Part shown: positions 1 through 62,363 of the stretch, one piece after another
Layout of the letters: each line of letters begins with the position of its first letter
How positions within the stretch are numbered: position 1 is the first letter of the stretch
DNA from: a virus
Length of the DNA: 62,363 bases
Direction: 5' to 3' (one strand)
IMG/VR virus record: IMGVR_UViG_3300045988_026745
Position numbers and translations under genes: made by a program
Notes under the pieces: generated by a model
The model's input: the letters and a program-made list of their open reading frames with translations, nothing else
Databases searched by the model: none
What the model was told of the DNA's origin: nothing

Positions 1-55
1 GCAATAACATCATCATCACAATATTCAGCGACTTCAACCCATTTTTCTTGTGGTA
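1..55. repeat. Terminal overlap copy 1 (circular-assembly junction)
   Basis: Bases 1-55 'gcaataacatcatcatcacaatattcagcgacttcaacccatttttcttgtggta' recur exactly as the last 55 bases (62309..62363). Confidence 0.97.
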
Positions 56-2600
56 CTGGCTGATCCCAAGGGAGACCCAATTCATGATGCTTGATGTTCT
101 TCAACATTCGTCTAAGACTATCACTCATTTTTGACGTTGGATCATTTGCTTTGTTTGACATCTCAATCTCAAGTTTCTTAAGGGATTTCTTGTTTCCAGC
201 CGAAGCAAAATCATACACATCAGTATAAGAAAGATTATATGCTTCGCCAAAGAATGCGTTTCTATCTCCAGATATAATTCTTTGAGACAAGTTATAAAGC
301 GCCTCATTGGTATAACCCATCATACATGCATAAATAAGATGATTATCATATCTACGACAGTTGAAACCTACTAATCTAAACTTAACAAGATCCTCAATAT
401 CAGCTGGAGTAGGGTTAATCATTCGTACAACAGGAACGCCTTCGCCAGCAGGTTTCCAGTTAACTAAGAATAAGTTCGGAAATACCTCAATATCATAGAA
501 CACTAAAGGTTTGTCATCATTGTTAACCGGATCAGCAGGTTCTTCAGATTTGAATTTCATCTGAGAAACCTGTTTTAAACATTTGTCTGCCTGGTTCGTA
601 CTACTAGCAGCGAATGCTACAACAGAACCTTTTAAGTCTGATACGTCGTAATTCATCCCACTGTTATATGCGTCTTCAAGAATCTTAAATATAAATGATA
701 CCTCTGGCGCTGTTGCGCCGTGATGCTCTTTATTCAAACACTGTTTAATTGTCGTTCGTAATCCTTTTTCAGATTGAACAACATCTGTATTAATCATTTT
801 CTCCTCCTTTAATGGTAATCCCGAGCCGATAGTAGCGATTGGTAAGTCATTACATTTACTAAGTCTTCGTCTTAACGAACTCTTACCCGTGAATACCTTG
901 ATCTCAATGTCGTCGGAATATATCCTCTTAAGTTTCGTAGGATCACCTGTGTAAATATAATGAAGATGAATACCTGCTCCGCCTTTGCTTACCTCAGCAT
1001 AAGTTGGTGGCCATTTACTAGCAGCTTCGAGATTCTTTTCAAATGACTTGTTACCAGATTCATCTTTGAGATCGAAGTCGATTACTACATGCGTCTCTGG
1101 AATCTTGACATAATGAAGTTTCGATGTGTCAATGTCGGAGAGTTTAGTTGTGACTTTATCCCATGGTTTGAGTGGTGTTTCTTTTTCGCTTGCATATTGG
1201 GCGGGACAGTCTCGGCATTCCTCATCAAATATCGATGATTGCCCCTCTTTAAAATGTATGGTTTGTCTATCTGTCTTTTGTACATCCTCTTTTTCACCCC
1301 CTAATTCTTTCTCGAAAATATCAGTACGGAATCCACTGTATTTATTCTGTATCCTTGAATCTCCATCGATTCTCTCTTCATAATCCCAGAAATAGTTCTT
1401 AAGTTCTTCCTTGAATGTTCTTAGAGAAAATGGGTAAGGTACTTTAGCGTCCTCAGCATACTGTTTATACATTTCATAAGCTGCTTTAAGAGTTGTACTG
1501 TCATGTTTCTTAAACACAGAATATGAATCAATCACAAAGTTATAGAAATCATTTGATGCTCCAAGCATATTTGTAGGAACATAATCGTCATAAGCTCCTG
1601 GATCATCTAAATATACTTCCTTACAATGTTGAGCAATAGCGCCTAACTCGAAGTCTATTTTACTGACAGTTTCCTTATACTCTCGCATTGACAATTTATT
1701 TCCAGATGGTGTCACATCAATAAGACGTCTTAATAAACCTGATTTACCGTCTGTGATCTTTACAGGCTTATTCGTACCCATAAATAAGAAAGCATTGAAT
1801 CTACTAGCGTAAGTAGACTTAAACTTCTCATTTACAGTCATAAGCTCGTGAGATACTAAACTGTTAAGTCTCGTATTATCTTCAATCTTAGACAAGTCAC
1901 CATCATGCTGGATAGCTACAAGCGGATTCGTCTTAAACGCTTCCAAAGCAAAAGAGTTATTACTCGACCCTAATGCTTTTGCATCAAAAACAGAATAATA
2001 ACCCTCAAATAACTTCTGTACAACATTTAAGATTGTCGACTTACCTGTTCCTGCTGAACCATAGAATACCATGAACTTCTGAATATCTTTGGAATCTCCA
2101 GACACAATAGCTCCGATAGCCCACTCTATCTTATGTCTTTCACTGGGAGAATATAAAGTAGAGATAAGCTTATCCCACGCTGATATGTCTCCAGCTTCAA
2201 GTGGGTATGGTAATCTCTTACTAGCATACTGCTTTTTGTCAGTTTTGGTGTTTGAAAATATCAATGTCTCGTCAAGAGGATGATAGTTGTCTCTCATCTG
2301 TTTCTGACAATACTTATGCCAAGAATCAATCGAACCTGTGGAACCATCCCACATGTAAGATATCTTAAGCGTATCTTCTATAGTTTCTTTGTCCACTGCT
2401 GCTTGGATCTCCCTATCTATTAAATCTAAACAATCTTGCTCTTCGGTGGACCAAAGACCTTTGTCTTCGACCCACACAGCATAGAAATCTCCACCTCGTA
2501 TCATAAGGTCTGAAGATTTCCTTATAACAAATTTAGGATAGATTTCTGTAACGCCCTTTTTTGGTTGACGTTTAGAAACCCTTACAAAATCAAGTGGCAT
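1..2600 (-). CDS. Replicase polyprotein, N-terminal and middle parts: SF3 (D5/P4-type) helicase + AEP prim-pol-like domain + start of family-B DNA polymerase exonuclease domain; continues at 62308 across the junction
   Basis: Absent from the ORF track because it runs off base 1. The minus frame (codons on 3k..3k+2) has no stop from ATG 2600..2598 to base 1, with an aaaggagg SD about 11 nt upstream. Hand translation starts MPLDFVRVSKRQ... Helicase motifs: Walker A 'FYGSAGTGKST' (~2030-2065) and 'FMGTNKPVKITDGKSGLLRRL'. AEP-like motifs: 'VVIDFDLKD', 'GGAGIHLHYIY', 'DIEIKV' (~1085-900). Exonuclease motifs: ExoI 'FYDIEVF' (480-500), ExoII 'VGFNCRRYDNHL' (336-371), ExoIII 'YCDDDVIAT' (3-23). Confidence 0.85.
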   Translation of the reverse strand, partial: MPLDFVRVSKRQPKKGVTEIYPKFVIRKSSDLMIRGGDFYAVWVEDKGLWSTEEQDCLDLIDREIQAAVDKETIEDTLKISYMWDGSTGSIDSWHKYCQKQMRDNYHPLDETLIFSNTKTDKKQYASKRLPYPLEAGDISAWDKLISTLYSPSERHKIEWAIGAIVSGDSKDIQKFMVFYGSAGTGKSTILNVVQKLFEGYYSVFDAKALGSSNNSFALEAFKTNPLVAIQHDGDLSKIEDNTRLNSLVSHELMTVNEKFKSTYASRFNAFLFMGTNKPVKITDGKSGLLRRLIDVTPSGNKLSMREYKETVSKIDFELGAIAQHCKEVYLDDPGAYDDYVPTNMLGASNDFYNFVIDSYSVFKKHDSTTLKAAYEMYKQYAEDAKVPYPFSLRTFKEELKNYFWDYEERIDGDSRIQNKYSGFRTDIFEKELGGEKEDVQKTDRQTIHFKEGQSSIFDEECRDCPAQYASEKETPLKPWDKVTTKLSDIDTSKLHYVKIPETHVVIDFDLKDESGNKSFEKNLEAASKWPPTYAEVSKGGAGIHLHYIYTGDPTKLKRIYSDDIEIKVFTGKSSLRRRLSKCNDLPIATIGSGLPLKEEKMINTDVVQSEKGLRTTIKQCLNKEHHGATAPEVSFIFKILEDAYNSGMNYDVSDLKGSVVAFAASSTNQADKCLKQVSQMKFKSEEPADPVNNDDKPLVFYDIEVFPNLFLVNWKPAGEGVPVVRMINPTPADIEDLVKFRLVGFNCRRYDNHLIYACMMGYTNEALYNLSQRIISGDRNAFFGEAYNLSYTDVYDFASAGNKKSLKKLEIEMSNKANDPTSKMSDSLRRMLKNIKHHELGLPWDQPVPQEKWVEVAEYCDDDVI
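795..810 (-). promoter_or_regulatory. In-frame internal SD + ATG inside the replicase ORF (possible separate start for a polymerase-only product)
   Basis: The minus strand reads 'aaaggaggagaaaATGattaataca'. ATG 797..795 is in the replicase frame and lies between the AEP-like domain and ExoI. Confidence 0.4.
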
Positions 2601-2618
2601 TACATCATTTGTCCTCCT

Positions 2619-3170
2619 TTATGAAATAGAATCAAGATACCAACAGAGCTGTGTCCAAATATCAACGTCTCTAAGATCTCCGTCGAATCCGCGAATAGTG
2701 AATAGACCTCCTTTACCGTCTGGTTGATAACTTCTGTTTAATAATCTTGATACAATAATATACGCCTCATCTTTATTAAAATGCTCGTCATCCATATTAC
2801 CTAACCCAAGGCTGTTAATCATTCCCCAGAACCATTGTCCTGTTCTGTCTCCATAAGCAGCATCGTCCATAATAGTTTGCTCACATCTTATAGCTAAAGC
2901 AATCATCATTTCTAATACAGTACAAGGTCCCTCTAAGAAAAGAGCAATCTCACGATAATTATCTTTCTCACCAATATCACAAGCAAATTTCCATCTTAGA
3001 TTAACACCGTCGAGTTCTCGGTTAATATCTTGATGTATAACGCTAACGAATTTTACAGTATGCAAATACATCAAAAGTTTTCTGTATGAAATATCATCTG
3101 AAAATCTATCTTGTGAGACCTTGTCATACATCCAATCGAAGTAATAGTTTATAATGTTGTTACCATCCAT
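2619..3170 (-). CDS. Hypothetical protein (183 aa)
   Basis: ORF track. It ends 18 nt upstream of the replicase start and overlaps the upstream gene's stop in the co-directional array. Confidence 0.75.
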   Translation of the reverse strand: MDGNNIINYYFDWMYDKVSQDRFSDDISYRKLLMYLHTVKFVSVIHQDINRELDGVNLRWKFACDIGEKDNYREIALFLEGPCTVLEMMIALAIRCEQTIMDDAAYGDRTGQWFWGMINSLGLGNMDDEHFNKDEAYIIVSRLLNRSYQPDGKGGLFTIRGFDGDLRDVDIWTQLCWYLDSIS

Positions 3171-3757
3171 TATTTAACCCTCTCTTCTGGATACTTATCA
3201 TAGTATTTTGCATAATCTTTAAGGATTTCGAAGTCAGTTTTAAGATCATCATTACGGACAAATACTGAATCATCTTCATACTCACCGAAATGTGTCAAAG
3301 CATCACTACCGACTAAACGTTCAATATCCTCTATTGGATTATCATACTCGTCTGTTAATACACCGTCTGAATAATATGTCAGACTTTCTGTTTCATATTC
3401 ATTGTTTTCACTAAACTCATCTGGTGAAATTACATATGGCTCACTCATGTCATCTTCCTCCTTTTCTTTCTTTGTTGAATAATTTGTATAACCATTTGTG
3501 CTGATTTTTTCTTTTAATTTATCAAGCTCTTCTTCTGAAGGTTCGTATTCTTCCTCATCTTTACCTTCTTCTGAAATATCAGCAGCATCGTCAACTGGGT
3601 TTACTTCTTCACGATGTCCTCTTCCGAAGACTTCTTTAACTGAAGCGATTTCTTCATCTGCAATCTTCTTATACTTAGTCTCTACGAATTTCCAAGTAAC
3701 TGCGGAGCCTAAAGCGGCCCCAGCAGCAAATATAAATACTTTACTCAATGCATTCAT
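3170..3757 (-). CDS. Membrane-anchored acidic protein (195 aa)
   Basis: ORF track. N-terminal hydrophobic helix 'VFIFAAGAALGSAVTW' followed by a D/E-rich region. Confidence 0.7.
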   Translation of the reverse strand: MNALSKVFIFAAGAALGSAVTWKFVETKYKKIADEEIASVKEVFGRGHREEVNPVDDAADISEEGKDEEEYEPSEEELDKLKEKISTNGYTNYSTKKEKEEDDMSEPYVISPDEFSENNEYETESLTYYSDGVLTDEYDNPIEDIERLVGSDALTHFGEYEDDSVFVRNDDLKTDFEILKDYAKYYDKYPEERVK

Positions 3758-3908
3758 GTTTCTCCTCCTGTTTCAATGTCATGACGGTTATTGCTAAACC
3801 GCCAAATAAGAAAGAGATGCTCATAAGAATCCCTCCGGCTATATGCCTTTTCTTTTTCGTACTTAAAGCACTATCTAAACTATATAAGATTCTCTCGAGC
3901 GTCTCCAT
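3741..3908 (-). CDS. Small membrane peptide (55 aa), hand-called
   Basis: ATG 3908..3906 follows 'ggagacaagtaaat'. Translation: METLERILYSLDSALSTKKKRHIAGGILMSISFLFGGLAITVMTLKQEEKHECIE. Below the track's 60-aa cut-off. Confidence 0.4.
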   Translation of the reverse strand: METLERILYSLDSALSTKKKRHIAGGILMSISFLFGGLAITVMTLKQEEKHECIE

Positions 3909-4007
3909 ATTTACTTGTCTCCTTTATTTGGTTAAGATTTTAAGTCCACTGACAAAACAGACACTAGCAACTGTCGCTAAAACAATAGATAACTTTTCAT
4001 TCATTAT

Positions 4008-4250
4008 TCATCTCTCCCGGTTAACATAGAATGGGTTCGGCTGTGAATCTAAAATATAAATCTTTTCTTTTATTTTAGTTCCTTTGATTCTGCCGATTTC
4101 AAAAAGCGTTTTGACTGTGGCTTCCCCAGCGTTCCATTTAACAGCTGCCTCTTCAATAGTAATCAATCCTGGGATGTTATCATTCTCAAATATAACCTCA
4201 TCCTCAAGATGATTTTGAAGAATGAATATAATTAACTCTCGTCCAGTCAT
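4008..4250 (-). CDS. Small HTH-like protein (80 aa)
   Basis: Track ORF 4008..4271. I prefer ATG 4250 because 'gagaggaggtgatctt' precedes it. Possible HTH: 'ITIEEAAVKWNAGEATVKTLFEIGRIKG'. Confidence 0.6.
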   Translation of the reverse strand: MTGRELIIFILQNHLEDEVIFENDNIPGLITIEEAAVKWNAGEATVKTLFEIGRIKGTKIKEKIYILDSQPNPFYVNRER

Positions 4251-4321
4251 AAGATCACCTCCTCTCACCAATTGTAGTCATACATATCTCGATACGAATT
4301 ACCAGTACCGAGCCCTATCAT

Positions 4322-5251
4322 TCACATGAGATTAAGGATGTTTCCATCAACATTGAAGTCAAGTAAGATTGTTCTTTCATATCCATTTACAAAGTCTCTG
4401 TTTTTAACTTTGTTAGAATCAAATATACCGAAGTCTACATAGTTGTCACCGATAGGATTCTTTTCATCATAAATCCAACCTACAATCTGGCCTGCTTTAG
4501 TACGAGGAATACCAAGCATGTCGTATACTTCATTTAAGTATAAATATCCGTTAGCTTTTAACTTGTCGTCTGCAAATGCCTGCTGTTTGAGAAGAAAAGC
4601 TAAATTAAGTTCTGGATCTTTTGTCCACCCAGTACAACCATCATCAAAGAATTTAGCAAACTCGCTAACGTCATTAGCTACATCAATTGTTTTCTTAATA
4701 GTTTTCTCTTTTCCTGTTTTTTCATCAACAATAGTTTCTTCAACTTCCTCTTTCTTAATGTTGTAACGAAGCTCACGATCAAGATCTTTACCAAATCTTT
4801 CAACAACACGTCCACGATAATCTTTGAATGATTTATCTACTGCCGTATATGCTGCTGCGATTGCAATGTTACGTTTACGCATAATATTGTTGGATGTCAG
4901 GATAGCTGTAATAGACAGACCACCAAGCACAATAGATGGACCGTAAAGTTTGAGAAGTTTCACTGCTGTCTGGGTATAAACAATAGTCAAATCTTTCTTA
5001 CCATCTTCTTCTGTGTATTCTTCTGGAAGATTTTCTGGATGTTCCATAGCTTCGTGAATTTTATCAACCTGCTCTTTAGATTCTTCTAAAATATCATTTA
5101 ATTTAGTAGTAGCTTTACAAGCCATTACAGCACTTGTTACAGCGCCAGCAACTCCAGCTACAATTAAGATTTCAGGACTATGTTTTTTAAGCTGGAATCC
5201 TGCTTTGTTTAATCCTCTAGTTACTTTAGTTGTAATATCAAACTTCTTCAT
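4322..5251 (-). CDS. Membrane-hairpin protein, paralogue 1 of 3 (309 aa)
   Basis: Shares three elements with 6780..7547 and 7799..8572: an N-terminal 'KHSPEIL..G.AG......A.KAT.K' helix, a second hydrophobic helix and a C-terminal 'YLNE.Y..LG......G...GW' motif. Confidence 0.8.
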   Translation of the reverse strand: MKKFDITTKVTRGLNKAGFQLKKHSPEILIVAGVAGAVTSAVMACKATTKLNDILEESKEQVDKIHEAMEHPENLPEEYTEEDGKKDLTIVYTQTAVKLLKLYGPSIVLGGLSITAILTSNNIMRKRNIAIAAAYTAVDKSFKDYRGRVVERFGKDLDRELRYNIKKEEVEETIVDEKTGKEKTIKKTIDVANDVSEFAKFFDDGCTGWTKDPELNLAFLLKQQAFADDKLKANGYLYLNEVYDMLGIPRTKAGQIVGWIYDEKNPIGDNYVDFGIFDSNKVKNRDFVNGYERTILLDFNVDGNILNLM

Positions 5252-5253
5252 AA

Positions 5254-5541
5254 TTAATTCTCCTTTTCTAATTCTTCTGGGTGTTTAAGTGTGTTATTAC
5301 ACGGACTCTTAGGTGGTCTGTTTCCTTCAACTTTCTTAATAAGATGATTTAAGTACCACTGAGCTTTCTTCAAATCTTCAAGCTCGTTTTTATGTTTCCA
5401 GCGACAAATATACTTGATAATGTTACCTGTATCGGTCGCTTCAATTCCTTTAAGATCAGATGTGAATGCTTCGATTACATCAATCACTTCAATCCCTGAA
5501 TCTGAAATATAATGTTCAGGATGATTCACCATATCTTTCAT
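5254..5541 (-). CDS. DUF3310-like protein (95 aa)
   Basis: 'VNHPEHYISDSGIEVIDVIEAF...GNIIKYICRWKHKNELEDLKKAQWYLNHLI' matches the DUF3310/SaV-like pattern as I remember it. Confidence 0.6.
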   Translation of the reverse strand: MKDMVNHPEHYISDSGIEVIDVIEAFTSDLKGIEATDTGNIIKYICRWKHKNELEDLKKAQWYLNHLIKKVEGNRPPKSPCNNTLKHPEELEKEN

Positions 5542-5551
5542 TTCTAACCTC

Positions 5552-6163
5552 CTAATCTATTGCTTTAGGTCTCGGCAATTTAATCATATATCCATCACGA
5601 ACACGAACTACTTCTGCTGAACGAAGTGTTGTCCATCCGTATTTATTGTCGGTATAGTTACCCGTGATACCAACTAAATCATACATGTCAGCAACACTAG
5701 CAATCCCATACTTATCAATAAGCTCATCCATTCTTTCAAGAACTTCTTCAGCTTCACCACGACTATCTAGAACTATATCGTCGTAATTATATCCAGCTCT
5801 TGTTCGGTTCGATGTATAACGGTCATCTCGTCTATCTTTACTAGAATAGTCTCTGTACGAAACATAATTAGCATTAGATGATCGTTTACGACCTTTTGAT
5901 TCACCATAAAGAATCATTCCGATTCCATCTGTAACTACATCATCAATTGCCTTCTTCATAGCCGGAACAATAATCTCCATGAAAATATGAGATTTTACAT
6001 CAGCTACGTCAGAAGACACAAAGACATCAGCAAATTTTGTCACGCCACTCTTTTTTCTCTTCTTAACTTTTCCGCTAACAACTTTTTCAACTTTCTTTTT
6101 TTCACTAGGTGAATTCTGTTCTTCTTTATATTTATGGCTGTTTGGTTTGTAATCCATATCCAT
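5552..6163 (-). CDS. Hypothetical protein (203 aa), basic N-terminus
   Basis: ORF track. Sits in the tightly packed minus-strand array. Confidence 0.7.
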   Translation of the reverse strand: MDMDYKPNSHKYKEEQNSPSEKKKVEKVVSGKVKKRKKSGVTKFADVFVSSDVADVKSHIFMEIIVPAMKKAIDDVVTDGIGMILYGESKGRKRSSNANYVSYRDYSSKDRRDDRYTSNRTRAGYNYDDIVLDSRGEAEEVLERMDELIDKYGIASVADMYDLVGITGNYTDNKYGWTTLRSAEVVRVRDGYMIKLPRPKAID

Positions 6164-6177
6164 TTTTTGAGCCTCCT

Positions 6178-6372
6178 TTAATCAATAATCTCAAGTTCAC
6201 CAGGAACGATTATCTTTGTTCTAGGCGTTCTATTTGTAGCTTGTTTGAACTGGTAAGCTAAGTTACTTCTAGCTTTTCGTTCTGACGAAGCTATAGTTTC
6301 ACCTCTCCAATGCTCTGCAACAAGTCTACTGAACTCAAGCACCGGTCCTTCATAAAAATATCTATGATCCAT
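6178..6372 (-). CDS. Hypothetical protein (64 aa)
   Basis: Track ORF 6178..6402. I prefer ATG 6372 (MDHRYFYEGP...) after 'ttggaggaatgcc'. The longer version would overlap the upstream terminator. Confidence 0.55.
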   Translation of the reverse strand: MDHRYFYEGPVLEFSRLVAEHWRGETIASSERKARSNLAYQFKQATNRTPRTKIIVPGELEIID

Positions 6373-6383
6373 GGCATTCCTCC

Positions 6384-6420
6384 AAAACAAAAAGAGAAAC
6401 ACCTTGTTACAGGTGCTTCC
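6384..6420 (-). terminator. Intrinsic terminator after 6441..6710
   Basis: Minus strand: GAAGCACCT-GTAACA-AGGTGTTTC hairpin followed by TCTTTTTGTTTT. Confidence 0.6.
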
Positions 6421-6440
6421 CTTCTGGGAATATAAATTCC

Positions 6441-6710
6441 TTAGAATTCAGTTACTTCAACTCCATCAGATTCTGCAACGTCTTTGATTGTATCGCTGAT
6501 CGTTTCTGAAACACTGTCGTCGTTTTTATGTCCCATAACATAACCCACTGCTAAGCCTACTGCAACACCTGCTACGATTTTCATAGCTGGCTTCCAATAT
6601 TTCTTAACTCCAGATTTTGCTTTGTCCATAAAAGTTTCAACTTCCTGTTCTTCAGTTACTTCAACATCGATAGTTTCCTCGTTTACGTTGTTTTCCATTT
6701 CTTTTTTCAT
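6441..6710 (-). CDS. Acidic protein with one TM helix (89 aa)
   Basis: ORF track. Hydrophobic helix 'IVAGVAVGLAVGYVMG'. A promoter-like module lies 40-70 nt upstream. Confidence 0.7.
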   Translation of the reverse strand: MKKEMENNVNEETIDVEVTEEQEVETFMDKAKSGVKKYWKPAMKIVAGVAVGLAVGYVMGHKNDDSVSETISDTIKDVAESDGVEVTEF

Positions 6711-6748
6711 TTTAAGTTTCTCCTTTCATATTAAGAAAATTTATTATT

Positions 6749-6780
6749 CTTCCATTAAAGCGCATGTAATTTTTGCGAAT
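6749..6780 (-). promoter_or_regulatory. Conserved promoter-like module, copy 1
   Basis: Minus strand: ATTCGCAAAAATTACATGCGCTTTAATGGAAG. Consensus of at least 11 copies: aTTCGCGAAAAwTACATGnnCTTTAATGAGAG. Confidence 0.45.
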
Positions 6781-7547
6781 TAATATACAAATTTATGATA
6801 GTCATATCTTGGTGCTATCTCATATTCAATATAAATACACGGTCTTCCGTCGTCTGTAATTTGAGATGAGAAGTCAATCTCTATCTGGCCTTCATTCATG
6901 TTCCAACCCAACTCCTCACTAAGACTTGTCGGTGATAAACCAATCTCACTGTAGAATTCTGTCAACGATACACTCATTTCATTAAGTAATCGTCGGTTTA
7001 TCGTATTTACTGCTTTTTCGATAGTGTTCATATCGGACTTAAAATATCGTCCTGATATAGAATCGCAGAAAAGACTTTCTCCTTTGTCTGTTATAATCAC
7101 TTCAGACTTAGTTACAGGATTCTTTTCCATTTTATCTTTAGCGATAGCAGATCTAATGTCTTTTGCTTTCTCTTCGCCAACGGTTTCAATAACTTTCTCC
7201 TTATACTCAGCAAGAGCTGTTTCGGATAATTTATAAGCTGTAGCGAGAGCTGCTTTTCTTCTAAGATTTACTGAGTTTGCTCCTATAAGACATCCCACTG
7301 ATGCTACTCCAAGAAGAGTTGCTGGAATATAACATTTCCATGTTACTTTTACTTTCTCTGGAACAGTAAGATCTTCTTCCTTGTCATATCGAGCATCCTC
7401 CATAAGTTTCAGAGCCTTTGGTGTTGCTTTTACAGCAAGTACAGTAGTGGTAATCATACCGGCAATACCTATTCCTGTAAGAATTTCAGGACTATGTTTT
7501 GATGCAGTATTTCTAGCTGCTTTGAAAAATACACTTAATTTACTCAT
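6780..7547 (-). CDS. Membrane-hairpin protein, paralogue 2 of 3 (255 aa)
   Basis: 'SKHSPEILTGIGIAGMITTTVLAVKATPKALKLMEDA' closely matches paralogue 3 ('...VVATTITAVKATPKALRLIEEA'). C-terminal motif: 'LTEFYSEIGL...LGW'. Confidence 0.8.
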   Translation of the reverse strand: MSKLSVFFKAARNTASKHSPEILTGIGIAGMITTTVLAVKATPKALKLMEDARYDKEEDLTVPEKVKVTWKCYIPATLLGVASVGCLIGANSVNLRRKAALATAYKLSETALAEYKEKVIETVGEEKAKDIRSAIAKDKMEKNPVTKSEVIITDKGESLFCDSISGRYFKSDMNTIEKAVNTINRRLLNEMSVSLTEFYSEIGLSPTSLSEELGWNMNEGQIEIDFSSQITDDGRPCIYIEYEIAPRYDYHKFVY

Positions 7548-7604
7548 TGTTTTCTCCCTTCATATAAGCGTGATTTGAAAATATAACAAAAAGAAAGAGT
7601 CCAA

Positions 7605-7751
7605 TCAGGACCCTCTCTTCATTTGTTTAGCGACCTCCTTCGCAATTTTTTCATTCAGATCTTTGTCAGCAAAGTAGTTAGCTGCAATTGGTACTGCAAC
7701 CCCCAATACTTTGACCGCCACTTTAGCTGCTTTCATAATCGTTGCGTTCAT
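7605..7751 (-). CDS. Small membrane peptide (48 aa)
   Basis: Track ORF 7605..7802. I prefer ATG 7751 after 'gaaaggagacgattat'. Starts MNATIMKAAKVAVKVLGVAVPIAANYF... Confidence 0.5.
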   Translation of the reverse strand: MNATIMKAAKVAVKVLGVAVPIAANYFADKDLNEKIAKEVAKQMKRGS

Positions 7752-7766
7752 ATAATCGTCTCCTTT

Positions 7767-7797
7767 CTTCATAATAGGAGTTGTTTTTTTTGCGAAT
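7767..7797 (-). promoter_or_regulatory. Conserved promoter-like module, copy 2 (degenerate)
   Basis: Minus strand: ATTCGCAAAAAAAACAACTCCTATTATGAAG. Confidence 0.35.
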
Positions 7798-7798
7798 A

Positions 7799-8572
7799 TC
7801 AATAACGTTCTAAGAAATCATAAGTAGGCTCAAATGGCATTTCAATAATATAAACATCTTTACCTTCCTCAGATTCCAATTTTCTATGATTGAAGTCAAT
7901 CCAGTACATGCCATCATCGTTAGGAGCCCAACCTAGAACAGATCCATAGTCGGTCTCTTCGATACCAAGAAACTCATAGAATTCATTCAAGTAAGAATAT
8001 CCTCTTAAAATATAATTCCTATTCAAGTGATATTCGGCTGTTAAGACTTGTTCAATAGTAGATTCAAAATATCTACCTGAGTGTTCGTCATAGAATACTT
8101 GTGGTTCGCCATTATTCTCCTCTAACGCTAGATCACAATTAGTTCCTAAATATGATCCTCGTACACCAACGTCCTCAGCCTTCTCAATAGCAATTGCTTC
8201 TCGGACCTCTTGATCTACTTCTTCGCCATAAAGTTCCTTTAGCTTTCTTCGATAATCTTTGTATGATTGATCTACAAGAGCGTATGCACTCATTAGAGCT
8301 GCTTGCTGGCGTTGGTTTAGGATATGCGCACCGAATACACAAACGAGCGTCGATATACCAAGTCCAACCGTAGGGATATAAGTCGGTCCTGCTGTTTTTA
8401 CTTTTTCCCATTTCGTTAATCGTTCTCCTTTCTTTTGTTCGGCTTCTTCAATTAAACGAAGAGCTTTTGGTGTTGCTTTTACTGCTGTGATTGTTGTAGC
8501 TACTACCCCAACGCCTCCTAAACAAGTTAAAATAGTTGAAGCATTGTGTTTGATGAATAGTCGCGAATTCAT
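7799..8572 (-). CDS. Membrane-hairpin protein, paralogue 3 of 3 (257 aa)
   Basis: See 4322..5251. C-terminal motif: 'YLNEFYEFLGIEETDYGSVLGW'. A structured leader (8603..8729) precedes it. Confidence 0.8.
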   Translation of the reverse strand: MNSRLFIKHNASTILTCLGGVGVVATTITAVKATPKALRLIEEAEQKKGERLTKWEKVKTAGPTYIPTVGLGISTLVCVFGAHILNQRQQAALMSAYALVDQSYKDYRRKLKELYGEEVDQEVREAIAIEKAEDVGVRGSYLGTNCDLALEENNGEPQVFYDEHSGRYFESTIEQVLTAEYHLNRNYILRGYSYLNEFYEFLGIEETDYGSVLGWAPNDDGMYWIDFNHRKLESEEGKDVYIIEMPFEPTYDFLERY

Positions 8573-8602
8573 TTCTCCTCAGCACCTTTGTAAGTTATTT
8601 GG

Positions 8603-8729
8603 TAAAAATAAAAGAGAATAGGATCTGGGCGCCGTTCTTTAATCCCGTCCTACGGGGAACCCTTTCATCCGGAGTCAAACCGGCCGTGTATCCATAATAG
8701 ATTTCCTGCCTCGTGGTCTCCTATTCTCT
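8603..8729 (-). ncRNA. GC-rich structured leader or small RNA ending in a T-tract (candidate attenuator/sRNA)
   Basis: On the minus strand it starts at the end of promoter module copy 3. An 11-nt 5' arm AGAGAATAGGA (8729..8719) pairs perfectly with TCCTATTCTCT (8623..8613), followed by TTTATTTTT. Inner hairpins: CCGG-TTTGACT-CCGG and CCCGT-AGG-ACGGG. It is a GC-rich outlier in an AT-rich region. Confidence 0.35.
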
Positions 8730-8756
8730 CATTAAACAACATGTAATTTTCGCGAG
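8726..8756 (-). promoter_or_regulatory. Conserved promoter-like module, copy 3
   Basis: Minus strand: CTCGCGAAAATTACATGTTGTTTAATGAGAG. Confidence 0.45.
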
Positions 8757-8813
8757 TTCGCGATACTCACTATTCCTCACTTTGTTCGAAAAGAAAATAT
8801 AAAAGAAAGAGGG

Positions 8814-9047
8814 CTAAGCCTCCTCCTCTAAGTTTGCCAATCTTGTAAGTTTCAATAAACTTGTCTCATCAATATCTGCATCCACGTCAATATGTAGATG
8901 TATCTTATCGTTAATCTTTTCAACAGATATACCATTAAGTTGAATATCTGCTTTTATACCCAACTTATTTGCTATAACTTTTGAAGCGATTTTAGCAACA
9001 ATACCTCTCATAAATTTTGTAGATATTTTAATTTTCATTTCGTCCAT
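8814..9047 (-). CDS. Hypothetical protein (77 aa)
   Basis: ORF track. A 'gaaggagaggtaaat' SD precedes the ATG. Confidence 0.7.
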   Translation of the reverse strand: MDEMKIKISTKFMRGIVAKIASKVIANKLGIKADIQLNGISVEKINDKIHLHIDVDADIDETSLLKLTRLANLEEEA

Positions 9048-9071
9048 ATTTACCTCTCCTTCTTATTGGTT

Positions 9072-9101
9072 TCTCATAATAGAAGTTGTAAAAATAACGA
9101 A
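9072..9101 (-). promoter_or_regulatory. Conserved promoter-like module, copy 4 (TATTAT variant)
   Basis: Minus strand: TTCGTTATTTTTACAACTTCTATTATGAGA. Confidence 0.35.
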
Positions 9102-9126
9102 AAGAAAGAGCCCTTGTTAGGACTCA
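9099..9126 (-). terminator. Intrinsic terminator after 9124..9492
   Basis: Minus strand: GAGTCC-TAACAA-GGGCTC hairpin followed by TTTCTTTTCGTTATTTTT. Confidence 0.6.
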
Positions 9127-9492
9127 TTCGAAGTAGAGAATTATAGTTCCTCCTACAACATCAATTTTTGTTTTATACATTTTTTGTTTCAACATATTTG
9201 CTACTTCCCGTACGGATAGTTTGCTTGTGAATCCATAGAATACTAAATCATTCATGGTGTACACATGTCCATTTGTACCTTTTGTTTCAATGTCATATGT
9301 GTATTCACCAAGACAATCCATTGCTCCTAATTCTTCTACAACTTTGTTTTTATCCGCACATAACTGAATTACAGCTAACCCTTTTCTACCTATTAAATAT
9401 AGCGTGCATCTATCATAGACTGGATGATTACAAGTATGTATTATTCCGAATACTGAAGAATATAGTTTTGGTTTCTCGTAATGATATCTCAT
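9124..9492 (-). CDS. Hypothetical protein (122 aa)
   Basis: ORF track. Starts MRYHYEKPKLYSSVFGIIHTCNHPVYDRCTLYLIG... Confidence 0.7.
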   Translation of the reverse strand: MRYHYEKPKLYSSVFGIIHTCNHPVYDRCTLYLIGRKGLAVIQLCADKNKVVEELGAMDCLGEYTYDIETKGTNGHVYTMNDLVFYGFTSKLSVREVANMLKQKMYKTKIDVVGGTIILYFE

Positions 9493-9540
9493 AAATCACC
9501 ACCTGGAAGTGTGTTCCACACCATTTCTTACTTTGTTCGA

Positions 9541-9600
9541 AAAACAAAAAAAAAAAAACGAAGACACCAAGTTTCCTCAGCGTCCCCGTTTGGTTTCGTA
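9541..9600 (-). terminator. Long hairpin + T13 terminator after 9602..9994
   Basis: Minus strand: ACGAAACCAA...TTGGTGTCTTCGT followed by 13 T (A13 on the plus strand at 9546..9558). Confidence 0.65.
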
Positions 9601-9601
9601 C

Positions 9602-9994
9602 TTACAACTTCATTTTCAAAGCATCTCTTAAACTAGCTTTCCCGGCTGTAGATGTAAGGACATCAACCTTTTCCCATTTCATAGAGAATAATCCCATTCC
9701 AACAGCAACTACTACAGGTAATACAAATTTACCAACCTCGATAAAGTTCTTAGTATTCCGATCCTTACGATCAAGCTCCATCTGATCTCGTTTGATCTGC
9801 TCATCCATATCATGGTTTGCAGCATCATTCTCAATCTGAAGCTCAATTCGTTCAAGCTCGGTTAACTGTTTCTCAATATCAGTTAATCGGTTCATTTGTG
9901 TTCTGTAAAGCTCCTTGTCTTTTACAGGATCAATATCAGAAAGGTACTCCAATTCCTTTTTCCATACATCTTTAAGTTCTGTTTTAAAGCTCAT
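9602..9994 (-). CDS. Coiled-coil protein with C-terminal TM helix (130 aa)
   Basis: ORF track. An 'aaaggaggattaaaa' SD precedes it. Hydrophobic helix: 'FVLPVVVAVGMGLF'. Confidence 0.75.
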   Translation of the reverse strand: MSFKTELKDVWKKELEYLSDIDPVKDKELYRTQMNRLTDIEKQLTELERIELQIENDAANHDMDEQIKRDQMELDRKDRNTKNFIEVGKFVLPVVVAVGMGLFSMKWEKVDVLTSTAGKASLRDALKMKL

Positions 9995-10027
9995 TTTTAA
10001 TCCTCCTTTAAAATTAGGGTTAATACG

Positions 10028-10058
10028 TTTCCATTAAAGACTATGTATTTTTTACGAG
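10028..10058 (-). promoter_or_regulatory. Conserved promoter-like module, copy 5 (overlaps the 3' end of 10052..10261)
   Basis: Minus strand: CTCGTAAAAAATACATAGTCTTTAATGGAAA. Confidence 0.4.
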
Positions 10059-10261
10059 TCGATTTTTTCTAAGATAATGAAGTCTTTTTTGAGTAAATCT
10101 TGATTAGGTGTAACTTTCATATTAATTTTGTAGAATCCAGTGTTATCCTCGTCGTATGGTTCGAGTGTAAAATGTCCATAAGCTGATGAACGTCGGACAC
10201 CTATCTTTGATACGATAATCCCTATAACTACACCTCCTAAGAAAACAAATAAATACAACAT
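10052..10261 (-). CDS. Small membrane protein (69 aa)
   Basis: ORF track. A 'taaggaggtagaagc' SD precedes it. Starts MLYLFVFLGGVVIGIIVSKI... Confidence 0.7.
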   Translation of the reverse strand: MLYLFVFLGGVVIGIIVSKIGVRRSSAYGHFTLEPYDEDNTGFYKINMKVTPNQDLLKKDFIILEKIDS

Positions 10262-10286
10262 GCTTCTACCTCCTTATAAAATACTT

Positions 10287-10316
10287 TTATCAAAAATCCC
10301 ACCCGGGGAATTTTTC
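10287..10316 (-). promoter_or_regulatory. Leader hairpin + T-run about 30 nt upstream of the RBS of 10052..10261 (attenuator-like)
   Basis: Minus strand: AAAAATTCCC-CGGGT-GGGATTTTTGAT. Confidence 0.35.
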
Positions 10317-10361
10317 ACTTTACAAATATAACTTTGTTTCCAGTCACCTACGTACGGATTT

Positions 10362-10396
10362 TAACCTAGATTAACCTTTGTTCTAACCTAGATTAA
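10362..10396. repeat. Direct repeat 'taacctagattaa' x2, 22-nt phasing (operator-like)
   Basis: Copies at 10362..10374 and 10384..10396, in the intergenic leader. Confidence 0.5.
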
Positions 10397-10427
10397 AGTT
10401 CAGTGCCCTCACATATTTTTACTACGT

Positions 10428-10470
10428 TTAAAAAATAAAAGAAAAAGACAAGACCCAATGTGGGCCTCAC
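10428..10470 (-). terminator. Intrinsic terminator after 10479..10835
   Basis: Minus strand: GGCCCA-CAT-TGGGTC hairpin followed by TTGTCTTTTTCTTTTATTTTTT. Confidence 0.6.
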
Positions 10471-10478
10471 CTTTGAGA

Positions 10479-10835
10479 TTAGTTTTCTTCGTTTTTGCAC
10501 ATGTCATCAATAGTCTTAAGTTTATCTTCTGACCACATAGGAGAATTCACTACGTCAATCACTGCTCTGTAGAAGTCTGGATTAGCATCTGTTCTAAGCA
10601 CTGCTACTGCTTTAGATTTGTCTTCCGAAAACATAGAACTGCGCATGATCGCTCTAACTGCATCGTCATATTTGACTGTACCAGTGTTATAGCGCATGAC
10701 ATCTAATTTTTCGATAGCTGTACTACTAAACAATACAACGCCAAGAATCGGGATTGCGTAATTCAAACCCTTTCTTCCGATTTCAACAATAGTGTCTACT
10801 CTTTCCTTGGTTACAATGTCCTTAATTCCTTTCAT
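10479..10835 (-). CDS. Membrane protein with internal 'S.M(F/W)SEDK.K' duplication (118 aa)
   Basis: Track ORF 10479..10952. I prefer ATG 10835 after 'aaaggaggtttttaac'. The longer form would run through a promoter module and a terminator hairpin. Confidence 0.7.
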   Translation of the reverse strand: MKGIKDIVTKERVDTIVEIGRKGLNYAIPILGVVLFSSTAIEKLDVMRYNTGTVKYDDAVRAIMRSSMFSEDKSKAVAVLRTDANPDFYRAVIDVVNSPMWSEDKLKTIDDMCKNEEN

Positions 10836-10858
10836 GTTAAAAACCTCCTTTGATTTTT

Positions 10859-10889
10859 TCTCATAATAGCCCTTGTTTAAGTCGCGAAT
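10859..10889 (-). promoter_or_regulatory. Conserved promoter-like module, copy 6 (TATTAT variant)
   Basis: Minus strand: ATTCGCGACTTAAACAAGGGCTATTATGAGA. Confidence 0.4.
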
Positions 10890-10890
10890 T

Positions 10891-11006
10891 AAAAATAAAA
10901 GAAAAAGTGTAAGTCTCTTGAGGGGCAAATTACTGCCATTCCTCAAGTTCAACTTACGTCTCCCAGGGTGTTGGGTGTTCTATAATTTGAACTATATCTT
11001 TCTCTC
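10891..11006 (-). ncRNA. Short promoter-to-terminator unit (candidate ~110-nt sRNA)
   Basis: Begins at the end of module copy 7. Contains a long hairpin GTAAG..CTTGAGG..GGCA-GTAATT-TGCC..CCTCAAG..CTTAC (10909..10957), followed by ACTTTTTCTTTTATTTTT. Module copy 6 comes next. Confidence 0.35.
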
Positions 11007-11033
11007 ATTAAAGAACATGTTATTTTCGCGAAT
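11002..11033 (-). promoter_or_regulatory. Conserved promoter-like module, copy 7 (near-consensus)
   Basis: Minus strand: ATTCGCGAAAATAACATGTTCTTTAATGAGAG. Confidence 0.45.
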
Positions 11034-11039
11034 CAGTTC

Positions 11040-11066
11040 AAATAAAAAGAGGACCGTTAGGCCCCC
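11040..11066 (-). terminator. Intrinsic terminator after 11057..11284
   Basis: Minus strand: GGGGGCC-TAAC-GGTCCTC hairpin followed by TTTTTATTT. Confidence 0.5.
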
Positions 11067-11284
11067 TTAAACTTGTCTAAATATAAAGCGTATTCCATCT
11101 CAACAATTATGTCTGTGATATTTTGTAATGTCTCTTTTACCTCAGTTAATGTCTCCAGTAATTCCTCTGACTTACATTCGTTCGTATCATTTTTTAAGTT
11201 ATCTACATCATACTCTAAAATATCAACAAGGCAATAAGCTAATCTTGCTTTATTCTGAAGCTCTCGTTTGACCCTTACATTCAT
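11057..11284 (-). CDS. Hypothetical acidic protein (75 aa)
   Basis: ORF track. ATGA start/stop overlap with the upstream small ORF. Confidence 0.7.
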   Translation of the reverse strand: MNVRVKRELQNKARLAYCLVDILEYDVDNLKNDTNECKSEELLETLTEVKETLQNITDIIVEMEYALYLDKFKGA

Positions 11285-11415
11285 TTCTCTTCCACCAACT
11301 CATCGTTTAATTCCTCACTAGCCTTGCCATGTTCTCTTAATGTCAATACTGCCTTTACCACACATCCAAATAAGATTGCTCCTGATATTACTGTTGTCAT
11401 TGTATCTTTCTTCAT
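11281..11415 (-). CDS. Small membrane peptide (44 aa), hand-called
   Basis: 'ggaggagacaaca' precedes the ATG. Translation: MKKDTMTTVISGAILFGCVVKAVLTLREHGKASEELNDELVEEK. Its stop overlaps the next ATG. Confidence 0.45.
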   Translation of the reverse strand: MKKDTMTTVISGAILFGCVVKAVLTLREHGKASEELNDELVEEK

Positions 11416-11433
11416 TGTTGTCTCCTCCAAATA

Positions 11434-11847
11434 TCAATCTCGTGATCCATCTAATAGCCAGAAGAACCGTCTGTACCTGTCATAGTACAAGTCTTTGCCA
11501 CACGGTATGTCCAACTTAGATTTTAAGTATGTATACGATAACCCCTCTGTGACCGCCTTTAAAATATAATCGTGTAAGTCCGCATCAGCCTCCTTAGCCA
11601 CTCGCTCAATTAACTCGATTCGTTCTAAATATCGCTCTCTACGTATCACCTCCTTAAAGGTTGGATCACTATGTATATTACTCTTATACAATATTTCATT
11701 TTTGAAATTTCTTATATTAGCAATATTATTGTATTCTTTCTTCCATTCTGGATACTGTAAGCAGAAATGTTTAAGTTCGTAATGTCGATGCTTATCTATC
11801 CAGTATTTATTCTTTCGAGAAATGTCCGGACGGATAACAGTAGCCAT
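11434..11847 (-). CDS. Putative phage transcriptional activator (ArpU/RinA/sigma-like), 137 aa
   Basis: 'YELKHFCLQYPEWKKEY...' together with the size recalls ArpU/RinA-type regulators. This is a recall-level call only. Confidence 0.4.
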   Translation of the reverse strand: MATVIRPDISRKNKYWIDKHRHYELKHFCLQYPEWKKEYNNIANIRNFKNEILYKSNIHSDPTFKEVIRRERYLERIELIERVAKEADADLHDYILKAVTEGLSYTYLKSKLDIPCGKDLYYDRYRRFFWLLDGSRD

Positions 11848-11975
11848 TACTTCTTAACACCTCTCTTATACTTATGGGAATCTTTTACGAGTTTGATGGT
11901 TGCTTTCTTTAATCGCTCTTTGTTCACCTCACCATGCACGTATATAGTAGCGTTCTTGAATCTGTATGTTTTCAC
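11847..11975 (-). CDS. Small basic protein (42 aa), hand-called, GTG start
   Basis: 'agaggtgatgattc' precedes the GTG. Translation: (M)KTYRFKNATIYVHGEVNKERLKKATIKLVKDSHKYKRGVKK. TAATG overlap with the next gene. Confidence 0.35.
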   Translation of the reverse strand: MKTYRFKNATIYVHGEVNKERLKKATIKLVKDSHKYKRGVKK

Positions 11976-11987
11976 GAATCATCACCT

Positions 11988-12293
11988 CTAAGATAAGAAA
12001 ATATCAATTGCTTCTAAATTAGTTAGATCTAAAAGTTCTTTAAGTTTGAGTGCATCGCCGATAGTAATTGCATCACTGCAACAGACCTTCTTACATAATT
12101 CGGCAGCTGTGTCAACATTTAAACTTTTTTCGAAAATCATAACTTTCAATTTATTTGCATCCAATGCACACACCTCTTTCTGATTGCGTTTCATGCAACA
12201 AGTAAAAGATAACATCATTCCAATTTTTCTGTCAATAGGTTTTTCGTGCATAAAATGCGAAATATCTAATCTAGGTTTGCTTTTTGTTTGCAT
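11988..12293 (-). CDS. Cro-like/early HTH protein, divergent from the repressor
   Basis: ORF track (101 aa). An alternative in-frame TTG at 12164, after 'agaggtg', would give a 58-aa Cro-sized protein and a ~180-bp switch region. Possible HTH: 'LNVDTAAELCKKV..SDAITIGDAL'. Confidence 0.6.
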   Translation of the reverse strand: MQTKSKPRLDISHFMHEKPIDRKIGMMLSFTCCMKRNQKEVCALDANKLKVMIFEKSLNVDTAAELCKKVCCSDAITIGDALKLKELLDLTNLEAIDIFLS

Positions 12294-12302
12294 ATGTGCA
12301 AA
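12287..12302. promoter_or_regulatory. Palindromic operator candidate in the repressor/Cro switch
   Basis: 'tttgca-tatg-tgcaaa'. Related half-sites 'tttcgtgca' (12242) and 'tttcatgca' (~12184) lie nearby. Confidence 0.4.
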
Positions 12303-12343
12303 TATTAATATATGATAATTGTTATTAGAAAGGAGACAAGATA

Positions 12344-12730
12344 ATGTCTATAGGAAAACGAATAAAAATGCTACGTACGAAAAGAGGTTTATCAATCGAT
12401 GATCTTGCAGCTAAGCTAGGTAAGAATAGAACAACTGTGTACAGATATGAGAATGGTGATATAGAGAATTTGCCATTGAGTATTCTTAATCCACTTGCTG
12501 ATGCTTTGGATACTACACCTGCTCATTTGATGGGTTGGGGTGATAAGGAAATGCTATCTACCAAAATATCAGATGGCAAAGAAGAAGCTGTATATTCGTC
12601 CGTAAACGAGACTTATGTGAAGCATGTAGAAGCTTGGCATAAGACATTTGGCATGGATCCTTTTACAGATGAGGAACATGAGAAATTAATGGAGTATGGT
12701 AAATTCTTAATCTCACAGAGACAAAAATAA
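12344..12730 (+). CDS. XRE-family (CI-like) repressor, 128 aa
   Basis: 'IGKRIKMLRTKRGLSIDDLAAKLGKNRTTVYRYENG' is a classic XRE HTH. An 'aaaggagacaagata' SD precedes it. It is divergent from the early operon and adjacent to the integrase. Confidence 0.85.
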   Translation: MSIGKRIKMLRTKRGLSIDDLAAKLGKNRTTVYRYENGDIENLPLSILNPLADALDTTPAHLMGWGDKEMLSTKISDGKEEAVYSSVNETYVKHVEAWHKTFGMDPFTDEEHEKLMEYGKFLISQRQK

Positions 12731-12854
12731 AAGAAAGTGTAGTCTTGTACAGTTCATTTCCTGCCCGAGAGTCGCTCGGTCTTATTTCTTATGTGACAGC
12801 ATCTCAGCTGCTGGGACTCTCACCCAGGACTCACTTCTGCTACTTCTTTCTCTC
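12731..12854 (-). ncRNA. GC-rich structured unit between repressor and integrase (candidate sRNA convergent with the repressor, or a bidirectional terminator)
   Basis: On the minus strand it follows module copy 8. Hairpins: CTGGG-TGAGAGT-CCCAG, CAGC-AGCTGAGAT-GCTG and CCGAG-CGACT-CTCGG. Closing pairing: AAGAAGTAG/CTACACTTTCTT. The TTTTATTTTTG tract overlaps the repressor's last codons. Confidence 0.3.
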
Positions 12855-12881
12855 ATAAAAGAGCATGTAAAATTAGCGAAG
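12850..12881 (-). promoter_or_regulatory. Conserved promoter-like module, copy 8 (points toward the repressor 3' end)
   Basis: Minus strand: CTTCGCTAATTTTACATGCTCTTTTATGAGAG. Confidence 0.4.
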
Positions 12882-12934
12882 GAGGTGATGCCAACTTATC
12901 CCCCTGGCAGTACATCATAGAAAGGAAGAACAGA

Positions 12935-14581
12935 ATGTATAAAGAATGTCCAAAGTTTTACAATTATGAAGTAAAAGAGTATGGAAGAAAGTCGCGTACG
13001 GACGACCCCTTACTCTCAACCGACGAAATACTCGAGAAGCACAGTAAGATTGTAGAGGAATATGCTGTTAAATATTTAGGCGGCCCAATCCCAGATGATA
13101 ACAAATATATGGAAGTAGCAAGTGGTGAATCACTTAAAGACCGTCCTGAGATAACTCGTTTGCTCAAAGATATAGAAGACCCTGCTGTCAAAGCTATAAT
13201 AGTAGTCGAGGTACAGCGTTTAAGTCGTGGCGACCTCGAGGATGCTGGTAGGCTTATAAGGTTGCTCAGATACACGAATACTTATGTAATCACTCCTATG
13301 AAAATATATGACTTACGTGATGAATATGATAGAGATGCATTCGAACGTGAGCTTAAACGAGGTAATGAATATCTTGAGTATTTTAAGAAGATTCAAGCTC
13401 GTGGTAGATTAGCAAGTGTTAAAGACGGTAACTATATTGGCTCAACGGCTCCTTATGGATTTGACCGTATAGAGAAATTTGAAGCTGATGGCAAGAAATC
13501 ATACCACACTCTAATCGAACGTAAGGACCAAGCTGATGTAGTCCGTATGATCTTTAACTGGTATTGCGAAGAAGATATAGGCGTTACAGCAATTTGTAGA
13601 AGACTTGAAGATATAGGAGCTAAGACTAAGACTGGCCAGAGTACCTGGAAACCAAGTATAATTTTCAGTATCTTAGAAAATCATCACTATATTGGCTGCA
13701 CACGTTGGAATTGGCGGAAAACTGTGAAAATAATTGAAGACCAAGAAATAAAGAAGTTACGTCCGAAGGCAAAAGTAGACGAGTTCTTATTATTCGAAGG
13801 AAAGCATGATGGTATTATCCCAGAAGAGCAATTTAACAAGGCTCGTGAAATTAGAGGTAAACGTCATAGGACTCGTAGGGACCTGACTCTTAAAAACCCA
13901 TTCAGTGGAATTATGTTCTGTAAGCGATGCGGTCATAAGATTGGTTATAACACTTACACTAGACATGGTATTGAATATGCTCCACCTAAACTCGTATGTA
14001 ATAACCAAGTACACTGTAAATCAGGTTCTGTAAAATATAGTGAAGTGTTTGAATACGTCCGTAGAGTCTTAAAAGACTGTATAAGCGACTTTGAAGTACG
14101 CATAGAGAATAACCAAGACGACTCGTTAAAACTCCATACAGACCTAATGGCCAGGCTCACAAAGCAACTTGCTGATCTCGAGAAGAAAGAATTGGAACAA
14201 TGGGATGCTCAGTACGACCCTGATCCAGCTAAGAGACTTCCTCAACATATCTTTGCCAAACTCAATGAGAAAGTGTTAAAAGAAAAAGAGGAAGTAAATA
14301 AAGCGTTAGCCAAAGCTAAAGACTCTGCTCCAAAACATATCAATTATCGAGATGAGTTAATTAAGACTAAAGATGCTCTGAGAATATTGGAAGATGTCGA
14401 ATTAGACGCTAAAACAAAGAATCAATATCTTAAAACAGTGATTTCTAAAATGGTGTACGAACGAGATCCAATTGTACAAATCACAAAAGACAATGCTGAG
14501 AAATATAACATGCAATCGTCCAAGGGTACAAAATACTATAACCCTCCCTATAAGATAACGATTGAGCTTAAGTGTGATTAA
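12935..14581 (+). CDS. int: Large serine recombinase (integrase), 548 aa
   Basis: N-terminal resolvase-type domain ('YGRKSRTDD', 'IIVVEVQRLSRGD'), a recombinase domain and a Cys-rich zinc-ribbon region ('FCKRCGHKIG...CNNQVHC') followed by a coiled-coil tail. Confidence 0.9.
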   Translation: MYKECPKFYNYEVKEYGRKSRTDDPLLSTDEILEKHSKIVEEYAVKYLGGPIPDDNKYMEVASGESLKDRPEITRLLKDIEDPAVKAIIVVEVQRLSRGDLEDAGRLIRLLRYTNTYVITPMKIYDLRDEYDRDAFERELKRGNEYLEYFKKIQARGRLASVKDGNYIGSTAPYGFDRIEKFEADGKKSYHTLIERKDQADVVRMIFNWYCEEDIGVTAICRRLEDIGAKTKTGQSTWKPSIIFSILENHHYIGCTRWNWRKTVKIIEDQEIKKLRPKAKVDEFLLFEGKHDGIIPEEQFNKAREIRGKRHRTRRDLTLKNPFSGIMFCKRCGHKIGYNTYTRHGIEYAPPKLVCNNQVHCKSGSVKYSEVFEYVRRVLKDCISDFEVRIENNQDDSLKLHTDLMARLTKQLADLEKKELEQWDAQYDPDPAKRLPQHIFAKLNEKVLKEKEEVNKALAKAKDSAPKHINYRDELIKTKDALRILEDVELDAKTKNQYLKTVISKMVYERDPIVQITKDNAEKYNMQSSKGTKYYNPPYKITIELKCD

Positions 14582-14610
14582 TTTAGGGAACATTTAAGCC
14601 CTGGTTCATA

Positions 14611-14645
14611 GGGATATACATGATACCGAAAGTGATATATCAAGG
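14611..14645. other. attP candidate (imperfect inverted repeat between the integrase 3' end and the lysis module)
   Basis: 'gggatatacatgataccgaaagtgatatatcaagg'. Its position matches the usual lysis-attP-int layout. No attB is available for comparison. Confidence 0.2.
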
Positions 14646-14655
14646 TTTGTTGAGT

Positions 14656-14697
14656 AAAAAGAAGAGGCCCTGTAGAATATACGGAGCCTCTTTTCTT
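14656..14697. terminator. Bidirectional terminator between convergent int and the late operon
   Basis: 'aaaaagaagaggc-cctgtagaatatacgga-gcctcttttctt': a stem flanked by an A-run and a T-run. Confidence 0.6.
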
Positions 14698-14698
14698 A

Positions 14699-15007
14699 TT
14701 ATTTATTAATCAAGAACTCTTGCAAATCATCTCTGGCATGTTTGAGATTCTCGATACCATTACCAGTTATCTCATGGTTAATTATGACTAGCAAGCACTG
14801 AAGAATCATACGGTTAGATTCTTCGTACTCTTTTAGTCTTCGATTATCGTTATCGAGAAACTGATCGTGCTTTACTACCTTAGCTTTCAAATCGTCATTC
14901 GGTTTACGTACCTCTTTGACAATTTTCCACACACCCCAGAGAGCTGCTATCAATCCACAAATATAAATAATCTGTTCGGATTCGACAGTAAACCCTGTTA
15001 ATAACAT
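14699..15007 (-). CDS. Membrane protein downstream of the holin (102 aa)
   Basis: ORF track. N-terminal TM 'IIYICGLIAALWGVW'. Start and stop codons overlap with the holin gene. Confidence 0.65.
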   Translation of the reverse strand: MLLTGFTVESEQIIYICGLIAALWGVWKIVKEVRKPNDDLKAKVVKHDQFLDNDNRRLKEYEESNRMILQCLLVIINHEITGNGIENLKHARDDLQEFLINK

Positions 15008-15291
15008 TAGTAATCCTTACCTTTCTTAGAGATTGTCCCGTCAATAAAATTACTAAATGCCTGATGGAAACCAGTAGAAGCAAGACCCATAACAGCGCCG
15101 TATACAATAGACTCAACCGATGGTCCGCTCACCACAGCGTTGAGTACAGCACCAATCACTGCAAGAATGACTGGAATATCGTCATTAGGAATCTTCTTTA
15201 AAAAAGTCGCATGTTTGATGATATAGCCTACCACCAGACAAGCGACTAAAACTACAAGTACAAAATGCTCAGTTAAAATTGTAAAATCCAT
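15007..15291 (-). CDS. Holin (94 aa, multi-TM)
   Basis: Hydrophobic helices 'FVLVVLVACLVVGYII', 'IPVILAVIGAVLNAVV', 'VYGAVMGLASTGF' and a charged C-terminus. It sits at the end of the late operon. Confidence 0.7.
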   Translation of the reverse strand: MDFTILTEHFVLVVLVACLVVGYIIKHATFLKKIPNDDIPVILAVIGAVLNAVVSGPSVESIVYGAVMGLASTGFHQAFSNFIDGTISKKGKDY

Positions 15292-15303
15292 AATAAATCC
15301 TCC

Positions 15304-15573
15304 TTAAATGTCTTCTGCTCCCTCAAACTCAGGAAGAGTCTTAAGGTATTCGTAAGCTTCTTCAACAGTCATATTTTCTTCATACTCTTTTTCGTATGTA
15401 ACAGCTACCTTATAAGGTTCTGTTTCGCTGTTTTCCATATTTCGTCCTGCTGCATCAATATAAGACAATACTGCAATTGACACATGACTATTGATTGTCG
15501 ACATTACATATAAAATTCGATGATAATTTGTAACCACGCCATTATCCTGGCGGATTTCTTTCTTTAAAGCCAT
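15304..15573 (-). CDS. Hypothetical protein (89 aa) between tail fibre and holin
   Basis: ORF track. Confidence 0.65.
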   Translation of the reverse strand: MALKKEIRQDNGVVTNYHRILYVMSTINSHVSIAVLSYIDAAGRNMENSETEPYKVAVTYEKEYEENMTVEEAYEYLKTLPEFEGAEDI

Positions 15574-15585
15574 TTTGACCCCTCC

Positions 15586-17730
15586 TTATGAGAATGTGAC
15601 TTTTATACTAGCATAAATACCACAGGCACTATTATTCTCTACATTCGTTGTGTTTGCCATTACAGCAGTTATTTTAATATGGTTTCCGCCATTGGCTAAT
15701 GTATACCTGTACGAACTTGGTTTAGCGAATGTTGAAGCTGCTGATCCATATAAGTATTTATTATTTTGTCGAACACAAAGACCATCGACACTTGCTATTG
15801 TCACTGTTGGATGTCCGATAACCGGATTGTTAAGTGGTAATTGGAATGTTACATCTGTACCAGAGTTTGTGATATAACCTCCTACCTGAATAGTCGTATT
15901 GAAACTGTCGCCTTTTGTCATATATGGTCTCCATGTGGCATTGGGGTTTTTAAGTTGAAATGTTAATTTATCACCGCCTCGTAATACTGTTTCTCTGCCA
16001 CCATGACTATATTGACCGTATCCTATTGATAACTTATTATTACCGTCCATGGCTATCAATTCACGATTCGTCCCATCAGTATCTCTCTCAAATATACCAG
16101 AGCCGTTTGTGTTTATATAGATGTTTTTCTGAACATCAATATGGCCGCTAGCCGTTACCCCAAAAGCGTTTGATAATGAGCCATCACCCGGGCCATTTCC
16201 TACGATAAGTAAATATTTATTATTAGTATCTACAATGTTATTCATGCCAAATACTGCTTGATATTCACCATTGGCTTGAAGTCCATATCCGTGCGCAAAT
16301 GATGCAAAACCAGAGGCTCCACTCTTCATTCCTCCGACATGCGATAAATGTCCGGATGCTATATTAGCATTTCCTTCAGCGTGTGAAGCATATCCAGACG
16401 CTTCGCATAGCCAACCTTCAGCCATCGAATATAAACCATTTTCTGTTGGCTGTATTCCGACTCCATCGACTTCGTTAAAACTTCGCACACCTAGAGTGTA
16501 AAAAGGACCTGTTACTTTTGAGCCGGATGCATTTACTGCGTTACCAATACTAATTGATGCTACAACATCAGTATCATCGCCAACAACAGTATTTTTATCA
16601 TGAACTGTTAAACCTGTTGCTTTTACGACTGTATAACTATTTGAAGTATCGCCCAATACAACTTCTTCTCCGAAACTAGCAACGTCACCAACCCTTAATG
16701 TATTTTTATCTGCTGAACTAGGAGACGTTCCGAAGAATGTTACAGTCTTACCATCAGCACCGATATCCATTACTGGTCTGGCACTTGGTAATACAACCCT
16801 TTTGATAATAGCAGACGGTCTAACTGAATCCTTAATAGCAATAGTGAATTGATATGCTTTTGACAGATCATACGTACCGACCAATACTTGTGGCGAGGTC
16901 TTACCCTTTAAGTCAGTTTCATAGACTTCTCCGTCAACATTATATCTCGCCCAAAATATAGTTAGAGAGTTTGTCGCACCAGCTACAGTAGCTTGATATG
17001 AAGGTGTAAATGTTAATACCGGTTTTTCATCAGCATTCCTGTCTACAGTAGCAACCACATCAGGAGGTGAATAAGGATATACAGTTATCCAATCCATTTG
17101 TGAAACAGAGCGACCGCGACTGTCGGTAATTTCTATTGTAAAGAACCATCGTGTATATGTTGCCGTTGGATCATTGCAGGTAAACGTACCAACATCGAAT
17201 GTAACCGCTGTATTTGTCGTTCTAGATACTGCTGGTACGTTTTGTATATAATCGGTATTATTAATAGTAAGTTTCACTGTCTGACTAGCACCATATACTC
17301 CTGGAACGTTGATTGTAAATGTAAACGAACTAATACCAGCAATGGCTTTATTGTTAAAACCAGGTAGACCCGCATATTGAAACTTAACAGATGGTTTAAT
17401 AGACGCCTTTAACTTAAGTGTGATAGTCGCATAGTAAGCCATTCTACGTCCATTACTACTTTCAATAGCGATCTTAAGTGTTCCTTGGTCACTCTTCGTC
17501 ATTAATGGCGCAAAAATTTCCGTCGTAGGTGTCCAAGTAAATTGGGTAACTGTAAGTCCTGTGACTACTGTTTTTGATGTTGTTACTCCATCGCATATAA
17601 AATCATATTTAAAAGAATATGTGACATCATTCGTTGTCATATCTATCTTAGACATTTTAAATGTTCCGGCGGTATCTGTTGTCATTTCTTTTGGATAATC
17701 GTATAAAGCATAATAACCATCACTAGCCAT
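15586..17730 (-). CDS. Tail fibre / receptor-binding protein (714 aa)
   Basis: Track ORF to 17775. I prefer ATG 17730 after 'gaaaggaggggtcaaa'. Adhesin-head-like repeats: 'ASGYASHAEGNANIASGHLSHVGGMKSGASGFASFAHG'. Confidence 0.7.
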   Translation of the reverse strand: MASDGYYALYDYPKEMTTDTAGTFKMSKIDMTTNDVTYSFKYDFICDGVTTSKTVVTGLTVTQFTWTPTTEIFAPLMTKSDQGTLKIAIESSNGRRMAYYATITLKLKASIKPSVKFQYAGLPGFNNKAIAGISSFTFTINVPGVYGASQTVKLTINNTDYIQNVPAVSRTTNTAVTFDVGTFTCNDPTATYTRWFFTIEITDSRGRSVSQMDWITVYPYSPPDVVATVDRNADEKPVLTFTPSYQATVAGATNSLTIFWARYNVDGEVYETDLKGKTSPQVLVGTYDLSKAYQFTIAIKDSVRPSAIIKRVVLPSARPVMDIGADGKTVTFFGTSPSSADKNTLRVGDVASFGEEVVLGDTSNSYTVVKATGLTVHDKNTVVGDDTDVVASISIGNAVNASGSKVTGPFYTLGVRSFNEVDGVGIQPTENGLYSMAEGWLCEASGYASHAEGNANIASGHLSHVGGMKSGASGFASFAHGYGLQANGEYQAVFGMNNIVDTNNKYLLIVGNGPGDGSLSNAFGVTASGHIDVQKNIYINTNGSGIFERDTDGTNRELIAMDGNNKLSIGYGQYSHGGRETVLRGGDKLTFQLKNPNATWRPYMTKGDSFNTTIQVGGYITNSGTDVTFQLPLNNPVIGHPTVTIASVDGLCVRQNNKYLYGSAASTFAKPSSYRYTLANGGNHIKITAVMANTTNVENNSACGIYASIKVTFS

Positions 17731-17751
17731 TTTGACCCCTCCTTTCAAATT

Positions 17752-17789
17752 AAAAAAAAGACCCCTCACATACAAGGAGGAGCCTTTTG
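17752..17789 (-). terminator. Hairpin + T8 after 17800..18252
   Basis: Minus strand: GGCTCCTC-CTTGTATGT-GAGGGGTC hairpin followed by TTTTTTTT. Confidence 0.5.
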
Positions 17790-17799
17790 TATTAATTGA

Positions 17800-18252
17800 T
17801 TATTTATTGATGTCGCCAGGTATAAACAGTGCTTTACTCCATCGTCCTTCATATTTACCAAACACTGGTTTAACTCTGACATACCAATCAATATGAGCGA
17901 CTCGATCGTAAAAGCCTACACCGCCACCGAGCCAATAGCCATAGTTTGTACCTGTTACATATTCGGTACTGCAACCCTTAAATTTCTTATTTCCGCTTAA
18001 CTGAACTTTATACTTAGTTGCGCCCTTAACACCATTCCATTTATAATTAAACTTTCGTGATCCAACTCCAATATAATTATGTGTCAATTTAAGCTTAATC
18101 GACTTATGAAAACGAGAATTAAGGAAATTCTTATATTCCTGTCGCCATTCAGTCATATGTCTTGTTGTTTCTTTGGCGTTAGCATTCGCTGGAATGATTG
18201 ACAATGCTAAGAGAAATGTTAATAATAACGTGATAATACTTTTCTTTTTCAT
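17800..18252 (-). CDS. Secreted protein with signal peptide (150 aa) inside the fibre module
   Basis: 'MKKKSIITLLLTFLLALSIIPANANA' is a Sec-type signal peptide. A beta-rich domain follows ('KYKVQLSGNKKFKG'). Confidence 0.7.
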   Translation of the reverse strand: MKKKSIITLLLTFLLALSIIPANANAKETTRHMTEWRQEYKNFLNSRFHKSIKLKLTHNYIGVGSRKFNYKWNGVKGATKYKVQLSGNKKFKGCSTEYVTGTNYGYWLGGGVGFYDRVAHIDWYVRVKPVFGKYEGRWSKALFIPGDINK

Positions 18253-18267
18253 AATATGTACCTCTTT

Positions 18268-19605
18268 TTAAACAATTGTTAAACTGAAATTACCATTAGG
18301 TCTAGGGGTAAACTGTAAACTACCTACTTTAAGTGTGGTGTGAATTTCTCCTTCGTTAATATTAAACTTCTGACCTGTGATCCATGCTGTTGCATCCGGA
18401 TCTGGGGTAACTTCTTCGTCGCTAGTTCCTTTAAACTGAATTGCATCATTACCTATTTTAAGCTTTAAATCGCTGCCGGATTCACCTAAGATAATATCTC
18501 CATTTTGAAGTGTGATATAATCAGTATGATTTGCTACATCAGCTTCATCAGTTCTAATTAACTTATTAAAGTTAAACTGCCAACCGTTGACGTTTTGAAT
18601 CATTGTAGTGGATGAATCTATGTAAGCATTTAAGTTACTCGAAATTGTGGCTACCTCGGATTGAGAAGCTTTTAATGAGATCTCTGTTTTGTTGCTCTCA
18701 ATTTCTGTATAAGCGTCGTCAATACGTGTCTTAATATCCTCTGGAGCAGGCGTCCAATCAGTTGGTCGTGTTCCGAATTCCAGTTTCGGCGAACTCAAAT
18801 AAGCTAATGACGTTTTACCGGGTTCAGCGTAAACATCAATTGATGCTTCAACTCGTGTACTATCACCAGAGATAGTATAGACCGCATATAAACGATTCCA
18901 TCCAACGGATAAACTAGCAGCCGAAGGAAGATTCTTCGGATAGTTATTATTAGGATTACCCCATTTAACTGTTCCATTATCAGTATACACAACTCTAAAT
19001 TCATAACCAGATACACTACCAGCTTCCGGAATATATAACCATGCTGACAACACAAGATCCTTATTTAAACAATCAGCGATTGGTACTGACAATCGTTTAT
19101 TAGCATATGTTTCAGTAATACCATGATATTTAGTTCCGCTTGTATCTGTGTTATTCGCATATAACTTCAATGTATGATTATTATTAATTTGATAAGCATC
19201 ATCAATATACGATTGATAGCCGTTATTGAAGCTAGAGTCGATGAGTAAATTCCGACCACCAATATTCAAAGCATCCATAGCAGACTGAACATTATTTGCA
19301 GTCTTTGCTGCGGCGACAGCTTTATTATAAGCTTCTTTAGCTGCTTCGTAACTCGATGATTTGGAGACTTCAGAATATTTCAGCTCGCCATCGCTCATAA
19401 CAGTTTGATCAACAAAATATAACGTCATAGTAGAACCAGAAGTGTATGACGGTTCGGTCTTACTCCATTTTGAACTAATAGCAGCCCCATCCGCAGGTTT
19501 GGACGGAGCCGCTAAAGTTGAAGATTGAAGTAAATAATACCGGGTTACCTTGTCAATATCTATGACTTTATACAATGTTACTTCGACCCTACATTTTACA
19601 GCCAT
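18268..19605 (-). CDS. Tail fibre/baseplate-associated protein (445 aa)
   Basis: Track ORF to 19614. ATG 19605 has better SD spacing ('agagggggtgcaatct'). Located in the tail-fibre block. Confidence 0.65.
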   Translation of the reverse strand: MAVKCRVEVTLYKVIDIDKVTRYYLLQSSTLAAPSKPADGAAISSKWSKTEPSYTSGSTMTLYFVDQTVMSDGELKYSEVSKSSSYEAAKEAYNKAVAAAKTANNVQSAMDALNIGGRNLLIDSSFNNGYQSYIDDAYQINNNHTLKLYANNTDTSGTKYHGITETYANKRLSVPIADCLNKDLVLSAWLYIPEAGSVSGYEFRVVYTDNGTVKWGNPNNNYPKNLPSAASLSVGWNRLYAVYTISGDSTRVEASIDVYAEPGKTSLAYLSSPKLEFGTRPTDWTPAPEDIKTRIDDAYTEIESNKTEISLKASQSEVATISSNLNAYIDSSTTMIQNVNGWQFNFNKLIRTDEADVANHTDYITLQNGDIILGESGSDLKLKIGNDAIQFKGTSDEEVTPDPDATAWITGQKFNINEGEIHTTLKVGSLQFTPRPNGNFSLTIV

Positions 19606-19622
19606 AGATTGCACCCCCTCTA

Positions 19623-20909
19623 TTATCCTTCAAGCTGGAAGTAATATGATCCTGTGTTTTCGATATCGTCTGCTGAAACAGTCAGAGTCTTAGACGTAGC
19701 GATAGCTGTGGCTGATCCTGTCTTATACCATTTAATAGAACCGAGATTATTTCCTACAACACCTGCGTCAGAGATTGTCTGCTCGACAGACCCTTTCCAA
19801 ATATGAGCAGTCATTACAGTAGATCCTGTGTTGTTTTTGAAAATATATCCGTTCGAAAATGTAATAGCACCACTGATGGCATCAGCTCCGGCAGCACCTG
19901 TTGCTCCCTGTTTAGCTACACTATACTGAGGATCTGAATTTGTTCCATTTGTATATGTGAATACTGTCTTTGTCCAGAGATACTGACCTGCTGATACAGA
20001 TGGTGGAGTAGACTGCCATCCACTACCCGGTGCTGAAGTATTCGATGATGATGCTGCATAAGTGATAGTCGCTTTAGAAATACCATTACCCGTGGCACCA
20101 GTATCACCTTTGCCGCCCTGAACACCTTTGATGCTTCCAGCATAAATCCATTTAGCTGTTGACGCATCACCTGCAACTGTACATTTGTATGTATAGCCAG
20201 TTGATGTATTGAGGTACATATCATTTACACGAGCATTTGCTACTCCTGAACCGGAGAATGCTGTAGCCGTAGTAGATGTACCTGTGATACCAGTACCTGA
20301 ATACCACTGAGATCCTTGAGTACCTGTGGCACCGGTTGAGCCCTGCTTAGCTACACTATAACTTACAGATGTGGTATTGTCGGTATATGTTGTTGTAACT
20401 CTTGTCCAAAGGAATTGTCCTGCTGATACTGATGGAATAGTAGTAGACCATCCACTTGTTGGAATCGATGTATTGGATGAAGATCCAACATATTCAGTAG
20501 TAGGAGTTCCTTTAATACCTTTACCAGTCGAACCTGTCGGTCCCTGTTTAGATACAGAGAATGTAAACTTCTTGTTCATTGTTACTTCGCCATCTAATAC
20601 GATAGGGATAGTAGCCTCACAAGTTGTTGAGATTGTCTGTGTTGTCTTAAAAGTAATCTTAACCTGAGAGGTTCCGTTATTCTCAACTGTGGCTGTAATA
20701 CCAGTAGGGCATACAATGTCTGCCTGAGCTACAGTTACATTCTGGATTCTGTTAGATCCCTGCCAACCGTAAGCCTCAGTAACACATGTATTATTAGCTC
20801 CAATACCACTCTGACTACCAGTCCAGTTGTATGTATCGCTCGTTAACTGGGCAGAATACCCATCGGTAATATCGATAATCGTTGCTTGTGCAGTAGCTTT
20901 AATTGCCAT
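19623..20909 (-). CDS. Tail fibre protein with internal duplication (428 aa)
   Basis: Two copies of '..SSSNTS.P.SGW.....PSVSAGQ(F/Y)LWT......T......YSVAKQG(S/A)TGA.G'. Confidence 0.65.
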   Translation of the reverse strand: MAIKATAQATIIDITDGYSAQLTSDTYNWTGSQSGIGANNTCVTEAYGWQGSNRIQNVTVAQADIVCPTGITATVENNGTSQVKITFKTTQTISTTCEATIPIVLDGEVTMNKKFTFSVSKQGPTGSTGKGIKGTPTTEYVGSSSNTSIPTSGWSTTIPSVSAGQFLWTRVTTTYTDNTTSVSYSVAKQGSTGATGTQGSQWYSGTGITGTSTTATAFSGSGVANARVNDMYLNTSTGYTYKCTVAGDASTAKWIYAGSIKGVQGGKGDTGATGNGISKATITYAASSSNTSAPGSGWQSTPPSVSAGQYLWTKTVFTYTNGTNSDPQYSVAKQGATGAAGADAISGAITFSNGYIFKNNTGSTVMTAHIWKGSVEQTISDAGVVGNNLGSIKWYKTGSATAIATSKTLTVSADDIENTGSYYFQLEG

Positions 20910-20950
20910 GTTATTTTCCTCCTTGAAATAAAAACATTGTTTTTTATTAG

Positions 20951-22711
20951 TTAATCGGTTATCAATTCACATTCGAATGATATTTGAGTGTCCACATCTT
21001 CTGGCGATAAGACAAACTTAAAACCATTATCTCTAAACCTTGAATCAGAGGATGATATAATTCCATATTCTTCGTCGGTTAGACGTAGCCAATACCACTG
21101 AAGATATGCATTCTCACCAAAAACTTCTTTCATGGTTGCAGCATCGGTTATACGCTGTTTGCCGTGATATATCGTGATATACAAGATTGTAGATACCGCA
21201 TTGTTTTTAAACGCTATTCCTTTGGATGAAGTCATTGTCATCAATGTTGTTATCTCATCCTTTAACTCGTTTACCTCTTCTTTAGTAGCAACACTCTTAG
21301 AAGAGATCTTAAGGCTGGATGCTGAGATATTTAATTCTCCAGTTACAGTATTGAAATCAAACGATGAATTTTTACCAGTAAGCTTAAAACTACCATCAGC
21401 ATAAGCCTGAAGTGGAGCCTCATTCTTACCTGTAAGAGATCCATCACCCATACCGATTCCAACCGTGGAAATATAAATACCACTATTAGGATCTTTGATA
21501 GACGTCTTACCACTGTAAATAGCATTACCGCTCATATCAAAGCCAGCGATCTTAGCCTGAAAAGCTGACAAGTCTACAACGTCAATCGAAGCTGCCTGAA
21601 TCTTCTGACTATTTACGTCGGCCTCAGATACACCGTTTGCCAAGTTGATAGCCTTGACGATTGAGTCTTGTCCGTCTGGACCAGTAATTATAAGTCTATC
21701 AGTCTTAATCGTGCCGGCAGTGATTGTGTCAGCGTTGATGGACTTAATCTTTGCTGCTTCAATTGTGGCATCGGCAATCTTAGCGTTCGTAATAGCACCA
21801 TCATGAATAGCTGCTTCACCAATAGAACCATCTTTAATAATTCCATTTTGAATCCAAGCGTTATTAACGTTGGCAAGGTCAATATCAGCCTTCTTAGCAA
21901 TGAGTTCATCTGTTGTAATCTTACCGGCTTCAAGGGTACTAATCCTAGCTGTAGCAGCGTTAAGATCGTCAATGTTAGCTTTATTAGCATTAAGTGTATT
22001 AATGTCGGCTTCGTTTACGTCAAGTCGTCCTTTGATAATAGCGTCTTCGGCTTGAAGGCTTTCAATCTCAGCATCTTTAGCCTCGAACTTCTCAGTGGTA
22101 AGATTAACAAATTTACCATAAGTAGCAGACAAGTTATTAATCTGAGCATTTGTAGCGTCAAGATTTGTAATTGTTGCATATGTGATTTGAGCCGTAGAAG
22201 CGTCAAGTTTATCAGTCTTTAACTGCTTAATCTCGGCTTCGTTGGCCGTGAGCTTACCGGTAATTGTCACATTAGTTGATTTAAGATTAGCAATCTCACC
22301 CTCACTGGCGGTGAGCTTATCTCTGATCGTCACATTCTCAGCAACTAAGTTATCAATCCTACCAGTCTGAGCCTGAAGATCTTTAATATCTGCTTTATCA
22401 GCGACAATGGTCTCAAACTCTGTAACCTTATTAGCAACTTCCTTAACACTATCAGTCCTAGCCGCAGGAGAAGATACATTACCGATTACAGTGGCCGAAT
22501 GTTTGACAATATTAACAAGAACTCTTTCGCCGTCCTTAGAATCAACAGCAGAAACAATGGGGGTTAACAAATCAGAACCATCCAGTTTAACATACTTAGA
22601 GCCACCGTATTCTACTATTGTTCCATAGATAGGGGCCGTGCTGGTGTTTCGGCTACTATCCTGCTGCATAACGCTAACAAACTTAGCCACCAAATCACTA
22701 GATAGATTCAT
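20951..22711 (-). CDS. Tail fibre/baseplate protein with a long periodic coiled region (586 aa)
   Basis: Periodic 'L.A.(D/N)A.I..L' repeats over about 250 aa. Located in the tail module. Confidence 0.65.
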   Translation of the reverse strand: MNLSSDLVAKFVSVMQQDSSRNTSTAPIYGTIVEYGGSKYVKLDGSDLLTPIVSAVDSKDGERVLVNIVKHSATVIGNVSSPAARTDSVKEVANKVTEFETIVADKADIKDLQAQTGRIDNLVAENVTIRDKLTASEGEIANLKSTNVTITGKLTANEAEIKQLKTDKLDASTAQITYATITNLDATNAQINNLSATYGKFVNLTTEKFEAKDAEIESLQAEDAIIKGRLDVNEADINTLNANKANIDDLNAATARISTLEAGKITTDELIAKKADIDLANVNNAWIQNGIIKDGSIGEAAIHDGAITNAKIADATIEAAKIKSINADTITAGTIKTDRLIITGPDGQDSIVKAINLANGVSEADVNSQKIQAASIDVVDLSAFQAKIAGFDMSGNAIYSGKTSIKDPNSGIYISTVGIGMGDGSLTGKNEAPLQAYADGSFKLTGKNSSFDFNTVTGELNISASSLKISSKSVATKEEVNELKDEITTLMTMTSSKGIAFKNNAVSTILYITIYHGKQRITDAATMKEVFGENAYLQWYWLRLTDEEYGIISSSDSRFRDNGFKFVLSPEDVDTQISFECELITD

Positions 22712-22717
22712 AATTCA

Positions 22718-23776
22718 TCACCCCCATAATTTTGCTGTGAATTTTGCTGTTTCAGTTACTTTACATCCAGACGAACAATCAATTGACTGTTTTATAACTT
22801 TAGCTTTAATCCCATTCATACCCGCTCTTGAATATTTCAATCGGACACAATCCCCAAGTCGAACAGGGCAATAACCATGTGAATATGAGATTGTATACTC
22901 AACTGAAGATAATTTCTTGAGAAGTGTTTTAGCGTATACCTCAAGCTGAGCTTTTGTCGGTTCACCAGCTAAATCTGGATCGGTATCTCGATGAATAATC
23001 TCTCGTCCTCTATTCACAGTGGACGTTGGACTATTCTCATCATCATTCGCCACTCGAATATAATAATTAGCACCATTACCCGAATACACCACTTCCACTA
23101 CATTAGGCACACCATACAAATCATGATCCATAGATATGTCTGGATACAATATTGAACTGTTTCCATCATCATATGTCCATACTGGCTGGAGCGATTCAAT
23201 GTCCTGATCTGGGACAAATATAAGTCTACTTAACTCGTCCAGATCAAAACTGTATTTAGCATTTGCTATCAGGTCTGATACGAAAGTCAACCAAGTATCA
23301 TCTGTATTTGCTACGAAGTCGTCATATAGTGTTTCAGAATTTGTTGTCTTAACAACTGGCGCTCTCATATGCTCTCGACAGATTATGTATGCGTTCTCCA
23401 TAACATTCGCTTTCTTGAGAATAGAGTATCCAAGTGGTGGTGGATTCTCTTTAAGTTCTAATAATGGTGTATAAGCATCCATCGTGATTTTCTTAACCTT
23501 ACCATCAAATGATGTAGACGGGGTTTGGACAAGAAATGTTCCTAACGGATGCTTCTCTCTTTTTCCATTTTGAATTGTTATAAGGTAAATACGAACGTAG
23601 CATTCTCCGAGAGACTCGGTAGCCTCAATAGAAGCTGAACCGAGCGTCTCAGAGTCGCTGTCACGTTCTACACTACTCTTTGTAATTGTCGTTATCCTTT
23701 GGTCATCCCTCCATGTACCAGGATCAACAGTATAGTATTCGAAGGTTTGTTGCATTGACGCACCCCAATCAGGCAT
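22718..23776 (-). CDS. Tail-associated/baseplate hub protein (352 aa)
   Basis: Track ORF to 23809. I prefer ATG 23776 after 'gaaggaggtgtttgat'. It lies immediately downstream of the Dit-like gene. Confidence 0.55.
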   Translation of the reverse strand: MPDWGASMQQTFEYYTVDPGTWRDDQRITTITKSSVERDSDSETLGSASIEATESLGECYVRIYLITIQNGKREKHPLGTFLVQTPSTSFDGKVKKITMDAYTPLLELKENPPPLGYSILKKANVMENAYIICREHMRAPVVKTTNSETLYDDFVANTDDTWLTFVSDLIANAKYSFDLDELSRLIFVPDQDIESLQPVWTYDDGNSSILYPDISMDHDLYGVPNVVEVVYSGNGANYYIRVANDDENSPTSTVNRGREIIHRDTDPDLAGEPTKAQLEVYAKTLLKKLSSVEYTISYSHGYCPVRLGDCVRLKYSRAGMNGIKAKVIKQSIDCSSGCKVTETAKFTAKLWG

Positions 23777-23777
23777 A

Positions 23778-26462
23778 TCAAACACCTCCTTCAACTCTGG
23801 TAATCTCAAGAGTTACCGGTATTGTAAGCTGACAATGTGTCTGACTCATAGAGACGGATATGTTTGCCCAATAACCAGTTCCTGATGGCTCACGTACATA
23901 TACGTCACCAGTCCAGATTGCTAAACGTCTTAAAGCATATAATGTTTCCTCATCGTCTTTAGGTATTTCGACCTTCCATGAAGCCGTCTCACCAAGCTGA
24001 GTACCATAGTAACTCACAGGGCGTTTACGACCTACATATTTAACAAGGGATACATCGATGTCGTTCTTGTCAGATACGTCAATGTTATATGGAAGAATCA
24101 CCATTGACCCACTCCATGTTGGTTCATCTGGAATTTCACCCTCGTTCACTTCTGATGTAATAAGGTTATTCCATGACTCATTCCACTGAATAATTACAGA
24201 AGATTCGGATATCGGATACCCTGGGAGGTCTACATAGCTAACTGCTCCTGTCGCATTTGACGTAACGACAACACGATATCTTCCGTAATCCAAAGCTGGA
24301 TGAGGGTCAGTAACATATATATTACTTGTGTTATCAAGTCCAGTTGCTATCTCGATAAATTCACCGTTATAATCTCGACGATATACACTAAGAGTTACAC
24401 CTTCTACAAGAATCTCATTAACAGTTTCTTCTTCATTATCGGAATCTTCCGCTGGTGTTTCCGTAGTTTCATCAGCAGTTGTTGCAGGAATTTCTTCGTC
24501 TGGAAAATATTCATCAGGAGTGGTAAAACAATACGGTCTTATTGAACATGAATAAGTATCTTCGTTATAAATAATCTCAGCATCAGGACCATACTCTTCT
24601 TCAACCCAATCTACAGTAAACTCTGATTCGGCCTCAGCAGTCAATCCGGAATTCATAGTAACTATACAGTGAACTTTATATGTCTTACCATTTTCGAGAT
24701 CGATATTATTTGCAGATAACTCAGCAATCAATTGAGTCTTTATATCGAAGTATTTCGAATATATTTCCTCGTTCGCACTTACGAGTTTCTCGTTACCTAT
24801 CTGATCTTCGGTCTCATAATCTTCTGTAGACACAACGGTTAGATGGTAACCGATAGGAGATTGAGACTGTGGTCCAGGTATACCTTTAACATACAAAGGG
24901 AATGATTCCAAAGATTCGATATCTTCGTCGCTTGTATTTGTTAAATGTAATTCAAGCGTTGGCGGGGCATAAATATCAATAGTTCTTTGAACTGACCAAT
25001 CGCCATAAACGCCAGTCACACCGGCAGTTCTAACTCGCCATTGAACCGTAGCTCCATCGCTATATGCATTCGTATCTATGGTATATTGATAAGTCGTTTC
25101 TTCTCCTTCGTCCTTAGGAGTATAAGTAAAATCTTTTGGACTCTTATCAACACCATTGACAAGTAATTCTAAGTCAGCTTTTGTTGCTTTAGAGCCGTCA
25201 TTGGTGTTATGTACCCAATATAAAATTACTTTCTCGCCGACGATTGCTGTTGTGGAAGATGACCACGTTGTTGGCGCTGCTGGTTTCTGACCAACCTTAC
25301 AAGATTTAATTGGAGTCCATCCCGATTTCCCTTGTTCATTTACAGCCCTTACTCTGAAGAAATATTCGTCGCCATCTTCAAGACCTGAAATTATTGCTGT
25401 AGTACCAACTTCTATAGTCTTACTTGAGACCTTATCTGAATTCGTATCAAAATATGCTTTATTGGTGGTATATTCCACTTCATACCCAGTGACGTTTGAT
25501 ACTTTGGACCACACACATTTAATTTCTGTGGTAGACGTCGCATTTAAAGATGTTATATCTTTTGGCGCATTCGGTATCGTCGTTACTTCTGATGAAAAAT
25601 CAGACCAATCACTATATAACGTTTTGATAACTTTCTTATTCTTATATATCTCACGAATAGCTCGACATTTAACCTTGTACTTTCCGCCAGCATCAACATT
25701 CCACGAATAAGAAGCTGTTCTTTGAACAACATTAGCCTTATTCTGTTTGAAGACTTTACCACTATTATTCTTAACAACATAGAATTCAATCTTTGTTGGT
25801 TTATTAACACCTATGTCTATATTTTCAACTTTAGCTGTTAATTTGTACTTTTTTATCTCAAGAGAAGGAACAGATGGTTTGTCTGGCTTTTGGCTTTTGC
25901 TGAATTGGACGATCTTTGATTTAGACCATTTACCAGTCCAATAATGCACTTCTTTGGATGTCTTCTTTTTCTTTCCTTTGACTTTCTTGGTTGTTGTAAC
26001 CTTATGTGTCTTGGAAATTGCTTTGACGTTGAATTTAACGCTGGTAGCATTAGACGGTGGATTATAAGTTGACTGTTTTCTAGTTTCAGTCGAATCAGAA
26101 CCAACAAACCAAATACCATCACCTGTAGAATAATACCATACGCATCGATATTCTTTCACATGAGATCTAGTAAATCGCCAAGTAGCGAACACCGTATTTT
26201 CAGAGTTTGACTGAATGCCCATGCGACTTATTTTCGGTGTTAAAGAATTATTCTTCTTTTTCTTGATTTTCTTACCTTTTGTGTTTTTGAGCGATAAAAC
26301 CTGACCGATATACAATTTATCAATGTTCTCAATATCGTTTAACGCTCCTAACCGTTGGGCCGCAGCCATGGCATTAGATCCATAGTTATACGTTGAATTG
26401 TACTTCCAGGCGATCTCGGACAAAGTATCGCCTAAAACTACAGTATACATTTCATCAGCCAA
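23778..26462 (-). CDS. LysM + FN3-repeat + distal tail protein (Dit-like), 894 aa
   Basis: N-terminal LysM ('YTVVLGDTLSEIAWKY...LYIGQVLSL'), several FN3-like segments ('GYEVEYTTNKAYF...YFFRVRAVN') and a siphovirus tail-component-like C-terminus. It lies directly after the tape measure gene. Confidence 0.7.
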   Translation of the reverse strand: MADEMYTVVLGDTLSEIAWKYNSTYNYGSNAMAAAQRLGALNDIENIDKLYIGQVLSLKNTKGKKIKKKKNNSLTPKISRMGIQSNSENTVFATWRFTRSHVKEYRCVWYYSTGDGIWFVGSDSTETRKQSTYNPPSNATSVKFNVKAISKTHKVTTTKKVKGKKKKTSKEVHYWTGKWSKSKIVQFSKSQKPDKPSVPSLEIKKYKLTAKVENIDIGVNKPTKIEFYVVKNNSGKVFKQNKANVVQRTASYSWNVDAGGKYKVKCRAIREIYKNKKVIKTLYSDWSDFSSEVTTIPNAPKDITSLNATSTTEIKCVWSKVSNVTGYEVEYTTNKAYFDTNSDKVSSKTIEVGTTAIISGLEDGDEYFFRVRAVNEQGKSGWTPIKSCKVGQKPAAPTTWSSSTTAIVGEKVILYWVHNTNDGSKATKADLELLVNGVDKSPKDFTYTPKDEGEETTYQYTIDTNAYSDGATVQWRVRTAGVTGVYGDWSVQRTIDIYAPPTLELHLTNTSDEDIESLESFPLYVKGIPGPQSQSPIGYHLTVVSTEDYETEDQIGNEKLVSANEEIYSKYFDIKTQLIAELSANNIDLENGKTYKVHCIVTMNSGLTAEAESEFTVDWVEEEYGPDAEIIYNEDTYSCSIRPYCFTTPDEYFPDEEIPATTADETTETPAEDSDNEEETVNEILVEGVTLSVYRRDYNGEFIEIATGLDNTSNIYVTDPHPALDYGRYRVVVTSNATGAVSYVDLPGYPISESSVIIQWNESWNNLITSEVNEGEIPDEPTWSGSMVILPYNIDVSDKNDIDVSLVKYVGRKRPVSYYGTQLGETASWKVEIPKDDEETLYALRRLAIWTGDVYVREPSGTGYWANISVSMSQTHCQLTIPVTLEITRVEGGV

Positions 26463-26464
26463 GC

Positions 26465-29400
26465 TTATCGCCTCCTTTCTACTCTAGCTGCTCTAAATAT
26501 AGTTTCTACTGCATCAGAGATACCACTTCCATCATCGTAAGTAACGCCATTAATATTATTATAAGTATTACCAACACTACCCATGTCTTTACGAAGTTTA
26601 TTGATGGCCGATACAACGTCATCAATATTTCCATTTTGACTGTTTTCGTCCATTAATGTCTTGATCGCTCTAATATTAGATGTTGGCGAAACCATAGGAT
26701 TACTAAATAAACTTCCTATAGTTGACGCCTGATCCTTAACATCAGATAAATCTACTACCGGACGAATTGTAGGTGTTGATTCAGCAACCTTATCAACCAA
26801 ATTAGCTGCTGACGAGATTGCAGATGAAATTGACTGTGTTGCCGCTTGTCCCATGCTATGACCGGCTTTATATACTTTCTTAGTCATAGATTGTGTACCT
26901 ATAACAAGACCTTCGCCAAGCCATTTACCTGCTTTAATGGTATCTTTTGATGGTGAGTTAGAATGCTGACCATCTTTCTCACCTCTTACCGCAGCTTGAC
27001 CTAAAGCATAACCTGCTGCATATGCTGCTGATATCTTACCTCTAACACCTGAGATTAACCCAGCACCAAGATAAGCGCCATTTGCATACATCGTTCCATA
27101 ACCTGTCTTTGACGCTGAAGCTGCTGAAGTAGCAAGTGCTTTAGCCGCCGATACAGCAGCACCTTTCTTAGACGTTATACCTTTAACAAAGCTAGTTGCT
27201 AACTTAACACCAGATGAAGTGAATGATGATGCTTTACTTGTGATGGATTTCTGCATAGAACTAACCATACTTGTAGCTGCTGATTTAACAGAACTGGAGT
27301 TTGATTTAATTCCACTGGATAATGCTTTAGTAAGATTTCGTCCAGCACTTGTAATTTTGCTTGTGCCTTTACTAAACGCAGAAGCAACCTGACTAACATT
27401 TGTCTTGCCTAATTCAGAAATAGCAGATTTAAACTTACCGACACCACTCGTATCAAGTCCAGCAAGACTTGAAATGAATGACTTAAGTCTGTTAGCTGCT
27501 GTGATTGAACTAGATACTGTACTGACATTCATCCCAGATACTGAATCACTATATGATTTAATAGCTTTACCAAGACTACCAACTTTAAAGTTACTTATGG
27601 AGCTACTATCAAATCCAGATAATCCGCGAACAAATGATTTAAGTCTATTCGCTGCTGTTATAGACTTAGAGACTACCCCGGTGTCAATATCAGAAACTTT
27701 ATTGTTATAACCTTTAATAGCATCGCCGATACCTTTTACCTTCTTGAAGTTGCTGATTCCGGATGTATCTAAATCAACAATACTCTTAGCAAAGGCAGCA
27801 ATTCTTCTACCTAATGTTATAGATAGAGATATCTTACTTGTATCGACTTCGGCTACTGAATCGCCAAATGATTTCATGGCTGTGCCGAAGGCCGAAATCT
27901 TAGTTCCAAACTGCTGAAGATTCATCTTACCATCAAACCAATGTTCTTCCGGTAACGCTTTCTGAAGAGCTGATAACATTTTACCTGCTTGGGTTGCAGT
28001 TTCAACAGCACTCATATCAATAGCATTATCACCAGTTAATGACTTCGAAATCATAGAAAGAGATTTAGCAAATGATGATGCCTGAATACCTAAAGTTGAT
28101 AAGTCTCCTGATCCGGTTAAAACTTGCATTAATCCGTTAGCTGGTTCAACCGATGACTGAAGCGCAGCTAGTGCTTGTCCAGCATTTGCTAAGTTTTCAA
28201 TATTCGTAAAGTCTGCTTCTTTGAGTCCGGAGATAGCCTGAGCTACCATTTTGATTGATCCTGCGAATGCAATCACCTGATAGCCTAACGTACTTAAATC
28301 TTGTGATCCGCTTAGAGCTTGCAATAATCCATTAGCAGGTGCAACAGCAGACTGAAGTGCTGCAAATGCCTGACCGACATTAGCTAGACTCTCAAGATTT
28401 GTAAAGTCCGTTTCCCCCATTCCTGAAATTGCCTGAGCAACCGACTTAATAGAGTAAGCAAACATTGAAGCTTGATAACCTAAGGTGCTTAAATCTTGAG
28501 AACCGGCTAAAGCTTGCAATAATCCATTAGCAGGTGCTACAGCAGACTGAAGCGCTGCTAAAGCTTGTCCTGCATTTGCTAAACTTTCAATATTACTGAA
28601 ATCGGTTTCACCCATTGTAGAAATAGTCTCGGCGATTTTCTTCATTGAATTGACAAATGCGATGGCCTGGGAACCAAGAGTGCTTAAATCTTGTGAACCA
28701 CTCAGTGCCTGTAACAGACCATTAGCCGGCTCAACCATAGATTGTAAATCAGCTAAAGCTTGACCTGCATTGGCAAGACCTTCCACGTTCGTAAAGTCTG
28801 TTTCATTCATTCCAGAGAGTGATTGAGCAACCATTTTGATTGAATCTGCAAAAGCTACAGCCTGCGTGCCAAGCTCTCCGAGATTCTTTTCTCCAGCCAA
28901 TAATTGAAAAAGTCCATTAGCTGGTTCAACTGTAGATTGAAGTTCTGTTAAAAGCTTACCGACATTCGCCGCTGCTTCTATAGCACCGGGGTCTATATTA
29001 CCGGAAACTTTTTGTGAGAAGCTTACTATAGCGTCTCCAAACGCATCCAACTGTGTTTTGAATGTTTCCATTGAAGACGTTCCGGTAATGAATGACGATA
29101 TAGCTTCAAGAATGTTTTGTCCCGTTATCTTACTAAGAAGACTAACAATGTTGTCTACACCCTCTATCGCTGTACTGTCGATAGTCTTAGCGCCTTCTAT
29201 AAATGGTTTCAAATTTTCCATGAAGGACGACAAATTTGTTCCGATTTCTGGCAAGCTAGATGAGAAACCTTTAGCAACTCCTCCGGCTATACCGCCAATA
29301 AATTGACCAATAGCCGTTCCTATTTTTTGTAGGAAATTTCCGCCTTCTTCGACAAGCCAACTTAATCCCGGTATTTGAGCCAATCCGCCGATTGCTGCTA

Positions 29401-32400
29401 AGATAGCTGACATTTCAGCTATAAGAACTCCAACTCCAAGTAAGCCAGCCATAGCTGATGGAATAATTGCAGTTATACCAGCCAGAGCATAAGCTAAAGC
29501 TGACATCATTCCGACAGCAAGTATCCCTTTTAATAAATTAGCTGTATCAATTCCATTTAATGCGTCGGCAACACCTTCAAAGACTTTAGCTAATAAATTA
29601 ACAAAAGCCTGAATTAGCTCAGGAGTATGCACAGCAAGACTGTTTATTACGCCTATGAGTAATTCAAATAATGAATCTGCTATTTGCGGTGCATATTCAG
29701 CTAATGCTTTCAGTGATTCTGAAATTAACTTAAGGAAACTCTCAGCTAATTGTGGGGCAGCTTCTCCTAATACCTTAGCAATTTCGACAATACCGTTACC
29801 AATTATCTTAGCAATTGTAGGAACAAGGTCTAATATGCCTGTAACAATAACCGTTAATGCTGCGACTATTGCTGTTGCACCAGCTGCTCCTGCTGCGGCT
29901 AATGCTGTTATTCCGGCAGATATACCAATCAATCCAACACCTATTCCAGCCATACCAACGCCGAGTAATGCAAATGCTGCGGATAAACCAAGTATTGTAG
30001 GAACTATAGGGCCTAATAAAGCTCCAGCTACTCCTATTACAGTAAATGCCCCAGCCAAAGTCAGTAAGCCTTTACCTATTTCAGTCCAACTCATGTTACC
30101 TAGAGTTTTTATTACAGGAACAAGAATTGCTAACGATGACGCAGCCACTAATAACGCCGCCGAACCGCCAAGTGTTCCTTTCATAAGATTCAAACCGATG
30201 GCTAACTCGCCTAGAGCAACTCCAATAGCGATTAGACTTTTACCAACGTTCTCTTGACTCATTCCGCTGACATCGTTTAGTGCACTGGCGATTACTTTTA
30301 ATGCGGCAGCTGCAATAACAAGACCTGTCGCTTTAAATACAGCGCCATTTGGTATCAGTCTCATAGCTATTGCTAATTCTGCTAAAGCCCCGCCCATACC
30401 AGCAAGACCTTTTCCGATTGCATTCCAGTCCATACCTCCGAAATCAGCCATTACGGAAGCGAGTATCTTCAGAGATGCCGCAATTAACATCATGGAAAGA
30501 CCAGTACGTGTAATGTGTTTAGCGTAACTAGCAATATTCGTAAATGCTGATATCTCGAGTAATAAACCACCGATTGCTGCTAAACCTTTTCCTATGTCTT
30601 CCCAACTCATTTTTGAGAAATCTTTACATGCCGAGGCTAATATCTTCATAGCGCCGGCTAATGCGATAAGACCAAGAGACCCTTTAATCATCTTTGAACC
30701 AGTTGCTGACATAATTACAGAAGCAGCTACTAATTCCCAGAGAAGAACTGAAACGCCAGTTAATCCAACAGCTAGCTGATCCCAATTCAATCCAGATAAA
30801 GATTTCAAAGCTGTAGCAAGTATAAGTATAGCCGCAGACATTCCAACCATTTTGACGGCTGTTGTATCAAACAGTTTGGACGATCCACCCCACTTATTCA
30901 TTGCTGCCATCGCTGCTACTAATTCAGTAAATAAAACAGTAATTGCAGTTATCGCTTGATTCATTGAATCTGGGTCAATCATAGATATTAAGTATAATGA
31001 TCCTGCCAGTATAGCAATAGCTGATGCTATTTTAAGTAAAGTCCCAGCTTTAAGCTGTTTTTGGTAAGCTTCGAAACATCCTCGAACATCGTCTAATATG
31101 CCGGTAACGTTTTCAAGCACACCACCAAAACCGTCAAAAGCATCGTCGATTGTTCCAGTGAATTTTTTGATAGTAAGTAAAATTCCAGCAATTAAGCCAG
31201 AATTTAGCACTTCGAAAATGTCACCTTTACCAAATGCATCAGATATAGCTTGTTCAATAGATCCAAATGTTTTGACAACAGAAGACCCAACTTTAGTTAT
31301 GACATTCCAAAGACCTTCAAAGAACCCAATAAGTCCATCAAAGACTTTAGTGTCAAATCCTGATGTAAACGATTTATTAAACAAATTAACATCTTTAATT
31401 GAGGAACTTAATTTAGATAAGAAATCTCCTATATGCCCAGTTACCGTTAATATTCCACTACCTAAACCTTTGAAATTTCCAACAAGACTAAATAAGCCTT
31501 TTCCGAGTGTCTTAACGACATCTAATCCTACTCTGAAAACTGAGAAAACACCTTTGAATGTACTATGTATTTTCTTAGCTGTGGAATCACTTACAATTAA
31601 GCCTTTTGTAAAATCTCTAACACTTTTTGTAATTTCATATAACTGTTTTGCGGTCGTTCTTGGAAATATCTCTCTAAACGCTTTACCTATAGGCGTTATT
31701 ACTTTACCTAATGCTGTGAATACATTCTTAAATGATTCAATTAAGGCAGTACGTCCACCTAATTTAGCCCAACCTTTAACAACCTTGTTACGAGCATCAG
31801 CTGATTTGTTTATCATTCCACTAAGTGCGTCAGAAACATCAGTCCATAAAGTTTTAGCCTCTTCAAAATCGCCAACGATGGTTCTCCAAGTTTCAGTCCA
31901 TCCCGAGCCTAAAGCTTCTTTCACTGTATCAATTAACTGACTGAATGTTTTAACTTTTGTGGCTGCTTGACCAGCTGTTCTAGCCATGTCAGCCATTTCT
32001 TTAGCCTGCTTTTTAGAATATCCCTGGTCAACGAATTTCTTAACAGCTGCTTCATATTCTTCCTGAGTATCTGCCGCTGTCGCAAACTGGTCGAGGGTTT
32101 GAGTAAGAACTTCAGTAGTAAGCCATCCTGTTTGTAAGGACTCTCTAAACGATCCTTTAGCAGAGATAGCGTCTTTCGCCCCGGTTTTTAAATGTTCAGA
32201 TGTACGAACAAGAGCGTCCTGGAATACCTGACCACCCATACCAGCATTAACGACCGAGTTCCAGTCCATAAGTTTGACTGTACCTGAGGCAATGGCCTGA
32301 GAAAGCTGATACATTGCAGTTGATGCCTGCTGTGAAGATGAACCTGATACCGCTGCCAAGTTAGCAATACCCTGAATAGCAGATACTGAAGTATCCAACT

Positions 32401-32911
32401 TAACACCAGCCGCAGTAAACGTACCAATGTTCCTGGTCATCTCTGTAAAATTGTAAATAGTCTTATCTGCATAATGATTTAATTCATCAAGTGCTGCATT
32501 TACTGTTTTTACAGTTGTGCCTTCCTTTTGAGTGTTTGCCAGGATTGTCTGAACAGCATTCATCTGTGTTTCATACTCAGCAAAACCATCTTTAATAGGA
32601 TCAATAGTTAATGCAGAAACCATATTCTTTCCAGCATTAACTGCTGAGTTTGTAATGTTAGCAAGAGCAGTTACACCCATTACTTGTAATGCTGAGAATT
32701 TAGCAGTTACAGCCTCGACTCCAGACCCAAGACCTGACATATCAACTCGCTTAGCTGCGCTATTAAGTCCTTCTAGCCCTTTGGAGGCACCAGATAGATT
32801 TAACTTTTGTTTCAATTTATCAAGAGTTGACATACTGGTCTGAACGTTGCTTTCAAACTGCTTATTATCAAATCGCATCTCAACAACTCTGCTATCGACA
32901 GTCGTACTCAT
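26465..32911 (-). CDS. Tail length tape measure protein (2148 aa)
   Basis: Size, position after the chaperone genes, a long Ala/Gly/Leu-rich hydrophobic repeat core and tandem repeats. Confidence 0.9.
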   Translation of the reverse strand: MSTTVDSRVVEMRFDNKQFESNVQTSMSTLDKLKQKLNLSGASKGLEGLNSAAKRVDMSGLGSGVEAVTAKFSALQVMGVTALANITNSAVNAGKNMVSALTIDPIKDGFAEYETQMNAVQTILANTQKEGTTVKTVNAALDELNHYADKTIYNFTEMTRNIGTFTAAGVKLDTSVSAIQGIANLAAVSGSSSQQASTAMYQLSQAIASGTVKLMDWNSVVNAGMGGQVFQDALVRTSEHLKTGAKDAISAKGSFRESLQTGWLTTEVLTQTLDQFATAADTQEEYEAAVKKFVDQGYSKKQAKEMADMARTAGQAATKVKTFSQLIDTVKEALGSGWTETWRTIVGDFEEAKTLWTDVSDALSGMINKSADARNKVVKGWAKLGGRTALIESFKNVFTALGKVITPIGKAFREIFPRTTAKQLYEITKSVRDFTKGLIVSDSTAKKIHSTFKGVFSVFRVGLDVVKTLGKGLFSLVGNFKGLGSGILTVTGHIGDFLSKLSSSIKDVNLFNKSFTSGFDTKVFDGLIGFFEGLWNVITKVGSSVVKTFGSIEQAISDAFGKGDIFEVLNSGLIAGILLTIKKFTGTIDDAFDGFGGVLENVTGILDDVRGCFEAYQKQLKAGTLLKIASAIAILAGSLYLISMIDPDSMNQAITAITVLFTELVAAMAAMNKWGGSSKLFDTTAVKMVGMSAAILILATALKSLSGLNWDQLAVGLTGVSVLLWELVAASVIMSATGSKMIKGSLGLIALAGAMKILASACKDFSKMSWEDIGKGLAAIGGLLLEISAFTNIASYAKHITRTGLSMMLIAASLKILASVMADFGGMDWNAIGKGLAGMGGALAELAIAMRLIPNGAVFKATGLVIAAAALKVIASALNDVSGMSQENVGKSLIAIGVALGELAIGLNLMKGTLGGSAALLVAASSLAILVPVIKTLGNMSWTEIGKGLLTLAGAFTVIGVAGALLGPIVPTILGLSAAFALLGVGMAGIGVGLIGISAGITALAAAGAAGATAIVAALTVIVTGILDLVPTIAKIIGNGIVEIAKVLGEAAPQLAESFLKLISESLKALAEYAPQIADSLFELLIGVINSLAVHTPELIQAFVNLLAKVFEGVADALNGIDTANLLKGILAVGMMSALAYALAGITAIIPSAMAGLLGVGVLIAEMSAILAAIGGLAQIPGLSWLVEEGGNFLQKIGTAIGQFIGGIAGGVAKGFSSSLPEIGTNLSSFMENLKPFIEGAKTIDSTAIEGVDNIVSLLSKITGQNILEAISSFITGTSSMETFKTQLDAFGDAIVSFSQKVSGNIDPGAIEAAANVGKLLTELQSTVEPANGLFQLLAGEKNLGELGTQAVAFADSIKMVAQSLSGMNETDFTNVEGLANAGQALADLQSMVEPANGLLQALSGSQDLSTLGSQAIAFVNSMKKIAETISTMGETDFSNIESLANAGQALAALQSAVAPANGLLQALAGSQDLSTLGYQASMFAYSIKSVAQAISGMGETDFTNLESLANVGQAFAALQSAVAPANGLLQALSGSQDLSTLGYQVIAFAGSIKMVAQAISGLKEADFTNIENLANAGQALAALQSSVEPANGLMQVLTGSGDLSTLGIQASSFAKSLSMISKSLTGDNAIDMSAVETATQAGKMLSALQKALPEEHWFDGKMNLQQFGTKISAFGTAMKSFGDSVAEVDTSKISLSITLGRRIAAFAKSIVDLDTSGISNFKKVKGIGDAIKGYNNKVSDIDTGVVSKSITAANRLKSFVRGLSGFDSSSISNFKVGSLGKAIKSYSDSVSGMNVSTVSSSITAANRLKSFISSLAGLDTSGVGKFKSAISELGKTNVSQVASAFSKGTSKITSAGRNLTKALSSGIKSNSSSVKSAATSMVSSMQKSITSKASSFTSSGVKLATSFVKGITSKKGAAVSAAKALATSAASASKTGYGTMYANGAYLGAGLISGVRGKISAAYAAGYALGQAAVRGEKDGQHSNSPSKDTIKAGKWLGEGLVIGTQSMTKKVYKAGHSMGQAATQSISSAISSAANLVDKVAESTPTIRPVVDLSDVKDQASTIGSLFSNPMVSPTSNIRAIKTLMDENSQNGNIDDVVSAINKLRKDMGSVGNTYNNINGVTYDDGSGISDAVETIFRAARVERRR
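27956..28930 (-). repeat. 5 x 195-nt tandem repeat inside the tape measure gene
   Basis: 65-aa units 'VEPANGLLQALSGSQDLSTLG.QA.AF..S.K..A..IS.MGETDF.N.E.LANAGQALAALQS'. Units start near 28930, 28735, 28540, 28345 and 28150. Confidence 0.85.
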
Positions 32912-33285
32912 ATCTTAGTAACCTCCTTCCAAGCTTCGTCAGCCATCTTATCAAAGATAGGTTGAATGGCCGGATTAATATAATCTCGACCCTGAACCCA
33001 TCCACCAGTTCCAGTTCCGTGTCCATACTGCAAAATAATAGCAATAGGGACTCCTTTATTAATGTTTGAATTTTCAAAGACTATAGCAACAGATCCATTT
33101 TGACGTTCTATCGTATAGCTCCACGAGCTGGCTGTTAAACCAGTTTCTGTCGGTGTAGCAGACGCAAGGGCGGCCACTCCTTCTCGGCCATATTTGTCTA
33201 ATACACCGAGCTTCGCAGTTTCTTTAAGCTTTTCGAAGTAATGAGTCACCTTAGAAAAGTCGCCCTTTTGTCTAAAAGTTATCAC
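32908..33285 (-). CDS. HK97 gp10-like tail/neck component (125 aa)
   Basis: 'ITFRQKGDFSKVTHYFEKL...ILQYGHGTGTGGWVQGRDYINP' recalls the gp10 family. Its placement just before the tape measure gene is unusual. Confidence 0.45.
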   Translation of the reverse strand: MITFRQKGDFSKVTHYFEKLKETAKLGVLDKYGREGVAALASATPTETGLTASSWSYTIERQNGSVAIVFENSNINKGVPIAIILQYGHGTGTGGWVQGRDYINPAIQPIFDKMADEAWKEVTKI

Positions 33286-33297
33286 GCTAACACCTCC

Positions 33298-34023
33298 CTA
33301 TTTCGACTTACTCCATTTATTCAAACCTTCTGGTTTAATGAGTAAGCCTTTCTTCGCTAATGTGAATAACGTGTTTTTAACTTCTGTGCTATCGGCATTG
33401 GCTGCTGCAATCTTACCTAAGTTATTGCTGCCAGCACCAATTTCTCTGTTATGTAAGAACTCTGTAATAGTTTTTACATCGTCGTTCTTCAACGTGCTAA
33501 AATATTTAACGCCATCAACTCTATCTTTCGTGTAGTCTTTTTTTACTGTCTCCTTTTTAGGAGTCTCTACTGGCGTCAAGAACAATTTCTGCTCAGCAAC
33601 TCTACGTCTTGTAAGACCACGATAAACTTTACCGCCGGCTTTATTGTACTGAAGCATTTTGTTTGAAATCTCTTTTCTAGTTCTAGTACCGTTAGCGGTT
33701 AACTGTTTGATACTGCCAATGTTATAAGCAAATGAAACTAAAGCATCGATTTCGTTCTGATTCCACTTGTATGTTTTGTCATATTTCATAACAAGAGGAA
33801 GATACTTCTGGTTTAACGATTTTGTGAGCCATGACTCAGCAGTAGCTTGAGAAATCGTAAGACCAGATTTAATGGTTGTTTTGGTGATACTTTTGTCAGA
33901 GTTTGTGATACCATAACCAATGGTCCACACCCCTACTTCATCTTTGTAGGCTTTCAATCTACATCCCTCGAACTCTTTTACGAGATCGATACACTTTTTG
34001 CTTACTGTAGCCATTTCTATCAC
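33298..34023 (-). CDS. GH24 (T4-type) lysozyme with C-terminal extension (241 aa)
   Basis: 'LVKEFEGCRLKAYKDEVGVWTIGYGIT' carries the lysozyme catalytic Glu context. 'DALVSFAYNIG' is also typical. Confidence 0.8.
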   Translation of the reverse strand: MIEMATVSKKCIDLVKEFEGCRLKAYKDEVGVWTIGYGITNSDKSITKTTIKSGLTISQATAESWLTKSLNQKYLPLVMKYDKTYKWNQNEIDALVSFAYNIGSIKQLTANGTRTRKEISNKMLQYNKAGGKVYRGLTRRRVAEQKLFLTPVETPKKETVKKDYTKDRVDGVKYFSTLKNDDVKTITEFLHNREIGAGSNNLGKIAAANADSTEVKNTLFTLAKKGLLIKPEGLNKWSKSK

Positions 34024-34577
34024 CCCTTAGTATGTAATTGTTTTCGCCGAGCAGCATTTATCTCGGCATTTTGTCTAAGAATTGCTTTTCGACCCATTTT
34101 CTTTGGCGGTGCATTTTTAACACTACATACACGTATCAAAGTTAAGAGTCTTTTAATATGCCATTTTTCAAACTCAACAGGAATATTGTTGGCTATCATC
34201 CAATAATAAATAAGTTCAGATGTGGTCTGCTCTCCGTTATTCTTAGACTCACTTCGATTAGAAAACGTTGTGGCTGTCATTGGGTCGTTCATGTATTCTC
34301 GAATTTCTGCAATATTTGATTGAGTTAATCGGTCGTACACTTTAGGATCAATATTCTTGTCAAGTGTCATGCATTTTATATAATCTATTGTTTCGTCAAG
34401 AGTCAGTTCCTTATCAGTTAGAAAAGGTTTATGCCATTTTGACTCCCACTTAGAAAGAGCGATGAGTGAATGTTCTAAGTGCAAAACCTGCTCTTTCTCA
34501 ACAGTTTGATAGACGAATTCTTCATTAACTTCATCCCATTGTTCTGGTTCAGTAGCTGGTATTGTTATAGTAAGCAT
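34020..34577 (-). CDS. Tail assembly chaperone (Gp15-like), 185 aa
   Basis: 'LEHSLIALSKWESKWHKPF' recalls the phage Gp15 family. Located between the major tail and tape measure genes. Confidence 0.6.
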   Translation of the reverse strand: MLTITIPATEPEQWDEVNEEFVYQTVEKEQVLHLEHSLIALSKWESKWHKPFLTDKELTLDETIDYIKCMTLDKNIDPKVYDRLTQSNIAEIREYMNDPMTATTFSNRSESKNNGEQTTSELIYYWMIANNIPVEFEKWHIKRLLTLIRVCSVKNAPPKKMGRKAILRQNAEINAARRKQLHTKG

Positions 34578-34602
34578 TACTCATCCTCCATTGTTTTCAT
34601 AT

Positions 34603-35019
34603 TTATTCCTGTGCCTGATTGATAGGAATTGGAGTATTAGACTGATTTGCAGCTTCTGCTGCACCAGCCGGAATAATCCCATTCACAAACTCTGCTGCTT
34701 TTTCAGCATTCGTACCAAGCTCCATAAATAACTTAGAGTATGCTTCAGTCTGAGAAAACGCTGTTGAAAGTTCTTTAGATTTAACAAAGCGTTTACCGTC
34801 AGGAGATTTCTCGCCATAAGCTTTAAGGATGAGCTCTTTAAAGATTTTAATAATTGATGGCACATCCTGTGTCTCTACAATTCTCTGAATCATATCCGAG
34901 AAGCCACCAGTTGTACTCATTTCCATTTCCATGACTTCTGCCTGGCTGAGATTGAAATAAAAGTTTTCCGTTCTTTCAACACCGTTATAATCTGTGTAAG
35001 TGATTTCCTTCTTTAACAT
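34603..35019 (-). CDS. Tail assembly chaperone (138 aa)
   Basis: Located immediately downstream of the major tail protein gene. Acidic, small. Confidence 0.6.
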   Translation of the reverse strand: MLKKEITYTDYNGVERTENFYFNLSQAEVMEMEMSTTGGFSDMIQRIVETQDVPSIIKIFKELILKAYGEKSPDGKRFVKSKELSTAFSQTEAYSKLFMELGTNAEKAAEFVNGIIPAGAAEAANQSNTPIPINQAQE

Positions 35020-35044
35020 AGTTTTTCTCCTTTCATTTTTAGAA

Positions 35045-35077
35045 ACAAAAAGACCCCGCCTATATAGACAGGGTCCT
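35045..35077 (-). terminator. Hairpin + T-run after the major tail protein gene
   Basis: Minus strand: GGACCCTG-TCTATATAG-GCGGGGTC hairpin followed by TTTTTGTTT. Confidence 0.55.
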
Positions 35078-35090
35078 AATGGTATTTAAT

Positions 35091-35759
35091 TTACGCCGCA
35101 GCGCCTTCGATAATAGACTTAATTTCATCAGGTAATGGTAAGCGAGCTTCTGCTGTTGAACTACCGTACAGAACGTCCTCAATAGCTTTCATCTTAGCTG
35201 CACCAAGTTTAACAGAATCAAGAACAAGAGATGCTGTAGGTTTGAATCCTGTTACATTAACAGGTGTAGTTGATACTTCCCAAGAGAAAGTGATAGCTTC
35301 TGGTGAATCATTTACAGTAGCATATGCTTTCTCAGATGGAGCAGCAAGACAACCGTATACAATATGAAGCTTGTAACCATATTCATTGCCTTTAACATCA
35401 TTACCGAGTGAAGTTCTGTAACTAAGACCGAATGTCTTACGATCCTGCTGACCGATAGTAACACCTTCAACAAGAGATCCAGAACCGTCGCATTCTGCAA
35501 ATTCGTCCGGATATGTATAAGCTTCAACAGTGGCTTTGAATTCCTCTGTAGAAAGAAGATTCAAATACTTAATATCATCAGCATATAATGGAGTAGGTTC
35601 TGCTCCCTCTGGAGATTCAGTTACAGCTGTAAGACCATTCCAAGCTACGCCTTTTGGGTATGCGCCGTTATCGTCCTGCGGGTAAAGAACTCCCTGTTTT
35701 ACACCGGTTTCATAAAGTCTTTTACCGGCATCGTCCCATGTTAATCTCTGAGTAGCCAT
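35091..35759 (-). CDS. Major tail (tube) protein, 222 aa
   Basis: 'TWDDAGKRLYETGVKQGVLYP...GVAWNGLTAVTESPEGAEP' is typical of siphovirus major tail proteins. The position also fits. Confidence 0.8.
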   Translation of the reverse strand: MATQRLTWDDAGKRLYETGVKQGVLYPQDDNGAYPKGVAWNGLTAVTESPEGAEPTPLYADDIKYLNLLSTEEFKATVEAYTYPDEFAECDGSGSLVEGVTIGQQDRKTFGLSYRTSLGNDVKGNEYGYKLHIVYGCLAAPSEKAYATVNDSPEAITFSWEVSTTPVNVTGFKPTASLVLDSVKLGAAKMKAIEDVLYGSSTAEARLPLPDEIKSIIEGAAA

Positions 35760-35773
35760 TTATTTGCCCTCCT

Positions 35774-36079
35774 TTAAAAATATAGACTAAATGTATCATG
35801 ATTAAGATTATCAGATTTGTAATGCCTGTCATAAGAGCAATACGGCAAACCTAACAACTTATCAAGAACTGGATCATCGGGTTTCTTAGATATAACTGTT
35901 ATGTCGTATCTATTAATTTTGGAATACTTAGTGTCATTAGCACTGGTAGTCCTAATATTACTTTTGGAGTACACAATAGCTGGGTACTCCATTTTGACGG
36001 ATTCGGGAGGCTGGTAATAAACCTGTCTACTACCAAGTAACTCTTCTAACTTACTCTGAAGTTCAATCCGTGTTCCCAT
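35774..36079 (-). CDS. Head-tail joining/tail completion protein (101 aa)
   Basis: Track ORF to 36088. I prefer ATG 36079 after 'ggaggtgtctaca'. Located between the capsid and tail tube genes. Confidence 0.55.
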   Translation of the reverse strand: MGTRIELQSKLEELLGSRQVYYQPPESVKMEYPAIVYSKSNIRTTSANDTKYSKINRYDITVISKKPDDPVLDKLLGLPYCSYDRHYKSDNLNHDTFSLYF

Positions 36080-36386
36080 TGTAGACACCTCCTATTGTAA
36101 GATTTAATCGAGGGGGCTGGGTGTCTATATCAGTGATCTTCCATCTAGCTCCCATGATTTCAGCGTATGCCATATGTGAGCAATTCTCATAAGCAAATGG
36201 ATCAGCTATAATGCTAATCACACTCGTGAGATTGATGTCATCGTTGACATTACCTGACGACTGACGCCTGTACTTATCGCTGATTAGATCACCGTAGTAA
36301 TCTCTTGTAACAATAGTATCTTCCCACACACCAGGCTCAGTTTCTCCTGTTATAGCATAGCCGATTTTACCAAACCATTTGCTCAT
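36063..36386 (-). CDS. Head-tail joining protein (107 aa)
   Basis: ORF track. Call is based on position. Confidence 0.55.
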   Translation of the reverse strand: MSKWFGKIGYAITGETEPGVWEDTIVTRDYYGDLISDKYRRQSSGNVNDDINLTSVISIIADPFAYENCSHMAYAEIMGARWKITDIDTQPPRLNLTIGGVYNGNTD

Positions 36387-36396
36387 AATATTTCAC

Positions 36397-36678
36397 CTAG
36401 GCAGATTTAGCTGTGGCAAGATCAGCCTGTGTAGCTGTTGTGCCGTTAGTCTTAGCATAAGTAACTGTAGCAACCTTGCTTACAACTTTGAAGCTGATAG
36501 GTTTATACATTACTCCCGTATCAACAATAATCAGCCCCCTAACAAACAGGTCTTCCAGAACATCAGCTGAAACCTTTGTTTTGAAACCTTCTTCCAAGTA
36601 TGCATAACCGTCAGATTTTACATAAACCTTGGTTACTGCTTCATACATTGTGTCATCATGATGAAAAATTCTATCCAT
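36397..36678 (-). CDS. Small head-associated protein (93 aa)
   Basis: ORF track. An 'aaaaggaggatattgta' SD precedes it. Directly downstream of the capsid gene. Confidence 0.6.
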   Translation of the reverse strand: MDRIFHHDDTMYEAVTKVYVKSDGYAYLEEGFKTKVSADVLEDLFVRGLIIVDTGVMYKPISFKVVSKVATVTYAKTNGTTATQADLATAKSA

Positions 36679-36700
36679 TACAATATCCTCCTTTTACTTA

Positions 36701-38512
36701 TTAGCTAATTGGCTCTTCAAGAGCGATTGCAGAATACAGTTTAATAAGGGAACCTGACAGACGTGTCTCCAACATATATTTATATCTGTTGAAGTCCATG
36801 TCGAAGTCTTCGAATTTAGTAATCTCTCCACCCTTTGTGGAACCGAACTGATAGTCAGCAAGGTTTACAAACAGACCAAGAAGACCTTTCTTATGACCAT
36901 CAGATGTTTCTCTCTGAAGTCCTTCAAACTGCTCTACAGTATGAATTTCACCAACGTTAAGTGCTGCTGCAAGGTCAGCCTTAGAATCGTAAATTCTACG
37001 ACCATTTAAGTCACGGGCCAAAAGCATTACATTTAACAGATGTGGTGTGCAGTAAAGATCTGGTGTTCCAGAACCTTTGAATTTCTCACGAGAATATAAA
37101 GCTGCTTCAATCATAGCCTCAGCTTTGATGTAGTTCTCACTGAAGTTTGCGCCAGTGTTAGTACCCTGAAGTTTAGTCTTAGCTGCTTCAAAGTCTACAT
37201 CCTGATGGATACAATACAGATCATCATCATGCCAGATTGAACGAATGTGATCTTCATGGATCTTGTCTGGATCGCCTTCTTCACGACCGTCACCAACCAG
37301 TGCAGCCATAGCAAGAGTTTCGTCCAGGATGTGACGCATTAATTTCCACTGGTATGCTACAACATCGAAATCTCTGATATCAATAATATCATCACGATGC
37401 ATATCGTCTTTGATGTAGATAGTCTGAGGATCAGTTGTTCTTCCGATCATCTTGATATCCGCCATGTTCTGTTTGTAGTTACCTTTCTTCTGATAACCCT
37501 TAGCTTTCAGCTCAGCAATTCGAGCATCCGCCTGTCTTGTACGAATACGGCTATATGGAGATTTATGAATCTTAGAGATTGCTGCTGCGATCCAACTCTG
37601 ATCTCTTTCCAGTGTCTCAGGTTCACCTTTTTTAAGCAGCTCGTACTCTGGGAATAATTTCTCAGTATCAGCATCAGTGAATACACCGTGCGCGAGATTA
37701 CCACCATTCTCCTCAGCGTAAATCTGCATAGCCATCTTTAAGCTACCAACATTGCTCTGTTTCGCAAGTTCAACAATAGCTTCCTCATCGGAATGGCTAA
37801 GTACATTTGTCTGCTGCATTTCTTCTTTGTCAAATACATTATGCTTCATTTCTTCCTCATCTCCTTCTTTATTATCGTCGGCAGATCCACCGGCATCATC
37901 TAATGCCTGACCAACTAACGCATACATTACGGTTTTCTGTTCTTCATTCATGGAATCAATAACTTCCTGAACAGTCTTGTCACTTCCGGATTCTTCAGGT
38001 TTCTTGTTCTGATCGTCCATCTTCTTATCTCCTTTCTCTTCGCTCTTTGGTTCATCTGAATGATAGAGCATGATGTTCTCATCATAAGATGCATAAAGAG
38101 TATCCTCTTCATCAGCACTGTGAGCCATAGCGAAATCAATATATGCTCCAGGATTTGCTCCTGCGAGAACCAAACTAAGCTCTCTAATGTTTCCATGTAT
38201 TACATCTCCGCCCATCTGTTTAAGCTGATTAGCCCAGATAGATAAAGATTTAACATCGCCATTCTGTACAAGTTTCTTGGCAGTTTTACCCTGTTCGGTG
38301 TCATTAAACACACCGTAGGCATAAACACCATCATCACGATTCTCGAGTAATGCATGTCCAAGAACTGCGTCAGGATTATTATGTTCGTGGTTCCAGACTA
38401 ACGGGACTTCACATCCGTCGTTGTCTTTAAACGCATTTTTTCGAATGGTTCGACCATCAGCGCAGAGCAAGTCATTTCTGGTTGCCCATCCGCTAAAATC
38501 AAATTTAGCCAT
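36701..38512 (-). CDS. Prohead protease - acidic linker - major capsid protein fusion (603 aa)
   Basis: Track ORF to 38575. I prefer ATG 38512 (MAKFDFSGW...), which overlaps the portal stop. The N-terminus resembles the HK97-type prohead protease ('PLVWNHEHNNPDAVLGH', 'SLSIWAN'). An acidic 'EEKGDKKMDDQNKKPEESG' segment follows, then a ~330-aa capsid-like C-terminus. No separate capsid or protease gene exists elsewhere in the genome. Confidence 0.7.
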   Translation of the reverse strand: MAKFDFSGWATRNDLLCADGRTIRKNAFKDNDGCEVPLVWNHEHNNPDAVLGHALLENRDDGVYAYGVFNDTEQGKTAKKLVQNGDVKSLSIWANQLKQMGGDVIHGNIRELSLVLAGANPGAYIDFAMAHSADEEDTLYASYDENIMLYHSDEPKSEEKGDKKMDDQNKKPEESGSDKTVQEVIDSMNEEQKTVMYALVGQALDDAGGSADDNKEGDEEEMKHNVFDKEEMQQTNVLSHSDEEAIVELAKQSNVGSLKMAMQIYAEENGGNLAHGVFTDADTEKLFPEYELLKKGEPETLERDQSWIAAAISKIHKSPYSRIRTRQADARIAELKAKGYQKKGNYKQNMADIKMIGRTTDPQTIYIKDDMHRDDIIDIRDFDVVAYQWKLMRHILDETLAMAALVGDGREEGDPDKIHEDHIRSIWHDDDLYCIHQDVDFEAAKTKLQGTNTGANFSENYIKAEAMIEAALYSREKFKGSGTPDLYCTPHLLNVMLLARDLNGRRIYDSKADLAAALNVGEIHTVEQFEGLQRETSDGHKKGLLGLFVNLADYQFGSTKGGEITKFEDFDMDFNRYKYMLETRLSGSLIKLYSAIALEEPIS

Positions 38513-39752
38513 TTTGACTTTCTCCTCCTTCTTCATAATATTGAGATTCTTCGTCGGTTGGTCGCATCGTCTCATCAGGCTGACTTATGTTGCTATTGAT
38601 AAGTTCATCGGCCTTCGGATCATCTGATGGTTTCATACCGACAATCTGTCTAATTTCGTTAGAGGTCATGATCTCGTTTCTAGTAAACTTATCGGCTATT
38701 TCAGCAATGTCGTTAACAGGAACAAGTCTGAATGGATCTCTAAAGAAAGTAATTGTTTGTCTTTGTGATCGAGCTGTTTTCGTGAGGAACTTTCGTTTCA
38801 TTTCATCGACTATTGCTGATACAATAGGTTCGACAGTACGATTATTATAATTCAGCATCGTCTTTTCATCGGCGGTACCATTGAGAACCTCTTGTGTAAT
38901 TCCTAATTGGCTATACATCATTTCAGTGAGATACTCGATTTGTTTGAGAAGGTTGTTCTCTAACGAACGATTTAACTGGGTGACCTTTTCGGTTCCATCA
39001 GTATATGCAATACCATACTTAGAACCAGTCAGCTGCTCTTCGATCTCTTTTCGTCGTCGATTAGCCTGTTCTCGTCTAGCATCAGTTTTAACAACATATG
39101 GTAACTGTATAATCAAGTCTAATTTACCGGACGCCGTTTGTTCATCTGTCACATCCAATAAACTAAGCTTTCTTATCAATCTTTGCATAGTTGAGTTATG
39201 TTCATTGATAACTGCATATAACGGATTTTCTATAATAGCTACCTGACTTTTTGGCAAAAGAATATCTTCTTTATCACCAGTCTGATCGTTATATAATCGC
39301 ACTCTCACATGAGCTGGATACCAATCAAGTATCTTTCCAGTTCTCATTGATAATATGTCATAAGAATTAGTAATCTTAGGATTAAGTGTTGTATCCACCG
39401 GAACAATTGCAACGCAACCTTCATCCAACATAGACATAACAACATCCTGAATAAACGCTCGACCTGTCTGATCTAGGTTTGCTTCGAGATCAAGACAATT
39501 ATTTAACCCAGAATCTATGTCTTCAACATACCTTCTGTTTTCATCTAACCGACAATGCTTGATGTCGATACTAGCAACATCTAAAGCTATACGGTTAAAG
39601 ACTGATGTAACAATAGATCTTTCATTCCCTCGAGAAAGTCTGGGTCTATCAGGTCTTATTGAATAACTAGATCCTGTTGGCGTATATGTTGGATCTCTGT
39701 TCATAAAAGCATTGTAGGCATGTTTAAGCCTTGAGCCAATATTGATTTCCAT
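38505..39752 (-). CDS. Portal protein (415 aa)
   Basis: Position between terL and the protease-capsid gene, plus size. An 'aaaggagaaaatcaaa' SD precedes it. Confidence 0.65.
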   Translation of the reverse strand: MEINIGSRLKHAYNAFMNRDPTYTPTGSSYSIRPDRPRLSRGNERSIVTSVFNRIALDVASIDIKHCRLDENRRYVEDIDSGLNNCLDLEANLDQTGRAFIQDVVMSMLDEGCVAIVPVDTTLNPKITNSYDILSMRTGKILDWYPAHVRVRLYNDQTGDKEDILLPKSQVAIIENPLYAVINEHNSTMQRLIRKLSLLDVTDEQTASGKLDLIIQLPYVVKTDARREQANRRRKEIEEQLTGSKYGIAYTDGTEKVTQLNRSLENNLLKQIEYLTEMMYSQLGITQEVLNGTADEKTMLNYNNRTVEPIVSAIVDEMKRKFLTKTARSQRQTITFFRDPFRLVPVNDIAEIADKFTRNEIMTSNEIRQIVGMKPSDDPKADELINSNISQPDETMRPTDEESQYYEEGGESQNG

Positions 39753-39838
39753 TTTGATTTTCTCCTTTATACTTAAACGGCAGAGAGCTACTCGCCGTCA
39801 CCTCTCGGTTTTCACTCTATAGATTTGCCGCTTTTAAG

Positions 39839-40087
39839 CTATTCAAGTTCTATTCCTTCTACTTCAGCTCTAACCTGCAAGCAACGAATGTATTCGCTCA
39901 TATATCGCTTCTGTTCAAGAAGCAATGCTTTTGTACATTTCGGAGTGAAATCGAGTGTTCCAGCGTCCCATTTAATGAGCATCTTATGTAATTTGTCATA
40001 CCGAATCTTTGCCTGAAGATACTCGGCTTTGAATCTCTCTTTGTAATCTGAACTATTCATAAGTTCGACAGTTTCTTTTAATTCCAT
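39839..40087 (-). CDS. Hypothetical protein (82 aa)
   Basis: ORF track. An 'aagggggattatc' SD precedes it. Confidence 0.65.
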   Translation of the reverse strand: MELKETVELMNSSDYKERFKAEYLQAKIRYDKLHKMLIKWDAGTLDFTPKCTKALLLEQKRYMSEYIRCLQVRAEVEGIELE

Positions 40088-40099
40088 GATAATCCCCCT

Positions 40100-40640
40100 T
40101 TAGTGATTCATCTTGTATTGTGCTGCAACTTTAATTCCACTGTATGCTCCAATAAATACTGCTGTGTTTCTAAGAGCTTGTTTGTTAGCTTTTTTACGTG
40201 CTTCTTTCATGGACATATTATTATCTACAACATATTTGGCAGCTTTCTTTCGTGTCGCACTGTTATACAAAAGCTTTTCGCCAAAAGATGTCTTCTTATT
40301 TATCTCTTCGTAAGTTTTATTCAATGCATTTTTATGAGCTTGATTAGCTTCCCTAACGGCTTGATTCTCCTTACGAACCTGGTTCTCTACACGCCGCCAC
40401 TGTGCTTTGTTTTCGCGACCATGGAATGCAGTATTCATTTTAGCCATACCGTTTAAAGCTGCTCCTCCTGCTTTAGTGCCCTGTACTTTTCTAAAAGCAG
40501 CAACCCCTACGTTTTTTCGGAGCCCCAACTGTTACTCCATTGCTTGCCTTGAATTTATCCCCAGATTGTCCGTAGTAGTTTTTACGCTTACCCCACTTCA
40601 TACCTTTGACTCTGTGATGACTTAAATAATTGTCTTCCAT
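40100..40640 (-). pseudogene. 'HH-x-VKGMKWG' family protein split by a +1 frame change at an A6 run (error, pseudogene or recoding)
   Basis: ATG 40640 after 'ggaggaaatcg' opens MEDNYLSHHRVKGMKWGKRKNYYGQSGDKFKASNGVTVGAPKK..., which stops at 40491. The 142-aa track ORF 40100..40528 continues in the +1 frame. The two frames join if the run 'ccgaaaaaacg' (40512..40517) has one A fewer. Confidence 0.6.
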
Positions 40641-40652
40641 CGATTTCCTCCT

Positions 40653-42416
40653 TTACTCAAATGCTTCTCTATTAATCTTGAACGATACAAAAGCATCCAT
40701 CATAGCTGCCACTGCATCAATTTTCGCATCGTATCGCTTCTTTAATAATTTACGGTTGCCGTTTGTGTCTTCCATGACGATACAGTTACCCATGGTAAAC
40801 GTCATGAGGTCTTCGTCAAACAAGAGCATCCTTTCTTCAGACAGTTTTTTCAGTTCACCTAAAGGAACAGATTCTGTCTTAGCTCCTTGGATGACTTTCA
40901 CAATTCCGAATGGACCATTCTCTCGTTCCCATCGTTCTACAAACTCTCGAGCATTATATGGGTCGTATCCGAAGCATCGAACATCATATCCAACCTCTGC
41001 AATATGGTTATCAAGATCTTCATAGACCTGCATCATATCGAGAATGTTGCCATCCATAACAATTAAGCTTCCTTCTTTCATAAACTCTTCATATTTGAAT
41101 CGCATAGCTGATGGAAGTTTGTTTAATGTCAACTCGGTTATATAGTTTCTTGTCTTTATGCCAAAAGACCCATTCGATAATGGAAACAGAAATACGAAGG
41201 AACAGAAATCATCACCCTGAGACATGTCGGCACCTAAAGCGCAAGGCAACTGCCAATATTCTCTTCGTCTATGTGGTAATGTTTCTTCATATGTAAAATA
41301 ATAAGTGTAACCTTCCATAGGAATGCCAAAACGCTTTGCAAGAATATCGTTTCTTGTCGCGGGAGCCTGTTCAGCTCTTTCGACTGCATCCTGATAAGTT
41401 TCATAGGTTACTGTTTTATCAAGGTTAGGATTTGCTTTAAGCCACATGGCTGGATCGCTAACCTCATCAATGGAGTCAAGCTTATACCAGAAGATAGATG
41501 TATGGGGGGCATTGTACTCACCCTTGAGTATCTTCATTAACTCCATTTTGATTGTGTCGCCACTTCCGTTACGAACTGTACCTTCGGAAGAGATTGCCAC
41601 TATAAGGTAGTCGTCGTTACTTCCTCCGCCCTGTTCTTTTGCAGCACCCTGTTCAAGAGCGCCGATAACATCTTCTCTGATGTCACCAGATAACCACTCA
41701 TCGACAGTTGCAACTTTAACTCGAAGACCCTGAAGCTTATCAATTGACATAGGTCTAACTTCAAGTAAGGAACCAGTCAGAAAATTCTGAATTCCTTTCT
41801 TAGTCGAAGCCAACTTAACCCGGTTTGCTTTATTACCTGTTGTGTTCTGAAGAGACCCTTCTGTAAGAAACTTATACAACGGTCCTCTTGATCGTGTTAT
41901 GGCTGTTCTTATCGGTGACATAACTTCTTCAGCCTGAGCCATTGTTGGGGCTGTAGTAACCTGATGGGTTGTTGCTGTATCGACATTCAAGAAATAGTTT
42001 TGAATACACGAAGCATACATTGACTTAGCAGCACCTCGAGCAACTATGAGATACTGTTTGTTAATCAATCTTTTCTTGATTGTTTTCTTAACATAATGTC
42101 CGCCATGACCATCTGGATTTGGTTCGTAAATACTTCTCTCAACGAAGTAATACCAACCGAAAATCTGTTCAGCCCATAGTTTAAATGAATCTAATAAATG
42201 AAGATCCTCACCGTTTGTTAGTGTAAGCTCGTTCTCGCAATAATTAATAAAACCCTGAATTGCTTGGTCATCATACCAAACCCCAGGGTTATTGATTAAA
42301 GCATCTATTCGATTCATCTCCATGGAAATTTCTTCGCATACCGGAATTTCTCCTCTTATTACGGCTTCACGAAACATGCCGTAATATTTTGGCGTGGCAG
42401 TGTTTGATAAAGCCAT
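40653..42416 (-). CDS. terL: Terminase large subunit (587 aa)
   Basis: 'LHLLDSFKLWAEQIFGW', P-loop-like 'LIVARGAAKS', 'KVATVDEW' and a C-terminal nuclease-like region. Located upstream of the portal gene. Confidence 0.85.
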   Translation of the reverse strand: MALSNTATPKYYGMFREAVIRGEIPVCEEISMEMNRIDALINNPGVWYDDQAIQGFINYCENELTLTNGEDLHLLDSFKLWAEQIFGWYYFVERSIYEPNPDGHGGHYVKKTIKKRLINKQYLIVARGAAKSMYASCIQNYFLNVDTATTHQVTTAPTMAQAEEVMSPIRTAITRSRGPLYKFLTEGSLQNTTGNKANRVKLASTKKGIQNFLTGSLLEVRPMSIDKLQGLRVKVATVDEWLSGDIREDVIGALEQGAAKEQGGGSNDDYLIVAISSEGTVRNGSGDTIKMELMKILKGEYNAPHTSIFWYKLDSIDEVSDPAMWLKANPNLDKTVTYETYQDAVERAEQAPATRNDILAKRFGIPMEGYTYYFTYEETLPHRRREYWQLPCALGADMSQGDDFCSFVFLFPLSNGSFGIKTRNYITELTLNKLPSAMRFKYEEFMKEGSLIVMDGNILDMMQVYEDLDNHIAEVGYDVRCFGYDPYNAREFVERWERENGPFGIVKVIQGAKTESVPLGELKKLSEERMLLFDEDLMTFTMGNCIVMEDTNGNRKLLKKRYDAKIDAVAAMMDAFVSFKINREAFE

Positions 42417-42428
42417 AATTGTTCTCCT

Positions 42429-43484
42429 TTAACTTAAATATCTCTCTGTTTTTCTTCGAACATAAGAATTACACTCAGACAAACTCTTAGTGCCGAATTT
42501 TGATACATAGCCTAATGTGTTAGCCGAAACTTCTTTAGCCATTCGTTCAGCATTGTATCGTCTATACAACCTGTCCACCACTTTTGGATTGGTTTCTGTT
42601 ACCGACTGTAATCTAACTGAATCAGTATCAAACACAATCATAGGTCGTTTAGCATGATAACTTGAATATTCCTTATCGTTGTAATCAAGTAATGCATTAT
42701 ACCCCTTCTTCTTCAACTCTGAATAGAATCGATTCTGTGCTGCGATTTCCTGAGAATTATGGTTTGTTAGAGAAAGGTTTAATGCTTTATATATCGCTAC
42801 TTTCTCTGACTTAGATAATGTACTCGGATCTTTGTTCAAAGCATTTTGAGCTTGCTTGAATAAAACCTGTTGTGTTGGACGTCGCATTTTTTCTTTTGAA
42901 TCTTCTATTGATGCAACTACATTCTTTTTGAAATCTGGCTCTCTAAGAAGATTGGCTGTAATGTGTCCTGCATTCTCGTCAGACGGAATCTTAAGTTTCT
43001 TCGTCGCATCAATCTTAAGCTGGTAGACTTTCATGTTATCCGATTTACTACGAAGCTGTTTCGCAATAGCTAGATCAGCATCGCTACCTGAAGCATTTGC
43101 CTGTTTTTCAGCTCGCTTGGCCTCTGCGTTTGCTCTACTTGTAAGATTCTTACCAAATAAACCCATATACTCATCAATGTCATGCTTCTTATATGTAGCA
43201 TAAAACGCAAAGTTTTCAAAGTCCTTAGATGTCTGAATTCTTGAGAAAGTCGTACCTTTCTTCAAATATGTATCAACGTACTGTCTTCCTGTGATCTGAG
43301 TTTTTGCAGTGTTTGTTAATTCACTGACTTTCATACTCATCAAGGAAGCTATACGTTCGGTATTATTCTGATTATTCTGATATCTCTTTTTGCCGGCCGG
43401 GGTATATGATCCATCAGCAAACTGATAGCGTCGAACGCTCCACTTCTGACCTTTTATTCCATGATGATATAGTTCCATAGGCAT
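42429..43484 (-). CDS. 'ELYHHG-x-x-G-x-KW' family protein (351 aa)
   Basis: The N-terminus 'MPMELYHHGIKGQKWSVRRYQFADGSYTPAGKKRY' is paralogous to 43485..44024 and 40100..40640. Confidence 0.75.
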   Translation of the reverse strand: MPMELYHHGIKGQKWSVRRYQFADGSYTPAGKKRYQNNQNNTERIASLMSMKVSELTNTAKTQITGRQYVDTYLKKGTTFSRIQTSKDFENFAFYATYKKHDIDEYMGLFGKNLTSRANAEAKRAEKQANASGSDADLAIAKQLRSKSDNMKVYQLKIDATKKLKIPSDENAGHITANLLREPDFKKNVVASIEDSKEKMRRPTQQVLFKQAQNALNKDPSTLSKSEKVAIYKALNLSLTNHNSQEIAAQNRFYSELKKKGYNALLDYNDKEYSSYHAKRPMIVFDTDSVRLQSVTETNPKVVDRLYRRYNAERMAKEVSANTLGYVSKFGTKSLSECNSYVRRKTERYLS

Positions 43485-44024
43485 CTACCCCTTTAACTCT
43501 TTTATAGCTAAAGCGATACCCAATGCTGAACTTGTTAATGTGAGAGCAGTTCCTGCGTTATCAAGAATCCTACTAACATGTTCACGCCCTTTAGATTCGT
43601 TCTTTGGATTGAACATATCGTTATACTGTCGCTCAAGATAGGCACGATTAATCTGATCTCTCATTTCTTTATCAGTCATATGGCTCAGATCCATTTTCGG
43701 GGCTGGGTTATTTTTAATGCTTCTTTCATTAGCAGTCTTAAGCTGATTAACCATTGTGTTACTAGCATCTGTAAGACGCTTCGAACGCTCCATGTCTTCT
43801 TTAACATATCTATGAGCATCGACTTTTAGTGTGTCTCTACCTTTTTTGGTTTTCTTATACCGAACACCACTTGATTCGTCACGCTGATCGTAACCTTTTT
43901 CTCGAGCATCTCTGGCATATCGTTTCTGACCATGAGATGTTAACGATCCATCTTTGTTCTGGTATCTCCGGACGCCCCATTTCATACCGAGAACACCATG
44001 ATGATAAAGTTCATTTTGATTCAT
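43485..44024 (-). CDS. 'ELYHHG-x-x-GMKWG' family protein (179 aa)
   Basis: N-terminus 'MNQNELYHHGVLGMKWGVRRYQNKDGSLTSHGQKRY'. C-terminal hydrophobic helix 'ALTLTSSALGIALAI'. Confidence 0.75.
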   Translation of the reverse strand: MNQNELYHHGVLGMKWGVRRYQNKDGSLTSHGQKRYARDAREKGYDQRDESSGVRYKKTKKGRDTLKVDAHRYVKEDMERSKRLTDASNTMVNQLKTANERSIKNNPAPKMDLSHMTDKEMRDQINRAYLERQYNDMFNPKNESKGREHVSRILDNAGTALTLTSSALGIALAIKELKG

Positions 44025-44376
44025 CTTCGTTCACCTCCTGTGTGCTAGATTCTGCTGCTGCATTAATTCGCCATTCAAATTCGCTAATCATACGATTCAT
44101 GCTTTCCATAACAACAGAACTAGACGGTGGATCAAAAAGTAATTTAACTTTAAGATGAATATAGGACTTTATCAGTTCGAGATTCTTTCCGTCAGGAATA
44201 AACTCATTCCATGTGTCTGACTTGTCTTTCACGATGAATCCTTCAGGCGGACCAACACCCAGCTGTGTAAGAACCATAAGAACCGAGTTTATATGGGTAA
44301 CTATCTGATTATCGAAGTGTTCATAATCTTCAGTTATCCCAAGTAACAGTTTTATAGAAGTAAGTATACTTTCCAC
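44011..44376 (-). CDS. gp6-like head-tail connector/DNA-packaging protein (121 aa), GTG start
   Basis: 'SIKLLLGITEDYEHFDNQIVTHINSV...' recalls Phage_connect_1. 'aaggaggacataact' precedes the GTG. Confidence 0.55.
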   Translation of the reverse strand: MESILTSIKLLLGITEDYEHFDNQIVTHINSVLMVLTQLGVGPPEGFIVKDKSDTWNEFIPDGKNLELIKSYIHLKVKLLFDPPSSSVVMESMNRMISEFEWRINAAAESSTQEVNEDESK

Positions 44377-44396
44377 AGTTATGTCCTCCTTTCTTA

Positions 44397-44816
44397 TTAG
44401 TCATGACGCCATGGACAAGTGTCATTTTTTGTCCTTATCGTTGGTTCACTAAGCAATATACTCTCATCGCTGTAATGAATAGCGTCATGCGTAAGCTTCA
44501 TTGTTGTTATGAGATACTCTGGGTTCAAAAGGAAATCGCTTCTATTCATTAGATCCTCTTTTGTTATAGGATTCATATGATGAATTAAAACTCGTCCATG
44601 TATCTCACGACCTTCAATTCCAAGATCACAACCATTGTCTCGGAATATAACATGGTCTCTTATTGCAAGCCATTCTTTAGATTTATAGAATGCTTGATTT
44701 AACCAACGATCAAATCCAAAAGTATCCACGCCAACTTGTCCACCAAGTCGAAGATACTTATACCTTTCTTCAAAGGTTGGTAATTTTATCAACTCAGAAT
44801 ATGTCTTAATACTCAT
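44397..44816 (-). CDS. HNH endonuclease (139 aa)
   Basis: Track ORF to 44867. I prefer ATG 44816 (MSIKTYSEL...). 'RDNGCDLGIEGREIHGRVLIHHMNPI' is HNH-like. Adjacent to the terminase genes. Confidence 0.65.
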   Translation of the reverse strand: MSIKTYSELIKLPTFEERYKYLRLGGQVGVDTFGFDRWLNQAFYKSKEWLAIRDHVIFRDNGCDLGIEGREIHGRVLIHHMNPITKEDLMNRSDFLLNPEYLITTMKLTHDAIHYSDESILLSEPTIRTKNDTCPWRHD

Positions 44817-45135
44817 CCGGTTCACCTTGTCCTGCATAATCCCGCATCGCTCGGATTGCATCTTCATACAGACCTTTCATTTCTTCACCAGATTCGATAG
44901 CCTCGGTTTTAGCTCTAAGAAGTTCATTCTCTTTTTCGAGTTTCTCTCTTTCAAGTCGTTCTCGCTCAGTACCAAGCTTTAAGAAATGTGTTATCACCTG
45001 AGAAGAAGCGGTTCCATCTAAAAGCTGCTGCTCAGCACAGTCCATAGCAAGTGAAATCATCTGATTCTCTCTAGCTTCGGGTGTTATAGCTGGTCTCATC
45101 TTACGAGCACTACCAGTTTTCTTAACTTTAGCCAT
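44806..45135 (-). CDS. terS: Terminase small subunit (109 aa)
   Basis: 'ITPEARENQMISLAMDCAEQQLLDGTASSQVITHFLKLGTERERLE' is typical of small terminases in Bacillota phages. An 'agaggaggttgtaagt' SD precedes it. Confidence 0.7.
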   Translation of the reverse strand: MAKVKKTGSARKMRPAITPEARENQMISLAMDCAEQQLLDGTASSQVITHFLKLGTERERLEREKLEKENELLRAKTEAIESGEEMKGLYEDAIRAMRDYAGQGEPDEY

Positions 45136-45170
45136 ACTTACAACCTCCTCTCATTTAGTTATAGAATAGT

Positions 45171-45318
45171 TTATGTGGTCTTTAGAAGAGTTTACAGGAT
45201 GAATGACCTACCTTTTGGAGGCGAAAGGAGATAAACCATATGACAAAAAGTAACCAGAAACTTACCAAACCAACAACTTAACCTGTAAAACCTGTAAACC
45301 CCTCTAAACACCACATAA
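45171..45318. repeat. 28-bp imperfect inverted repeat (24/28) flanking a 92-bp spacer, upstream of terS (cos/pac or leader structure candidate)
   Basis: 45171..45198 'ttatgtggtctttagaagagtttacagg' versus 45291..45318 'cctgtaaacccctctaaacaccacataa'. A tandem 'cctgtaaa' pair sits at 45282..45298. Confidence 0.6.
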
Positions 45319-45437
45319 CACACCGGAGGAAAATATAAATTGTTTCTGGAAAATTCCCTCCGGAGAAAAAATGAGGACCGCGGCGATGCAGGGAGGGGGT
45401 GCAATTTTGGCGACCCCCCCTATGTCTTTTTGAATAC

Positions 45438-45713
45438 TTACGCCGGTACGTTGTCCTCTTTCTTTGTTTCTTTGTGATTTCTGTAAACTTTTTTATAAAT
45501 ATTTAAGAAATCGTTATCAATAATTGAATTTATTGCTCTTTCATGCTCTTCATCAGACTCTTTTTCACTCATGTCTTCATAAACATTCTCGATTCGTCCG
45601 AGTAATGCACATGTATTGTATCCTTTTGCAATGTCGAACAGAAACCATTGAGTGAACTGTTCAAATGGATCAAAAGGATTATCGAATGTTGTTAATCTAC
45701 AATCATTTGTCAT
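45438..45713 (-). CDS. Hypothetical protein (91 aa)
   Basis: ORF track. 'TTFDNPFDPFEQFTQWFLFDIAKGYNTCALLGR'. Confidence 0.7.
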   Translation of the reverse strand: MTNDCRLTTFDNPFDPFEQFTQWFLFDIAKGYNTCALLGRIENVYEDMSEKESDEEHERAINSIIDNDFLNIYKKVYRNHKETKKEDNVPA

Positions 45714-45731
45714 TCTAATTCACTCCTTTCT

Positions 45732-48629
45732 TTACGACTTAAGATACTTTGAAACAGTTGATGTAGAAACACCAAGCTTGTCAGCTATCTCAGCAATTGT
45801 ATAAGAAGCTGACATTGCTTTGATTCTATTAATCTTTGCTTGATTGATAGCTACTGATTGTTTAGGCATTGCTCTTTGTCTAAGTGAGTCTGGGTCGCAC
45901 TGGTTAAGTATGCGCTTAAGCTTAGACTCACTGATAGCACCTGCCTGAATAGCTTCCCATTCTTTATCGCTAATGACTATATTTCTATCTTTTCTTGAAA
46001 TAGATCCAACTTCTTCACGAGCTTTACTTAATGCTCTTTGACTATCTTTCCTTACATCTTTAGCTTTATATGTAACGCCTTCTTCTTCGGCCTTCTTCTT
46101 CTTAGCATTGATAGTGGCAGCCGCCATTCTGTTAGCTGTTCTTTCTCTAACTGTATTAAGTTCAGCTTTACGAAGTTTATCGTCAAGACTCTTTACTTCT
46201 GTATCATACTTTCTTTTAGCATCAGCGTTATATGCAACCTTACCTGCTTTAGTCATCTCAACCCTAGCTTTATTAGCTAATGATTTCATGCTGTTAGCAT
46301 AGTCAGCATAAACTAATTCCATTAGATGTCTGTATTCAGAAACTAATGTCATAGCATCATCTGTTTCAGCCATCTTTGTACTCTTCTGCTTACGAGTACG
46401 TACCTCAGTGACAGTCTCGCCTGTACGCTTATTGGTCTTGGTTATGGTATAGTCCGCATCGTCTGCCCTCCTATATAGAAGCGCTCCCTCAGGACGGGAT
46501 GGATCATAGTCTGGTCTACCCTTAATGTTTATGTGCGGCGTTCCCTGTCTCTTATCCACATCATACTCGCCCTTAGCACGAGAGATAAGTGTTGATGCTC
46601 CACCATATCTCATGCGACCATTCTTATCTTCATGAGCCTGGTATTCTTTTCTAAGAGCTGCTATGTTATTGTCTATCTCACTCTGCTTGTAGTCTAGCTT
46701 GTGCTTCTCAGCATCGATAACGACCATGGAGTGACGAACAGCTCTTGCCATCTTCTCAGGCGGCGCTCCTGCCAATGTCATGTCTGTAATAAGATTGGAG
46801 ATCTTACCCATCTCAGTATCAGTCTTCTTCATTACTTTGAATTCAGCGCCGTTACGATAGTAATGTTCTTTGCCATCTGAATCAACCTTCATGTCATGAT
46901 ACTGATAGGATTTAGAATCAAATCCAACTAATCCCTCAAGTGGATCTGTGGAAGTAATCTTAACCTTTCCACCTTTATCATGGGTTGGAATACACATAAC
47001 CGTATCGCCATCAAAGTCTGCCCCAGACAATCGCTCAGCAACCTTACTGTTAATACCTATAGCATCGATAGAAGTCTTACCAATCATCTTGATAGCTTCT
47101 GGGTTTTTATTATTAACAGTACAGATTGGTATTTCAAATGTACCACCATGAGGATATCGAATAAGAGCAAGCTTAGTTCCATCCGCATAGTTCGGAGCAT
47201 ATACTTCTTTTTCACTCATAGAAGTGACTGGCAGTATAACGTGATACTTCTGTCTAGGTAAAGCAGCAGCTTTTAGATCAACAGCGGCAGAATCGCAACT
47301 CTGAGCAAACTTATTTAAGTAATACTTCTTGATAGTTGGATTAGTAAGAGCCATGATTTCATCAAACTCAGACTGCTTGTCTGCTTTAGCAATGCCAAGC
47401 TGTTTCTTAGCCATAGATAAAGACTGTTTTGATAAGAACTGAGAAGGTAATGCATCTTTCCATTCATTCCATTCGCCTTCTTCTCTTGTCTTATTGATTA
47501 GACCAAGCTTCTTATTACCATTCTTATCCTCATACCAATACTGTCCACCCTTTTCTTTAACCAAAGCACCAAATGGATTGTCAGGATCATCTTTAATCTT
47601 CTTCAAGACATCCATTTTAGCAACATCTTTGGATTTGTTAGTGTTGAATATAACGTCAACACCTGGCGGAAAGTCTTTAGGGTCACCATAAACAGCCATA
47701 CCTTTCAAATATCGCTTACCGTCAACCATAATTCTGACCTGAGAATATCGTGATTCGCCAAGAGACAAGTCAGCAACACCAGGACGAAGTTCCATAACAC
47801 CATCCTTGTCGATACCGCCGTCTTCTTTATAACGGATTTTCAGTCGACTTGAGTCCATGCTTTCTGGATAATGGAATTTCTTTTCGAATGTTTTACCATC
47901 GTCCCTTGAAATATAATCATTGAGTGTCTGAATTCTATCAAGATCATATATTTCATTATGTTTTGTGCCTGGTTTACATAATACTCGCTGAGTTGTCATC
48001 TGCCCTTTGTTGGTCACCTGCGCAAAGCGACCACCATAAACTTCATATCCTCCTTCTGCTTGGAGAATAAAGAGGGCCTGATCTAATTTTTCTTTAGATA
48101 TATTAAGTTCTCTCTCAACACCAGCACCAACGTCAACCATACCTTTTTCATCAACATGTTTCTTGAGGAAATCTGCTGTTTCTCGAGCCTGCTTCATACG
48201 GAATTCTCTGTTAGGATCAAGTAAACTACGAACGGTTGATTCATTGATTCCCATTTTACGGCCAATCTCACTATTATTTAAACCATCGCTCTTCAAAGAT
48301 TGAGCTCTAGCAACATCATACGCTCGTCGTTCATCTTTAGCTATTCCATATACAGTTCTGAAGTCTGTAGAAGAATATCCGAGAGATTTAGCGATAGCAT
48401 TGTCGCCAGTATAGGTTTTACCAGTCTCTGGATCAGTATATGTAAAACCATTTTTTCGCATTTGCTCAACTCGACCATAGAAGTCTCTACCTGATTGATA
48501 TGGATCTTCACCTGATCCCCAAGGATATCTTCCCGATCTACGAGGCATTCCATAGTGTTCAAGATATTCTTCATCGGTCATTGAAGCAGAGTCAATATAT
48601 GATTTAATCTCTTCTGCTACAGCATTCAC
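45732..48629 (-). CDS. Candidate single-subunit two-barrel RNA polymerase (YonO/RdRP-like) with terminal HTH segments, 965 aa
   Basis: 'LIRYPHGGTFEIPICTV' (~47143-47170) is followed by 'LSGADFDGDTVMCIP' (DFDGD = 47004..47018). HTH-like segments: 'NNSEIGRKMGINESTVRSLL' (N-terminal) and 'YTIAEIADKLGVSTSTVSKYL' (C-terminal). Confidence 0.5.
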   Translation of the reverse strand: MNAVAEEIKSYIDSASMTDEEYLEHYGMPRRSGRYPWGSGEDPYQSGRDFYGRVEQMRKNGFTYTDPETGKTYTGDNAIAKSLGYSSTDFRTVYGIAKDERRAYDVARAQSLKSDGLNNSEIGRKMGINESTVRSLLDPNREFRMKQARETADFLKKHVDEKGMVDVGAGVERELNISKEKLDQALFILQAEGGYEVYGGRFAQVTNKGQMTTQRVLCKPGTKHNEIYDLDRIQTLNDYISRDDGKTFEKKFHYPESMDSSRLKIRYKEDGGIDKDGVMELRPGVADLSLGESRYSQVRIMVDGKRYLKGMAVYGDPKDFPPGVDVIFNTNKSKDVAKMDVLKKIKDDPDNPFGALVKEKGGQYWYEDKNGNKKLGLINKTREEGEWNEWKDALPSQFLSKQSLSMAKKQLGIAKADKQSEFDEIMALTNPTIKKYYLNKFAQSCDSAAVDLKAAALPRQKYHVILPVTSMSEKEVYAPNYADGTKLALIRYPHGGTFEIPICTVNNKNPEAIKMIGKTSIDAIGINSKVAERLSGADFDGDTVMCIPTHDKGGKVKITSTDPLEGLVGFDSKSYQYHDMKVDSDGKEHYYRNGAEFKVMKKTDTEMGKISNLITDMTLAGAPPEKMARAVRHSMVVIDAEKHKLDYKQSEIDNNIAALRKEYQAHEDKNGRMRYGGASTLISRAKGEYDVDKRQGTPHINIKGRPDYDPSRPEGALLYRRADDADYTITKTNKRTGETVTEVRTRKQKSTKMAETDDAMTLVSEYRHLMELVYADYANSMKSLANKARVEMTKAGKVAYNADAKRKYDTEVKSLDDKLRKAELNTVRERTANRMAAATINAKKKKAEEEGVTYKAKDVRKDSQRALSKAREEVGSISRKDRNIVISDKEWEAIQAGAISESKLKRILNQCDPDSLRQRAMPKQSVAINQAKINRIKAMSASYTIAEIADKLGVSTSTVSKYLKS

Positions 48630-48632
48630 ATG

Positions 48633-49190
48633 TTACACCTCCTCTGCATCAACCTCTTCTAACATTTTGTTAAGATGTACGATCTTATCCATGATTGGTA
48701 AAATATCTTCTGCTGTTGGTTTATGTACAATAACTTCGTCATTCTGGTAAAGTCTAAGTTCCATATCAATATCACCAGGACGAATCTTATATTCTAAACA
48801 GAATAAAGCAGCATATACTTCAAGCTGTTCCATATGCACTGGATTCTTACCGGTTTTAAGATCATGGATTCTTAACATATTCTTTCTGAAAGATATAGCG
48901 TCAGCAGTGCCGAAAAATCTGTCAGAATAATATAAAACAACCTCAGTGCTCATTTTGAAACCTATTGCATCGTTTACATATGCGTAAATGGTTTTCTTAG
49001 AACGAGGTTGTTTAATTCTTAAGTCTATAGTTTCTTTAGCCCAGGCATGAAGTCTTGTTCCTATTTCTGCGGCTTTCTTGTTCTGGTATACTTCAAGTGC
49101 TTTATTGTCGTCATAGCGAAGCCAAGCACTAGAGCTCGCACTAAACGGAGCATGAAGTCCCTCAAGTTTTACATGTTTTGTAAAATTCAT
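48633..49190 (-). CDS. PD-(D/E)XK nuclease (DUF2800/Cas4-like fold), 185 aa
   Basis: 'FFGTADAISF...LRIHDLKTGK...EQLEVYA' shows the D...(D/E)xK pattern. Confidence 0.55.
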   Translation of the reverse strand: MNFTKHVKLEGLHAPFSASSSAWLRYDDNKALEVYQNKKAAEIGTRLHAWAKETIDLRIKQPRSKKTIYAYVNDAIGFKMSTEVVLYYSDRFFGTADAISFRKNMLRIHDLKTGKNPVHMEQLEVYAALFCLEYKIRPGDIDMELRLYQNDEVIVHKPTAEDILPIMDKIVHLNKMLEEVDAEEV

Positions 49191-49202
49191 TTTTCAACCT
49201 CC

Positions 49203-49490
49203 TTAATTGAAGTGTCGGTCAAGTTCTTCTAACACTTCATCTTTGTTCTCTGGAAATATAAATCTGGAGAACGACATGTCATTCATTTTGTTAACATAGT
49301 ATTCCTGGTTAGGTCTGTGAGAAGCTGTCTTGCTCCTTTTATTTTCTAAGGTGGCCCAACGATCCTTGTAAAGAACAAGTAAATCAGGGATACCTTGAAT
49401 ATCACCAGAGTCAAGTTTTGTTATAATGCAGCCTGGATATCTCTGTTTTAATTCTTTTTTCAGGTCTGCCTGGAATTTACTTTCACGCAT
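49203..49490 (-). CDS. VRR-NUC domain nuclease (95 aa)
   Basis: 'ESKFQADLKKELKQ...GIPDLLVLYKDRWATLENKRSK' matches the VRR-NUC E...PD...(E)xK pattern. Confidence 0.65.
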   Translation of the reverse strand: MRESKFQADLKKELKQRYPGCIITKLDSGDIQGIPDLLVLYKDRWATLENKRSKTASHRPNQEYYVNKMNDMSFSRFIFPENKDEVLEELDRHFN

Positions 49491-49517
49491 GGTTGAGTCT
49501 CCTTTCTTTTATAGAGA

Positions 49518-49591
49518 TCGACTCTGTGAGATTCGAACTCACGACATACGGCTTATAAGGCCGGCGCTCTCACCTACTGAGCTAAGAGTCA
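49518..49591 (-). tRNA. tRNA-Ile, anticodon UAU (reads AUA)
   Basis: Minus strand: TGACTCT-TA-GCTC-AGTAGGTGA-GAGC-G-CCGGC-CTTATAA-GCCGT-ATGTC-GTGAG-TTCGAAT-CTCAC-AGAGTCG-A. The cloverleaf folds well (T-loop TTCGAAT, GG in the D-loop, U33). There is a 1:72 T-G wobble and no encoded CCA. Confidence 0.85.
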
Positions 49592-49641
49592 AAAATAAAG
49601 AGACAATAGATTAACCGAGAAACTGCCAAAATATTATCTCT
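49592..49641 (-). promoter_or_regulatory. Short leader hairpin + T-tract between promoter module copy 9 and the tRNA (terminator/attenuator-like)
   Basis: On the minus strand AGAGATAAT (49641..49633) pairs with ATTGTCTCT (49607..49599), followed by TTATTTTT, which abuts the tRNA 5' end. Confidence 0.35.
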
Positions 49642-49642
49642 T

Positions 49643-49672
49643 CTCTATAAAAGAGCATGTTATTTTAGCGTG
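49643..49672 (-). promoter_or_regulatory. Conserved promoter-like module, copy 9 (upstream of the tRNA and the late-gene block)
   Basis: Minus strand: CACGCTAAAATAACATGCTCTTTTATAGAG. Confidence 0.4.
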
Positions 49673-49681
49673 CTAGTTTGT

Positions 49682-50041
49682 TTACAGTTGCTTAAAATGA
49701 TACCCTTTATGTGACTTACGACTTCGCTTATTGTTTAAGATATCGCATATAACACTCGGACTACCGTGTATCGCATCAGCACATTCTCGAAGTGTGTTAA
49801 AGACTTCTCCTGTCTCGACAATCATTATTTTTCGACGTTCTTTAATTATTGGCTCTTCGCCTTTTCTAACGATGTGATAACCTTTACATGTATCAAACCC
49901 GGGACAATGATTTACTACTCGGCTGACATATGCTGGATTACCTTCTATAGCATCAGCACATGCTTTGATCGAATTAAATACTTCGCCAGTCTCTACAATC
50001 ATTACTGATACGCCATTTCGCTTTGTATTGAATTGATTCAT
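49682..50041 (-). CDS. Tandem NUMOD1/IENR1-like DNA-binding modules without a nuclease domain (119 aa)
   Basis: Track ORF to 50062. I prefer ATG 50041 after 'gaaaggaggagatct'. Two repeats: 'MIVETGEVFNSIKACADAIEGNP..V.....KGYH' and 'MIVETGEVFNTLRECADAIHGSP..I.....KGYH'. Confidence 0.5.
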   Translation of the reverse strand: MNQFNTKRNGVSVMIVETGEVFNSIKACADAIEGNPAYVSRVVNHCPGFDTCKGYHIVRKGEEPIIKERRKIMIVETGEVFNTLRECADAIHGSPSVICDILNNKRSRKSHKGYHFKQL

Positions 50042-50057
50042 AGATCTCCTCCTTTCA

Positions 50058-50095
50058 AACAAAAAGAAAGAGGGCTAGTTTGACTAGCGCCTCCA
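50058..50095 (-). terminator. Intrinsic terminator after 50105..50521
   Basis: Minus strand: GAGGCGCTAGT-CAA-ACTAGCCCTC hairpin followed by TTTCTTTTTGTTT. Confidence 0.6.
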
Positions 50096-50104
50096 CTATA
50101 TATA

Positions 50105-50521
50105 TTATTCATACTCCATTAGTATCAAATCACTTAGACCACACTTAAGAGCTTTTGCCAGCTTACGAAGATTTATCACTGTTGGTGTCGTTTCGCCATT
50201 GTCATATCTACTTAGCGTTGACATGGATATTCCGGTAAGCTCGTGTAAGTCAGATATGTTGTAAGCTCGTAAAATACGCATAGATCTAAAACGTTGCATA
50301 AATTCGAACACAACTTGTTCGTCTGTCATATCATCGGGATCGGCTGGTAAACGACGAATAGATGACATAACATCGTTGAATATATATCTTGATCCGTCTT
50401 TTTTGATTATTAATATCTCGCACTTGTTTATTTCCTGAATGTCTTCTATCTCATCAAATCTTGGACGAAAGTAATCTATGTAATTTTGTAACATGTATTT
50501 GTTTACTTCAAAGTTGTTCAT
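50105..50521 (-). CDS. XRE-type HTH protein with N-terminal extension (138 aa)
   Basis: 'NISDLHELTGISMSTLSRYDNGETTPTVINLRKLAKALKCGLSDL'. Confidence 0.75.
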   Translation of the reverse strand: MNNFEVNKYMLQNYIDYFRPRFDEIEDIQEINKCEILIIKKDGSRYIFNDVMSSIRRLPADPDDMTDEQVVFEFMQRFRSMRILRAYNISDLHELTGISMSTLSRYDNGETTPTVINLRKLAKALKCGLSDLILMEYE

Positions 50522-50542
50522 ATATCAGGGCCTTTCTATAAC

Positions 50543-50803
50543 TTACTCAATTACAACACAAGCTGTTGGTACTAGATCATCGATACGACAATTAAGGGCA
50601 AAACAAATATTAGATATTGCAGCCATTGATGGCATTCTTTTAGCCTTCGTATACATGCATATGGTTGATTTGCTAAGACCACTCTTACGAGCAAGTTCAC
50701 TTTGAGTAATTCCTTCATACTCCATAACATATTTAAGATTACTAGCAAATGCGTTTAATAATTCCATTTCAGAAATCTCTGTGATTTCGACATTACGTGA
50801 CAT
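50543..50803 (-). CDS. XRE-type HTH regulator (86 aa)
   Basis: 'GITQSELARKSGLSKSTICMYTKAKRMPSMAAISNICFALNCRIDDL'. Confidence 0.8.
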   Translation of the reverse strand: MSRNVEITEISEMELLNAFASNLKYVMEYEGITQSELARKSGLSKSTICMYTKAKRMPSMAAISNICFALNCRIDDLVPTACVVIE

Positions 50804-50816
50804 ATTTTATACCTCC

Positions 50817-51137
50817 TATTTTTTGTATTTCAATAATTTACTATTGTAAAAAAAACATAGGGTCTAAACTTAGTATGTGTAAAATTTCAAAAATGAAATA
50901 TTTTATATAGTAAGTTTAAATACCTCAAAAAATTTACTATTGTAATCAAATTCTGGCCAAAAGTTAAGGTTTTTGCATGATTTTTAGAAATTTTCTTATT
51001 TTTTGTATTACAATAAATAGTTTCTACTTCTGACCAGAACCTGATTTTATGTATTACATTAATTCATCACCCCCTCATCAAATCTATTTTATGTATTACA
51101 ATAATTCGTATTTACCTATTTTATGTAATACATAAAT
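50817..51137. promoter_or_regulatory. AT-rich array of repeated operator/iteron-like sites
   Basis: 'TATTTT(T)WTGTATWACAWTAAT' occurs at 50817-50837, 50997-51017, 51044-51063, 51085-51105 and 51117-51137; the last contains the palindrome ttatgtaatacataa. 'tttactattgtaa' occurs at ~50837-50849 and 50933-50945. Confidence 0.6.
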
Positions 51138-51140
51138 TCA

Positions 51141-51338
51141 CTAAAATTCAGTGTTAAGAAATATGTCCATTGCCTTATCATACATAATATCGATACCTTC
51201 TCTTATGATTTCTGACTTTTCTTTACCTGTATAATCCTTGATAAATGCCAATCTATTTAAATCTAATTCTGATAATCTTATTGTTACTACATATTTCTTA
51301 CCGAAATCTTTCTTAGGTCTCCCTCTTTTCCTTCCCAT
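51141..51338 (-). CDS. Ribbon-helix-helix (CopG/Arc-like) DNA-binding protein (65 aa)
   Basis: 'GRPKKDFGKKYVVTIRLSELDLNRLAFIKDYTGKEKSEIIREGIDIMY'. Confidence 0.65.
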   Translation of the reverse strand: MGRKRGRPKKDFGKKYVVTIRLSELDLNRLAFIKDYTGKEKSEIIREGIDIMYDKAMDIFLNTEF

Positions 51339-51347
51339 AAGTCTCTC

Positions 51348-51479
51348 CTACTTGCTACCGGAATTACAATTAAACGCAATAGCCCCAGCAATAGCAAATA
51401 ACCCAGCACAAATAAATGCATCAGTATTACCACTAACGCATCCCGCAATCATAAATCCAATTGTAAATAACCAACCCAT
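51348..51479 (-). CDS. Small membrane peptide (43 aa), hand-called
   Basis: 'ggaggtagaaca' precedes the ATG. Translation: MGWLFTIGFMIAGCVSGNTDAFICAGLFAIAGAIAFNCNSGSK. Confidence 0.45.
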   Translation of the reverse strand: MGWLFTIGFMIAGCVSGNTDAFICAGLFAIAGAIAFNCNSGSK

Positions 51480-51483
51480 TGTT

Positions 51484-51696
51484 CTACCTCCAAATCTTTC
51501 CTGTTCTTTTACTCTTAATTACAATTCTTCCCTCAATATGAAACCCAGCAAGATCACACAAATTGAATATAGTATCAAGAAGTTTTTTAAATTTCTCTTC
51601 TTCGGCCTGCTCATCCATGCTGACATTTCGAATAGCATTATATGCCGTAGGATCATATTTACCTGACCCATTCTCTTTTATGTTGTGACCGCCCAT
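51484..51696 (-). CDS. Hypothetical protein (70 aa)
   Basis: ORF track. Confidence 0.65.
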   Translation of the reverse strand: MGGHNIKENGSGKYDPTAYNAIRNVSMDEQAEEEKFKKLLDTIFNLCDLAGFHIEGRIVIKSKRTGKIWR

Positions 51697-51710
51697 AACA
51701 TAATAACCTC

Positions 51711-51944
51711 CTAAATAAACTCTCTTGGATAATTACGTTCGTACACGTCCTTTCTCGACTCCTGATACATCGCTAGTAATTTATTAAACATCTCAACAAA
51801 TTTCTGCGGTGTAATATAGTTTTCAAGCATACCCCATTCAAGTATTGCATAACGTTTATCATATTCATCTTCACTCATACGCCTCTCGCCAATAGGTTCT
51901 AAAACCCGCTCTAAGTCTTTCTCATATTCTTCACGTGTGACCAT
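51711..51944 (-). CDS. Hypothetical protein (77 aa)
   Basis: ORF track. Confidence 0.65.
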   Translation of the reverse strand: MVTREEYEKDLERVLEPIGERRMSEDEYDKRYAILEWGMLENYITPQKFVEMFNKLLAMYQESRKDVYERNYPREFI

Positions 51945-51948
51945 ATCT

Positions 51949-52575
51949 CTACCCCACTACTAAATATCCAGCACCATACTTGCTGCCTCTAAACCAATTT
52001 TTCTGATTCTCTACACCAGACACACCATGTAAAGCTTTCTTGTTGATCTGAGTAGCAAGTGTAGTACCCTGGACCTTTCCATAAGTAGCCATTCTAACCT
52101 TATCTCCTTTTTCGTTAAATCCCAGGAACACAACAGTATGTATCGGGTCCTTCTGTTCAAATAAGACAATCTTACCATTTCTCAAAGCTCGTCTGATTCT
52201 CTTCTTAGCTGCCTTATTATTCCGACCAGTCAATGGATACCATCTAGCATGTGTGCCACCAGATATCTTATTAATAAGAGCCTTACATCCAAATACGCTC
52301 AACTTACTTCCATTGAACCCGCCAATATGTTTCTTAGCGTATTGATATAACTCAAGTGGGTTCCAAGCTGTACCGTCTTTCTGCTTAACTCCTAAGAACT
52401 GCAACGCAATGCTAGAGGCCGCCATACTACATCCATGTTTAGTACAAAAGCTACCGAACTGGTGTGAATCCGGAATCAAGACATTCTGTCCGTTATCATA
52501 AATAACTCTTACAGGATAGTTCTTGTTATTATCCTTGTTTTTGTTCTTTTTAATCTTTGTGATTTTTTTAGCCAT
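51949..52575 (-). CDS. Putative papain-like (C39-like) cysteine peptidase (208 aa)
   Basis: Track ORF to 52656. I prefer ATG 52575 after 'aaggaggactaatagt'. Candidate Cys in 'KHGCSMAASSIAL' and His in 'DPIHTVVFLG'. Confidence 0.4.
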   Translation of the reverse strand: MAKKITKIKKNKNKDNNKNYPVRVIYDNGQNVLIPDSHQFGSFCTKHGCSMAASSIALQFLGVKQKDGTAWNPLELYQYAKKHIGGFNGSKLSVFGCKALINKISGGTHARWYPLTGRNNKAAKKRIRRALRNGKIVLFEQKDPIHTVVFLGFNEKGDKVRMATYGKVQGTTLATQINKKALHGVSGVENQKNWFRGSKYGAGYLVVG

Positions 52576-52579
52576 ACTA

Positions 52580-52756
52580 TTAGTCCTCCTTACAATATTT
52601 CGGCATCGTAACCTCAACAATATACATACCTTTAGATGACCCTGGTTCAATCGCATGTATATAAGTATTCGTGTAACCCTTTGGTCTGCATTTAGGACAA
52701 TTTATCTCCTCCTCAGACCAAATCTTGATTTCTGTCGCAGTGTCTCTGTGTTTCAT
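52580..52756 (-). CDS. Small CxxC protein (58 aa), hand-called
   Basis: 'gggaggataatt' precedes the ATG. Starts MKHRDTATEIKIWSEEEINCPKCRPKGYTNTYIH... Confidence 0.45.
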   Translation of the reverse strand: MKHRDTATEIKIWSEEEINCPKCRPKGYTNTYIHAIEPGSSKGMYIVEVTMPKYCKED

Positions 52757-52769
52757 AATTATCCTCCCA

Positions 52770-52967
52770 TTACTTACTTAATAACATAAACTTCACCCAT
52801 TGTGGCATATCTGACGTACCAACGATATAGAACCAAGCTACTGATCCTACTACTGCTCCAATCAGCATCATAGTTGTGCCGATTTTAAATGTTATCTCAG
52901 ATATTGAGCAGAAATCAATAAATATCCCGACAAAAAATAAAACAATACCAATAATTAAAGCAACCAT
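52770..52967 (-). CDS. Small two-TM membrane protein (65 aa)
   Basis: ORF track. Strongly hydrophobic. Confidence 0.65.
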   Translation of the reverse strand: MVALIIGIVLFFVGIFIDFCSISEITFKIGTTMMLIGAVVGSVAWFYIVGTSDMPQWVKFMLLSK

Positions 52968-52979
52968 TGTTTCGCCTCC

Positions 52980-53162
52980 TTAAAAATGTTTTAAAGCTAA
53001 TATAACGCAAACAAAACAAAATACAACAATAGCAAAACCAACATATCCTAATGTGAAAGAATCGAATATTCGTTCTATTATAGTTTGTCGAGGCTCAACA
53101 AGAAGTAATATAAAGTATGTTAATATACATACAATAATATACAGTTTTAATAACGCTATCAT
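52980..53162 (-). CDS. Small two-TM membrane protein (60 aa)
   Basis: ORF track. An 'aaggaggtggatt' SD precedes it. Confidence 0.65.
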   Translation of the reverse strand: MIALLKLYIIVCILTYFILLLVEPRQTIIERIFDSFTLGYVGFAIVVFCFVCVILALKHF

Positions 53163-53185
53163 AATCCACCTCCTTAAAAAATAAA

Positions 53186-53222
53186 AAAGAAAAGACCCAA
53201 CGTAATCTCTACGCTGAGTCTA
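53186..53222 (-). terminator. Intrinsic terminator (sequence family shared with 60465..60497)
   Basis: Minus strand: GACTCAGCGTA-GAGAT-TACGTTGGGTC hairpin (11 bp) followed by TTTTCTTTTTTATTTTTT. Confidence 0.7.
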
Positions 53223-53228
53223 ATCTTA

Positions 53229-53375
53229 TTAATGTAATAACAATGCTGGTAAGAATATAATTGCATCTGTAATCAAACCAAGTGCTCCAAAAACAACCCA
53301 CATAAGAATTTCTTCTCTCAGGGCGGTTTTGTTCACCTCAATTTCATATGTAACAATATCGTCTTTTTTCTTCAT
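53229..53375 (-). CDS. Small membrane peptide (48 aa), hand-called
   Basis: 'gaaaggagatgataac' precedes the ATG, directly after module copy 10. Translation: MKKKDDIVTYEIEVNKTALREEILMWVVFGALGLITDAIIFLPALLLH. Confidence 0.5.
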   Translation of the reverse strand: MKKKDDIVTYEIEVNKTALREEILMWVVFGALGLITDAIIFLPALLLH

Positions 53376-53390
53376 GTTATCATCTCCTTT

Positions 53391-53422
53391 CTCTCATTAA
53401 AGGAGTTGTTTTTTACGCGATT
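53391..53422 (-). promoter_or_regulatory. Conserved promoter-like module, copy 10
   Basis: Minus strand: AATCGCGTAAAAAACAACTCCTTTAATGAGAG. It runs straight into the SD of 53229..53375. Confidence 0.45.
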
Positions 53423-54200
53423 AATATGATGTTAATGCCTCTTCCAAAACATCCCTTTGATGAGCTAATCCCTGTCTAGCATTAATAGAATTATCATCTA
53501 AACCAGCAGCACTCATAATCAATTCAGAATATGAAAGAGACTCAATCCACTTACAGAATTCTCTCCATTCATCCAACTTATGATTCTTACGAGACTTATA
53601 AATATTCGCCAGGACTTCATAATTCATCATGACATTTCTGGTCTGGTTATAACTACTCGGAAGAAGCTGAATCATCTGCCACCAATACTGTTTGTCTTTA
53701 GTTTCAACGAATCTTCTTCTATCCCTGTTCAAATGATGAATTAGATGTTCAAGCCATTCTATATTACTTATTTCAGCACTTCTATCATCATTTAAATGCT
53801 CGATACTGAAATCCTCCAGCGTAAATTCCTTCTCCTGAATCTTATGCATAGTTGAGCAAGAGTTTGCAACAGTACCAACCTTGTAAGTATCAAACTCTTT
53901 CCACCAATATAAAGGCGCAGTGATTCGCACATATACCGGCATCATTCGCATATACTTTCTATGGTCTGTACCAGCTTTGGATAAGCGCTGCATGAGCGAA
54001 TGGTCATTGCCACCTAGATAAAAATCGCCATTGTACATACAACGATTTGGGTGGTTACATGTTCTACACTGACCAAATTCTTTACCAGCACAACAATTAC
54101 TATCACTCTTCTCCCAAGAATTCATAGGATTTCTCATTCCCTGAATAATAAACTCCATCTGCTCCGGACTTGCCAGAACTACGTGCTCTAATTTAATCAT
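53421..54200 (-). CDS. ThyX-fold-like protein lacking the ThyX catalytic signature (259 aa)
   Basis: 'VYVRITAPLYWWKEFDTYKVGTVANSCSTMH' parallels ThyX '[30 protein letters not shown]', but RHR is TYK and S-x-RY is STMH. Confidence 0.45.
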   Translation of the reverse strand: MIKLEHVVLASPEQMEFIIQGMRNPMNSWEKSDSNCCAGKEFGQCRTCNHPNRCMYNGDFYLGGNDHSLMQRLSKAGTDHRKYMRMMPVYVRITAPLYWWKEFDTYKVGTVANSCSTMHKIQEKEFTLEDFSIEHLNDDRSAEISNIEWLEHLIHHLNRDRRRFVETKDKQYWWQMIQLLPSSYNQTRNVMMNYEVLANIYKSRKNHKLDEWREFCKWIESLSYSELIMSAAGLDDNSINARQGLAHQRDVLEEALTSY

Positions 54201-54216
54201 TACAATTCTTATCCTC

Positions 54217-54501
54217 CTAAACCAAATAAACCAGCATTACGATATAATGTAATAACTGGTCAGTCACATAATTAATTTTGTTGTATCTAGCTTTTAACGG
54301 ATCAATTGCCATATGCGTAATAAATATAAATGGTAGCTGCCAAGTCAATCCAAATACAATGAAGAATGGTAAACAATATAACGCACAATGTACAAACAAA
54401 TGATACCAATTCTCTCCTTTCGTTTTTGCTATGAAATCCGACTGAAGTACATAGTCGCCTATTAAATGACAAAATATCAATGTTATTATTAATTTAATCA
54501 T
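54217..54501 (-). CDS. DUF3307-like membrane protein (94 aa)
   Basis: 'FCHLIGDYVLQSDFIAKTK' plus several TM helices. Confidence 0.6.
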   Translation of the reverse strand: MIKLIITLIFCHLIGDYVLQSDFIAKTKGENWYHLFVHCALYCLPFFIVFGLTWQLPFIFITHMAIDPLKARYNKINYVTDQLLHYIVMLVYLV

Positions 54502-55234
54502 CCTTCTCTACCTCCTCACTCAGTTTGATTCCTAAAATATCAAATCTGTTTCTAATTTCTTTAGCGAGCTGTTCGCCATATGACTGTGCAGCTTTCATTA
54601 TGTCGTTGTATGATAATATAGCCGACTCAGAAGTACTCGCGTTATCGTCTACTTTTAACTCAGGAATCCACTTCTTGAATTCTTCATAATAGTTACCTTT
54701 GTTTCCCATAGCTTTCTTACAAATAGCCATAGCAAGACCTTTCTCTTCATCAAATATGTCATAATCACCACATTTAGCAACCGTCTTAGTGTTATCGCTC
54801 CAGAATACAATAGTCGCTGGGTCATTGAATATAACTTTGGTGATAGCACATTCAGGCTTACTAATATCAACGTCAACTGCTGGAAATACATCTGAATGTA
54901 GACCAACTTTCATTCTTACTTTAGCATGCGGAATACCATATCGTTCTCTAAGAAGAGTGACAATATCTTTCATCATCATTTTATAAGTTTCTTTGTTAAT
55001 ACATGGCACATCACCATCAAAATCTCCTACTCCCCAAGGATATCGTCCGGAGTTTCTTGGTAAAGCGCCTAAATTGTGTGGATCTACCATGTCGGTACCT
55101 ACATAACAAGCCCCAGTGCCGAATATTGCGTTCAACTGTCTTTTAACATATTCATTCCATTCCTGAGCAATCTGCTCGTCGTTTTCTTTCATTGCTTCCA
55201 TAAACTGTTTTGCTTTTTCTAAATCATAACTCAT
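54494..55234 (-). CDS. Hypothetical protein with 'SGRYPWGVGDFDGD' motif (246 aa)
   Basis: ORF track. Motif at 55010..55051. It shares 'R.SGRYPWG.G' with the N-terminus of 45732..48629. Confidence 0.75.
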   Translation of the reverse strand: MSYDLEKAKQFMEAMKENDEQIAQEWNEYVKRQLNAIFGTGACYVGTDMVDPHNLGALPRNSGRYPWGVGDFDGDVPCINKETYKMMMKDIVTLLRERYGIPHAKVRMKVGLHSDVFPAVDVDISKPECAITKVIFNDPATIVFWSDNTKTVAKCGDYDIFDEEKGLAMAICKKAMGNKGNYYEEFKKWIPELKVDDNASTSESAILSYNDIMKAAQSYGEQLAKEIRNRFDILGIKLSEEVEKDD

Positions 55235-55245
55235 AATTTATCTCC

Positions 55246-55779
55246 TTACTTACAATAAACTCGCTGCTCCACGTCTCCACCCTGAACAGTATAAGACTGC
55301 ATAACACACTTCTTCTCGTCGTCCCAATATAAAGAATCAAGAATCCAATCAATTTCATCCTGAATATCTTTATCAGTCATTTTCATAACTTCGTAACCCT
55401 GAAGTCCTACATTTTGTCTAAGTTTCTTCATAACAGTAGCGGACCAGCGTCTGAATTTACGTGCTTCAAGTTTTCTACTAGCAAACAATGCTTCATAGAT
55501 TCCAAGTTCGTTAACCGCAAGCATCCAGAACGTATTCTTAGAATTTACAACATCGTTTGAACCGTCCTCGTAATTTTCTTTATACTTTGTTGGTCTATTT
55601 CTTTCTCCTTCGACTGGAACTCTTTCCATCATATCCGGATCTAATCTCTGAGATATATCTTTACTTCTTAATCTCAAAGCATCACAAATATCTTTAAGGA
55701 TCGCATACCATTCTCCATTAATCTCTACAAAGCGAATTTCATGTCCGCACCAACTTTCTGTTCTCATATTGTTACTCAT
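55246..55779 (-). CDS. Bro-N domain protein (antirepressor-like), 177 aa
   Basis: 'HEIRFVEINGEWYAILKDICDALRL' is a Bro-N signature. Confidence 0.65.
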   Translation of the reverse strand: MSNNMRTESWCGHEIRFVEINGEWYAILKDICDALRLRSKDISQRLDPDMMERVPVEGERNRPTKYKENYEDGSNDVVNSKNTFWMLAVNELGIYEALFASRKLEARKFRRWSATVMKKLRQNVGLQGYEVMKMTDKDIQDEIDWILDSLYWDDEKKCVMQSYTVQGGDVEQRVYCK

Positions 55780-55806
55780 AGTTTATCTCCTTTCTTTTAA
55801 CTAAGC

Positions 55807-55998
55807 CTAATCCACATACATAATCATAGCTCTATCAACAATCACACCTTCAAGTGTAGCTCCGGTGTACTGATTAAACTTCGTACCCACATACATAGAT
55901 TGGTATTTAATATCCTGGATTGCCTTATCCACACAAAAATCATTTACCATTCTTTCTAAATCTTCACTGTTAGTTGCTCCAAATACTTTAATCTTCAT
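55807..55998 (-). CDS. Hypothetical protein (63 aa)
   Basis: ORF track. Confidence 0.6.
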   Translation of the reverse strand: MKIKVFGATNSEDLERMVNDFCVDKAIQDIKYQSMYVGTKFNQYTGATLEGVIVDRAMIMYVD

Positions 55999-56010
55999 AA
56001 TAATTTCTCC

Positions 56011-56355
56011 TTATCTAATGATCTCTACATGTGCTGTATATGTTTTGTGAATAGGTATCTCAGTGAAAATATCAACATGATCGCCTTTAACTAAGCCGCC
56101 GACATCTACTGCTAAATACTCCTCACCATCAATAAGAATCTTACTCCCAAGAGGAATAACATCAGGGTCAACAGCAACAGTGTATAAATTACTGCTTCTT
56201 ACTCCAGTCGCCGTCTGATGACCCCAATTATCTTCTCCAGGCCAGTAGTAAGTGACTTTAAAGTCTCCCATATTTACATTGGCCTTAGCTGTCATTGGCG
56301 TAAGACTAAATATTGATGCTGTCAACAGAGTCCCTATAATTGCTTTCTTAATCAT
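56011..56355 (-). CDS. Secreted 3D-domain (MltA/RlpA-like barrel) protein (114 aa)
   Basis: Signal peptide '[25 protein letters not shown]'. '[38 protein letters not shown]' is a 3D-domain pattern. Confidence 0.65.
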
Positions 56356-56518
56356 TCTTTTCTCCTTTAATTAAATTGAAATATAAATCTTCGTCGAGTT
56401 CATAAGTATTAAAACGATGTTTGCAAACTTTACATTCACGCCGTCTTTTAATGAGGCCATCCTCTTTAAGACGACTGTCTATTACCTTTGTATTACTATT
56501 GCATATCGGACAAGTCAT
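56348..56518 (-). CDS. NrdR-like zinc-ribbon-only protein (56 aa)
   Basis: Track ORF to 56593. I prefer ATG 56518 after 'gagaggtgaactt'. '[40 protein letters not shown]' parallels the NrdR N-terminus. There is no ATP-cone. Confidence 0.55.
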
Positions 56519-56522
56519 AAGT

Positions 56523-56684
56523 TCACCTCTCTTTGGGCTTGAAATGAATTGGCTTATGGGAATATAAATTAACCCATGTCTCAAGACATTCATTACACGG
56601 ATCTTTAACGTCTTCTGTATCCCAATACTTACATTTCTTACAATACTGATCGAAATATACTTCCTGGTTACCTTCTTTATCCAT
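56523..56684 (-). CDS. Small 2x CxxC zinc-ribbon-like protein (53 aa), hand-called
   Basis: 'agaaggggtgact' precedes the ATG. Translation: [53 protein letters not shown]. Confidence 0.45.
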
Positions 56685-56686
56685 AG

Positions 56687-56863
56687 TCACCCCTTCTTTC
56701 TACCACTATATATTGCAATATCTGATTCAATTTCATTAATATTAATATCTTTTCTTGATTTGAAAAATGGGCATTCGTTACTGTCAGAATATTCTTCTGC
56801 TAAAACTACACAGTGATTATATCTATATCCAAAACAGTCAAAATATCGAGAACGTTTATTCAT
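56687..56863 (-). CDS. Small hypothetical protein (58 aa), hand-called
   Basis: ATG 56863..56861 lies just after the stop of 56866..57216. Starts MNKRSRYFDCFGYRYNHCVVLAEEYSDSNECPFF... Confidence 0.4.
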   Translation of the reverse strand: MNKRSRYFDCFGYRYNHCVVLAEEYSDSNECPFFKSRKDININEIESDIAIYSGRKKG

Positions 56864-56865
56864 AT

Positions 56866-57216
56866 TTATTCCTCCTTTTTAACAAGTTTGTCTATACAAC
56901 TTTTAACATAGTCTATAGCAGCGCAATATCCGTAGGTCCATGCGTCTTTTAAAGCTTCGAACTGTTCGTCGGTAAGCCCTGTTAAACTGTGATTAGCCGC
57001 AATATCATTTAAGCGATTATCAAGATCGCTACAAGATTCCGGCAAAGGACAATCGTTGCTACTCTCTAAAACATTTACAGCTTTATGAAGAGCTATAATG
57101 TTCATAAGTGCGCCTATGCTCTTTCCATTACCTCTTGGTTCTTTGTAGCTTTCTAACATTTTTCTTATTAATGTAGCATCTTCTTTGTTTGACAATGTGC
57201 TATTTATTTGTCCCAT
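56866..57216 (-). CDS. Hypothetical protein (116 aa)
   Basis: ORF track. Confidence 0.7.
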   Translation of the reverse strand: MGQINSTLSNKEDATLIRKMLESYKEPRGNGKSIGALMNIIALHKAVNVLESSNDCPLPESCSDLDNRLNDIAANHSLTGLTDEQFEALKDAWTYGYCAAIDYVKSCIDKLVKKEE

Positions 57217-58460
57217 TTCGTAAACTTCCTTTCATTAAATTTCTTTTTTTGTGCAAGCGCTTTGGATATGGCTAGATCAATACCCGATCTACTTTTTAGA
57301 TGATAGTAATATAAATCTCTGTAAGGAGTGTTCATCCTATCTATTCGTCCTGACGCTTGCTGCATAACTTTATAACTGTAATTTTGTGAGAAGAATATAA
57401 TAGTGTCTGTCCGAATACAATTCCAGCCTTCGCAGCCTGCTGTATACTGAACTAAATATATCCATCTTTCACAATTAGGTACCTCTTGGTGAGCGTGTCC
57501 AGACCACTCTGCAATCTCATATCCTACATATTCATCATCGCAAGTTAGATGGAGCAACATATCCCGCTCATAGTCGAAATTGTAGAATATAATAGCCCTA
57601 GGCGTCTTCTCAAGGATCTCCATTAAAGCCACAATTCTTGAATCGTCCTCATTTACAATTCTTCGCAATACATAACAAAGACCAGCTGCCTGCTGAATAG
57701 GCTCATTTTTAAACGGGTCCCATCTAGTCCTTATAGCTTCCTTATATTTGTGTACATCGTACTTAACATAAATATCCTCATGGTGAGGTATAGTGCCTCT
57801 ATGAAAATCCATATCTACTAAGATTCGATTTCTGAGTCTAATCAATCTTCCAGTATTCAAATATCTATCTACCTGAGGCCACTTAGTAAATCTTGAGTAA
57901 ACAATATGCTCTCTCTGGAATTCAGTTTTATTCTTATAGAACCCGTTGGCAATAAACACTGGAATATAATCACTCCAACAATCTCCGGGAGTGGCTGAGA
58001 GAATAATCCAATTATTATTTTTAGCAATCTTATAGAACGCCTTAACCCATGCTCCTGATCCACACACTCTATCTTCGTCAAATATAAAGAAAGCTCCTGA
58101 CACATCAACGTATTTCTTGATGTTATTCCAGGAGTCAACTACAATCTTATTTCCATAGAACATGTTTCGGTCTGGATCAGTTGATAATAAGAAGTTAGCA
58201 AGCTCACCCTCCCATTCGAGAGAGTCTCGTTTCATAGCCGTAGTGATAATATAAAGGTCCTGTGGTCTTTGCTTCATAGGAATATGATTTGGAAGCATTG
58301 CTCCGCCATTCTCTTTGAAGTAGTAATATAAACCGGTCCTACTTTTACCGGACCCCACACCACCGTTGAGAATACACCCATTCCTCATTTTGTTTACCGC
58401 ATCCATCTGATAATCTCTTAGAAAAGGTTCTACTTTACTCACCATCTCTAGCAACACCAC
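57204..58460 (-). CDS. Superfamily-2 (SNF2/DEAD-like) helicase (about 413-418 aa)
   Basis: 'LRDYQMDAVNKM', Walker A 'NGGVGSGKSRTG', 'FFIFDEDR' (DExx) and C-terminal 'QASGRIDR'. The start is either 58460 (GTG) or 58445 (ATG). Confidence 0.8.
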   Translation of the reverse strand: MVLLEMVSKVEPFLRDYQMDAVNKMRNGCILNGGVGSGKSRTGLYYYFKENGGAMLPNHIPMKQRPQDLYIITTAMKRDSLEWEGELANFLLSTDPDRNMFYGNKIVVDSWNNIKKYVDVSGAFFIFDEDRVCGSGAWVKAFYKIAKNNNWIILSATPGDCWSDYIPVFIANGFYKNKTEFQREHIVYSRFTKWPQVDRYLNTGRLIRLRNRILVDMDFHRGTIPHHEDIYVKYDVHKYKEAIRTRWDPFKNEPIQQAAGLCYVLRRIVNEDDSRIVALMEILEKTPRAIIFYNFDYERDMLLHLTCDDEYVGYEIAEWSGHAHQEVPNCERWIYLVQYTAGCEGWNCIRTDTIIFFSQNYSYKVMQQASGRIDRMNTPYRDLYYYHLKSRSGIDLAISKALAQKKKFNERKFTKWDK

Positions 58461-58626
58461 CGCACCATTTACCTGTGTAATAATTACATTTAACCTGAAT
58501 CGTCACATGATTATATCCCTCTGGATTGATCGCTTTAAGTGACTCGTCAAGCTTATTCATGCCATCAACATATTTACAAACACCTTTATGTCTACAATTA
58601 TCAGCACAATCAAATCTAATTTTCAT
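58435..58626 (-). CDS. Cys-rich small protein (63 aa)
   Basis: ORF track. 'FDCADNCRHKGVCKY...VKCNYYTGKWCGG'. Confidence 0.6.
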   Translation of the reverse strand: MKIRFDCADNCRHKGVCKYVDGMNKLDESLKAINPEGYNHVTIQVKCNYYTGKWCGGVARDGE

Positions 58627-58644
58627 AATTAAACCTCCTTGAAA

Positions 58645-58672
58645 AATATAAAAGGCCCTCCGAAGAGAGCCC
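58645..58672 (-). terminator. Intrinsic terminator with a UUCG loop
   Basis: Minus strand: GGCTCTC-TTCG-GAGGGCC hairpin followed by TTTTATATTTTTC. Confidence 0.7.
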
Positions 58673-58692
58673 TAGTCACTAATGTAGTGGTT

Positions 58693-58848
58693 TTACAGTA
58701 ACCTCGTTGTTGCCTCGATTTCTTTTTTCTCTTCAACGGTTGGGATTACAATCCCTGTAGTAAGTTTTTTATCGATACTCTCAAGATGTTTACCAATCTT
58801 CTGTAAAGCTTTTAAAATATCTTTATCGTATTTATCATGTTCAGCCAT
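58693..58848 (-). CDS. Small hypothetical protein (51 aa), hand-called
   Basis: 'ggaggttatt' precedes the ATG. Starts MAEHDKYDKDILKALQKIGKHLESIDKKL... Confidence 0.45.
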   Translation of the reverse strand: MAEHDKYDKDILKALQKIGKHLESIDKKLTTGIVIPTVEEKKEIEATTRLL

Positions 58849-58857
58849 AATAACCTC

Positions 58858-58965
58858 CTAACTCTGTCTCAAATATCTAATCAACAGCCAGATCAACCAT
58901 AACCCGCCGGTTAAGAACACCATAACAAAGTCGAATATCAACCCCAACATTCCACGTTTTTTCAT
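58858..58965 (-). CDS. Small membrane peptide (35 aa), hand-called
   Basis: 'ggagaatgactt' precedes the ATG. Translation: MKKRGMLGLIFDFVMVFLTGGLWLIWLLIRYLRQS. Confidence 0.4.
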   Translation of the reverse strand: MKKRGMLGLIFDFVMVFLTGGLWLIWLLIRYLRQS

Positions 58966-58968
58966 AAG

Positions 58969-59238
58969 TCATTCTCCTTTCAATATTAATTTATGTTTTC
59001 CGGCACTGTTTCTTAGTACCTTGAATCCAAGACTTTTAATATAATTTACACCTTTGTTATACTCAACAATTTGTTTTGGGTTTCCTTTCGTGTATATAGC
59101 CCGCATATTGTCGAGATTCTTTTCGAACTCAACTTTTCTCCCAGCTATTTCCATCCTAGAGTAATCTTTAAATTCTGATGATTGTTTCCAAGCATTAAAA
59201 ACGTCATTTAATATAGTTTCAGCCTGTCCCATATTCAT
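58969..59238 (-). CDS. Hypothetical protein (89 aa)
   Basis: ORF track. Confidence 0.65.
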   Translation of the reverse strand: MNMGQAETILNDVFNAWKQSSEFKDYSRMEIAGRKVEFEKNLDNMRAIYTKGNPKQIVEYNKGVNYIKSLGFKVLRNSAGKHKLILKGE

Positions 59239-59414
59239 TCTCCTTTCTTAACGGTAGTTAACTTCTTGTATAATGCAACAGCCTCTTCGCCATCGAAAGC
59301 ATTCACGATTTCCACAGACTGATTTGGTTTCTTTCGTCCGACAATCAATACTGCATTGTTTTCACTAGCAGATAAGTCAATGCTTACTAATAAAGTGTCT
59401 GTTATTGATTTCAT
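59235..59414 (-). CDS. Small hypothetical protein (59 aa), hand-called
   Basis: ATG 59414. Starts MKSITDTLLVSIDLSASENNAVLIVGRKKPNQ... Start/stop overlaps with both neighbouring genes. Confidence 0.45.
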   Translation of the reverse strand: MKSITDTLLVSIDLSASENNAVLIVGRKKPNQSVEIVNAFDGEEAVALYKKLTTVKKGE

Positions 59415-59415
59415 C

Positions 59416-59928
59416 TCATTCTCCTTTCTCCAGAATATCCATAACTCTACTACGCTCTTTTTCTATACCGTCATGTAAACCTTCTTTATATCCACGCCTA
59501 AATATTCCAGCTTGCGCGGTAGCTGTATTATAACGTTCAAAAATATCGATCCCGTATTCTTTCATTATTCTTATTAACTGAATAGCTTGGACCAACTCTT
59601 CTTTCTCCACAACAATGTTAGATGTACTAAGCCCAAAGTCACGTAATGTCTGAAATATAAATTCATCTTGAGTTTCTGCCACTCGCATACTTACCTGTCT
59701 GATTGTCTTGGAAATTTCGTCGGCAATGTCGCTATCGGTTTCGCTATACGAACCTGATTGGTCGAATTTTTCATTGCAATCTGCTAAAGGTGAATTCTCT
59801 TCAAACCCTGCGCCGGATATAACCCAATTCGTTTTAGCCATCTTGTCGATACAGATTAAACTGAAAGACATTCCAACGATTGCGCCAATAGTGTATTCTA
59901 CATTTTTTAAATCAAATTTAAGTTTCAT
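59416..59928 (-). CDS. Hypothetical protein with N-terminal TM (170 aa)
   Basis: Track ORF to 60093 overlaps the SSB-like gene by 160 nt. I prefer ATG 59928 after 'ggaggattaataca'. Confidence 0.65.
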   Translation of the reverse strand: MKLKFDLKNVEYTIGAIVGMSFSLICIDKMAKTNWVISGAGFEENSPLADCNEKFDQSGSYSETDSDIADEISKTIRQVSMRVAETQDEFIFQTLRDFGLSTSNIVVEKEELVQAIQLIRIMKEYGIDIFERYNTATAQAGIFRRGYKEGLHDGIEKERSRVMDILEKGE

Positions 59929-59932
59929 TGTA

Positions 59933-60412
59933 TTAATCCTCCGGATGTTCTTCTTCCGCGAATCTAGCAGCAAATCGGTCAACTTCCTGAACGACTTCCA
60001 TAGACTGTAAATATGCTGTTCGTCCTGTCTTTCCGTTGACTTCCCAATCGTACGGCCTAACATCCATATCAACACTGAGAATGTCAATGTCATCGATTAA
60101 GCCCACTACATCTTCACTAAGTTTTCTGACATTATTTCCACTCTTTAAATATATAGCAGGTCCTCTATCATTAAATTTGATTTTGACCGGAAGATACATG
60201 AATGGAGAATCGTCTTCATCTCTCGGTGGTTTGATCTTTACATTCCATCCTCTATCGACGAGATCGTTTGCCATGTCTTCATTCGGAATAATTAGAGCGA
60301 AGTTTCTATCACCCTCTCTGTTAAATTTAGACGGTTCTCCTTTGAAGTTTCTGTAAATGATTCTTGCTTCATCGATCTGTAAAATGTTTCTTGGTGCGAA
60401 TGTTAATTCCAT
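59933..60412 (-). CDS. ssDNA-binding protein candidate (DUF2815-like), 159 aa
   Basis: 'IIYRNFKGEPSKFNREGDRNFALIIP' and an acidic tail 'FAEEEHPED'. It sits in a replication module with helicase, nuclease and polymerase genes. This is a recall-level call. Confidence 0.45.
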   Translation of the reverse strand: MELTFAPRNILQIDEARIIYRNFKGEPSKFNREGDRNFALIIPNEDMANDLVDRGWNVKIKPPRDEDDSPFMYLPVKIKFNDRGPAIYLKSGNNVRKLSEDVVGLIDDIDILSVDMDVRPYDWEVNGKTGRTAYLQSMEVVQEVDRFAARFAEEEHPED

Positions 60413-60464
60413 AATTTTAATTCCTTTCTTCTTTTAAAAATATAAATGGATAAGTTTATAAAAA

Positions 60465-60497
60465 GAAAGACCCAACGTACAATACGCTGAGTCCTCC
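60465..60497 (-). terminator. Intrinsic terminator (same arms as 53186..53222)
   Basis: Minus strand: GACTCAGCGTA-TTG-TACGTTGGGTC hairpin followed by TTTCTTTTTAT. Confidence 0.7.
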
Positions 60498-60500
60498 GTT

Positions 60501-60680
60501 TTATTTCTGTTTGTTTAGTTTCTTGTCGATATCTTCTTTCACAAGTTTAGCCTTAGCAGCTACCGCTTGTCTTACTTCAGGTATGGCTAATGTTGTCGCT
60601 GCAAGTGTCACCGCAGGAACAACAATTTGTCCAATCCAAAGTCTAACCTCTCTAGCTGCTTCGATATGTTTGTACTTCAT
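60501..60680 (-). CDS. Small membrane protein (59 aa)
   Basis: Track ORF to 60689 (GTG). I prefer ATG 60680 after 'gaaaggagtgatattt', directly after module copy 11. Confidence 0.6.
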   Translation of the reverse strand: MKYKHIEAAREVRLWIGQIVVPAVTLAATTLAIPEVRQAVAAKAKLVKEDIDKKLNKQK

Positions 60681-60695
60681 AAATATCACTCCTTT

Positions 60696-60727
60696 CTCTC
60701 ATTAAAGGAGATGTAAATATCACGAAT
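60696..60727 (-). promoter_or_regulatory. Conserved promoter-like module, copy 11 (overlaps the replicase stop codon)
   Basis: Minus strand: ATTCGTGATATTTACATCTCCTTTAATGAGAG. Confidence 0.45.
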
Positions 60728-62363
60728 TATAAGAACGGTAACTCATCTTCGTCCGTATCCGGGATTGTCATAAAATCTGGTGTAGGCTCTGGCGGGATAT
60801 AAGGATCGTCTGAAACGAACCATTCGAAGTCTCCATATTTACTAATTACTTCGACAGCGTCGTCAGCAAGCTTATCATAGAATCTATAGTCAATATAATC
60901 TTTCTTGCCTATGTTTTTAACAACCTCGGACTCAAGCCAGCGATATCCAGTAGAGCCTGATGCTGCGTAGTTTTTACCTTCGTTAATACGGTAAAGCACA
61001 CCGCCACCATGGCCTGACTGAATAGGAGTGAACTGGCCTACTCTTCCTACAAAAATATAATTGTGTCCTGGCTCAATCAACTCTTTAAGTCTCATTGATT
61101 CAGGTTCGAATGTTGTGTCTGAAAGCTGACCTTTCTTATATTTACTCTCAAGTTTATCAAGTTCTTTCTCATACTCAGTCACATCTGGAAGATCTTCATT
61201 CATATCCAAATATAAAGATCCTTTAGCTACTGAGAAAGTTTCGCATAAGTCTTCAAACACAATGTCTTCATGACTGAATAAATTCTTGAATACATAAGGT
61301 ACAGCAAACTGTTTGCCTGTAGCCGTCCAAGAATCTTCAATATGCTTCTTATTATCTCCAGGAGCATATCCATACATAGCTTCGCATTCGTCAGGATCTT
61401 TATACTTAGCAATATAAACTGCGTCATTTACTAAGCACATACGATCGTATGTAGCTTCATGTTCGAATGTGTAGCCATATCTCTTACCGAATTCCATAAC
61501 AAATTCGATAATCTCCGGAGTAGCATCTGGAATCTTAATCGAGTCTGTCTTAATATGAGCAACAGTGAAGCCGCGTTCCTGTACTGCGTGTTTAAGATCC
61601 ACCATGAATAAAGCTCCACGTTTAGCAACAATATTGTCTTTGTTTCTCATATCACGGAATGGATTCTCAAAGCCAGCCGCTGTTAAACCGTATACTGAGT
61701 TAATAGCTGTCTTAAGCGCATTAGCAAGATCTCCAGATTTCATCTCACCGTTCTTAACCCTCTGAATATGTTTCGTAAGCTTACCATCGAGCATATGGTT
61801 AACTTCTTCCCAAGCTTCGTGTTTAATGTTTACACGACCCTCGACAATGTCTCGATAAGCTTTAGTGTATCTTATACCAAATAAACATTCAGCTATTGTG
61901 CTGTGTGGATGCATGGAAGCAACATCAAGTAAGGCTACATTACCGTACATACCTGGCTCAGCGTAAACATAGCCGCCCTCTCCGACTTCCTCATCACGAT
62001 ATGTAGATTTACCATACTCGTATTTATACCCAGGAAAATATGGTAAGAGCGACCCAGCTTCACCGTGAGTCTTTTCCATCATCTCAGGACAGGCTTCTGC
62101 TAAGAACTGATAAGTGTCTTCATCCAAATCCATTACAGGCTCTGCTAAATTACGATAATGGAATTCTTTTTGAGGTTTTTTATTACCACCAAATATGATT
62201 TTCTGAGTCAATGTGTTAGTCGTACTGTTAACTGACATCTCAGCTAAGTCTGCCAGAATCTCTCGTGCGGTCCAGTCAGCAGACAAATAATTAAACGCTG
62301 CTTCGGTTGCAATAACATCATCATCACAATATTCAGCGACTTCAACCCATTTTTCTTGTGGTA
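60727..62363 (-). CDS. Replicase polyprotein, C-terminal part: family-B DNA polymerase domain (joins 1..2600 across the junction)
   Basis: The track's start (62286, TTG) is internal; the frame stays open to the window end. Motifs: 'LLDVASMHPHS' (motif A, DxxSLYPS-like), 'LKTAINSVYG' (motif B, Kx3NSxYG), 'HIKTDSIKI' (motif C, DTDS-like), 'IAKYK' (KxY). Confidence 0.85.
   Translation of the reverse strand, partial: PQEKWVEVAEYCDDDVIATEAAFNYLSADWTAREILADLAEMSVNSTTNTLTQKIIFGGNKKPQKEFHYRNLAEPVMDLDEDTYQFLAEACPEMMEKTHGEAGSLLPYFPGYKYEYGKSTYRDEEVGEGGYVYAEPGMYGNVALLDVASMHPHSTIAECLFGIRYTKAYRDIVEGRVNIKHEAWEEVNHMLDGKLTKHIQRVKNGEMKSGDLANALKTAINSVYGLTAAGFENPFRDMRNKDNIVAKRGALFMVDLKHAVQERGFTVAHIKTDSIKIPDATPEIIEFVMEFGKRYGYTFEHEATYDRMCLVNDAVYIAKYKDPDECEAMYGYAPGDNKKHIEDSWTATGKQFAVPYVFKNLFSHEDIVFEDLCETFSVAKGSLYLDMNEDLPDVTEYEKELDKLESKYKKGQLSDTTFEPESMRLKELIEPGHNYIFVGRVGQFTPIQSGHGGGVLYRINEGKNYAASGSTGYRWLESEVVKNIGKKDYIDYRFYDKLADDAVEVISKYGDFEWFVSDDPYIPPEPTPDFMTIPDTDEDELPFL
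62309..62363. repeat. Terminal overlap copy 2 (circular-assembly junction)
   Basis: Exact copy of bases 1-55. Confidence 0.97.

Follow-up and report, generated by a model that had tools for sequence, protein, structure and literature searches.

The window analysed here, a stretch of 62,363 nucleotides, belongs to a temperate, siphovirus-like phage infecting gut Firmicutes, and the phage's replicase gene is spread over its two ends. Bases 1-55 of the window are an exact copy of its last 55 bases (bases 62309-62363 duplicate bases 1-55), so the molecule closes into a circle of 62,308 bp. The first 2.6 kb has the appearance of an ORF desert because the ORF listing omits frames left unfinished at a sequence end. 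Translation of the re-circularised molecule revealed that, as an earlier note based on the letters of the window had proposed, one minus-strand frame is open from the ATG at 2600 to base 1 and onwards from 62308 to a stop ending at 60727. The frame measures 4,182 nt, in which 1,393 codons precede the stop, and encodes a full-length product of 158.7 kDa. The 5' part of the gene (1..2600, with the ATG at 2600..2598) contains codons 1-866 in full and codon 867 up to its second base, and the 3' part (60727..62308, with the stop codon at 60729..60727) lies across the circular junction. All the peptide strings quoted in the earlier note were located in the protein, beginning at residues 181 (GSAGTGKST), 274 (MGTNKP), 288 (GLLRRL), 505 (VVIDFDLKD), 540 (GGAGIHLHYIY), 564 (DIEIKV), 701 (FYDIEVF), 993 (motif A), 1066 (motif B) and 1118 (HIKTDS).

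Since the frame crosses the window end, and the 55-bp length of the overlap resembles an assembler k-mer, it might be argued that circularisation of the contig created the long ORF artificially, through a misjoin at the overlap concealing two genes or a stop codon at the junction. This explanation is practically untenable. An identical 1,393-aa protein (P0001) was found in public collections, and in an independently assembled 61,345-bp ENA contig the replicase gene lies in the interior (L001, 4866-9047) with a translation exactly equal to that of the query, a result that rules out an assembly artefact and substantiates the claim that the junction contains no stop. A 5.3-kb Logan contig also encodes the identical 1,393-aa protein. 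Furthermore, the same unbroken gene is present in hundreds of relatives, isolated sequenced phages included, and the junction falls within the conserved exonuclease domain, which is aligned there without a gap.

The replicase belongs to a family already known, HelPrimPolB, and its fusion of helicase, primase and polymerase is not new. The HelPrimPolB group was described by Kazlauskas, Krupovic and Venclovas (NAR 2016, PMC4889955; NAR 2020, PMC7544198), with gp55 of Lactococcus phage 1706 as its exemplar (PMC4889955, PMC7544198). Comparison of bases 1-2700 by megablast with 50,697 phage records yielded nothing; the phage thus lacks close sequenced relatives in terms of DNA, and searches had to be made with the protein. 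In BLASTP, gp55 of phage 1706 is 38% identical to the replicase over 1380 aa (E = 0), and PHROG 4210 matches it end to end (1932 bits; residues 3-1372 of the query against 1-1292 of 1304). Full-length homologues occur in 252 phage records, where they are annotated as 'DNA primase/polymerase' or 'helicase/polymerase'. Identity is 56% to the 'helicase/polymerase' of Faecalibacterium phage FP_oengus and 45-49% to the actinophage relatives, which are the 'DNA primase/polymerase' of Arthrobacter, Gordonia and Streptomyces phages. The HelPrimPolB relatives share with the window the genome neighbourhood of the gene and, at another location, a YonO-like RNA polymerase. Within its clade of gut phages the replicase is unexceptional, and architecturally it is no different from HelPrimPolB; clade-specific insertions are found, among other places, at aa ~815-835, ~922-950 and ~1240-1280, of which MT835485 has only the one at ~1240-1280. 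Its single polypeptide runs without a stop through helicase (aa 121-440), AEP (455-595) and PolB (699-1393), and the three activities do lie in one reading frame, with each of the three domain calls supported. The position of the helicase ahead of the primase, which the earlier note had singled out as atypical, is likewise real but precedented, having already been described for HelPrimPolB (PMC4889955).

The first 120 residues (2241..2600; this and all following features lie on the minus strand) form an N-terminal domain that is conserved in the family and has no match in Pfam, PHROG sub-families or PDB. It is followed by a helicase of the SF3/D5 type (1281..2240, aa ~121-440) containing the Walker A sequence GSAGTGKST (2034-2060). 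SF3 helicases are hexameric rings that drive unwinding in the 3'-5' direction by means of ATP. Pfam DUF5906 matches this domain with an E value of 1e-12, above the curated cutoff, and is the only detection by Pfam in the whole protein, and a profile search retrieves the SaPI-type primase-helicase 7ola at 2e-6 together with the NrS-1 helicase domain 6k9c. In the family alignment, G186-K187-[ST] of Walker A, D233/D235 of Walker B, the sensor N277 and the pair R291-R292 are all invariant. These matches and residues bear out the previous call of an SF3/D5-P4-type helicase. Profile databases supported the domain reading in part, with DUF5906 on the helicase and PHROG 4210 over the entire length but neither DNA_pol_B nor Prim-Pol in Pfam, a silence that reflects insensitivity of the models and not missing domains.

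Next to the helicase lies the catalytic core of an AEP of the prim-pol type (816..1238, aa ~455-595), the most conserved stretch of the replicase in the family alignment. Sequence models miss this block, which is too divergent for them: a Pfam search yields no AEP family match in the replicase at E up to 1, the family profile of the region run against PDB sequences finds nothing meaningful and no AEP, and the only primase match among PHROGs is a weak one (phrog_3022, E 0.003). Membership of the AEPs therefore rests on fold and motifs. An AlphaFold model of the domain (pLDDT 91.2) was compared with the PDB by Foldseek, and the ten best matches, with E between 4e-6 and 2e-3 and a probability of at least 0.99, come exclusively from the prim-pols pRN1 ORF904 and NrS-1, the next ones being noise (E of at least 0.6). 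The TM-scores are modest (0.3-0.4) because the query also includes the helix bundle, and sequence identity to pRN1/NrS-1 is 13-16%. In BFVD, 42 of the fold matches are prim-pol proteins. The motifs DxD (motif I, DFD, D508-F-D510, 1071-1079), GxHxH (motif II, GIHLH, G543-x-H545-L-H547, 960-974) and ExK (motif III, I-E-I-K at aa 565-568, E566-x-K568) are each invariant in 240/240 relatives, the residues being assigned to motifs by sequence pattern rather than by residue-level structural superposition. Motif III has Glu in place of the commoner Asp. The assignment to the prim-pol clade is thus supported by a predicted fold whose only significant matches are the pRN1 and NrS-1 prim-pols as well as by the motifs, in keeping with the prim-pol-like block that had been read from the sequence.

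The remainder of the protein is a family-B polymerase, identified by profile, motifs and fold, which starts in 1..506 (aa 699-866) and continues, together with a C-terminal domain, in 60730..62308 (aa 867-1393). Its sequence profile matches Pol II (9e-9), archaeal PolB and Pol alpha, and Pfam DNA_pol_B gives no match in the replicase. The structure model (pLDDT 89.2) retrieves 213 PDB matches at E <=1e-3, the top 50 of which are all PolBs. The proofreading motifs Exo I (D-I-E, D703/E705, 486-494), Exo II (N747..Y751-D752, aa 745-754) and Exo III (Y860..D864, aa 859-865), the last of which spans the contig junction (8..1 plus 62308..62296), have residues that are invariant in 240/240 relatives, except for N747 at 238/240. 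As to the polymerase motifs, motif A (DVASMHPHS, 61900-61926) reads S-M-H-P, with His replacing the steric-gate Tyr and the catalytic Asp (D995) retained, motif B (KTAINSVYG, 61687-61713) is canonical (K1066..N1070-S-V-Y-G), and motif C (KTDS, 61540-61551, within H-I-K-T-D-S) keeps its second Asp, D1122, and has Lys for the first in 240/240 relatives. The family-B polymerase with ExoI-III and motifs A, B and C put forward in the earlier note is supported, with A and C departing from their canonical forms, and the reading K-T-D-S instead of D-T-D-S is real and invariant in the family; this divergence is already in the literature, where motif C and KxY of HelPrimPolB are described as divergent relative to other PolBs (PMC7544198). 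Judging from its sequence, the polymerase is a proofreading PolB of the divergent, Pol-epsilon-N-like HelPrimPolB type. The motif-C Lys and the motif-A His depart from canonical PolB and count against the proposed enzymatic reading of the gene. Stand-alone relatives of the polymerase module also exist, as exemplified by the Efquatrovirus PolB (21% identity).

Inside the replicase gene there is an in-frame site, 'aaaggaggagaaaATG', whose ATG at 797..795 corresponds to Met602. The putative internal initiation region (795..809) is made up of the SD AAGGAGG (809..803), a 5-nt A-rich spacer and this ATG. According to the structure model, Met602 sits in a flexible linker of low pLDDT that separates the AEP core from a four-helix bundle (561..770, aa 611-680), itself flanked by low-confidence linkers. 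The bundle may serve the primase, as an accessory domain of the helix-bundle/PriCT-like kind, or may form the N-terminal domain of the polymerase. The location of the site exactly at the primase/polymerase boundary, as originally suggested, is only approximately right, in that the bundle after Met602 may be the primase's. A primase-type bundle in this position would have no obvious reason to travel with the polymerase, a consideration that goes against a nested isoform.

The internal SD and ATG are present as quoted in the earlier note and are conserved across the family. Internal starts were scanned over 1393 in-frame columns in 78 non-redundant genes (<80% identity, GC 29-58%), and column 602 ranks first, with a start-capable codon in 75/78 genes, a strict SD in 68/78 and both in 65/78; the second-ranked internal column combines a start-capable codon and a strict SD in 12/77 only. 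The codons used at column 602 are ATG (51 genes), GTG (19) and TTG (5); of the three genes among the 78 that lack such a codon, two carry GTG or ATG at the next codon. In the larger set, a start-capable codon at the site is kept in 159/162 family genes. When the residue is Val or Leu, the codon is GTG or TTG in 24/25 cases against 5.6 expected from the codon usage of each gene, a bias for which a binomial estimate that treats the genes as independent gives about 1e-14, kinship making such naive probabilities overstate significance. The GGAG core is retained in two codon phases, encoding K-E or K-G-E, at a spacing of 5-9 nt from the start codon across the family, and the upstream Gly codon of low-GC genes is GGA in 31/32 cases (12.1 expected). 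In the Lactococcus clade, L165 and L167 the start-capable codon is shifted by one codon with the SD retained, and phage 1706 displays AGGAGG followed by TTG at the site. Predicted mRNA accessibility at the site is in the 99th percentile in the gene of the window and has a family median in the 84th percentile, both SD-likeness and predicted accessibility being inflated by the A/G-richness that Lys/Glu/Gly codons confer on the site. A consensus promoter scan for an internal promoter revealed no enrichment (9 sites versus 12.1 expected). The internal SD and start codon appear to be a property of the whole family, which seems to have gone undescribed: literature searches found neither a description of internal initiation in HelPrimPolB nor protein-level or ribosome-profiling evidence of the short product for any family member.

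Split or stand-alone forms of the gene were sought with a junction-straddling query against 1.8 billion representatives, which yielded no clean case of natural splitting. The sequences of three short clusters stop <=5 residues from the site but resemble fragments or A-run frameshifts, and a ~957-aa form from the same search begins with adaptor-derived sequence. In the records with two features under the match (Makai, contig89, Inked and others), the apparent split resolves into one replicase CDS with small overlapping or antisense calls. The longest ORF of contig L068 (785 aa), considered as a natural polymerase-only gene, is unrelated and resembles a tail protein, the contig being chimeric; the replicase ORF of L068 has 768 aa and breaks off within the exonuclease domain.

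The comparative data on the internal site argue that a nested polymerase isoform of ~90 kDa is probably made alongside the fusion. The separate 792-aa polymerase that had been postulated thereby gains strong comparative support, from the joint retention of SD and start as well as from the start-capable synonyms, but is unproven. To the explanation as a whole, namely a HelPrimPolB three-enzyme replicase with a nested 792-aa product, we assign a probability of about 0.68. Its extension to every HelPrimPolB gene, each of which would be a two-product gene giving a ~159-kDa fusion and a ~90-kDa untethered helix-bundle plus PolB, is slightly less secure and still favoured on balance. It might be proposed instead that the gene has a single product, and that the SD-like string and the Met/Val/Leu codon derive from a conserved linker peptide (Lys-Glu/Gly-Glu-Lys-hydrophobic), or that the string constitutes an internal anti-SD pause site, where ribosomes are slowed at a domain boundary in aid of co-translational folding. 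Indeed, the site codes for the conserved motif LP[LF]K[EG]E, SD-like strings come easily from A/G-rich Lys/Glu codons, the site is exactly in the interdomain linker, and in literature searches the short protein has never been reported. However, peptide conservation fails to explain why 24/25 Val/Leu synonyms are start-capable when 5.6 are expected, and it leaves unaccounted for the maintenance of GGAG in two codon phases that specify different residues, the choice of GGA for Gly in 31/32 low-GC genes and the one-codon shift of the start with the SD kept in the Lactococcus clade, L165 and L167; pausing, for its part, does not need a start codon at an SD-appropriate spacing of 5-9 nt. A single product is thus unlikely.

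Far less likely still is that the internal SD and start represent a neutral relic, the old RBS of a separate polymerase gene that was fused to a helicase-primase gene. In favour of a relic, the site is found at a module boundary, and the polymerase module has stand-alone relatives such as the Efquatrovirus PolB. But protein identity in the family goes down to 36-38% and gene GC ranges over 29-58%, so that synonymous sites are saturated and a neutral site should have decayed, and this is at odds with a start-capable codon kept in 159/162 genes and a strict SD in 68/78. Moreover, the switching between ATG, GTG and TTG, always start-capable, indicates ongoing purifying selection.

The gene probably operates as follows. 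The N-terminal domain, SF3 helicase, AEP primase, four-helix bundle and proofreading PolB succeed one another in this order; the helicase part would assemble into a ring, as in SF3 helicases, and unwind the fork, the tethered AEP would make primers and the tethered PolB would extend them. One gene, aided by the adjacent SSB, would in this manner amount to a minimal replisome. If the nested polymerase is made, the SD and start codon in the linker would direct independent initiation to yield a 792-aa, 90-kDa 'helix-bundle + PolB' polypeptide free of the helicase ring, in a nesting comparable to that of gp4A and gp4B of T7 gene 4. More speculatively, this short form could supply a pool of free polymerase for lagging-strand or gap-filling synthesis. 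Leading-strand synthesis would fall to the ring-tethered polymerase, trailing the 3'-5' SF3 helicase, and the free form would take AEP-made primers on the lagging strand, with the helix bundle perhaps handing off the primer as PriL-CTD does for Pol alpha. Such a division of labour between tethered and free polymerase forms at the fork is a doubtful proposal.

HelPrimPolB proteins are abundant in isolated actinophages, Firmicutes phages and gut metagenomes, and the window adds a member, not a kind. They probably offer the simplest way of obtaining a whole replisome from a single polypeptide, and the 2016 paper called the fusion the 'ultimate testament' to the coupling of helicase, primase and polymerase (PMC4889955). 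The comparative evidence suggests that the gene is incompletely annotated everywhere, a nested polymerase product being seemingly selected family-wide. The existence of this product would alter the understanding of the stoichiometry of the 'one-gene replisome', and the two-product gene, in conjunction with an SSB, would be the most compact self-contained cellular-type replisome known. The invariant motif-C Lys and the steric-gate His are natural targets for enzymology of metal binding and sugar selectivity.

The closest known systems are the HelPrimPolB proteins themselves, such as gp55 of phage 1706, with which the replicase shares the order of SF3 helicase, AEP and PolB, end-to-end homology and a divergent motif C. 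As regards the internal site, a precedent is gene 4 of phage T7, which gives rise to two nested products, gp4A (63 kDa) and gp4B (56 kDa), from an internal in-frame SD and ATG. Both cases involve a replication fusion gene (a primase-helicase in T7) with an in-frame internal RBS and products sharing their C-terminus. The T7 short form, however, keeps the helicase and co-assembles into the hexamer, whereas that of the replicase would lose the helicase ring and the primase core to become a free polymerase; production of the former has been demonstrated, whereas that of the latter is one that we infer. The only PDB entries whose fold significantly matches that of the AEP block, pRN1 ORF904 and NrS-1 gp28, resemble the replicase in having an AEP core followed by a helical bundle, and in its association with an SF3/D5-type helicase within one polypeptide. 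In these proteins the AEP is N-terminal to the helicase, an order that is reversed in the replicase, and they act as their own polymerase, while the replicase has a dedicated proofreading PolB fused downstream. An AEP located C-terminal to a helicase is likewise found in the dns protein of phage N4 (PMC4889955), which differs in possessing an SF6/DUF3987 helicase and in being devoid of a polymerase. Finally, the other known fusion that unites helicase, primase and polymerase in one protein, Pas55 of Actinoplanes phage phiAsp2 (PMC4889955), differs from the replicase in that it combines a DnaG primase with a family-A polymerase.

The window begins and ends with the same 55 bases, an overlap that closes the contig into a 62,308-bp circle, and across this junction a single minus-strand frame runs free of stops from the ATG at 2600 to base 1 and resumes at 62308 up to a stop codon that ends at 60727. 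This gives a replicase ORF of 1,393 codons (4,182 nt including the stop). The look of an ORF desert in this region, remarked on in the earlier note, is only a listing effect, because mechanical ORF lists drop those ORFs that run off the end of a sequence. The peptide strings quoted in that note are all found in the replicase at the places assigned to them, and the ATG of aaaggaggagaaaATG, at 797..795, corresponds to Met602. The same 1,393-aa protein is present in public collections (P0001, an identical protein), and its gene lies in the interior of an independently assembled 61,345-bp contig (L001, 4866-9047), where the translation matches the query exactly. Since the identical protein sits intact inside this separately assembled contig, the junction is not artefactual, and an assembly error as the source of the long ORF can be dismissed. 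A candidate variant of the replicase on another contig (L068, IMGVR_UViG_3300029316_000315) was rejected, as this contig is chimeric and the ORF breaks inside Exo II to continue into a tail-protein-like ORF.

Both the union of three activities in one frame and the position of the helicase before the primase had been recognized correctly from the sequence, and both were already published. Exactly the same helicase-primase-polymerase fusion was described by Kazlauskas, Krupovic and Venclovas (2016), and N4 dns is another case of an archaeo-eukaryotic primase (AEP) C-terminal to a helicase (PMC4889955). A 2020 survey of family-B polymerases (PolBs) by the same authors named the group HelPrimPolB and put it, as a divergent member, within the Pol-epsilon-N-like clade (PMC7544198), and a preprint reports a wider phage supercluster sharing the HelPrimPolB replicase and a YonO-like RNA polymerase (10.1101/842583). 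The window replicase is a new member of this known and common family. It is spanned end to end by PHROG 4210 ('DNA polymerase', 1,304 positions) with 1,932 bits, and shares 38% identity with phage 1706 gp55 over 1,380 residues. By tblastn it matches 278 phage records, 252 of them at full length, in phages of Arthrobacter, Gordonia, Streptomyces, Curtobacterium, Lactococcus and Faecalibacterium, the genes being annotated as 'DNA primase/polymerase' or 'helicase/polymerase'. Two large protein searches yielded at least 8,000 candidates each, all of 1,242-1,412 aa among the matches listed, and an exhaustive search of 50%-identity representatives gave 459 clusters, 229 of them at E 1e-30 or better. 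Relatives that start near or shortly before the AEP were also seen (the protein matches P0314, of 951 aa, and P0301 and P0338, of ~960 aa, and BFVD A0A6G5YN77, of 959 aa), forming a size class of ~950-1,070 aa that may represent 'PrimPolB' forms devoid of the helicase. In P0314, motif C reads S-T-D-S and motif A contains E-H, and at least one further match of this size, P0255, is a fragment with the adaptor-derived N-terminus MGSEMCIRDS.

At the genomic level, an SSB gene lies just downstream of the replicase, and the same module contains a second, separate helicase gene of 418 aa (57204-58460, minus strand; PHROG 62 'DNA helicase'), as is also annotated near the replicase in FP_oengus and phage 1706. 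A 965-aa RNA polymerase gene (45732-48629, minus strand) matches PHROG 4291 'RNA-dependent RNA polymerase' with 1,210 bits and has HTH-like matches at both ends; from its sequence, the product is assigned as a YonO/crAss-type single-subunit RNA polymerase, a signature of the supercluster. Among the few plus-strand genes is a 548-aa integrase (12935-14581; PHROG 95), and relatives of the replicase occur on 250-305-kb contigs, one of them from a Blautia glucerasea genome; therefore, the phage probably has a temperate lifestyle and a host of Lachnospiraceae type. Three paralogous minus-strand genes (4322-5251, 6780-7547 and 7799-8572) of an unknown family, PHROG 2152 / Pfam DUF6353, lie a short way upstream of the replicase.

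Regarding the domains, all the catalytic signatures of helicase, AEP and PolB are strongly conserved in the one ORF, whose N-terminal 120 residues fall outside these assignments. The SF3 helicase (aa ~121-440) is upheld by Pfam, PHROG and PDB profile matches as well as by invariant motifs: Pfam DUF5906 (D5-type P-loop core) scores above its curated cutoff, the region matches several PHROG 'primase' families in their C-terminal (helicase) halves, and a profile built from ten diverse family members finds both the 7ola primase-helicase, at 2e-6, and the phage NrS-1 primase, in its helicase domain. Among 240 relatives there is no variation in Walker A, Walker B, the sensor Asn or an Arg-Arg pair. 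Sequence models proved insensitive for the AEP block (aa ~455-595), which gave no match in Pfam, none in the PDB with the family sequence profile and only a weak primase match in PHROG, and its structure was predicted because of this failure. The model of aa 441-690 (66-sequence alignment; mean pLDDT 91.2) finds ten significant PDB entries with Foldseek (E 4e-6 to 2e-3, probability at least 0.99) followed by noise, exclusively the prim-pol domain of pRN1 ORF904 and the phage NrS-1 primase-polymerase, and matches dozens of prim-pol proteins among predicted viral structures. The predicted fold and the DxD, GxHxH and ExK signatures, invariant in 240/240 relatives, bear out the AEP call. This is the best-conserved stretch of the replicase, with 28 of 105 positions invariant and 52-77% identity even to Lactococcus phages, which argues for an active enzyme.

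The family-B polymerase (aa ~699-1393) gave no match in the Pfam search and is supported by PHROG, PDB profile, fold and motifs. PHROG 1252 'DNA polymerase' matches it at 7e-43, and the family profile matches E. coli Pol II (9e-9), archaeal PolBs and Pol alpha with motifs A, B and C aligned. The predicted structure of aa 602-1393 (pLDDT 89.2) has 213 significant PDB matches, the best 50 of which are all family-B polymerases. All 240 relatives retain Exo I-III and the motif A-C catalytic residues, apart from two that differ at Exo II N747 (238/240). [quoted passage not shown] Motif A (61900-61926, minus strand; aa 995-1003) reads D-V-A-S-M-H-P-H-S, where a His found in 240/240 family members replaces the Tyr of the canonical PolB 'SLYPS' and, in the family profile, falls opposite the Tyr of E. 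coli Pol II; the related stand-alone PolB of Efquatrovirus, in contrast, retains SLYP. In PolBs this Tyr is the steric gate against ribonucleotides, and its replacement by His may affect sugar selectivity. Clade-specific insertions occur at aa ~815-835 and ~922-950 (exonuclease/palm region) and ~1240-1280 (before the C-terminal domain), all missing from actinophage proteins; that at ~1240-1280 is common to the gut-virome relative MT835485, and for that at ~815-835 only Lactococcus phage P118 has an equivalent. The AEP is separated from the exonuclease domain by a four-helix bundle (561-770, minus strand; aa 611-680), which has low-pLDDT linkers on either side and contains a segment, 'GTKPS-DFI', that is strongly conserved. 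The bundle and the AEP core align jointly to viral prim-pols bearing PriCT-1/2 or 'NrS-1 HBD' domains, and the bundle may belong functionally either to the primase or to the polymerase.

Met602 is located in the low-confidence linker after the AEP core (which ends at ~aa 591) and before this bundle. The internal Shine-Dalgarno (SD) plus ATG, flagged earlier for the window gene alone, turns out to be conserved across the whole family. Of 240 relatives, 238 carry Met or Val as residue 602, a protein-level count of little weight alone. In ten homologues (36-60% identity), the column-602 codon after AAGGAG is ATG in three, GTG in four and TTG in one, and the two Lactococcus phages among them have the SD with TTG or ATG one codon downstream. 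The DNA of 162 full-length genes was reduced to 78 at <80% protein identity (gene GC 29-58%), and all 1,393 in-frame columns were scanned for codons able to start translation that follow a strict SD 5-mer at a distance of 3-12 nt from its end. Column 602 ranked top, with a start-capable codon in 75/78 genes, an SD in 68/78 and both in 65/78, as against 24-30 for the annotated start, split over two alignment columns, and 12/77 and 7 for the next internal columns; an earlier scan on 43 genes gave 37 versus 7. ATG, GTG or TTG occupies the column in 159/162 genes. The family exemplar, 1706 gp55, has AGGAGG, 11 nt and TTG, and the window gene AAGGAGG, 5 nt and ATG. The main start of the latter, ATG 2600, is preceded by AGGAGG at a distance of 12 nt (2598-2625, minus strand); judged by sequence, the internal site seems no weaker than this main start. 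An out-of-frame mini-ORF (ATG-ATG-TAA) lies between the main SD and ATG 2600, its stop overlapping the start (TAATG), and may serve to couple translation or to keep the main start deliberately weak next to a near-ideal internal site. Predicted mRNA accessibility (-15..+10) ranks the internal site at the 99th percentile among the in-frame positions of the window gene; across the family the median is the 84th percentile, with 62% of genes in the top quartile, values partly confounded by A-richness. A scan for an internal promoter found no signal.

Conservation of the peptide, or a ribosome pause at an anti-SD site with no initiation, would account for the location of the site, but leaves over the restriction of synonymous codons: 24/25 Val/Leu codons at column 602 are GTG or TTG (5.6 expected from each gene's own codon usage), and GGA encodes the Gly of K-G-E in 31/32 low-GC genes versus 12.1 expected. 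Nor does it cover the GGAG found in two codon phases with different peptides (AAG GAG for K-E, AAA GGA GAA for K-G-E), with spacers of 5-9 nt, or the one-codon shifts that retain SD and start codon, and we consider it unlikely. A neutral relic of an ancestral gene fusion is implausible at the divergence of the family and much less probable still. The 50%-identity representatives yielded no naturally split gene with a clean break at the site; three short clusters ending there look like fragments or frameshifts, and one ~957-aa form has adaptor-derived residues at its start. Taken together, the evidence on the internal site bears the mark of the RNA being selected for translation initiation, a pattern that peptide selection alone would not give. 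With a probability of about 0.65-0.7, ribosomes also start at Met602 to produce a 792-aa, 90.0-kDa protein without the ring-forming and primase-core parts. No description of internal initiation in HelPrimPolB was found in the limited literature searched, and the family-wide conserved start, which is readily testable, appears to be undescribed.

By analogy with SF3 helicases, the helicase module would form a ring oligomer that unwinds the fork, while the tethered AEP would prime and the PolB would extend and proofread, as known prim-pols and PolBs suggest. The helix bundle might, speculatively, take part in primer hand-off, and a free short form could, equally speculatively, supply lagging-strand or gap-filling synthesis. 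The closest precedent for such a nested product is T7 gene 4, which encodes nested 63- and 56-kDa products. Unlike the short form of T7 gene 4, however, that of HelPrimPolB would not join a ring as a subunit and would instead be a free polymerase.

Follow-up and report, generated by a model that had tools for sequence, protein, structure and literature searches.

A dispersed, strand-specific phage promoter module and its probable reader, a putative single-polypeptide RNA polymerase

The modules and what lies behind them

The stretch of viral DNA analysed here (IMG/VR record IMGVR_UViG_3300045988_026745, 62,363 nucleotides; hereafter the window) contains exactly 11 copies of a ~30-nt module, all on the coding (minus) strand (Table 1). 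A preliminary description had listed these copies, and all were recovered at the positions it gave by a weight matrix built from the 11 (31–48 bits). With this matrix the runner-up on either strand of the window reached 12 bits, and the highest score among 20 shuffles was 11.9. Another matrix, made from 351 sites of relatives, returned the same 11 sites (26.7–43.5 bits) and no further site above 3 bits on the minus strand of the window. There are 11 clear sites and then background, with nothing of intermediate score; a search of the window with the strict consensus (at most 3 mismatches) gave 3 matches versus 0 expected. The minus-strand consensus proposed earlier is correct, and the 351 sites broaden it with W/R degeneracy to TT-CGC-G-AAA-www-ACA-nnnn-C-T-W-T-W-A-T-G-A-R-A, with conservation extending through the start region. 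Every copy in the window is intergenic, with a gene, tRNA or structured RNA downstream (11 of 11). T-rich DNA precedes the modules, and downstream of 74% of unique sites a Shine-Dalgarno sequence, start codon and ORF come within 90 nt. All 11 repeats are genuine promoter modules with a fixed strand.

Table 1. Features of the window. The first PWM score of each module comes from the 11-site window matrix, the second from the 351-site matrix of relatives.
Feature	Coordinates	Strand	PWM (bits)	Predicted +1	Remarks
Promoter module ATTCGTGATATTTACATCTCCTTTAATGAGAGAA	60694..60727	-	42.6; 36.2	G60700	Cargo 59-aa ORF 60680-60501; just downstream of DNA polymerase gene
Promoter module	53389..53422	-	40.0; 38.0	G53395	Cargo 48-aa ORF 53375-53229, then small genes
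Promoter module	49640..49673	-	31.0; 29.1	~49646	Operon: leader hairpin, tRNA-Ile(UAU), VRR-Nuc-like endonuclease, exonuclease, RNA polymerase (putative)
Leader hairpin GAAGAGAUAAUA...UAUUGUCUCUUU, then UAUUU	49593..49646	-			Between module and tRNA; fold -16.2 kcal/mol, z = -4.1
tRNA-Ile, anticodon UAU	49516..49592	-			ARAGORN; Rfam tRNA 67 bits
Putative single-polypeptide RNA polymerase, 965 aa	45732..48629	-			phrog_4291 'RNA-dependent RNA polymerase', E = 0
N-terminal HTH, ~aa 100-140	48210..48332	-			Recognition helix NESTVRSLL
DFDGD (aa 538-542) in SGADFDGD	47004..47018	-			Candidate metal-binding catalytic loop
C-terminal sigma-70 region-4-like HTH, aa 918-964	45738..45878	-			Helix STSTVSKYL
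Promoter module	12848..12881	-	42.0; 35.7	G12854	In gap between repressor and integrase genes, both + strand
ncRNA1, structured, 132 nt	12723..12854	-			Fold -45.5 kcal/mol, z = -2.8
Promoter module, best consensus match	11000..11033	-	47.8; 43.5	G11006	
ncRNA2, structured, 115 nt	10892..11006	-			Fold -37.5 kcal/mol, z = -6.3
Promoter module	10856..10889	-	37.9; 34.6	G10862	Cargo ORF, ATG 10835, end 10479
Promoter module	10026..10059	-	33.0; 27.8	G10032	Cargo 130-aa ORF 9994-9602
Promoter module	9069..9102	-	32.1; 26.7	G9075	Overlaps U-tract of preceding terminator 9125-9108; cargo 77-aa ORF 9047-8814
Promoter module	8724..8757	-	44.5; 39.5	G8730	
ncRNA3, structured, 126 nt	8605..8730	-			Upstream of DUF6353 gene 8572-7799
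DUF6353 paralogue	7799-8572	-			Pfam E = 4e-69
Promoter module	7764..7797	-	38.7; 40.5	G7770	Cargo 48-aa ORF 7751-7605
DUF6353 paralogue	6780-7547	-			Pfam E = 3e-85
Promoter module	6747..6780	-	43.5; 38.5	G6753	Cargo 89-aa ORF 6710-6441

Three structured RNAs, none of which matched an Rfam family, belong to the cargo. In ncRNA1 a closing stem forms from the first nucleotides and the RNA ends in a U-tract; it is antisense to the repressor gene, abutting its 3' end, and has homologues at 98–99% in two related loci and at 84% in a third. ncRNA2 pairs its 5' GAGAGAAAG with a 3' CUUUUUCUU directly ahead of the U-tract, and none of 200 shuffles was equally stable. The closing stem of ncRNA3 (GAGAGAAUAGGA/UCCUAUUCUCUU) is 12 bp long, perfect and begins at nucleotide 1, with a U-tract next (overall z = -1.4). 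Homologues of the two DUF6353 genes adjoin modules in Arthrobacter phage Gordon and Lactococcus phage P078, and Faecalibacterium phage FP_oengus has three. Every branch of the lineage keeps DUF6353 genes as cargo of its module region. The module at 49640..49673 is the last one before a 35-kb structural region.

Recurrence of the module across phages

Comparison with related genomes, as proposed in the preliminary description, found the module kept at equivalent positions. In the window and 127 related loci from IMG/VR and GenBank, all 616 motif hits fell on the coding strand and none on the opposite one; for 80 prophage loci taken from species genomes the counts were 189 versus 0. The motif is present in 78 of 80 genome loci picked by homology to the RNA polymerase (RNAP) alone, and an equivalent module 0.5–1.5 kb upstream of the RNAP gene gave 75 hits in 80 related loci. 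A position ~1 kb upstream of the homologue of ORF 11434-11847 (ORF137) is likewise conserved in relatives (compare the module at 12848..12881). Among 120 IMG/VR loci picked by the DNA motif alone, DUF6353 was found in 47 and the RNAP in 17. Relatives of the 965-aa protein are encoded in 251 phage records, 555 IMG/VR contigs and 310 species genomes.

Named phages with an RNAP of 37–57% identity carry the motif in numbers and in the same architecture: MT835485 has 13 copies, FP_oengus 15 sites above 12 bits, P078 at least 10 copies, Gordon 9, and Streptomyces phage HotFries and oral siphovirus contig89 5 each. In lytic relatives the modules occupy an early-looking region. The F. prausnitzii phages FP_Brigit and FP_Mushu, which lack the RNAP, have no motif (best score 1.8 bits). 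In every phage examined the polymerase gene was accompanied by the module, from Clostridia and Lactococcus to Actinobacteria, wherever that gene was present.

Promoter anatomy and the candidate reader

The modules lack the features of a sigma-70 promoter. No -35 element was found at 16–18 bp from the hexamer, in line with the earlier view that the upstream half is not of the TTGACA type. The hexamer had also been called a good -10-like element, a reading we could not uphold: the second-position A is missing in most copies, being present in 42% of the 351 sites and, in FP_oengus, in none of 12. By sequence the hexamer is no -10 of the sigma-70 type. P078, Gordon and HotFries have a perfect or near-perfect TATAAT at this place, and hence the host holoenzyme could fire there too.

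RNA boundaries bear on the start site. tRNA or tRNA-like genes start 1–2 nt after the post-hexamer G in three related loci and in FP_oengus, and 5–6 nt after it in two further loci, while four window RNAs have a closing stem beginning at this G. Because such genes and stems begin 0–2 nt past the hexamer, transcription most likely begins on the G that directly follows TWTWAT, in a T7-like geometry, and not a few nt downstream as the preliminary description supposed.

That description offered three candidate readers: the 965-aa protein, an ArpU/RinA-like ORF, and the XRE/RHH regulators. The 965-aa protein is by far the best of them, as the only transcription-type protein that the motif-bearing phages have in common throughout, from Clostridia to Actinobacteria. 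P078 and Gordon, both motif-bearing, lack a homologue of ORF137; this ORF has no Pfam match, to ArpU/RinA or otherwise, falls into a PHROG family of unknown function, and lies in the early operon next to cro, not ahead of terS. The XRE/RHH regulators are not conserved lineage-wide, and no small sigma-like protein with such conservation was found.

Residues D538, D540, G541 and D542 of the 965-aa protein are invariant in 16 sequences (41–77% identity to the window protein) and also in a set of 31. SGADFDGD shares 6 of 7 residues with NADFDGD, the universal beta-prime motif, and its invariance argues for catalysis by the putative polymerase. The N-terminal HTH matches HTH_28 and GerE at aa 115-138 (phrog_3855). 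The C-terminal HTH matches Sigma70_r4_2 (30.9 bits) and Sigma70_r4 (29.8 bits), both over the Pfam cut-offs, and is found in 16 of 16 members; its helix starts with S(T/V)ST in 14 of 16, including P078. P078 is the only member with an altered N-terminal recognition helix (SPGSVTNYA) and has the only motif without the CGC box, while its ACA box and C-terminal helix are kept. PDB sequence and profile searches with the protein returned HTH matches only; its AlphaFold2 model has a pLDDT of 60, below 30 in the catalytic region, and Foldseek on this model was uninformative. The label 'YonO-like' given earlier was not supported, as hhalign against YonO detected no similarity (probability 0.2%). Published analysis of the family reports an HHpred hit to RdRP (PF05183, P = 95.7%) and few lineage-wide proteins, with the HTH protein as the sole transcription candidate among them (bioRxiv 10.1101/842583); following that work, HTH-flanked, RdRP-like and two-barrel are the more apt terms for the family.

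Overall, we suggest that the modules are probably promoters of the phage's own 965-aa putative RNA polymerase and not of the host sigma-A holoenzyme. Each module would comprise a CGC(G/A)AAA box at -24 to -18, an (A/T)ACA box at -15 to -12, a C at -7, TWTWAT at -6 to -1 as the A/T-rich segment that melts, and a start at G+1 followed by the conserved purine-rich initially transcribed sequence GAGAGAA, which merges into the Shine-Dalgarno sequence in many copies. The three conserved patches are spaced by 10 bp and thus lie on one helix face. Of the two fused HTH domains of the protein (sigma-region-4/LuxR-type), the N-terminal one might read the CGC box and the C-terminal one the ACA box, an assignment suggested by the single lineage contrast of P078, with the catalytic core (SGADFDGD) opening TWTWAT. 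Modules would start short promoter-cargo-terminator cassettes for small membrane proteins, DUF6353, tRNA and structured RNAs; from the last of them, ~1 kb upstream of the polymerase gene, the unit would run via that gene into the module-free 35-kb structural region. Because a module also precedes the gene for the polymerase, first synthesis of the enzyme would need a bootstrap: the sigma-A switch promoter near 12235-12206 might supply read-through transcripts, or the virion might deliver the protein.

Host RNAP might instead be redirected by a phage specificity factor, either a sigma- or MotA-like activator on the CGC and ACA boxes or the 965-aa HTH protein itself as a DNA-binding adaptor. The hexamer does look like a -10, with a perfect TATAAT in both P078 and Gordon; the upstream box stands in place of a -35, as in the MotA-dependent middle promoters of T4; the cassettes end in classical intrinsic terminators, of the kind tuned to bacterial RNAP; and the 965-aa protein has sigma-region-4-type HTHs while its polymerase fold is only putative. 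However, the polymerases and sigmas of Arthrobacter, Streptomyces, Lactococcus and Clostridia would all need identical retargeting, the A2 that is essential for sigma-70-type melting is gone from most sites, and tRNAs begin 2–3 nt past the hexamer, which leaves too little room for a start of the sigma-70 type. With no small sigma-like protein conserved and an invariant loop that favours catalysis, we regard such redirection as possible but unlikely. Ordinary strong sigma-A promoters of an early or accessory region, alike through recent cassette duplication, would account for sites upstream of genes with an A/T-rich hexamer and T-rich DNA ahead. Monocistronic promoter-terminator cassettes are indeed typical of host-transcribed early regions in phages like SPO1. 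But a sigma-70 consensus scan found no more sites than in shuffles, with only one weak match (9/12) overlapping a module, and the switch promoter of the window is itself of canonical form (TTGACA, 18 bp, TG-TATCTT). The motif is moreover shared between phyla and missing from other phages of the same host, its conservation runs through the start region, and the tRNA boundaries are incompatible with sigma-A, which makes this origin extremely unlikely. The behaviour of the motif supports the earlier proposal: a dispersed promoter, confined to one strand, of a kind that plain sigma-A would not recognise.

The module might also not be primarily a promoter. It could mark the borders of cassettes for recombination or the exchange of morons, or act in RNA, as a processing or stability signal inside longer transcripts. 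Cargo at one genomic position does vary among close relatives (small ORF, ncRNA or tRNA), and the conserved start GAGAGAAAG is the complement of CTTTCTTTT, the conserved tail of the terminators; such sequences could provide recombination homology. Against this, strand specificity is absolute, the site is fixed just 5' of SDs, tRNAs and RNA stems, and the 10-bp phasing of the boxes together with the co-occurrence of a polymerase-like protein fits a promoter better; we consider a non-promoter role very unlikely. Cassette shuffling is compatible with promoter function and is probably secondary to it.

Comparison with known systems

As the probable promoter of the 965-aa protein, the module is so far undescribed. 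The ArpU/RinA/Alt late activators of Gram-positive phages, to which the preliminary description likened ORF137, are small phage proteins that each turn on a phage regulon. Short A/T-rich motifs near the start are known for the sigma-less multisubunit non-virion RNAPs of phiKZ and AR9, whose late promoters have TATG at the start and an AACA element, respectively; they are much shorter than the module and offer a lead only. The middle promoters of T4, with a MotA box at -30 and a sigma-70 -10, likewise place an upstream box closer to an A/T-rich hexamer and define a phage-specific regulon. However, their -10 is a true one with the start ~7 nt downstream, whereas in the module the key A is dispensable and the start would be adjacent; MotA/AsiA-like proteins conserved in the motif-bearing lineage were not found.

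Phage single polypeptides with a DxDGD loop include YonO of SPbeta, gp66 of the crAss-like phi14:2 and gp96/gp64 of P23-45. In Thermus phage P23-45 each two-barrel RNAP has a private promoter motif that tracks its gene (bioRxiv 10.1101/2022.12.01.518664); these motifs, AT-rich and GC-rich by description, are set beside the module by description only. YonO transcribes late genes, and its promoter sequence was still undetermined in 2017; from a single start site, ahead of an unannotated ncRNA, it reads a long late operon (PMC5467207). This recalls the arrangement of module plus RNA and the long module-free late unit seen here. In contrast to YonO, the 965-aa family has N- and C-terminal HTHs, and its modules are many and lie mainly in the early/accessory region.

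In layout the module resembles promoters of the T7/T3/SP6 class, which also form a contiguous ~30-bp block with an upstream specificity region and an A/T-rich melting segment abutting the start, and which are also dispersed, strand-specific and private to the phage. TATA-GGGAGA of T7 and TWTWAT-GAGAGA of the module both have a start G and a purine-rich initial transcript. T7 RNAP itself is unrelated: the 965-aa protein has no T7-type Pfam domain and carries instead a beta-prime-like ADFDGD loop and two fused HTHs. The module is also longer than a T7-class promoter, reaching to -25, and is built of two discrete boxes one helical turn apart.

The repeat module in the window and in related phages

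The ends of the window interrupt the DNA polymerase gene (~1330 aa), which runs from 2594 to 3 and then from 62361 to 60742 on the minus strand and whose two alignment pieces overlap by ~17 residues (aa 837–853 of the FP_oengus polymerase). Hence, the window represents a circularly permuted complete phage genome. Nearly all of its genes lie on the minus strand. The cro-like gene is followed by ORF137 and then by monocistronic cassettes, each with one intrinsic terminator and one copy of the module, a ~30-nt repeat proposed as a promoter. Next in order are DNA polymerase, helicase, a module-tRNA-endonuclease-exonuclease unit, the 965-aa protein (a putative RNA polymerase flanked by helix-turn-helix, HTH, domains) and the structural genes.

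Coordinates of features in the window and in related loci
Feature	Genome	Position	Strand	Remark
Serine integrase	window	12935-14581	+	
XRE repressor	window	12344-12730	+	
Canonical sigma-A promoter (TTGACA, 18 bp, TG-TATCTT)	window	12235-12206		faces cro-like gene
ORF137	window	11434-11847		
965-aa protein	window	45732-48629	-	putative RNA polymerase
91-aa protein, phrog_4303	window	45438-45713	-	unknown function; directly 3' of polymerase gene
DUF6353 paralogues	window	6780-7547, 7799-8572	-	
DUF6353	Gordon (L145)	22860-23627		
DUF6353	P078 (L144)	10755-11594		
DUF6353	FP_oengus (L146)	6089-6910, 7440-8222, 9655-10641		
ncRNA1	window	12723-12854	-	
ncRNA2	window	10892-11006	-	
ncRNA3	window	8605-8730	-	
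Terminator tails	window	7581-7599, 8793-8811, 9092-9110, 10429-10447, 10889-10907, 12721-12739	-	
Promoter-tRNA-terminator cassette	L107	12064-12175		
Promoter-tRNA-terminator cassette	L130	14014-14125		
Promoter-tRNA-terminator cassette	L099	13972-14100		
Promoter-tRNA-terminator cassette	FP_oengus (L146)	2907-3015		

The minus-strand sequence between 6600 and 13000 contains eight module copies, and the three distant copies reported in the preliminary description are present as well. A weight matrix built from these 11 copies and run over the whole window returned exactly the same 11, all on the minus strand (31–48 bits), which bears out both the repeat family and its coordinates. The best non-module site on either strand reached 12 bits, and the maximum over 20 shuffles was 11.9 bits. 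A second matrix, derived from 351 sites of relatives, again recovered the 11 modules (26.7–43.5 bits), with the rest of the minus strand at 3 bits or less. Since no intermediate scores separate modules from background, the family is discrete and has no tail of weak copies.

Two further sequences were seen on the minus strand among the cassettes. At ~7561–7597, 5' of the second DUF6353 gene, TTTTTGTTATATTTTCAAATCACGCTTATATGAAGGGAG resembles a decayed or indel-bearing module; it gave no score with the module matrix. A second repeat, TTTTCGAACAAAGTRAGRAATRGTG, occurs twice in exact register (8768–8792 and 9519–9543; 0 expected). Both copies adjoin the 3' side of the preceding terminator, one lying 11 nt upstream of the module at 8757 and the other just 5' of the ORF 9492–9124.

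The only GenBank phage similar to the window at the DNA level, MT835485 from human faeces, carries 13 module copies on the equivalent strand. We also scanned 126 IMG/VR loci, 80 picked by homology to the 965-aa protein and 46 by homology to ORF137. Together with the window and MT835485, these gave 616 matches on the coding strand versus 0 on the other, and 74% of the unique sites are followed within 90 nt by a Shine-Dalgarno sequence, a start codon and an ORF. Within the 80 loci picked by the 965-aa protein, 234 matches lie upstream of the polymerase gene, with a peak at 0.5–1.5 kb, and none inside or downstream of it. For 80 prophage loci selected by the polymerase from species-representative genomes, the strand count was 189 versus 0, and 78 of the 80 loci contained a module. 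Conservation at equivalent positions in related genomes, on which the promoter reading had been staked, is thus borne out. The module is a strand-specific motif private to this phage lineage and is placed upstream of genes. In 11 more distant prophages (25 matches) modules are found past the polymerase gene too, mostly 1.5–9 kb downstream. Such modules between polymerase and structural genes (L290, L298, L333, L337, L341 and other loci) are unlike the arrangement in the window and its close relatives.

Reading the intergenic regions of five divergent phages, whose polymerases are 37–47% identical to that of the window, revealed a module on the coding strand in every one: Lactococcus phage P078 (AATTTTAAGTTTTACATACCCTATAATGAGAGGA, at least 10 copies; its core ranks second among repeated 10-mers, behind a poly-T run), Arthrobacter phage Gordon (cTCGCAAGAATTACAnnnnTTATAATGAGAAG, nine copies directly after the lysis genes), FP_oengus (gACGCGAAAAAtnCAnnnnnCTTTATGGA, 15 sites), Streptomyces phage HotFries (61% G+C; TCGCAnGTTTTnCnnnnnTATAATGAGACCCCTAC, five copies) and an oral siphovirus contig (TTCGCgnATTCnGCAnGGCnTATAATGAGACCCC, five copies). 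Overall, seven divergent phages, whose hosts span three phyla or classes, have both module and polymerase. A pattern scan of IMG/VR with DNA alone yielded at least 120 loci; among the 120 matches listed, the short stretch around the motif included DUF6353 in 47 and the polymerase in 17. FP_Brigit and FP_Mushu, two temperate phages that share the host species of FP_oengus and do not encode the 965-aa protein, scored at most 1.8 bits and have no motif, while under the same scoring all 15 FP_oengus sites exceeded 12 bits. This argues against a host-type promoter. Across genomes the presence of the motif tracks the polymerase gene, the polymerase-negative controls being these two phages.

Promoter features and the predicted start

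We found no TTGACA-like –35 element 16–18 bp upstream of the hexamer (TWTWAT) in the modules; the distance from TTCGCG to the hexamer is 14 bp, or 15 bp if the box is read as nTTCGC. A scan with the sigma-70 consensus showed no enrichment, and just one weak match (9/12) overlaps a module. In sigma-70 promoters position 2 of the hexamer is an almost invariant, flipped-out A. Among the 351 unique sites this position is A in 42% and T in 50%, and in FP_oengus it is A in none of 12 sites, 10 of which read CTTTAT. The last T of the hexamer is 98% conserved. In the 351-site profile conservation extends beyond the hexamer into a G (92%) and a purine-rich segment; such conservation through the start is unusual for sigma-70 promoters and typical of the T7 class. 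The alternative in which the ACA box serves as a –35 with a –10 further downstream was rejected, as nothing is kept 17 bp downstream and only the copy at 6749 has a weak match there. The module is not a sigma-70 promoter. The earlier judgement that plain host sigma-A does not read it stands, given the missing –35 and the lack of any need for A at position 2; its description of the hexamer as –10-like fails on that same position and on a probable start that is not 6–8 nt away.

The start was placed from tRNA 5' ends and from the closing stems of module-driven RNAs, and this evidence is indirect. The tRNA-Phe of L107, the tRNA-Thr of L130 and the tRNA-like gene of L099 begin 2 nt past the G that follows the hexamer, and the FP_oengus tRNA-like gene begins 1 nt past it; for tRNA-Glu (L126) and tRNA-Ile (L116) the distances are 5 and 6 nt. 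In the window, the 5' strand of the closing helix begins at this G in ncRNA2 and ncRNA3, at nucleotide 2 in ncRNA1 and at nucleotide 4 in the tRNA leader, and in all four RNAs a U-tract follows the 3' strand of that helix. A start 6–8 nt past the hexamer would truncate these tRNAs and RNAs, so we infer +1 to be the G after TWTWAT. The preliminary description had expected transcripts to start a few nucleotides downstream of TTTAAT; the four tRNA or tRNA-like 5' ends only 2–3 nt past the hexamer (L107, L130, L099 and FP_oengus) argue against this. With such a +1, CGC would occupy –24 to –22, ACA –14 to –12 and the hexamer –6 to –1. The three conserved patches are 10 bp apart.

None of the four minimal promoter-tRNA-terminator cassettes in the table encodes CCA, the tRNA begins 1–2 nt past the predicted start, and for two of them the tRNA call is 'tRNA-???', the anticodon loop being aberrant. 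In all four the acceptor stem is lengthened by the leader bases and runs straight into a U-tract, so that it can be read as doubling as the terminator hairpin; in L107, L130 and L099 the lengthening comes from two leader bases, GA, which pair with a UC 3' of the stem.

ncRNA1, ncRNA2 and ncRNA3 are 115–132 nt long, with a helix that joins the extreme 5' end to the bases before the U-tract. In Rfam searches tRNA alone passed the gathering score, and 8500–13000 gave no relevant match at E ≤ 1. A blastn search of the collected related loci returned three homologues of ncRNA1 and none of ncRNA2 or ncRNA3. ncRNA3 holds a T-arm-like hairpin (CCGGUUUGACUCCGG), and the module-driven RNAs of Gordon (~60–80 nt; L145 22469–22859) carry a canonical T-arm (GCGGTTCGAATCCGC). 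The terminators share a tail, CTYTTTCTTTTnnTWTTTT, with eight minus-strand matches versus 0.5 expected. This tail is complementary to the conserved start sequence GAGAGAAAG; hence, a cassette transcript could pair through its two ends, and the two sequences could also provide homology for cassette exchange.

Candidate factors for reading the module

The 965-aa protein matches PHROG 4291 ('RNA-dependent RNA polymerase') from end to end (E = 0). It carries a predicted DxDGD metal-binding loop, DFDGD at aa 538–542 inside SGADFDGD, a stretch that shows no variation in two alignments, of 16 and 31 sequences. Its lineage is the one described in bioRxiv 10.1101/842583, where an HHpred match to RdRP PF05183 (P = 95.7%) and both RNAP motifs are reported. 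The protein is provisionally assigned to the two-barrel class because of the DxDGD motif, the PHROG match and this published profile match. A LuxR/GerE-type HTH lies near aa 100–140 and a sigma-70 region-4 HTH, above Pfam cut-offs, at aa 918–964. Sequence and profile searches added the HTHs only: phmmer and hmmsearch against PDB with the 965-aa protein, and Pfam at E ≤ 10 with 16 family members, returned HTH families and, among the 25 matches listed for Pfam, no RdRP. An AlphaFold2 model from a shallow alignment was poor (mean pLDDT 60; catalytic region below 30 and unfolded), and Foldseek with it found nothing at E ≤ 0.001, QDE-1 appearing only at E = 3.5; with such a model this outcome tells nothing about the fold. 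By tblastn the family reaches 251 phage records, including phages of Arthrobacter, Gordonia, Streptomyces, Lactococcus and Faecalibacterium; 555 IMG/VR contigs and the prophages of 310 bacterial species genomes encode relatives too, and relatives are named in Anaerobutyricum hallii, Faecalibacterium and many Lachnospiraceae.

Directly 3' of the polymerase gene, the position taken by the 91-aa protein also holds a small ORF in Gordon (gp89), P078 (gp78), HotFries (gp57) and FP_oengus (gp56). The 91-aa protein could correspond to the 'conserved hypothetical protein' that the preprint lists for the whole lineage, and it might act as a partner of the polymerase.

The preliminary description had named ORF137, as ArpU/RinA-like, and the 965-aa protein, as YonO-like, among the candidate readers. 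ORF137 was rejected: it has no ArpU/RinA or other Pfam match at E ≤ 0.01, its PHROG (phrog_11237) is of unknown function, and tblastn found no homologue in the motif-bearing phages P078 and Gordon. The likeness of the 965-aa protein to YonO was not borne out by hhalign (probability 0.2%, no similarity found); its candidacy stands. According to bioRxiv 10.1101/842583, the whole lineage shares structural proteins, a helicase, an HNH protein, a RecB-like exonuclease, one small hypothetical protein and the HTH protein. None of the others is a candidate for transcription, which makes the HTH protein the favoured reader. We consider it an even chance that the module gives a large family of phage RNA polymerases its first promoter consensus and acts independently of sigma: two sigma-region-4-like HTHs, one fused to either end of a two-barrel catalytic core, would each read one of two boxes spaced 10 bp apart, and initiation would fall directly past the A/T-rich hexamer. 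In tRNA and tRNA-like cassettes the acceptor stem would then serve as the terminator hairpin. Since polymerase and promoter match in phages whose hosts are Actinobacteria, Lactococcus and Clostridia, together they would make up a portable transcription system that does not depend on the host.

Covariation between protein and DNA bears on this read-out. In 14 of 16 aligned polymerases the N-terminal recognition helix reads (N/S/R/P)ES(S/T)VR, and in L094 it reads NDSSVR; every motif-read phage among these 15 has the CGC box. P078 alone has SPGSVT, and it alone has TTTTAAGT in place of the CGC box. P078 keeps the ACA box, and the C-terminal helix starts with S-T/V-S-T in 14 of 16 polymerases, P078 included. 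We take the joint change of helix and upstream box, a single evolutionary contrast, as a hint of read-out.

It seems unlikely that the modules are instead read by host RNA polymerase with a phage adaptor, though several features would suit that arrangement. The polymerase gene itself lies downstream of a module, so under the favoured reading its first molecules would have to come from read-through, a weak host promoter or the virion. Moreover, the modules concentrate in the early/accessory region, whereas YonO uses one late promoter (PMC5467207), the cassettes end in classical intrinsic terminators, and at perfect TATAAT hexamers the host holoenzyme might initiate too.

Module cargo and comparison with known systems

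Membrane-anchored DUF6353 proteins are a kept cargo of the module region from Actinobacteria to Clostridia phages, often as two or three paralogues. Between the repressor and integrase genes, the module at 12848–12881 and ncRNA1 are directed antisense toward the 3' end of the repressor gene; an antisense repressor transcript would arise from read-through of the ncRNA1 terminator. This module position is kept in relatives with varying cargo, which is the same RNA in some and an ORF in others, one such ORF encoding a 23-aa peptide.

In the literature searched we found no biochemical data for any family member, no report of transcription by one, and no description of a promoter for the HTH-flanked family or of the motif strings. 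With a 30-nt candidate promoter and a start predicted for it, the 'putative RNA polymerase' becomes testable in vitro within a week, and this direct testability should interest specialists in phage transcription. Many of the 251 sequenced phages with a family member are SEA-PHAGES actinobacteriophages, and many of the host genomes are those of human gut Clostridia. The modules account for the gene-cassette architecture of these genomes, and they could guide the annotation of small RNAs, tRNA cassettes and transcription units across hundreds of genomes. Judged from sequence, polymerase and module form a candidate orthogonal pair found in very different hosts.

Private promoters are already known for other phage polymerases, as in T7, N4 and phiKZ/AR9. 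Those of P23-45 have them too (bioRxiv 10.1101/2022.12.01.518664). The 2017 paper on YonO (PMC5467207) left the sequence of that enzyme's promoter open. The reported YonO start region, the SPbeta yonN-yonK gap (L148 9153–10835, minus strand, 1.7 kb non-coding), has GGCTTATAATGGG near 9880, which is like the hexamer region of the Gordon module; this likeness may be a coincidence.

Follow-up and report, generated by a model that had tools for sequence, protein, structure and literature searches.

Two-barrel RNA polymerases perform all cellular transcription, and minimal single-chain enzymes of this kind reveal what the core enzyme alone can do. The sole bacterial single-chain example to have been studied is YonO, a DNA-dependent RNA polymerase of the Bacillus prophage SPbeta that transcribes the SPbeta late operon. 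Among eukaryotic enzymes, QDE-1 of Neurospora and RDR2 of plants (Pfam PF05183) act in RNA silencing, and QDE-1 also has DNA-dependent activity (PMC9508822). The phage 1706 family is much larger, comprising 865 clusters at 50% identity (E <= 1e-30); its members come from phages of two phyla and are frequent among human-gut prophages. It was described computationally by Ruprich-Robert and Thuriaux (2010), who raised RNA-mediated regulation as a possibility, and by Koert et al. (2021), who reported an HHpred value of 95.7% to PF05183 for the family alignment and noted the synteny of the polymerase-like gene with its neighbors from phages of Actinobacteria to phages of Firmicutes. A search of the literature for members of the family returned no biochemical or genetic work and no assay of templated RNA synthesis. 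The member described here had been put forward as a two-barrel polymerase in a preliminary description; the assignment is already known, from the literature since 2010 and 2021 and from the databases (phrog_4291 is annotated as an RdRP), and is not a discovery.

The gene lies in a 62,363-nucleotide stretch of viral DNA (IMG/VR record IMGVR_UViG_3300045988_026745), which we refer to as the window. The phage is temperate, as had been proposed, and no other RNA polymerase subunit or sigma factor was found among the 40 other open reading frames scanned, also in agreement with the preliminary description. The features of the gene and the two markers of temperate growth are as follows.

45732..48629, minus strand: two-barrel RNA-polymerase-like gene (phrog_4291, the "phage 1706" family), from the phrog_4291 match, an AF2 model and Foldseek matches to RDR2 and QDE-1
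48510..48563, minus strand: short motif L-x-H-Y-G-x(4)-SGRYPWGSG (aa 23-40), inside the predicted disordered N-terminus (aa 1-43)
48216..48287, minus strand: N-terminal helix-turn-helix (HTH), aa 115-138 (Pfam HTH_28 and GerE; phrog_3855)
47595..47864, minus strand: predicted first (beta-subunit-like) barrel, aa 256-345, with D276, Q297, R299, K309-G310, D325 and K332 invariant
46980..47249, minus strand: predicted second (beta-prime-like) catalytic barrel, aa 461-550, holding RYPHGG and DFDGD
46782..46811, minus strand: conserved helix motif MGKISNLITD, aa 607-616, 3' of the catalytic loop
45738..45806, minus strand: C-terminal HTH, sigma-70 region 4-like, aa 942-964 (Pfam HTH_23, Sigma70_r4_2 and Sigma70_r4)
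12935..14581: serine recombinase
12344..12730: repressor

The open reading frame encodes 965 amino acids from a GTG start codon, with a GAGGAGG ribosome-binding site 8-9 nt 5' of the start. It and each motif quoted for it earlier were found exactly at the positions claimed: KLALIRYPHGGTFEIPICTV (aa 486-505) with RYPHGG (aa 491-496, 47142..47159), LSGADFDGDTVMCIP (aa 534-548) with DFDGD (aa 538-542, 47004..47018), the HTH segments NNSEIGRKMGINESTVRSLL (aa 118-137) at the N-terminus and YTIAEIADKLGVSTSTVSKYL (aa 943-963) at the C-terminus, and SGRYPWGSG (aa 32-40).

The protein matches phrog_4291 over almost its entire length (E 0, 1209.8 bits; aa 15-964 against profile positions 4-906 of 909). 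The name of this family in PHROGs is "RNA-dependent RNA polymerase," and RefSeq also names it RdRP. The nearest named relative is a prophage protein of Anaerobutyricum hallii (76% identity); 249 phage records show 37-57% identity over at least 97% of the query, the best GenBank phage record reaching only 57%. Members of the family include Faecalibacterium phage FP_oengus gp55, "HTH DNA-binding" proteins of Arthrobacter, Gordonia and Streptomyces phages, and Lactococcus phage 1706 orf75 (38.6% identity over 98% of the query), which is labeled "structural protein" in GenBank EU081845. The homology to the orf75 family is full-length and the order of parts is the same, namely N-terminal motif, HTH, two barrels and HTH; unlike the members compared, the present copy comes from a temperate phage whose host is a gut Firmicute. 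In some members a 2H phosphoesterase (2'-5' RNA ligase superfamily, weakly matching Acb1) is found at the N-terminus. Because most records say just "HTH DNA-binding protein" (the names in most SEA-PHAGES, NCBI and JGI records are HTH or CsgD-family regulator), the likely polymerase role is easily overlooked.

Conservation was judged from 74 homologues with about 46% identity to the query and from 150 representatives of clusters at 50% identity. R491, P493, H494, G495, G496 and D538-F-D-G-D542 are invariant in the 74 sequences, as are Q297, R299, K309, G310, M607, G608 and N612. The pattern D-x-DGD is kept in 149 of the 150 representatives, and exact DFDGD is fixed in 141. Thus, both the loop and the R-x-P-H strand, singled out in the preliminary description, are retained among homologues, and conservation of these putative catalytic motifs exceeds chance. 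The helix motif is likewise constrained (M607, G608, N612, L613, I614 and D616 invariant). In the second barrel the residues correspond to those expected of the superfamily: the metal-binding D-b-D-G-D loop is present as DFDGD, and the Arg and Pro of the strand ahead of it, represented by R962/P964 in QDE-1 and R446/P448 in Rpb1 (PMC2919709), are present as R491-Y-P493-H494. For the first barrel the superfamily invariants are D709, R738 and K743 in QDE-1 and D837, K979 and K987 in Rpb2 (PMC2919709). In the 965-aa protein the invariant D276, D325, R299, K309 and K332 fall in the confidently modeled barrel of aa 256-345, where the sole residue-level match is a weak alignment of LKGM with IKGL of YonO.

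Structure prediction gave a concordant picture. A full-length AF2 model (pLDDT 77.8) matched RDR2 and QDE-1 in Foldseek, and an AlphaFold model of the core (aa 196-765) had a pLDDT of 82.7 and a pTM of 0.71. When the 50 best Foldseek matches were considered, those at the top for the core model were eleven QDE-1 chains (E 5e-9 to 4e-8, TM 0.35-0.44, about 535 columns), the best alignment covering 536 of 570 columns (E 5.4e-9, TM 0.44). These were followed by seven RDR2 entries (RDR2 E 1e-6) and by the canonical double-psi barrel of VAT-N (probability 0.99, rmsd 2.8 over 100 columns); matches to Rpb1/beta' were weak (E 0.2-2). The other barrel, which had been expected near aa 250-340, is predicted at aa 256-345, the best-scoring region of both models (pLDDT 90-96). 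Two double-psi beta-barrels thus form the predicted active-site core, and the reading of an R-x-P-H strand followed by a DbDGD loop as a catalytic barrel is borne out at the level of the fold, with the invariant residues and the predicted structure in agreement. The predicted catalytic core (aa ~256-665) retains the R-x-P-H strand, the D-F-D-G-D metal-binding loop and a conserved first barrel. QDE-1 and RDR2, the best structural matches, also have the DbDGD loop and an R/K-x-P-x-x-H strand; they differ in being eukaryotic enzymes of 10-15% sequence identity that lack HTH domains and act in RNA silencing, whereas the phage context is without silencing-like genes. Membership in Pfam PF05183 itself was tried and rejected: no hit was obtained with the full-length protein or with the core (gathering threshold 23.8 bits), and one family member, P0152, scored 17.1 bits (E 0.0024) around the catalytic loop.

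YonO resembles the 965-aa protein in being a single chain of comparable size (839 aa), and the yonO gene, too, lies directly 5' of a late operon in the same orientation. We aligned the 74-sequence family profile with a 51-sequence YonO profile using hhalign. The alignment (E 0.049, probability 1%) covered 75-115 columns around the catalytic loop, paired R491-Y-P493-H494 with R492-S-P494-H495 of YonO and D-x-DGD with D-x-DGD, and placed MGKISNLITD opposite IGEISNNITK, so that the two proteins carry R-x-P-H, D-x-DGD and G-x-x-SN-x-IT in the same order. YonO has no HTH and has instead an invariant C-terminal Cys4 (C799, C802, C816 and C819), whereas the 965-aa protein has an HTH at both ends (aa 115-138 and 942-964) and a conserved N-terminal motif. 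With profile similarity this marginal and the Cys4 without a counterpart, membership in the YonO family was rejected. The earlier YonO/RdRP-like call thus holds for the two-barrel fold and its likeness to QDE-1 and RDR2, but the protein is not YonO-like in the strict sense. Its own family, that of phage 1706, is separate from the YonO family yet related to YonO, QDE-1 and RDR2.

HTH domains are all that Pfam and NCBIfam detect in the protein. At the C-terminus, aa 942-964 match HTH_23 (35.5 bits), Sigma70_r4_2 (PF08281, 30.9 bits) and Sigma70_r4 (PF04545, 29.8 bits), all above the curated cut-offs, and aa 898-964 match phrog_836, "late transcriptional activator" (E 9e-6). At the N-terminus, aa 115-138 match HTH_28 (24.7 bits) and GerE (23.2 bits), each slightly under its cut-off, and aa 86-137 match phrog_3855, "HTH DNA binding protein"; E130, S131 and R134 of this segment are invariant in the 74 sequences. 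The HTH-like segments said to bracket the reading frame therefore have Pfam support at both ends. A full sigma-70 factor was considered and rejected: the likeness is confined to a region-4-like HTH, no region 2 was found, and TIGR02937 scored 24.3 bits against a cut-off of 42.9. Ahead of the first HTH, the N-terminal motif lies in a segment with pLDDT below 50 (aa 1-43, full-length model); H25, G27, S32, G33, R34, G38 and G40 are invariant in the 74 sequences, and the motif was found in 89 of the 150 cluster representatives.

The surroundings of the gene are themselves conserved.

49203..49490, minus strand: VRR-NUC-like endonuclease gene (phrog_93), the second conserved upstream neighbor
48633..49190, minus strand: Cas4/RecB-like exonuclease gene (phrog_3953, E 4e-75), the conserved upstream neighbor
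45438..45713, minus strand: gene for a 91-aa conserved partner (phrog_4303, E 1.4e-31), invariably directly downstream of the polymerase-like gene
45375..45423, minus strand: conserved element ATAGGGGGGGTCGCCAAAATTGCACCCCCTCCCTGCATCGCCGCGGTCC at the probable cos site (physical genome end), from alignment with the genome ends of relatives
44806..45135, minus strand: first gene past cos, in the small-terminase-subunit position (phrog_4259, E 5e-46), opening the packaging and structural block

Translational coupling links the polymerase-like gene to the Cas4-like nuclease gene, whose stop codon lies 3 nt before the polymerase-like start, and the Cas4-like neighbor occupies the same place in FP_oengus, Arthrobacter phage GantcherGoblin and phage 1706. 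GantcherGoblin gp88, at the position of the VRR-NUC-like gene, is annotated "VRR-Nuc," and the partner position is filled by FP_oengus gp56, phage 1706 orf76, GantcherGoblin gp91 and a gene in three metagenomic contigs. The synteny common to the orf75 family is thus VRR-NUC, Cas4-like nuclease, polymerase-like gene, small gene and genome end. The element at the probable cos site, about 300 nt downstream of the polymerase-like gene, is conserved across phyla: it can be aligned to the right-hand ends of the GantcherGoblin and phage 1706 genomes, to FP_oengus and to the termini of two metagenomic contigs. Beyond it lie the phrog_4259 gene (homologues: GantcherGoblin gene 1 and phage 1706 orf4) and then genes for HNH, connector and TerL proteins. 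The gene had been placed at the head of the late operon, but it closes the replication arm, being its last large gene, and a probable cos-type end separates it from the packaging genes. No terminator-like site was seen between the polymerase-like gene and the late genes. A search for a candidate promoter motif found none, and the repeat GGTTTTACAGGTT is confined to the vicinity of cos.

We consider the most likely function of the protein, with modest confidence, to be that of a DNA-templated late-gene transcriptase, a single-chain two-barrel enzyme guided by its own HTH domains; its late role we infer. Given its position at the end of the replication arm and its coupling to the Cas4-like gene, the enzyme is probably made together with the middle genes by host RNA polymerase. 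It would then transcribe phage DNA without recourse to the host polymerase, as YonO does in SPbeta, most likely acting on the genes for packaging, structure and lysis, which start about 300 nt downstream, beyond cos. Reaching them would need a circular or concatemeric genome. Promoter recognition, the job of sigma factors for the host enzyme, would be provided by the HTH domains. For a DNA template and a late role we counted the DNA-dependent activity of QDE-1, the late role of YonO and the position of its gene, the HTH scores and the invariance of the HTH recognition-helix residues, the lack of a terminator-like site ahead of the late genes, and the negative scan of 40 other reading frames for sigma factors and RNA polymerase subunits. 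On the other side we counted the RNA-dependent names of the closest solved structures (the template is not readable from sequence), the marginal similarity to YonO, the lack of a promoter motif, the "structural protein" label of the phage 1706 orthologue, which suggests a virion role instead of, or besides, a late-gene role, and the arrangement in lytic relatives, where the gene is at the extreme right of the linear genome and is brought next to the late genes only when the two ends are joined. Carrying its own DNA-binding domains, the protein may therefore be a self-contained, promoter-specific minimal polymerase, which would make the phage 1706 family a good system for studying sigma-free promoter recognition and possibly a compact orthogonal expression tool.

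Virion RNA polymerases are known in N4, crAss-like phages, phiKZ-like phages and P23-45, and a virion role for the 965-aa protein, though doubtful, is the alternative to which we give most weight. The polymerase would be loaded into the capsid, its disordered N-terminal motif serving as a targeting or partner-binding signal, and would enter the cell with the DNA, there to transcribe, or help internalize or circularize, the incoming genome before phage proteins are synthesized. The label of orf75 (EU081845) fits such a role and offers a possible link to the two-barrel virion enzymes, crAss-like phi14:2 gp66 and the tape-measure-fused polymerase of P23-45, which are likewise phage-encoded and single-chain; these enzymes, however, lack an HTH fusion and were outside the 50 best Foldseek matches. 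Phage 1706 orf7, also called "structural protein," has a DUF7211-type motif, LQHRGVIGMRWG, resembling the polymerase N-terminus, LQHYGTKRHSGRYPWGSG. The window encodes two DUF7211 proteins at the place equivalent to orf7, between the connector gene and TerL, and DUF7211 proteins took 4 of 11 sub-threshold ranks with an N-terminal HMM (1005 ORFs), but this similarity is not significant (E 1-7) and the N-terminus has no Pfam hit. The invariance and predicted disorder of the N-terminal motif are consistent with a targeting signal; the gene adjoins the genome end, and the HTH recognition helices match the cos-adjacent element in their cross-phylum conservation. A fuller version is possible at the same doubtful level: the N-terminal motif would be a distant DUF7211 variant and capsid-targeting signal, and the HTHs would bind the cos-adjacent element, so that the polymerase rides the genome end into the cell. 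Against capsid loading, the direct evidence is a single database annotation, and no obvious pre-early gene set awaits an injected enzyme: all genes are co-oriented, and the early genes of this temperate member adjoin the repressor, distant from both genome ends. Were the polymerase nonetheless loaded into capsids, many ordinary siphoviruses, common human-gut prophages included, would join those phages that deliver an RNA polymerase of their own into the cell.

An enzyme that copies RNA, or either template as QDE-1 does, is unlikely. It would produce antisense or double-stranded RNA or extend RNA 3' ends, for regulation or counter-defense and not bulk transcription. QDE-1 and RDR2, the closest solved folds, produce double-stranded RNA, the 2H phosphoesterase of some members is a domain acting on RNA or cyclic nucleotides, and RNA-mediated regulation was suggested in 2010; the RdRP names in PHROGs and RefSeq, however, come by homology transfer, YonO, the sole characterized bacterial relative, is DNA-dependent, the window showed no partner genes of an RNA-silencing type, and two conserved DNA-binding HTH modules better fit a site-specific, DNA-templated enzyme. 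T7 RNA polymerase pausing at the concatemer junction has a proposed packaging role, and a parallel function at the genome end, in making primers or in transcribing through or pausing at the cos junction to ready concatemers for the HNH-terminase machinery, is slightly less likely again. The gene lies inside a replication and recombination block (helicase, VRR-NUC and Cas4-like nuclease) that adjoins cos, in an order kept from Actinobacteria to Firmicutes phages, but its position is the sole tie to packaging, and a priming enzyme is already present in the 1393-aa replication protein. Least of all do we expect a DNA-binding regulator whose barrel region is a non-catalytic scaffold, as the HTH and CsgD-family names and the HTH-only Pfam and NCBIfam matches might suggest: three aspartates, the R-x-P-H strand and the first-barrel residues are invariant across phyla, the pattern of a working active site, and an inactive scaffold would not be expected to fix DFDGD in so many clusters.

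Finally, we note two other reading frames. The replication protein of 1393 aa spans the window junction. Its helicase domain is of the DUF5906 type; inspection by eye also showed an archaeo-eukaryotic primase signature (IDFDL...GAGIHLHY) before its polymerase domain, and Koert et al. called an orthologue a primase/polymerase. The other shares the N-terminal motif of the polymerase-like protein.

54494..55234, minus strand: 246-aa ORF with motif PRxSGRYPWGxG (aa 57-69), from BLASTP and the N-terminal HMM

It matched no PHROG, Pfam or PADLOC family. It reads LPRNSGRYPWGVG at aa 57-69, with DFDGD directly after the motif, and the recurrence of SGRYPWGSG reported earlier is upheld both by BLASTP (E 2e-5) and by an HMM of 202 family N-termini (E 4.4e-6 among 1005 ORFs).

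The preliminary description proposed a two-barrel (double-psi beta-barrel) RNA polymerase in a long minus-strand ORF, and all of the motifs that it quoted from this ORF were found where it had placed them:

45732..48629, minus strand: polymerase-like ORF, 965 aa, GTG start with GAGGAGG upstream
48510..48536, minus strand: SGRYPWGSG, aa 32-40 of this ORF
48219..48278, minus strand: N-terminal HTH-like segment, aa 118-137
47142..47159, minus strand: RYPHGG, aa 491-496
47004..47018, minus strand: DFDGD, aa 538-542
45741..45803, minus strand: C-terminal HTH-like segment, aa 943-963

In an alignment of 74 sequences (about 46% identity to the query), R491, P493, H494, G495, G496 and D538-F-D-G-D542 were invariant in all 74, as were Q297, R299, K309, G310 and others in an upstream beta-rich segment and M607, G608 and N612 in a downstream helix. 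D-x-DGD was present in 149 of 150 cluster representatives, 141 of them having DFDGD. A full-length AlphaFold model (pLDDT 77.8) matched six structures of plant RDR2 in Foldseek (E 1e-5 to 8e-4). Because the global TM of these matches was low (0.24-0.28), the core was modeled by itself (aa 196-765; pLDDT 82.7, pTM 0.71), whereupon QDE-1 of Neurospora surfaced and the scores improved over those of the full-length model:

Foldseek matches of the core model
Eleven QDE-1 chains: E 5e-9 to 4e-8, TM 0.35-0.44 over about 535 columns
Seven RDR2 entries: E 1e-6 to 1e-4
VAT-N, a canonical double-psi barrel: probability 0.99
Rpb1 and beta' chains: E 0.2-2

Since DFDGD and R-x-P-H are kept in homologues and the predicted fold matches two-barrel polymerases, neither of the grounds named beforehand for abandoning the proposal (no barrel match, or loss of DFDGD among homologues) speaks against it, and the two-barrel polymerase interpretation finds support in the predicted fold and in motif conservation. 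Searches of the PDB by sequence, with the protein and with the 74-sequence profile, returned HTH matches only. Likewise, Pfam and NCBIfam showed nothing beyond HTH domains in the whole protein and in the core, and an HTH was the sole match in PADLOC. The C-terminal HTH was borne out by HTH_23, Sigma70_r4 and Sigma70_r4_2, all exceeding the curated Pfam cut-offs; the N-terminal HTH also had a Pfam match, but its score fell just under the cut-off. The recurrence of an SGRYPWGSG-type motif in ORF 54494..55234 (minus strand; 246 aa, no family assignment) held up as well (BLASTP E 2e-5; motif HMM E 4.4e-6 among 1005 ORFs). In this unrelated small protein, both short signature strings of the polymerase adjoin, LPRNSGRYPWGVG being followed directly by DFDGDVPCI.

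The polymerase idea is not new, as the family has been described before. The full length of the protein is matched by phrog_4291, whose annotation reads "RNA-dependent RNA polymerase," with an E value of 0. Ruprich-Robert and Thuriaux (2010; PMC2919709), who tabulated eight invariants of the superfamily, listed the "phage 1706" family as one of five YonO-like families and called its biological role an enigma. Koert et al. (bioRxiv 10.1101/842583) reported members from FP_oengus, the 1706 group and actinophages, noted HHpred 95.7% to PF05183 (the Pfam RdRP family), DxDGD and an HTH at either end, and suggested that these proteins act as RNA polymerases. A literature search returned no experimental study of the phage 1706 family, and the Arthrobacter phage paper contains no mass spectrometry. 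The protein is thus a further member of a known, experimentally uncharacterized family. Full-length homologues (37-57% identity) were found by tblastn in 249 phage genomes, with hosts including Arthrobacter, Gordonia, Streptomyces, Lactococcus (1706 group) and Faecalibacterium (FP_oengus); their labels are mixed ("HTH DNA-binding domain protein," "RNA-dependent RNA polymerase," "putative RNA polymerase"). A protein collection at 90% identity held more than 8000 family matches, among them Anaerobutyricum hallii prophage proteins at 76% identity, and at 50% identity the family falls into 865 clusters (E <= 1e-30). Three members from outside the window (P0152, P0161 and P0221) have an additional 2H phosphoesterase domain at the N-terminus (aa 28-151; PF13563, 2'-5' RNA ligase superfamily), P0152 with a weak Acb1-like match.

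The proposed likeness to YonO, the late RNA polymerase of SPbeta, fared less well. With a YonO-family profile of 51 sequences built from SPbeta yonO, hhalign gave an E value of 0.049 and an alignment confined to 75-115 columns, in which R-x-P-H, D-x-DGD and G-x-x-SN-x-IT were collinear; for the first barrel only 8 residues aligned, and a search with the YonO profile matched no solved structure. YonO has an invariant C-terminal Cys4 motif and no HTH, whereas the present protein has an HTH at both ends. Judged by sequence, then, the protein is of a family separate from YonO within the same superfamily, and the kinship is distant.

Positions 1..55 of the window are identical to 62309..62363, and this 55-nt repeat indicates a circular assembly, with the phage genome complete at 62,308 unique bp. 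A serine recombinase and a repressor, both on the plus strand, mark the phage as temperate, in line with the earlier view; all other genes share one transcription direction. A Cas4-like nuclease gene, itself preceded by a VRR-NUC gene, ends just upstream, and 3 nt after its stop codon the polymerase-like gene begins. A five-part synteny is common to the window, FP_oengus, phage 1706 and Arthrobacter phage GantcherGoblin. The polymerase-like gene is always followed at once, in both phyla, by a gene for a 91-aa protein (45438..45713, minus strand; phrog_4303, no Pfam family), a candidate partner or accessory factor. In phage 1706 and GantcherGoblin, which have cohesive ends, the genome terminates right past this small gene.

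The intergenic region that follows in the window (45136..45437) holds an element of about 50 nt (45375..45423, minus-strand reading) with the pattern GGGGGGGTC-N3-AAAA-N4-CACCCCCTCC-N-TGCATCGC-N2-CGG. Its positions elsewhere include L003, 8004..8051; L002, 9420..9468; and L001, about 11075..11125. Alignments place it at the right-hand genome ends of phage 1706 and GantcherGoblin and at the termini of two metagenomic contigs, and it also aligns with FP_oengus. The region is therefore almost certainly that of cos, and the element, which coincides with physical genome ends and with ends of contigs, is probably the cos site. The element is common to phages of Lachnospiraceae-like hosts, Faecalibacterium, Arthrobacter and Lactococcus; conservation of a cos sequence across two phyla is unusual. 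A predicted hairpin in it showed no stability beyond that of shuffled sequence (z = -0.19). The whole intergenic region is nearly identical to 6685..6977 of a relative (L007), whereas the polymerase-like proteins of the two are only 76% identical, so that about 300 nt of non-coding DNA are better conserved than the flanking genes. Candidates for what this region contains are cos, terminase sites, a promoter and a leader RNA; Rfam gave nothing above threshold there, and a tandem GGTTTTACAGGTT near cos, noted in a promoter search, had no further copy in the genome.

Across cos lies the late block, with phrog_4259, HNH, connector and TerL genes. The placement of the polymerase-like gene at the head of the late operon was therefore imprecise, in that the gene is the tail of the replication arm, although no terminator-like site lies between it and the late block. 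Scans for sigma-70 promoters and terminators stayed at background level.

What might such an enzyme do? The gene sits among the middle genes, directly upstream of the late genes, a position relative to the late block that is the same as that of yonO relative to its target operon. On the basis of the conserved catalytic motifs, the predicted two-barrel fold and the DNA-binding domains at both ends, we somewhat favor a scheme in which host RNA polymerase would make the protein along with the replication genes, and the protein would then transcribe phage DNA, most plausibly the late block, recognizing its sites through its own HTH modules. The active-site invariance contradicts a catalytically dead regulator, which we hold to be extremely improbable. 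A role in replication or packaging at cos is weakened by the phage's own helicase-primase-polymerase protein and seems very unlikely, and an RNA-templated or regulatory enzyme is improbable.

An enzyme packaged in the virion is unlikely, albeit with some points in its favor. The phage 1706 orthologue, orf75, is labeled "structural protein," and the N-terminal motif resembles the DUF7211 motif of phage 1706 orf7, another annotated virion protein. This likeness is not statistically significant, however (Pfam gave no match and a motif HMM only E 1-7), and gene order reveals no pre-early genes near a genome end. A regular expression selecting exactly four ORFs was composed after these had been seen; its shuffle control is circular and was not counted as evidence. 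Phage 1706 orf71, a right-arm "structural protein," lacks the N-terminal motif.

In the window, two adjacent minus-strand genes between those for the connector and TerL (43485..44024 and 42429..43484) begin with the DUF7211 motif (ELYHHGVLGMKWGVRRYQ and ELYHHGIKGQKWSVRRYQ); phage 1706 orf7, which occupies the same position, is labeled "structural protein," and GantcherGoblin gp6 also has the motif. A 1393-aa replication protein spans the junction of the assembly (60727..62363 joined to 1..~2600, minus strand, overlap removed). Its aa 179-291 form a DUF5906 (D5/SF3-helicase-type) domain; an archaeo-eukaryotic primase signature was recognized by eye (VVIDFDLKD ... GGAGIHLHY), and the C-terminal part is a DNA polymerase (phrog_4210). 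The early region contains three paralogues of phrog_2152, which has no assigned function (4322..5251, 6780..7547 and 7799..8572, minus strand). A single 624-aa gene (36701..38575, minus strand) matches families of both head maturation proteases and major head proteins and resembles the protease-capsid fusion reported from cluster AM/AU phages of Arthrobacter. Finally, a 126-aa protein (49682..50062, minus strand) shows an internal duplication of a unit of about 45 aa (VMIVETGEVFNSIKACADAIEGNP... and IMIVETGEVFNTLRECADAIHGSP...) and weakly resembles homing endonucleases in their DNA-binding part.
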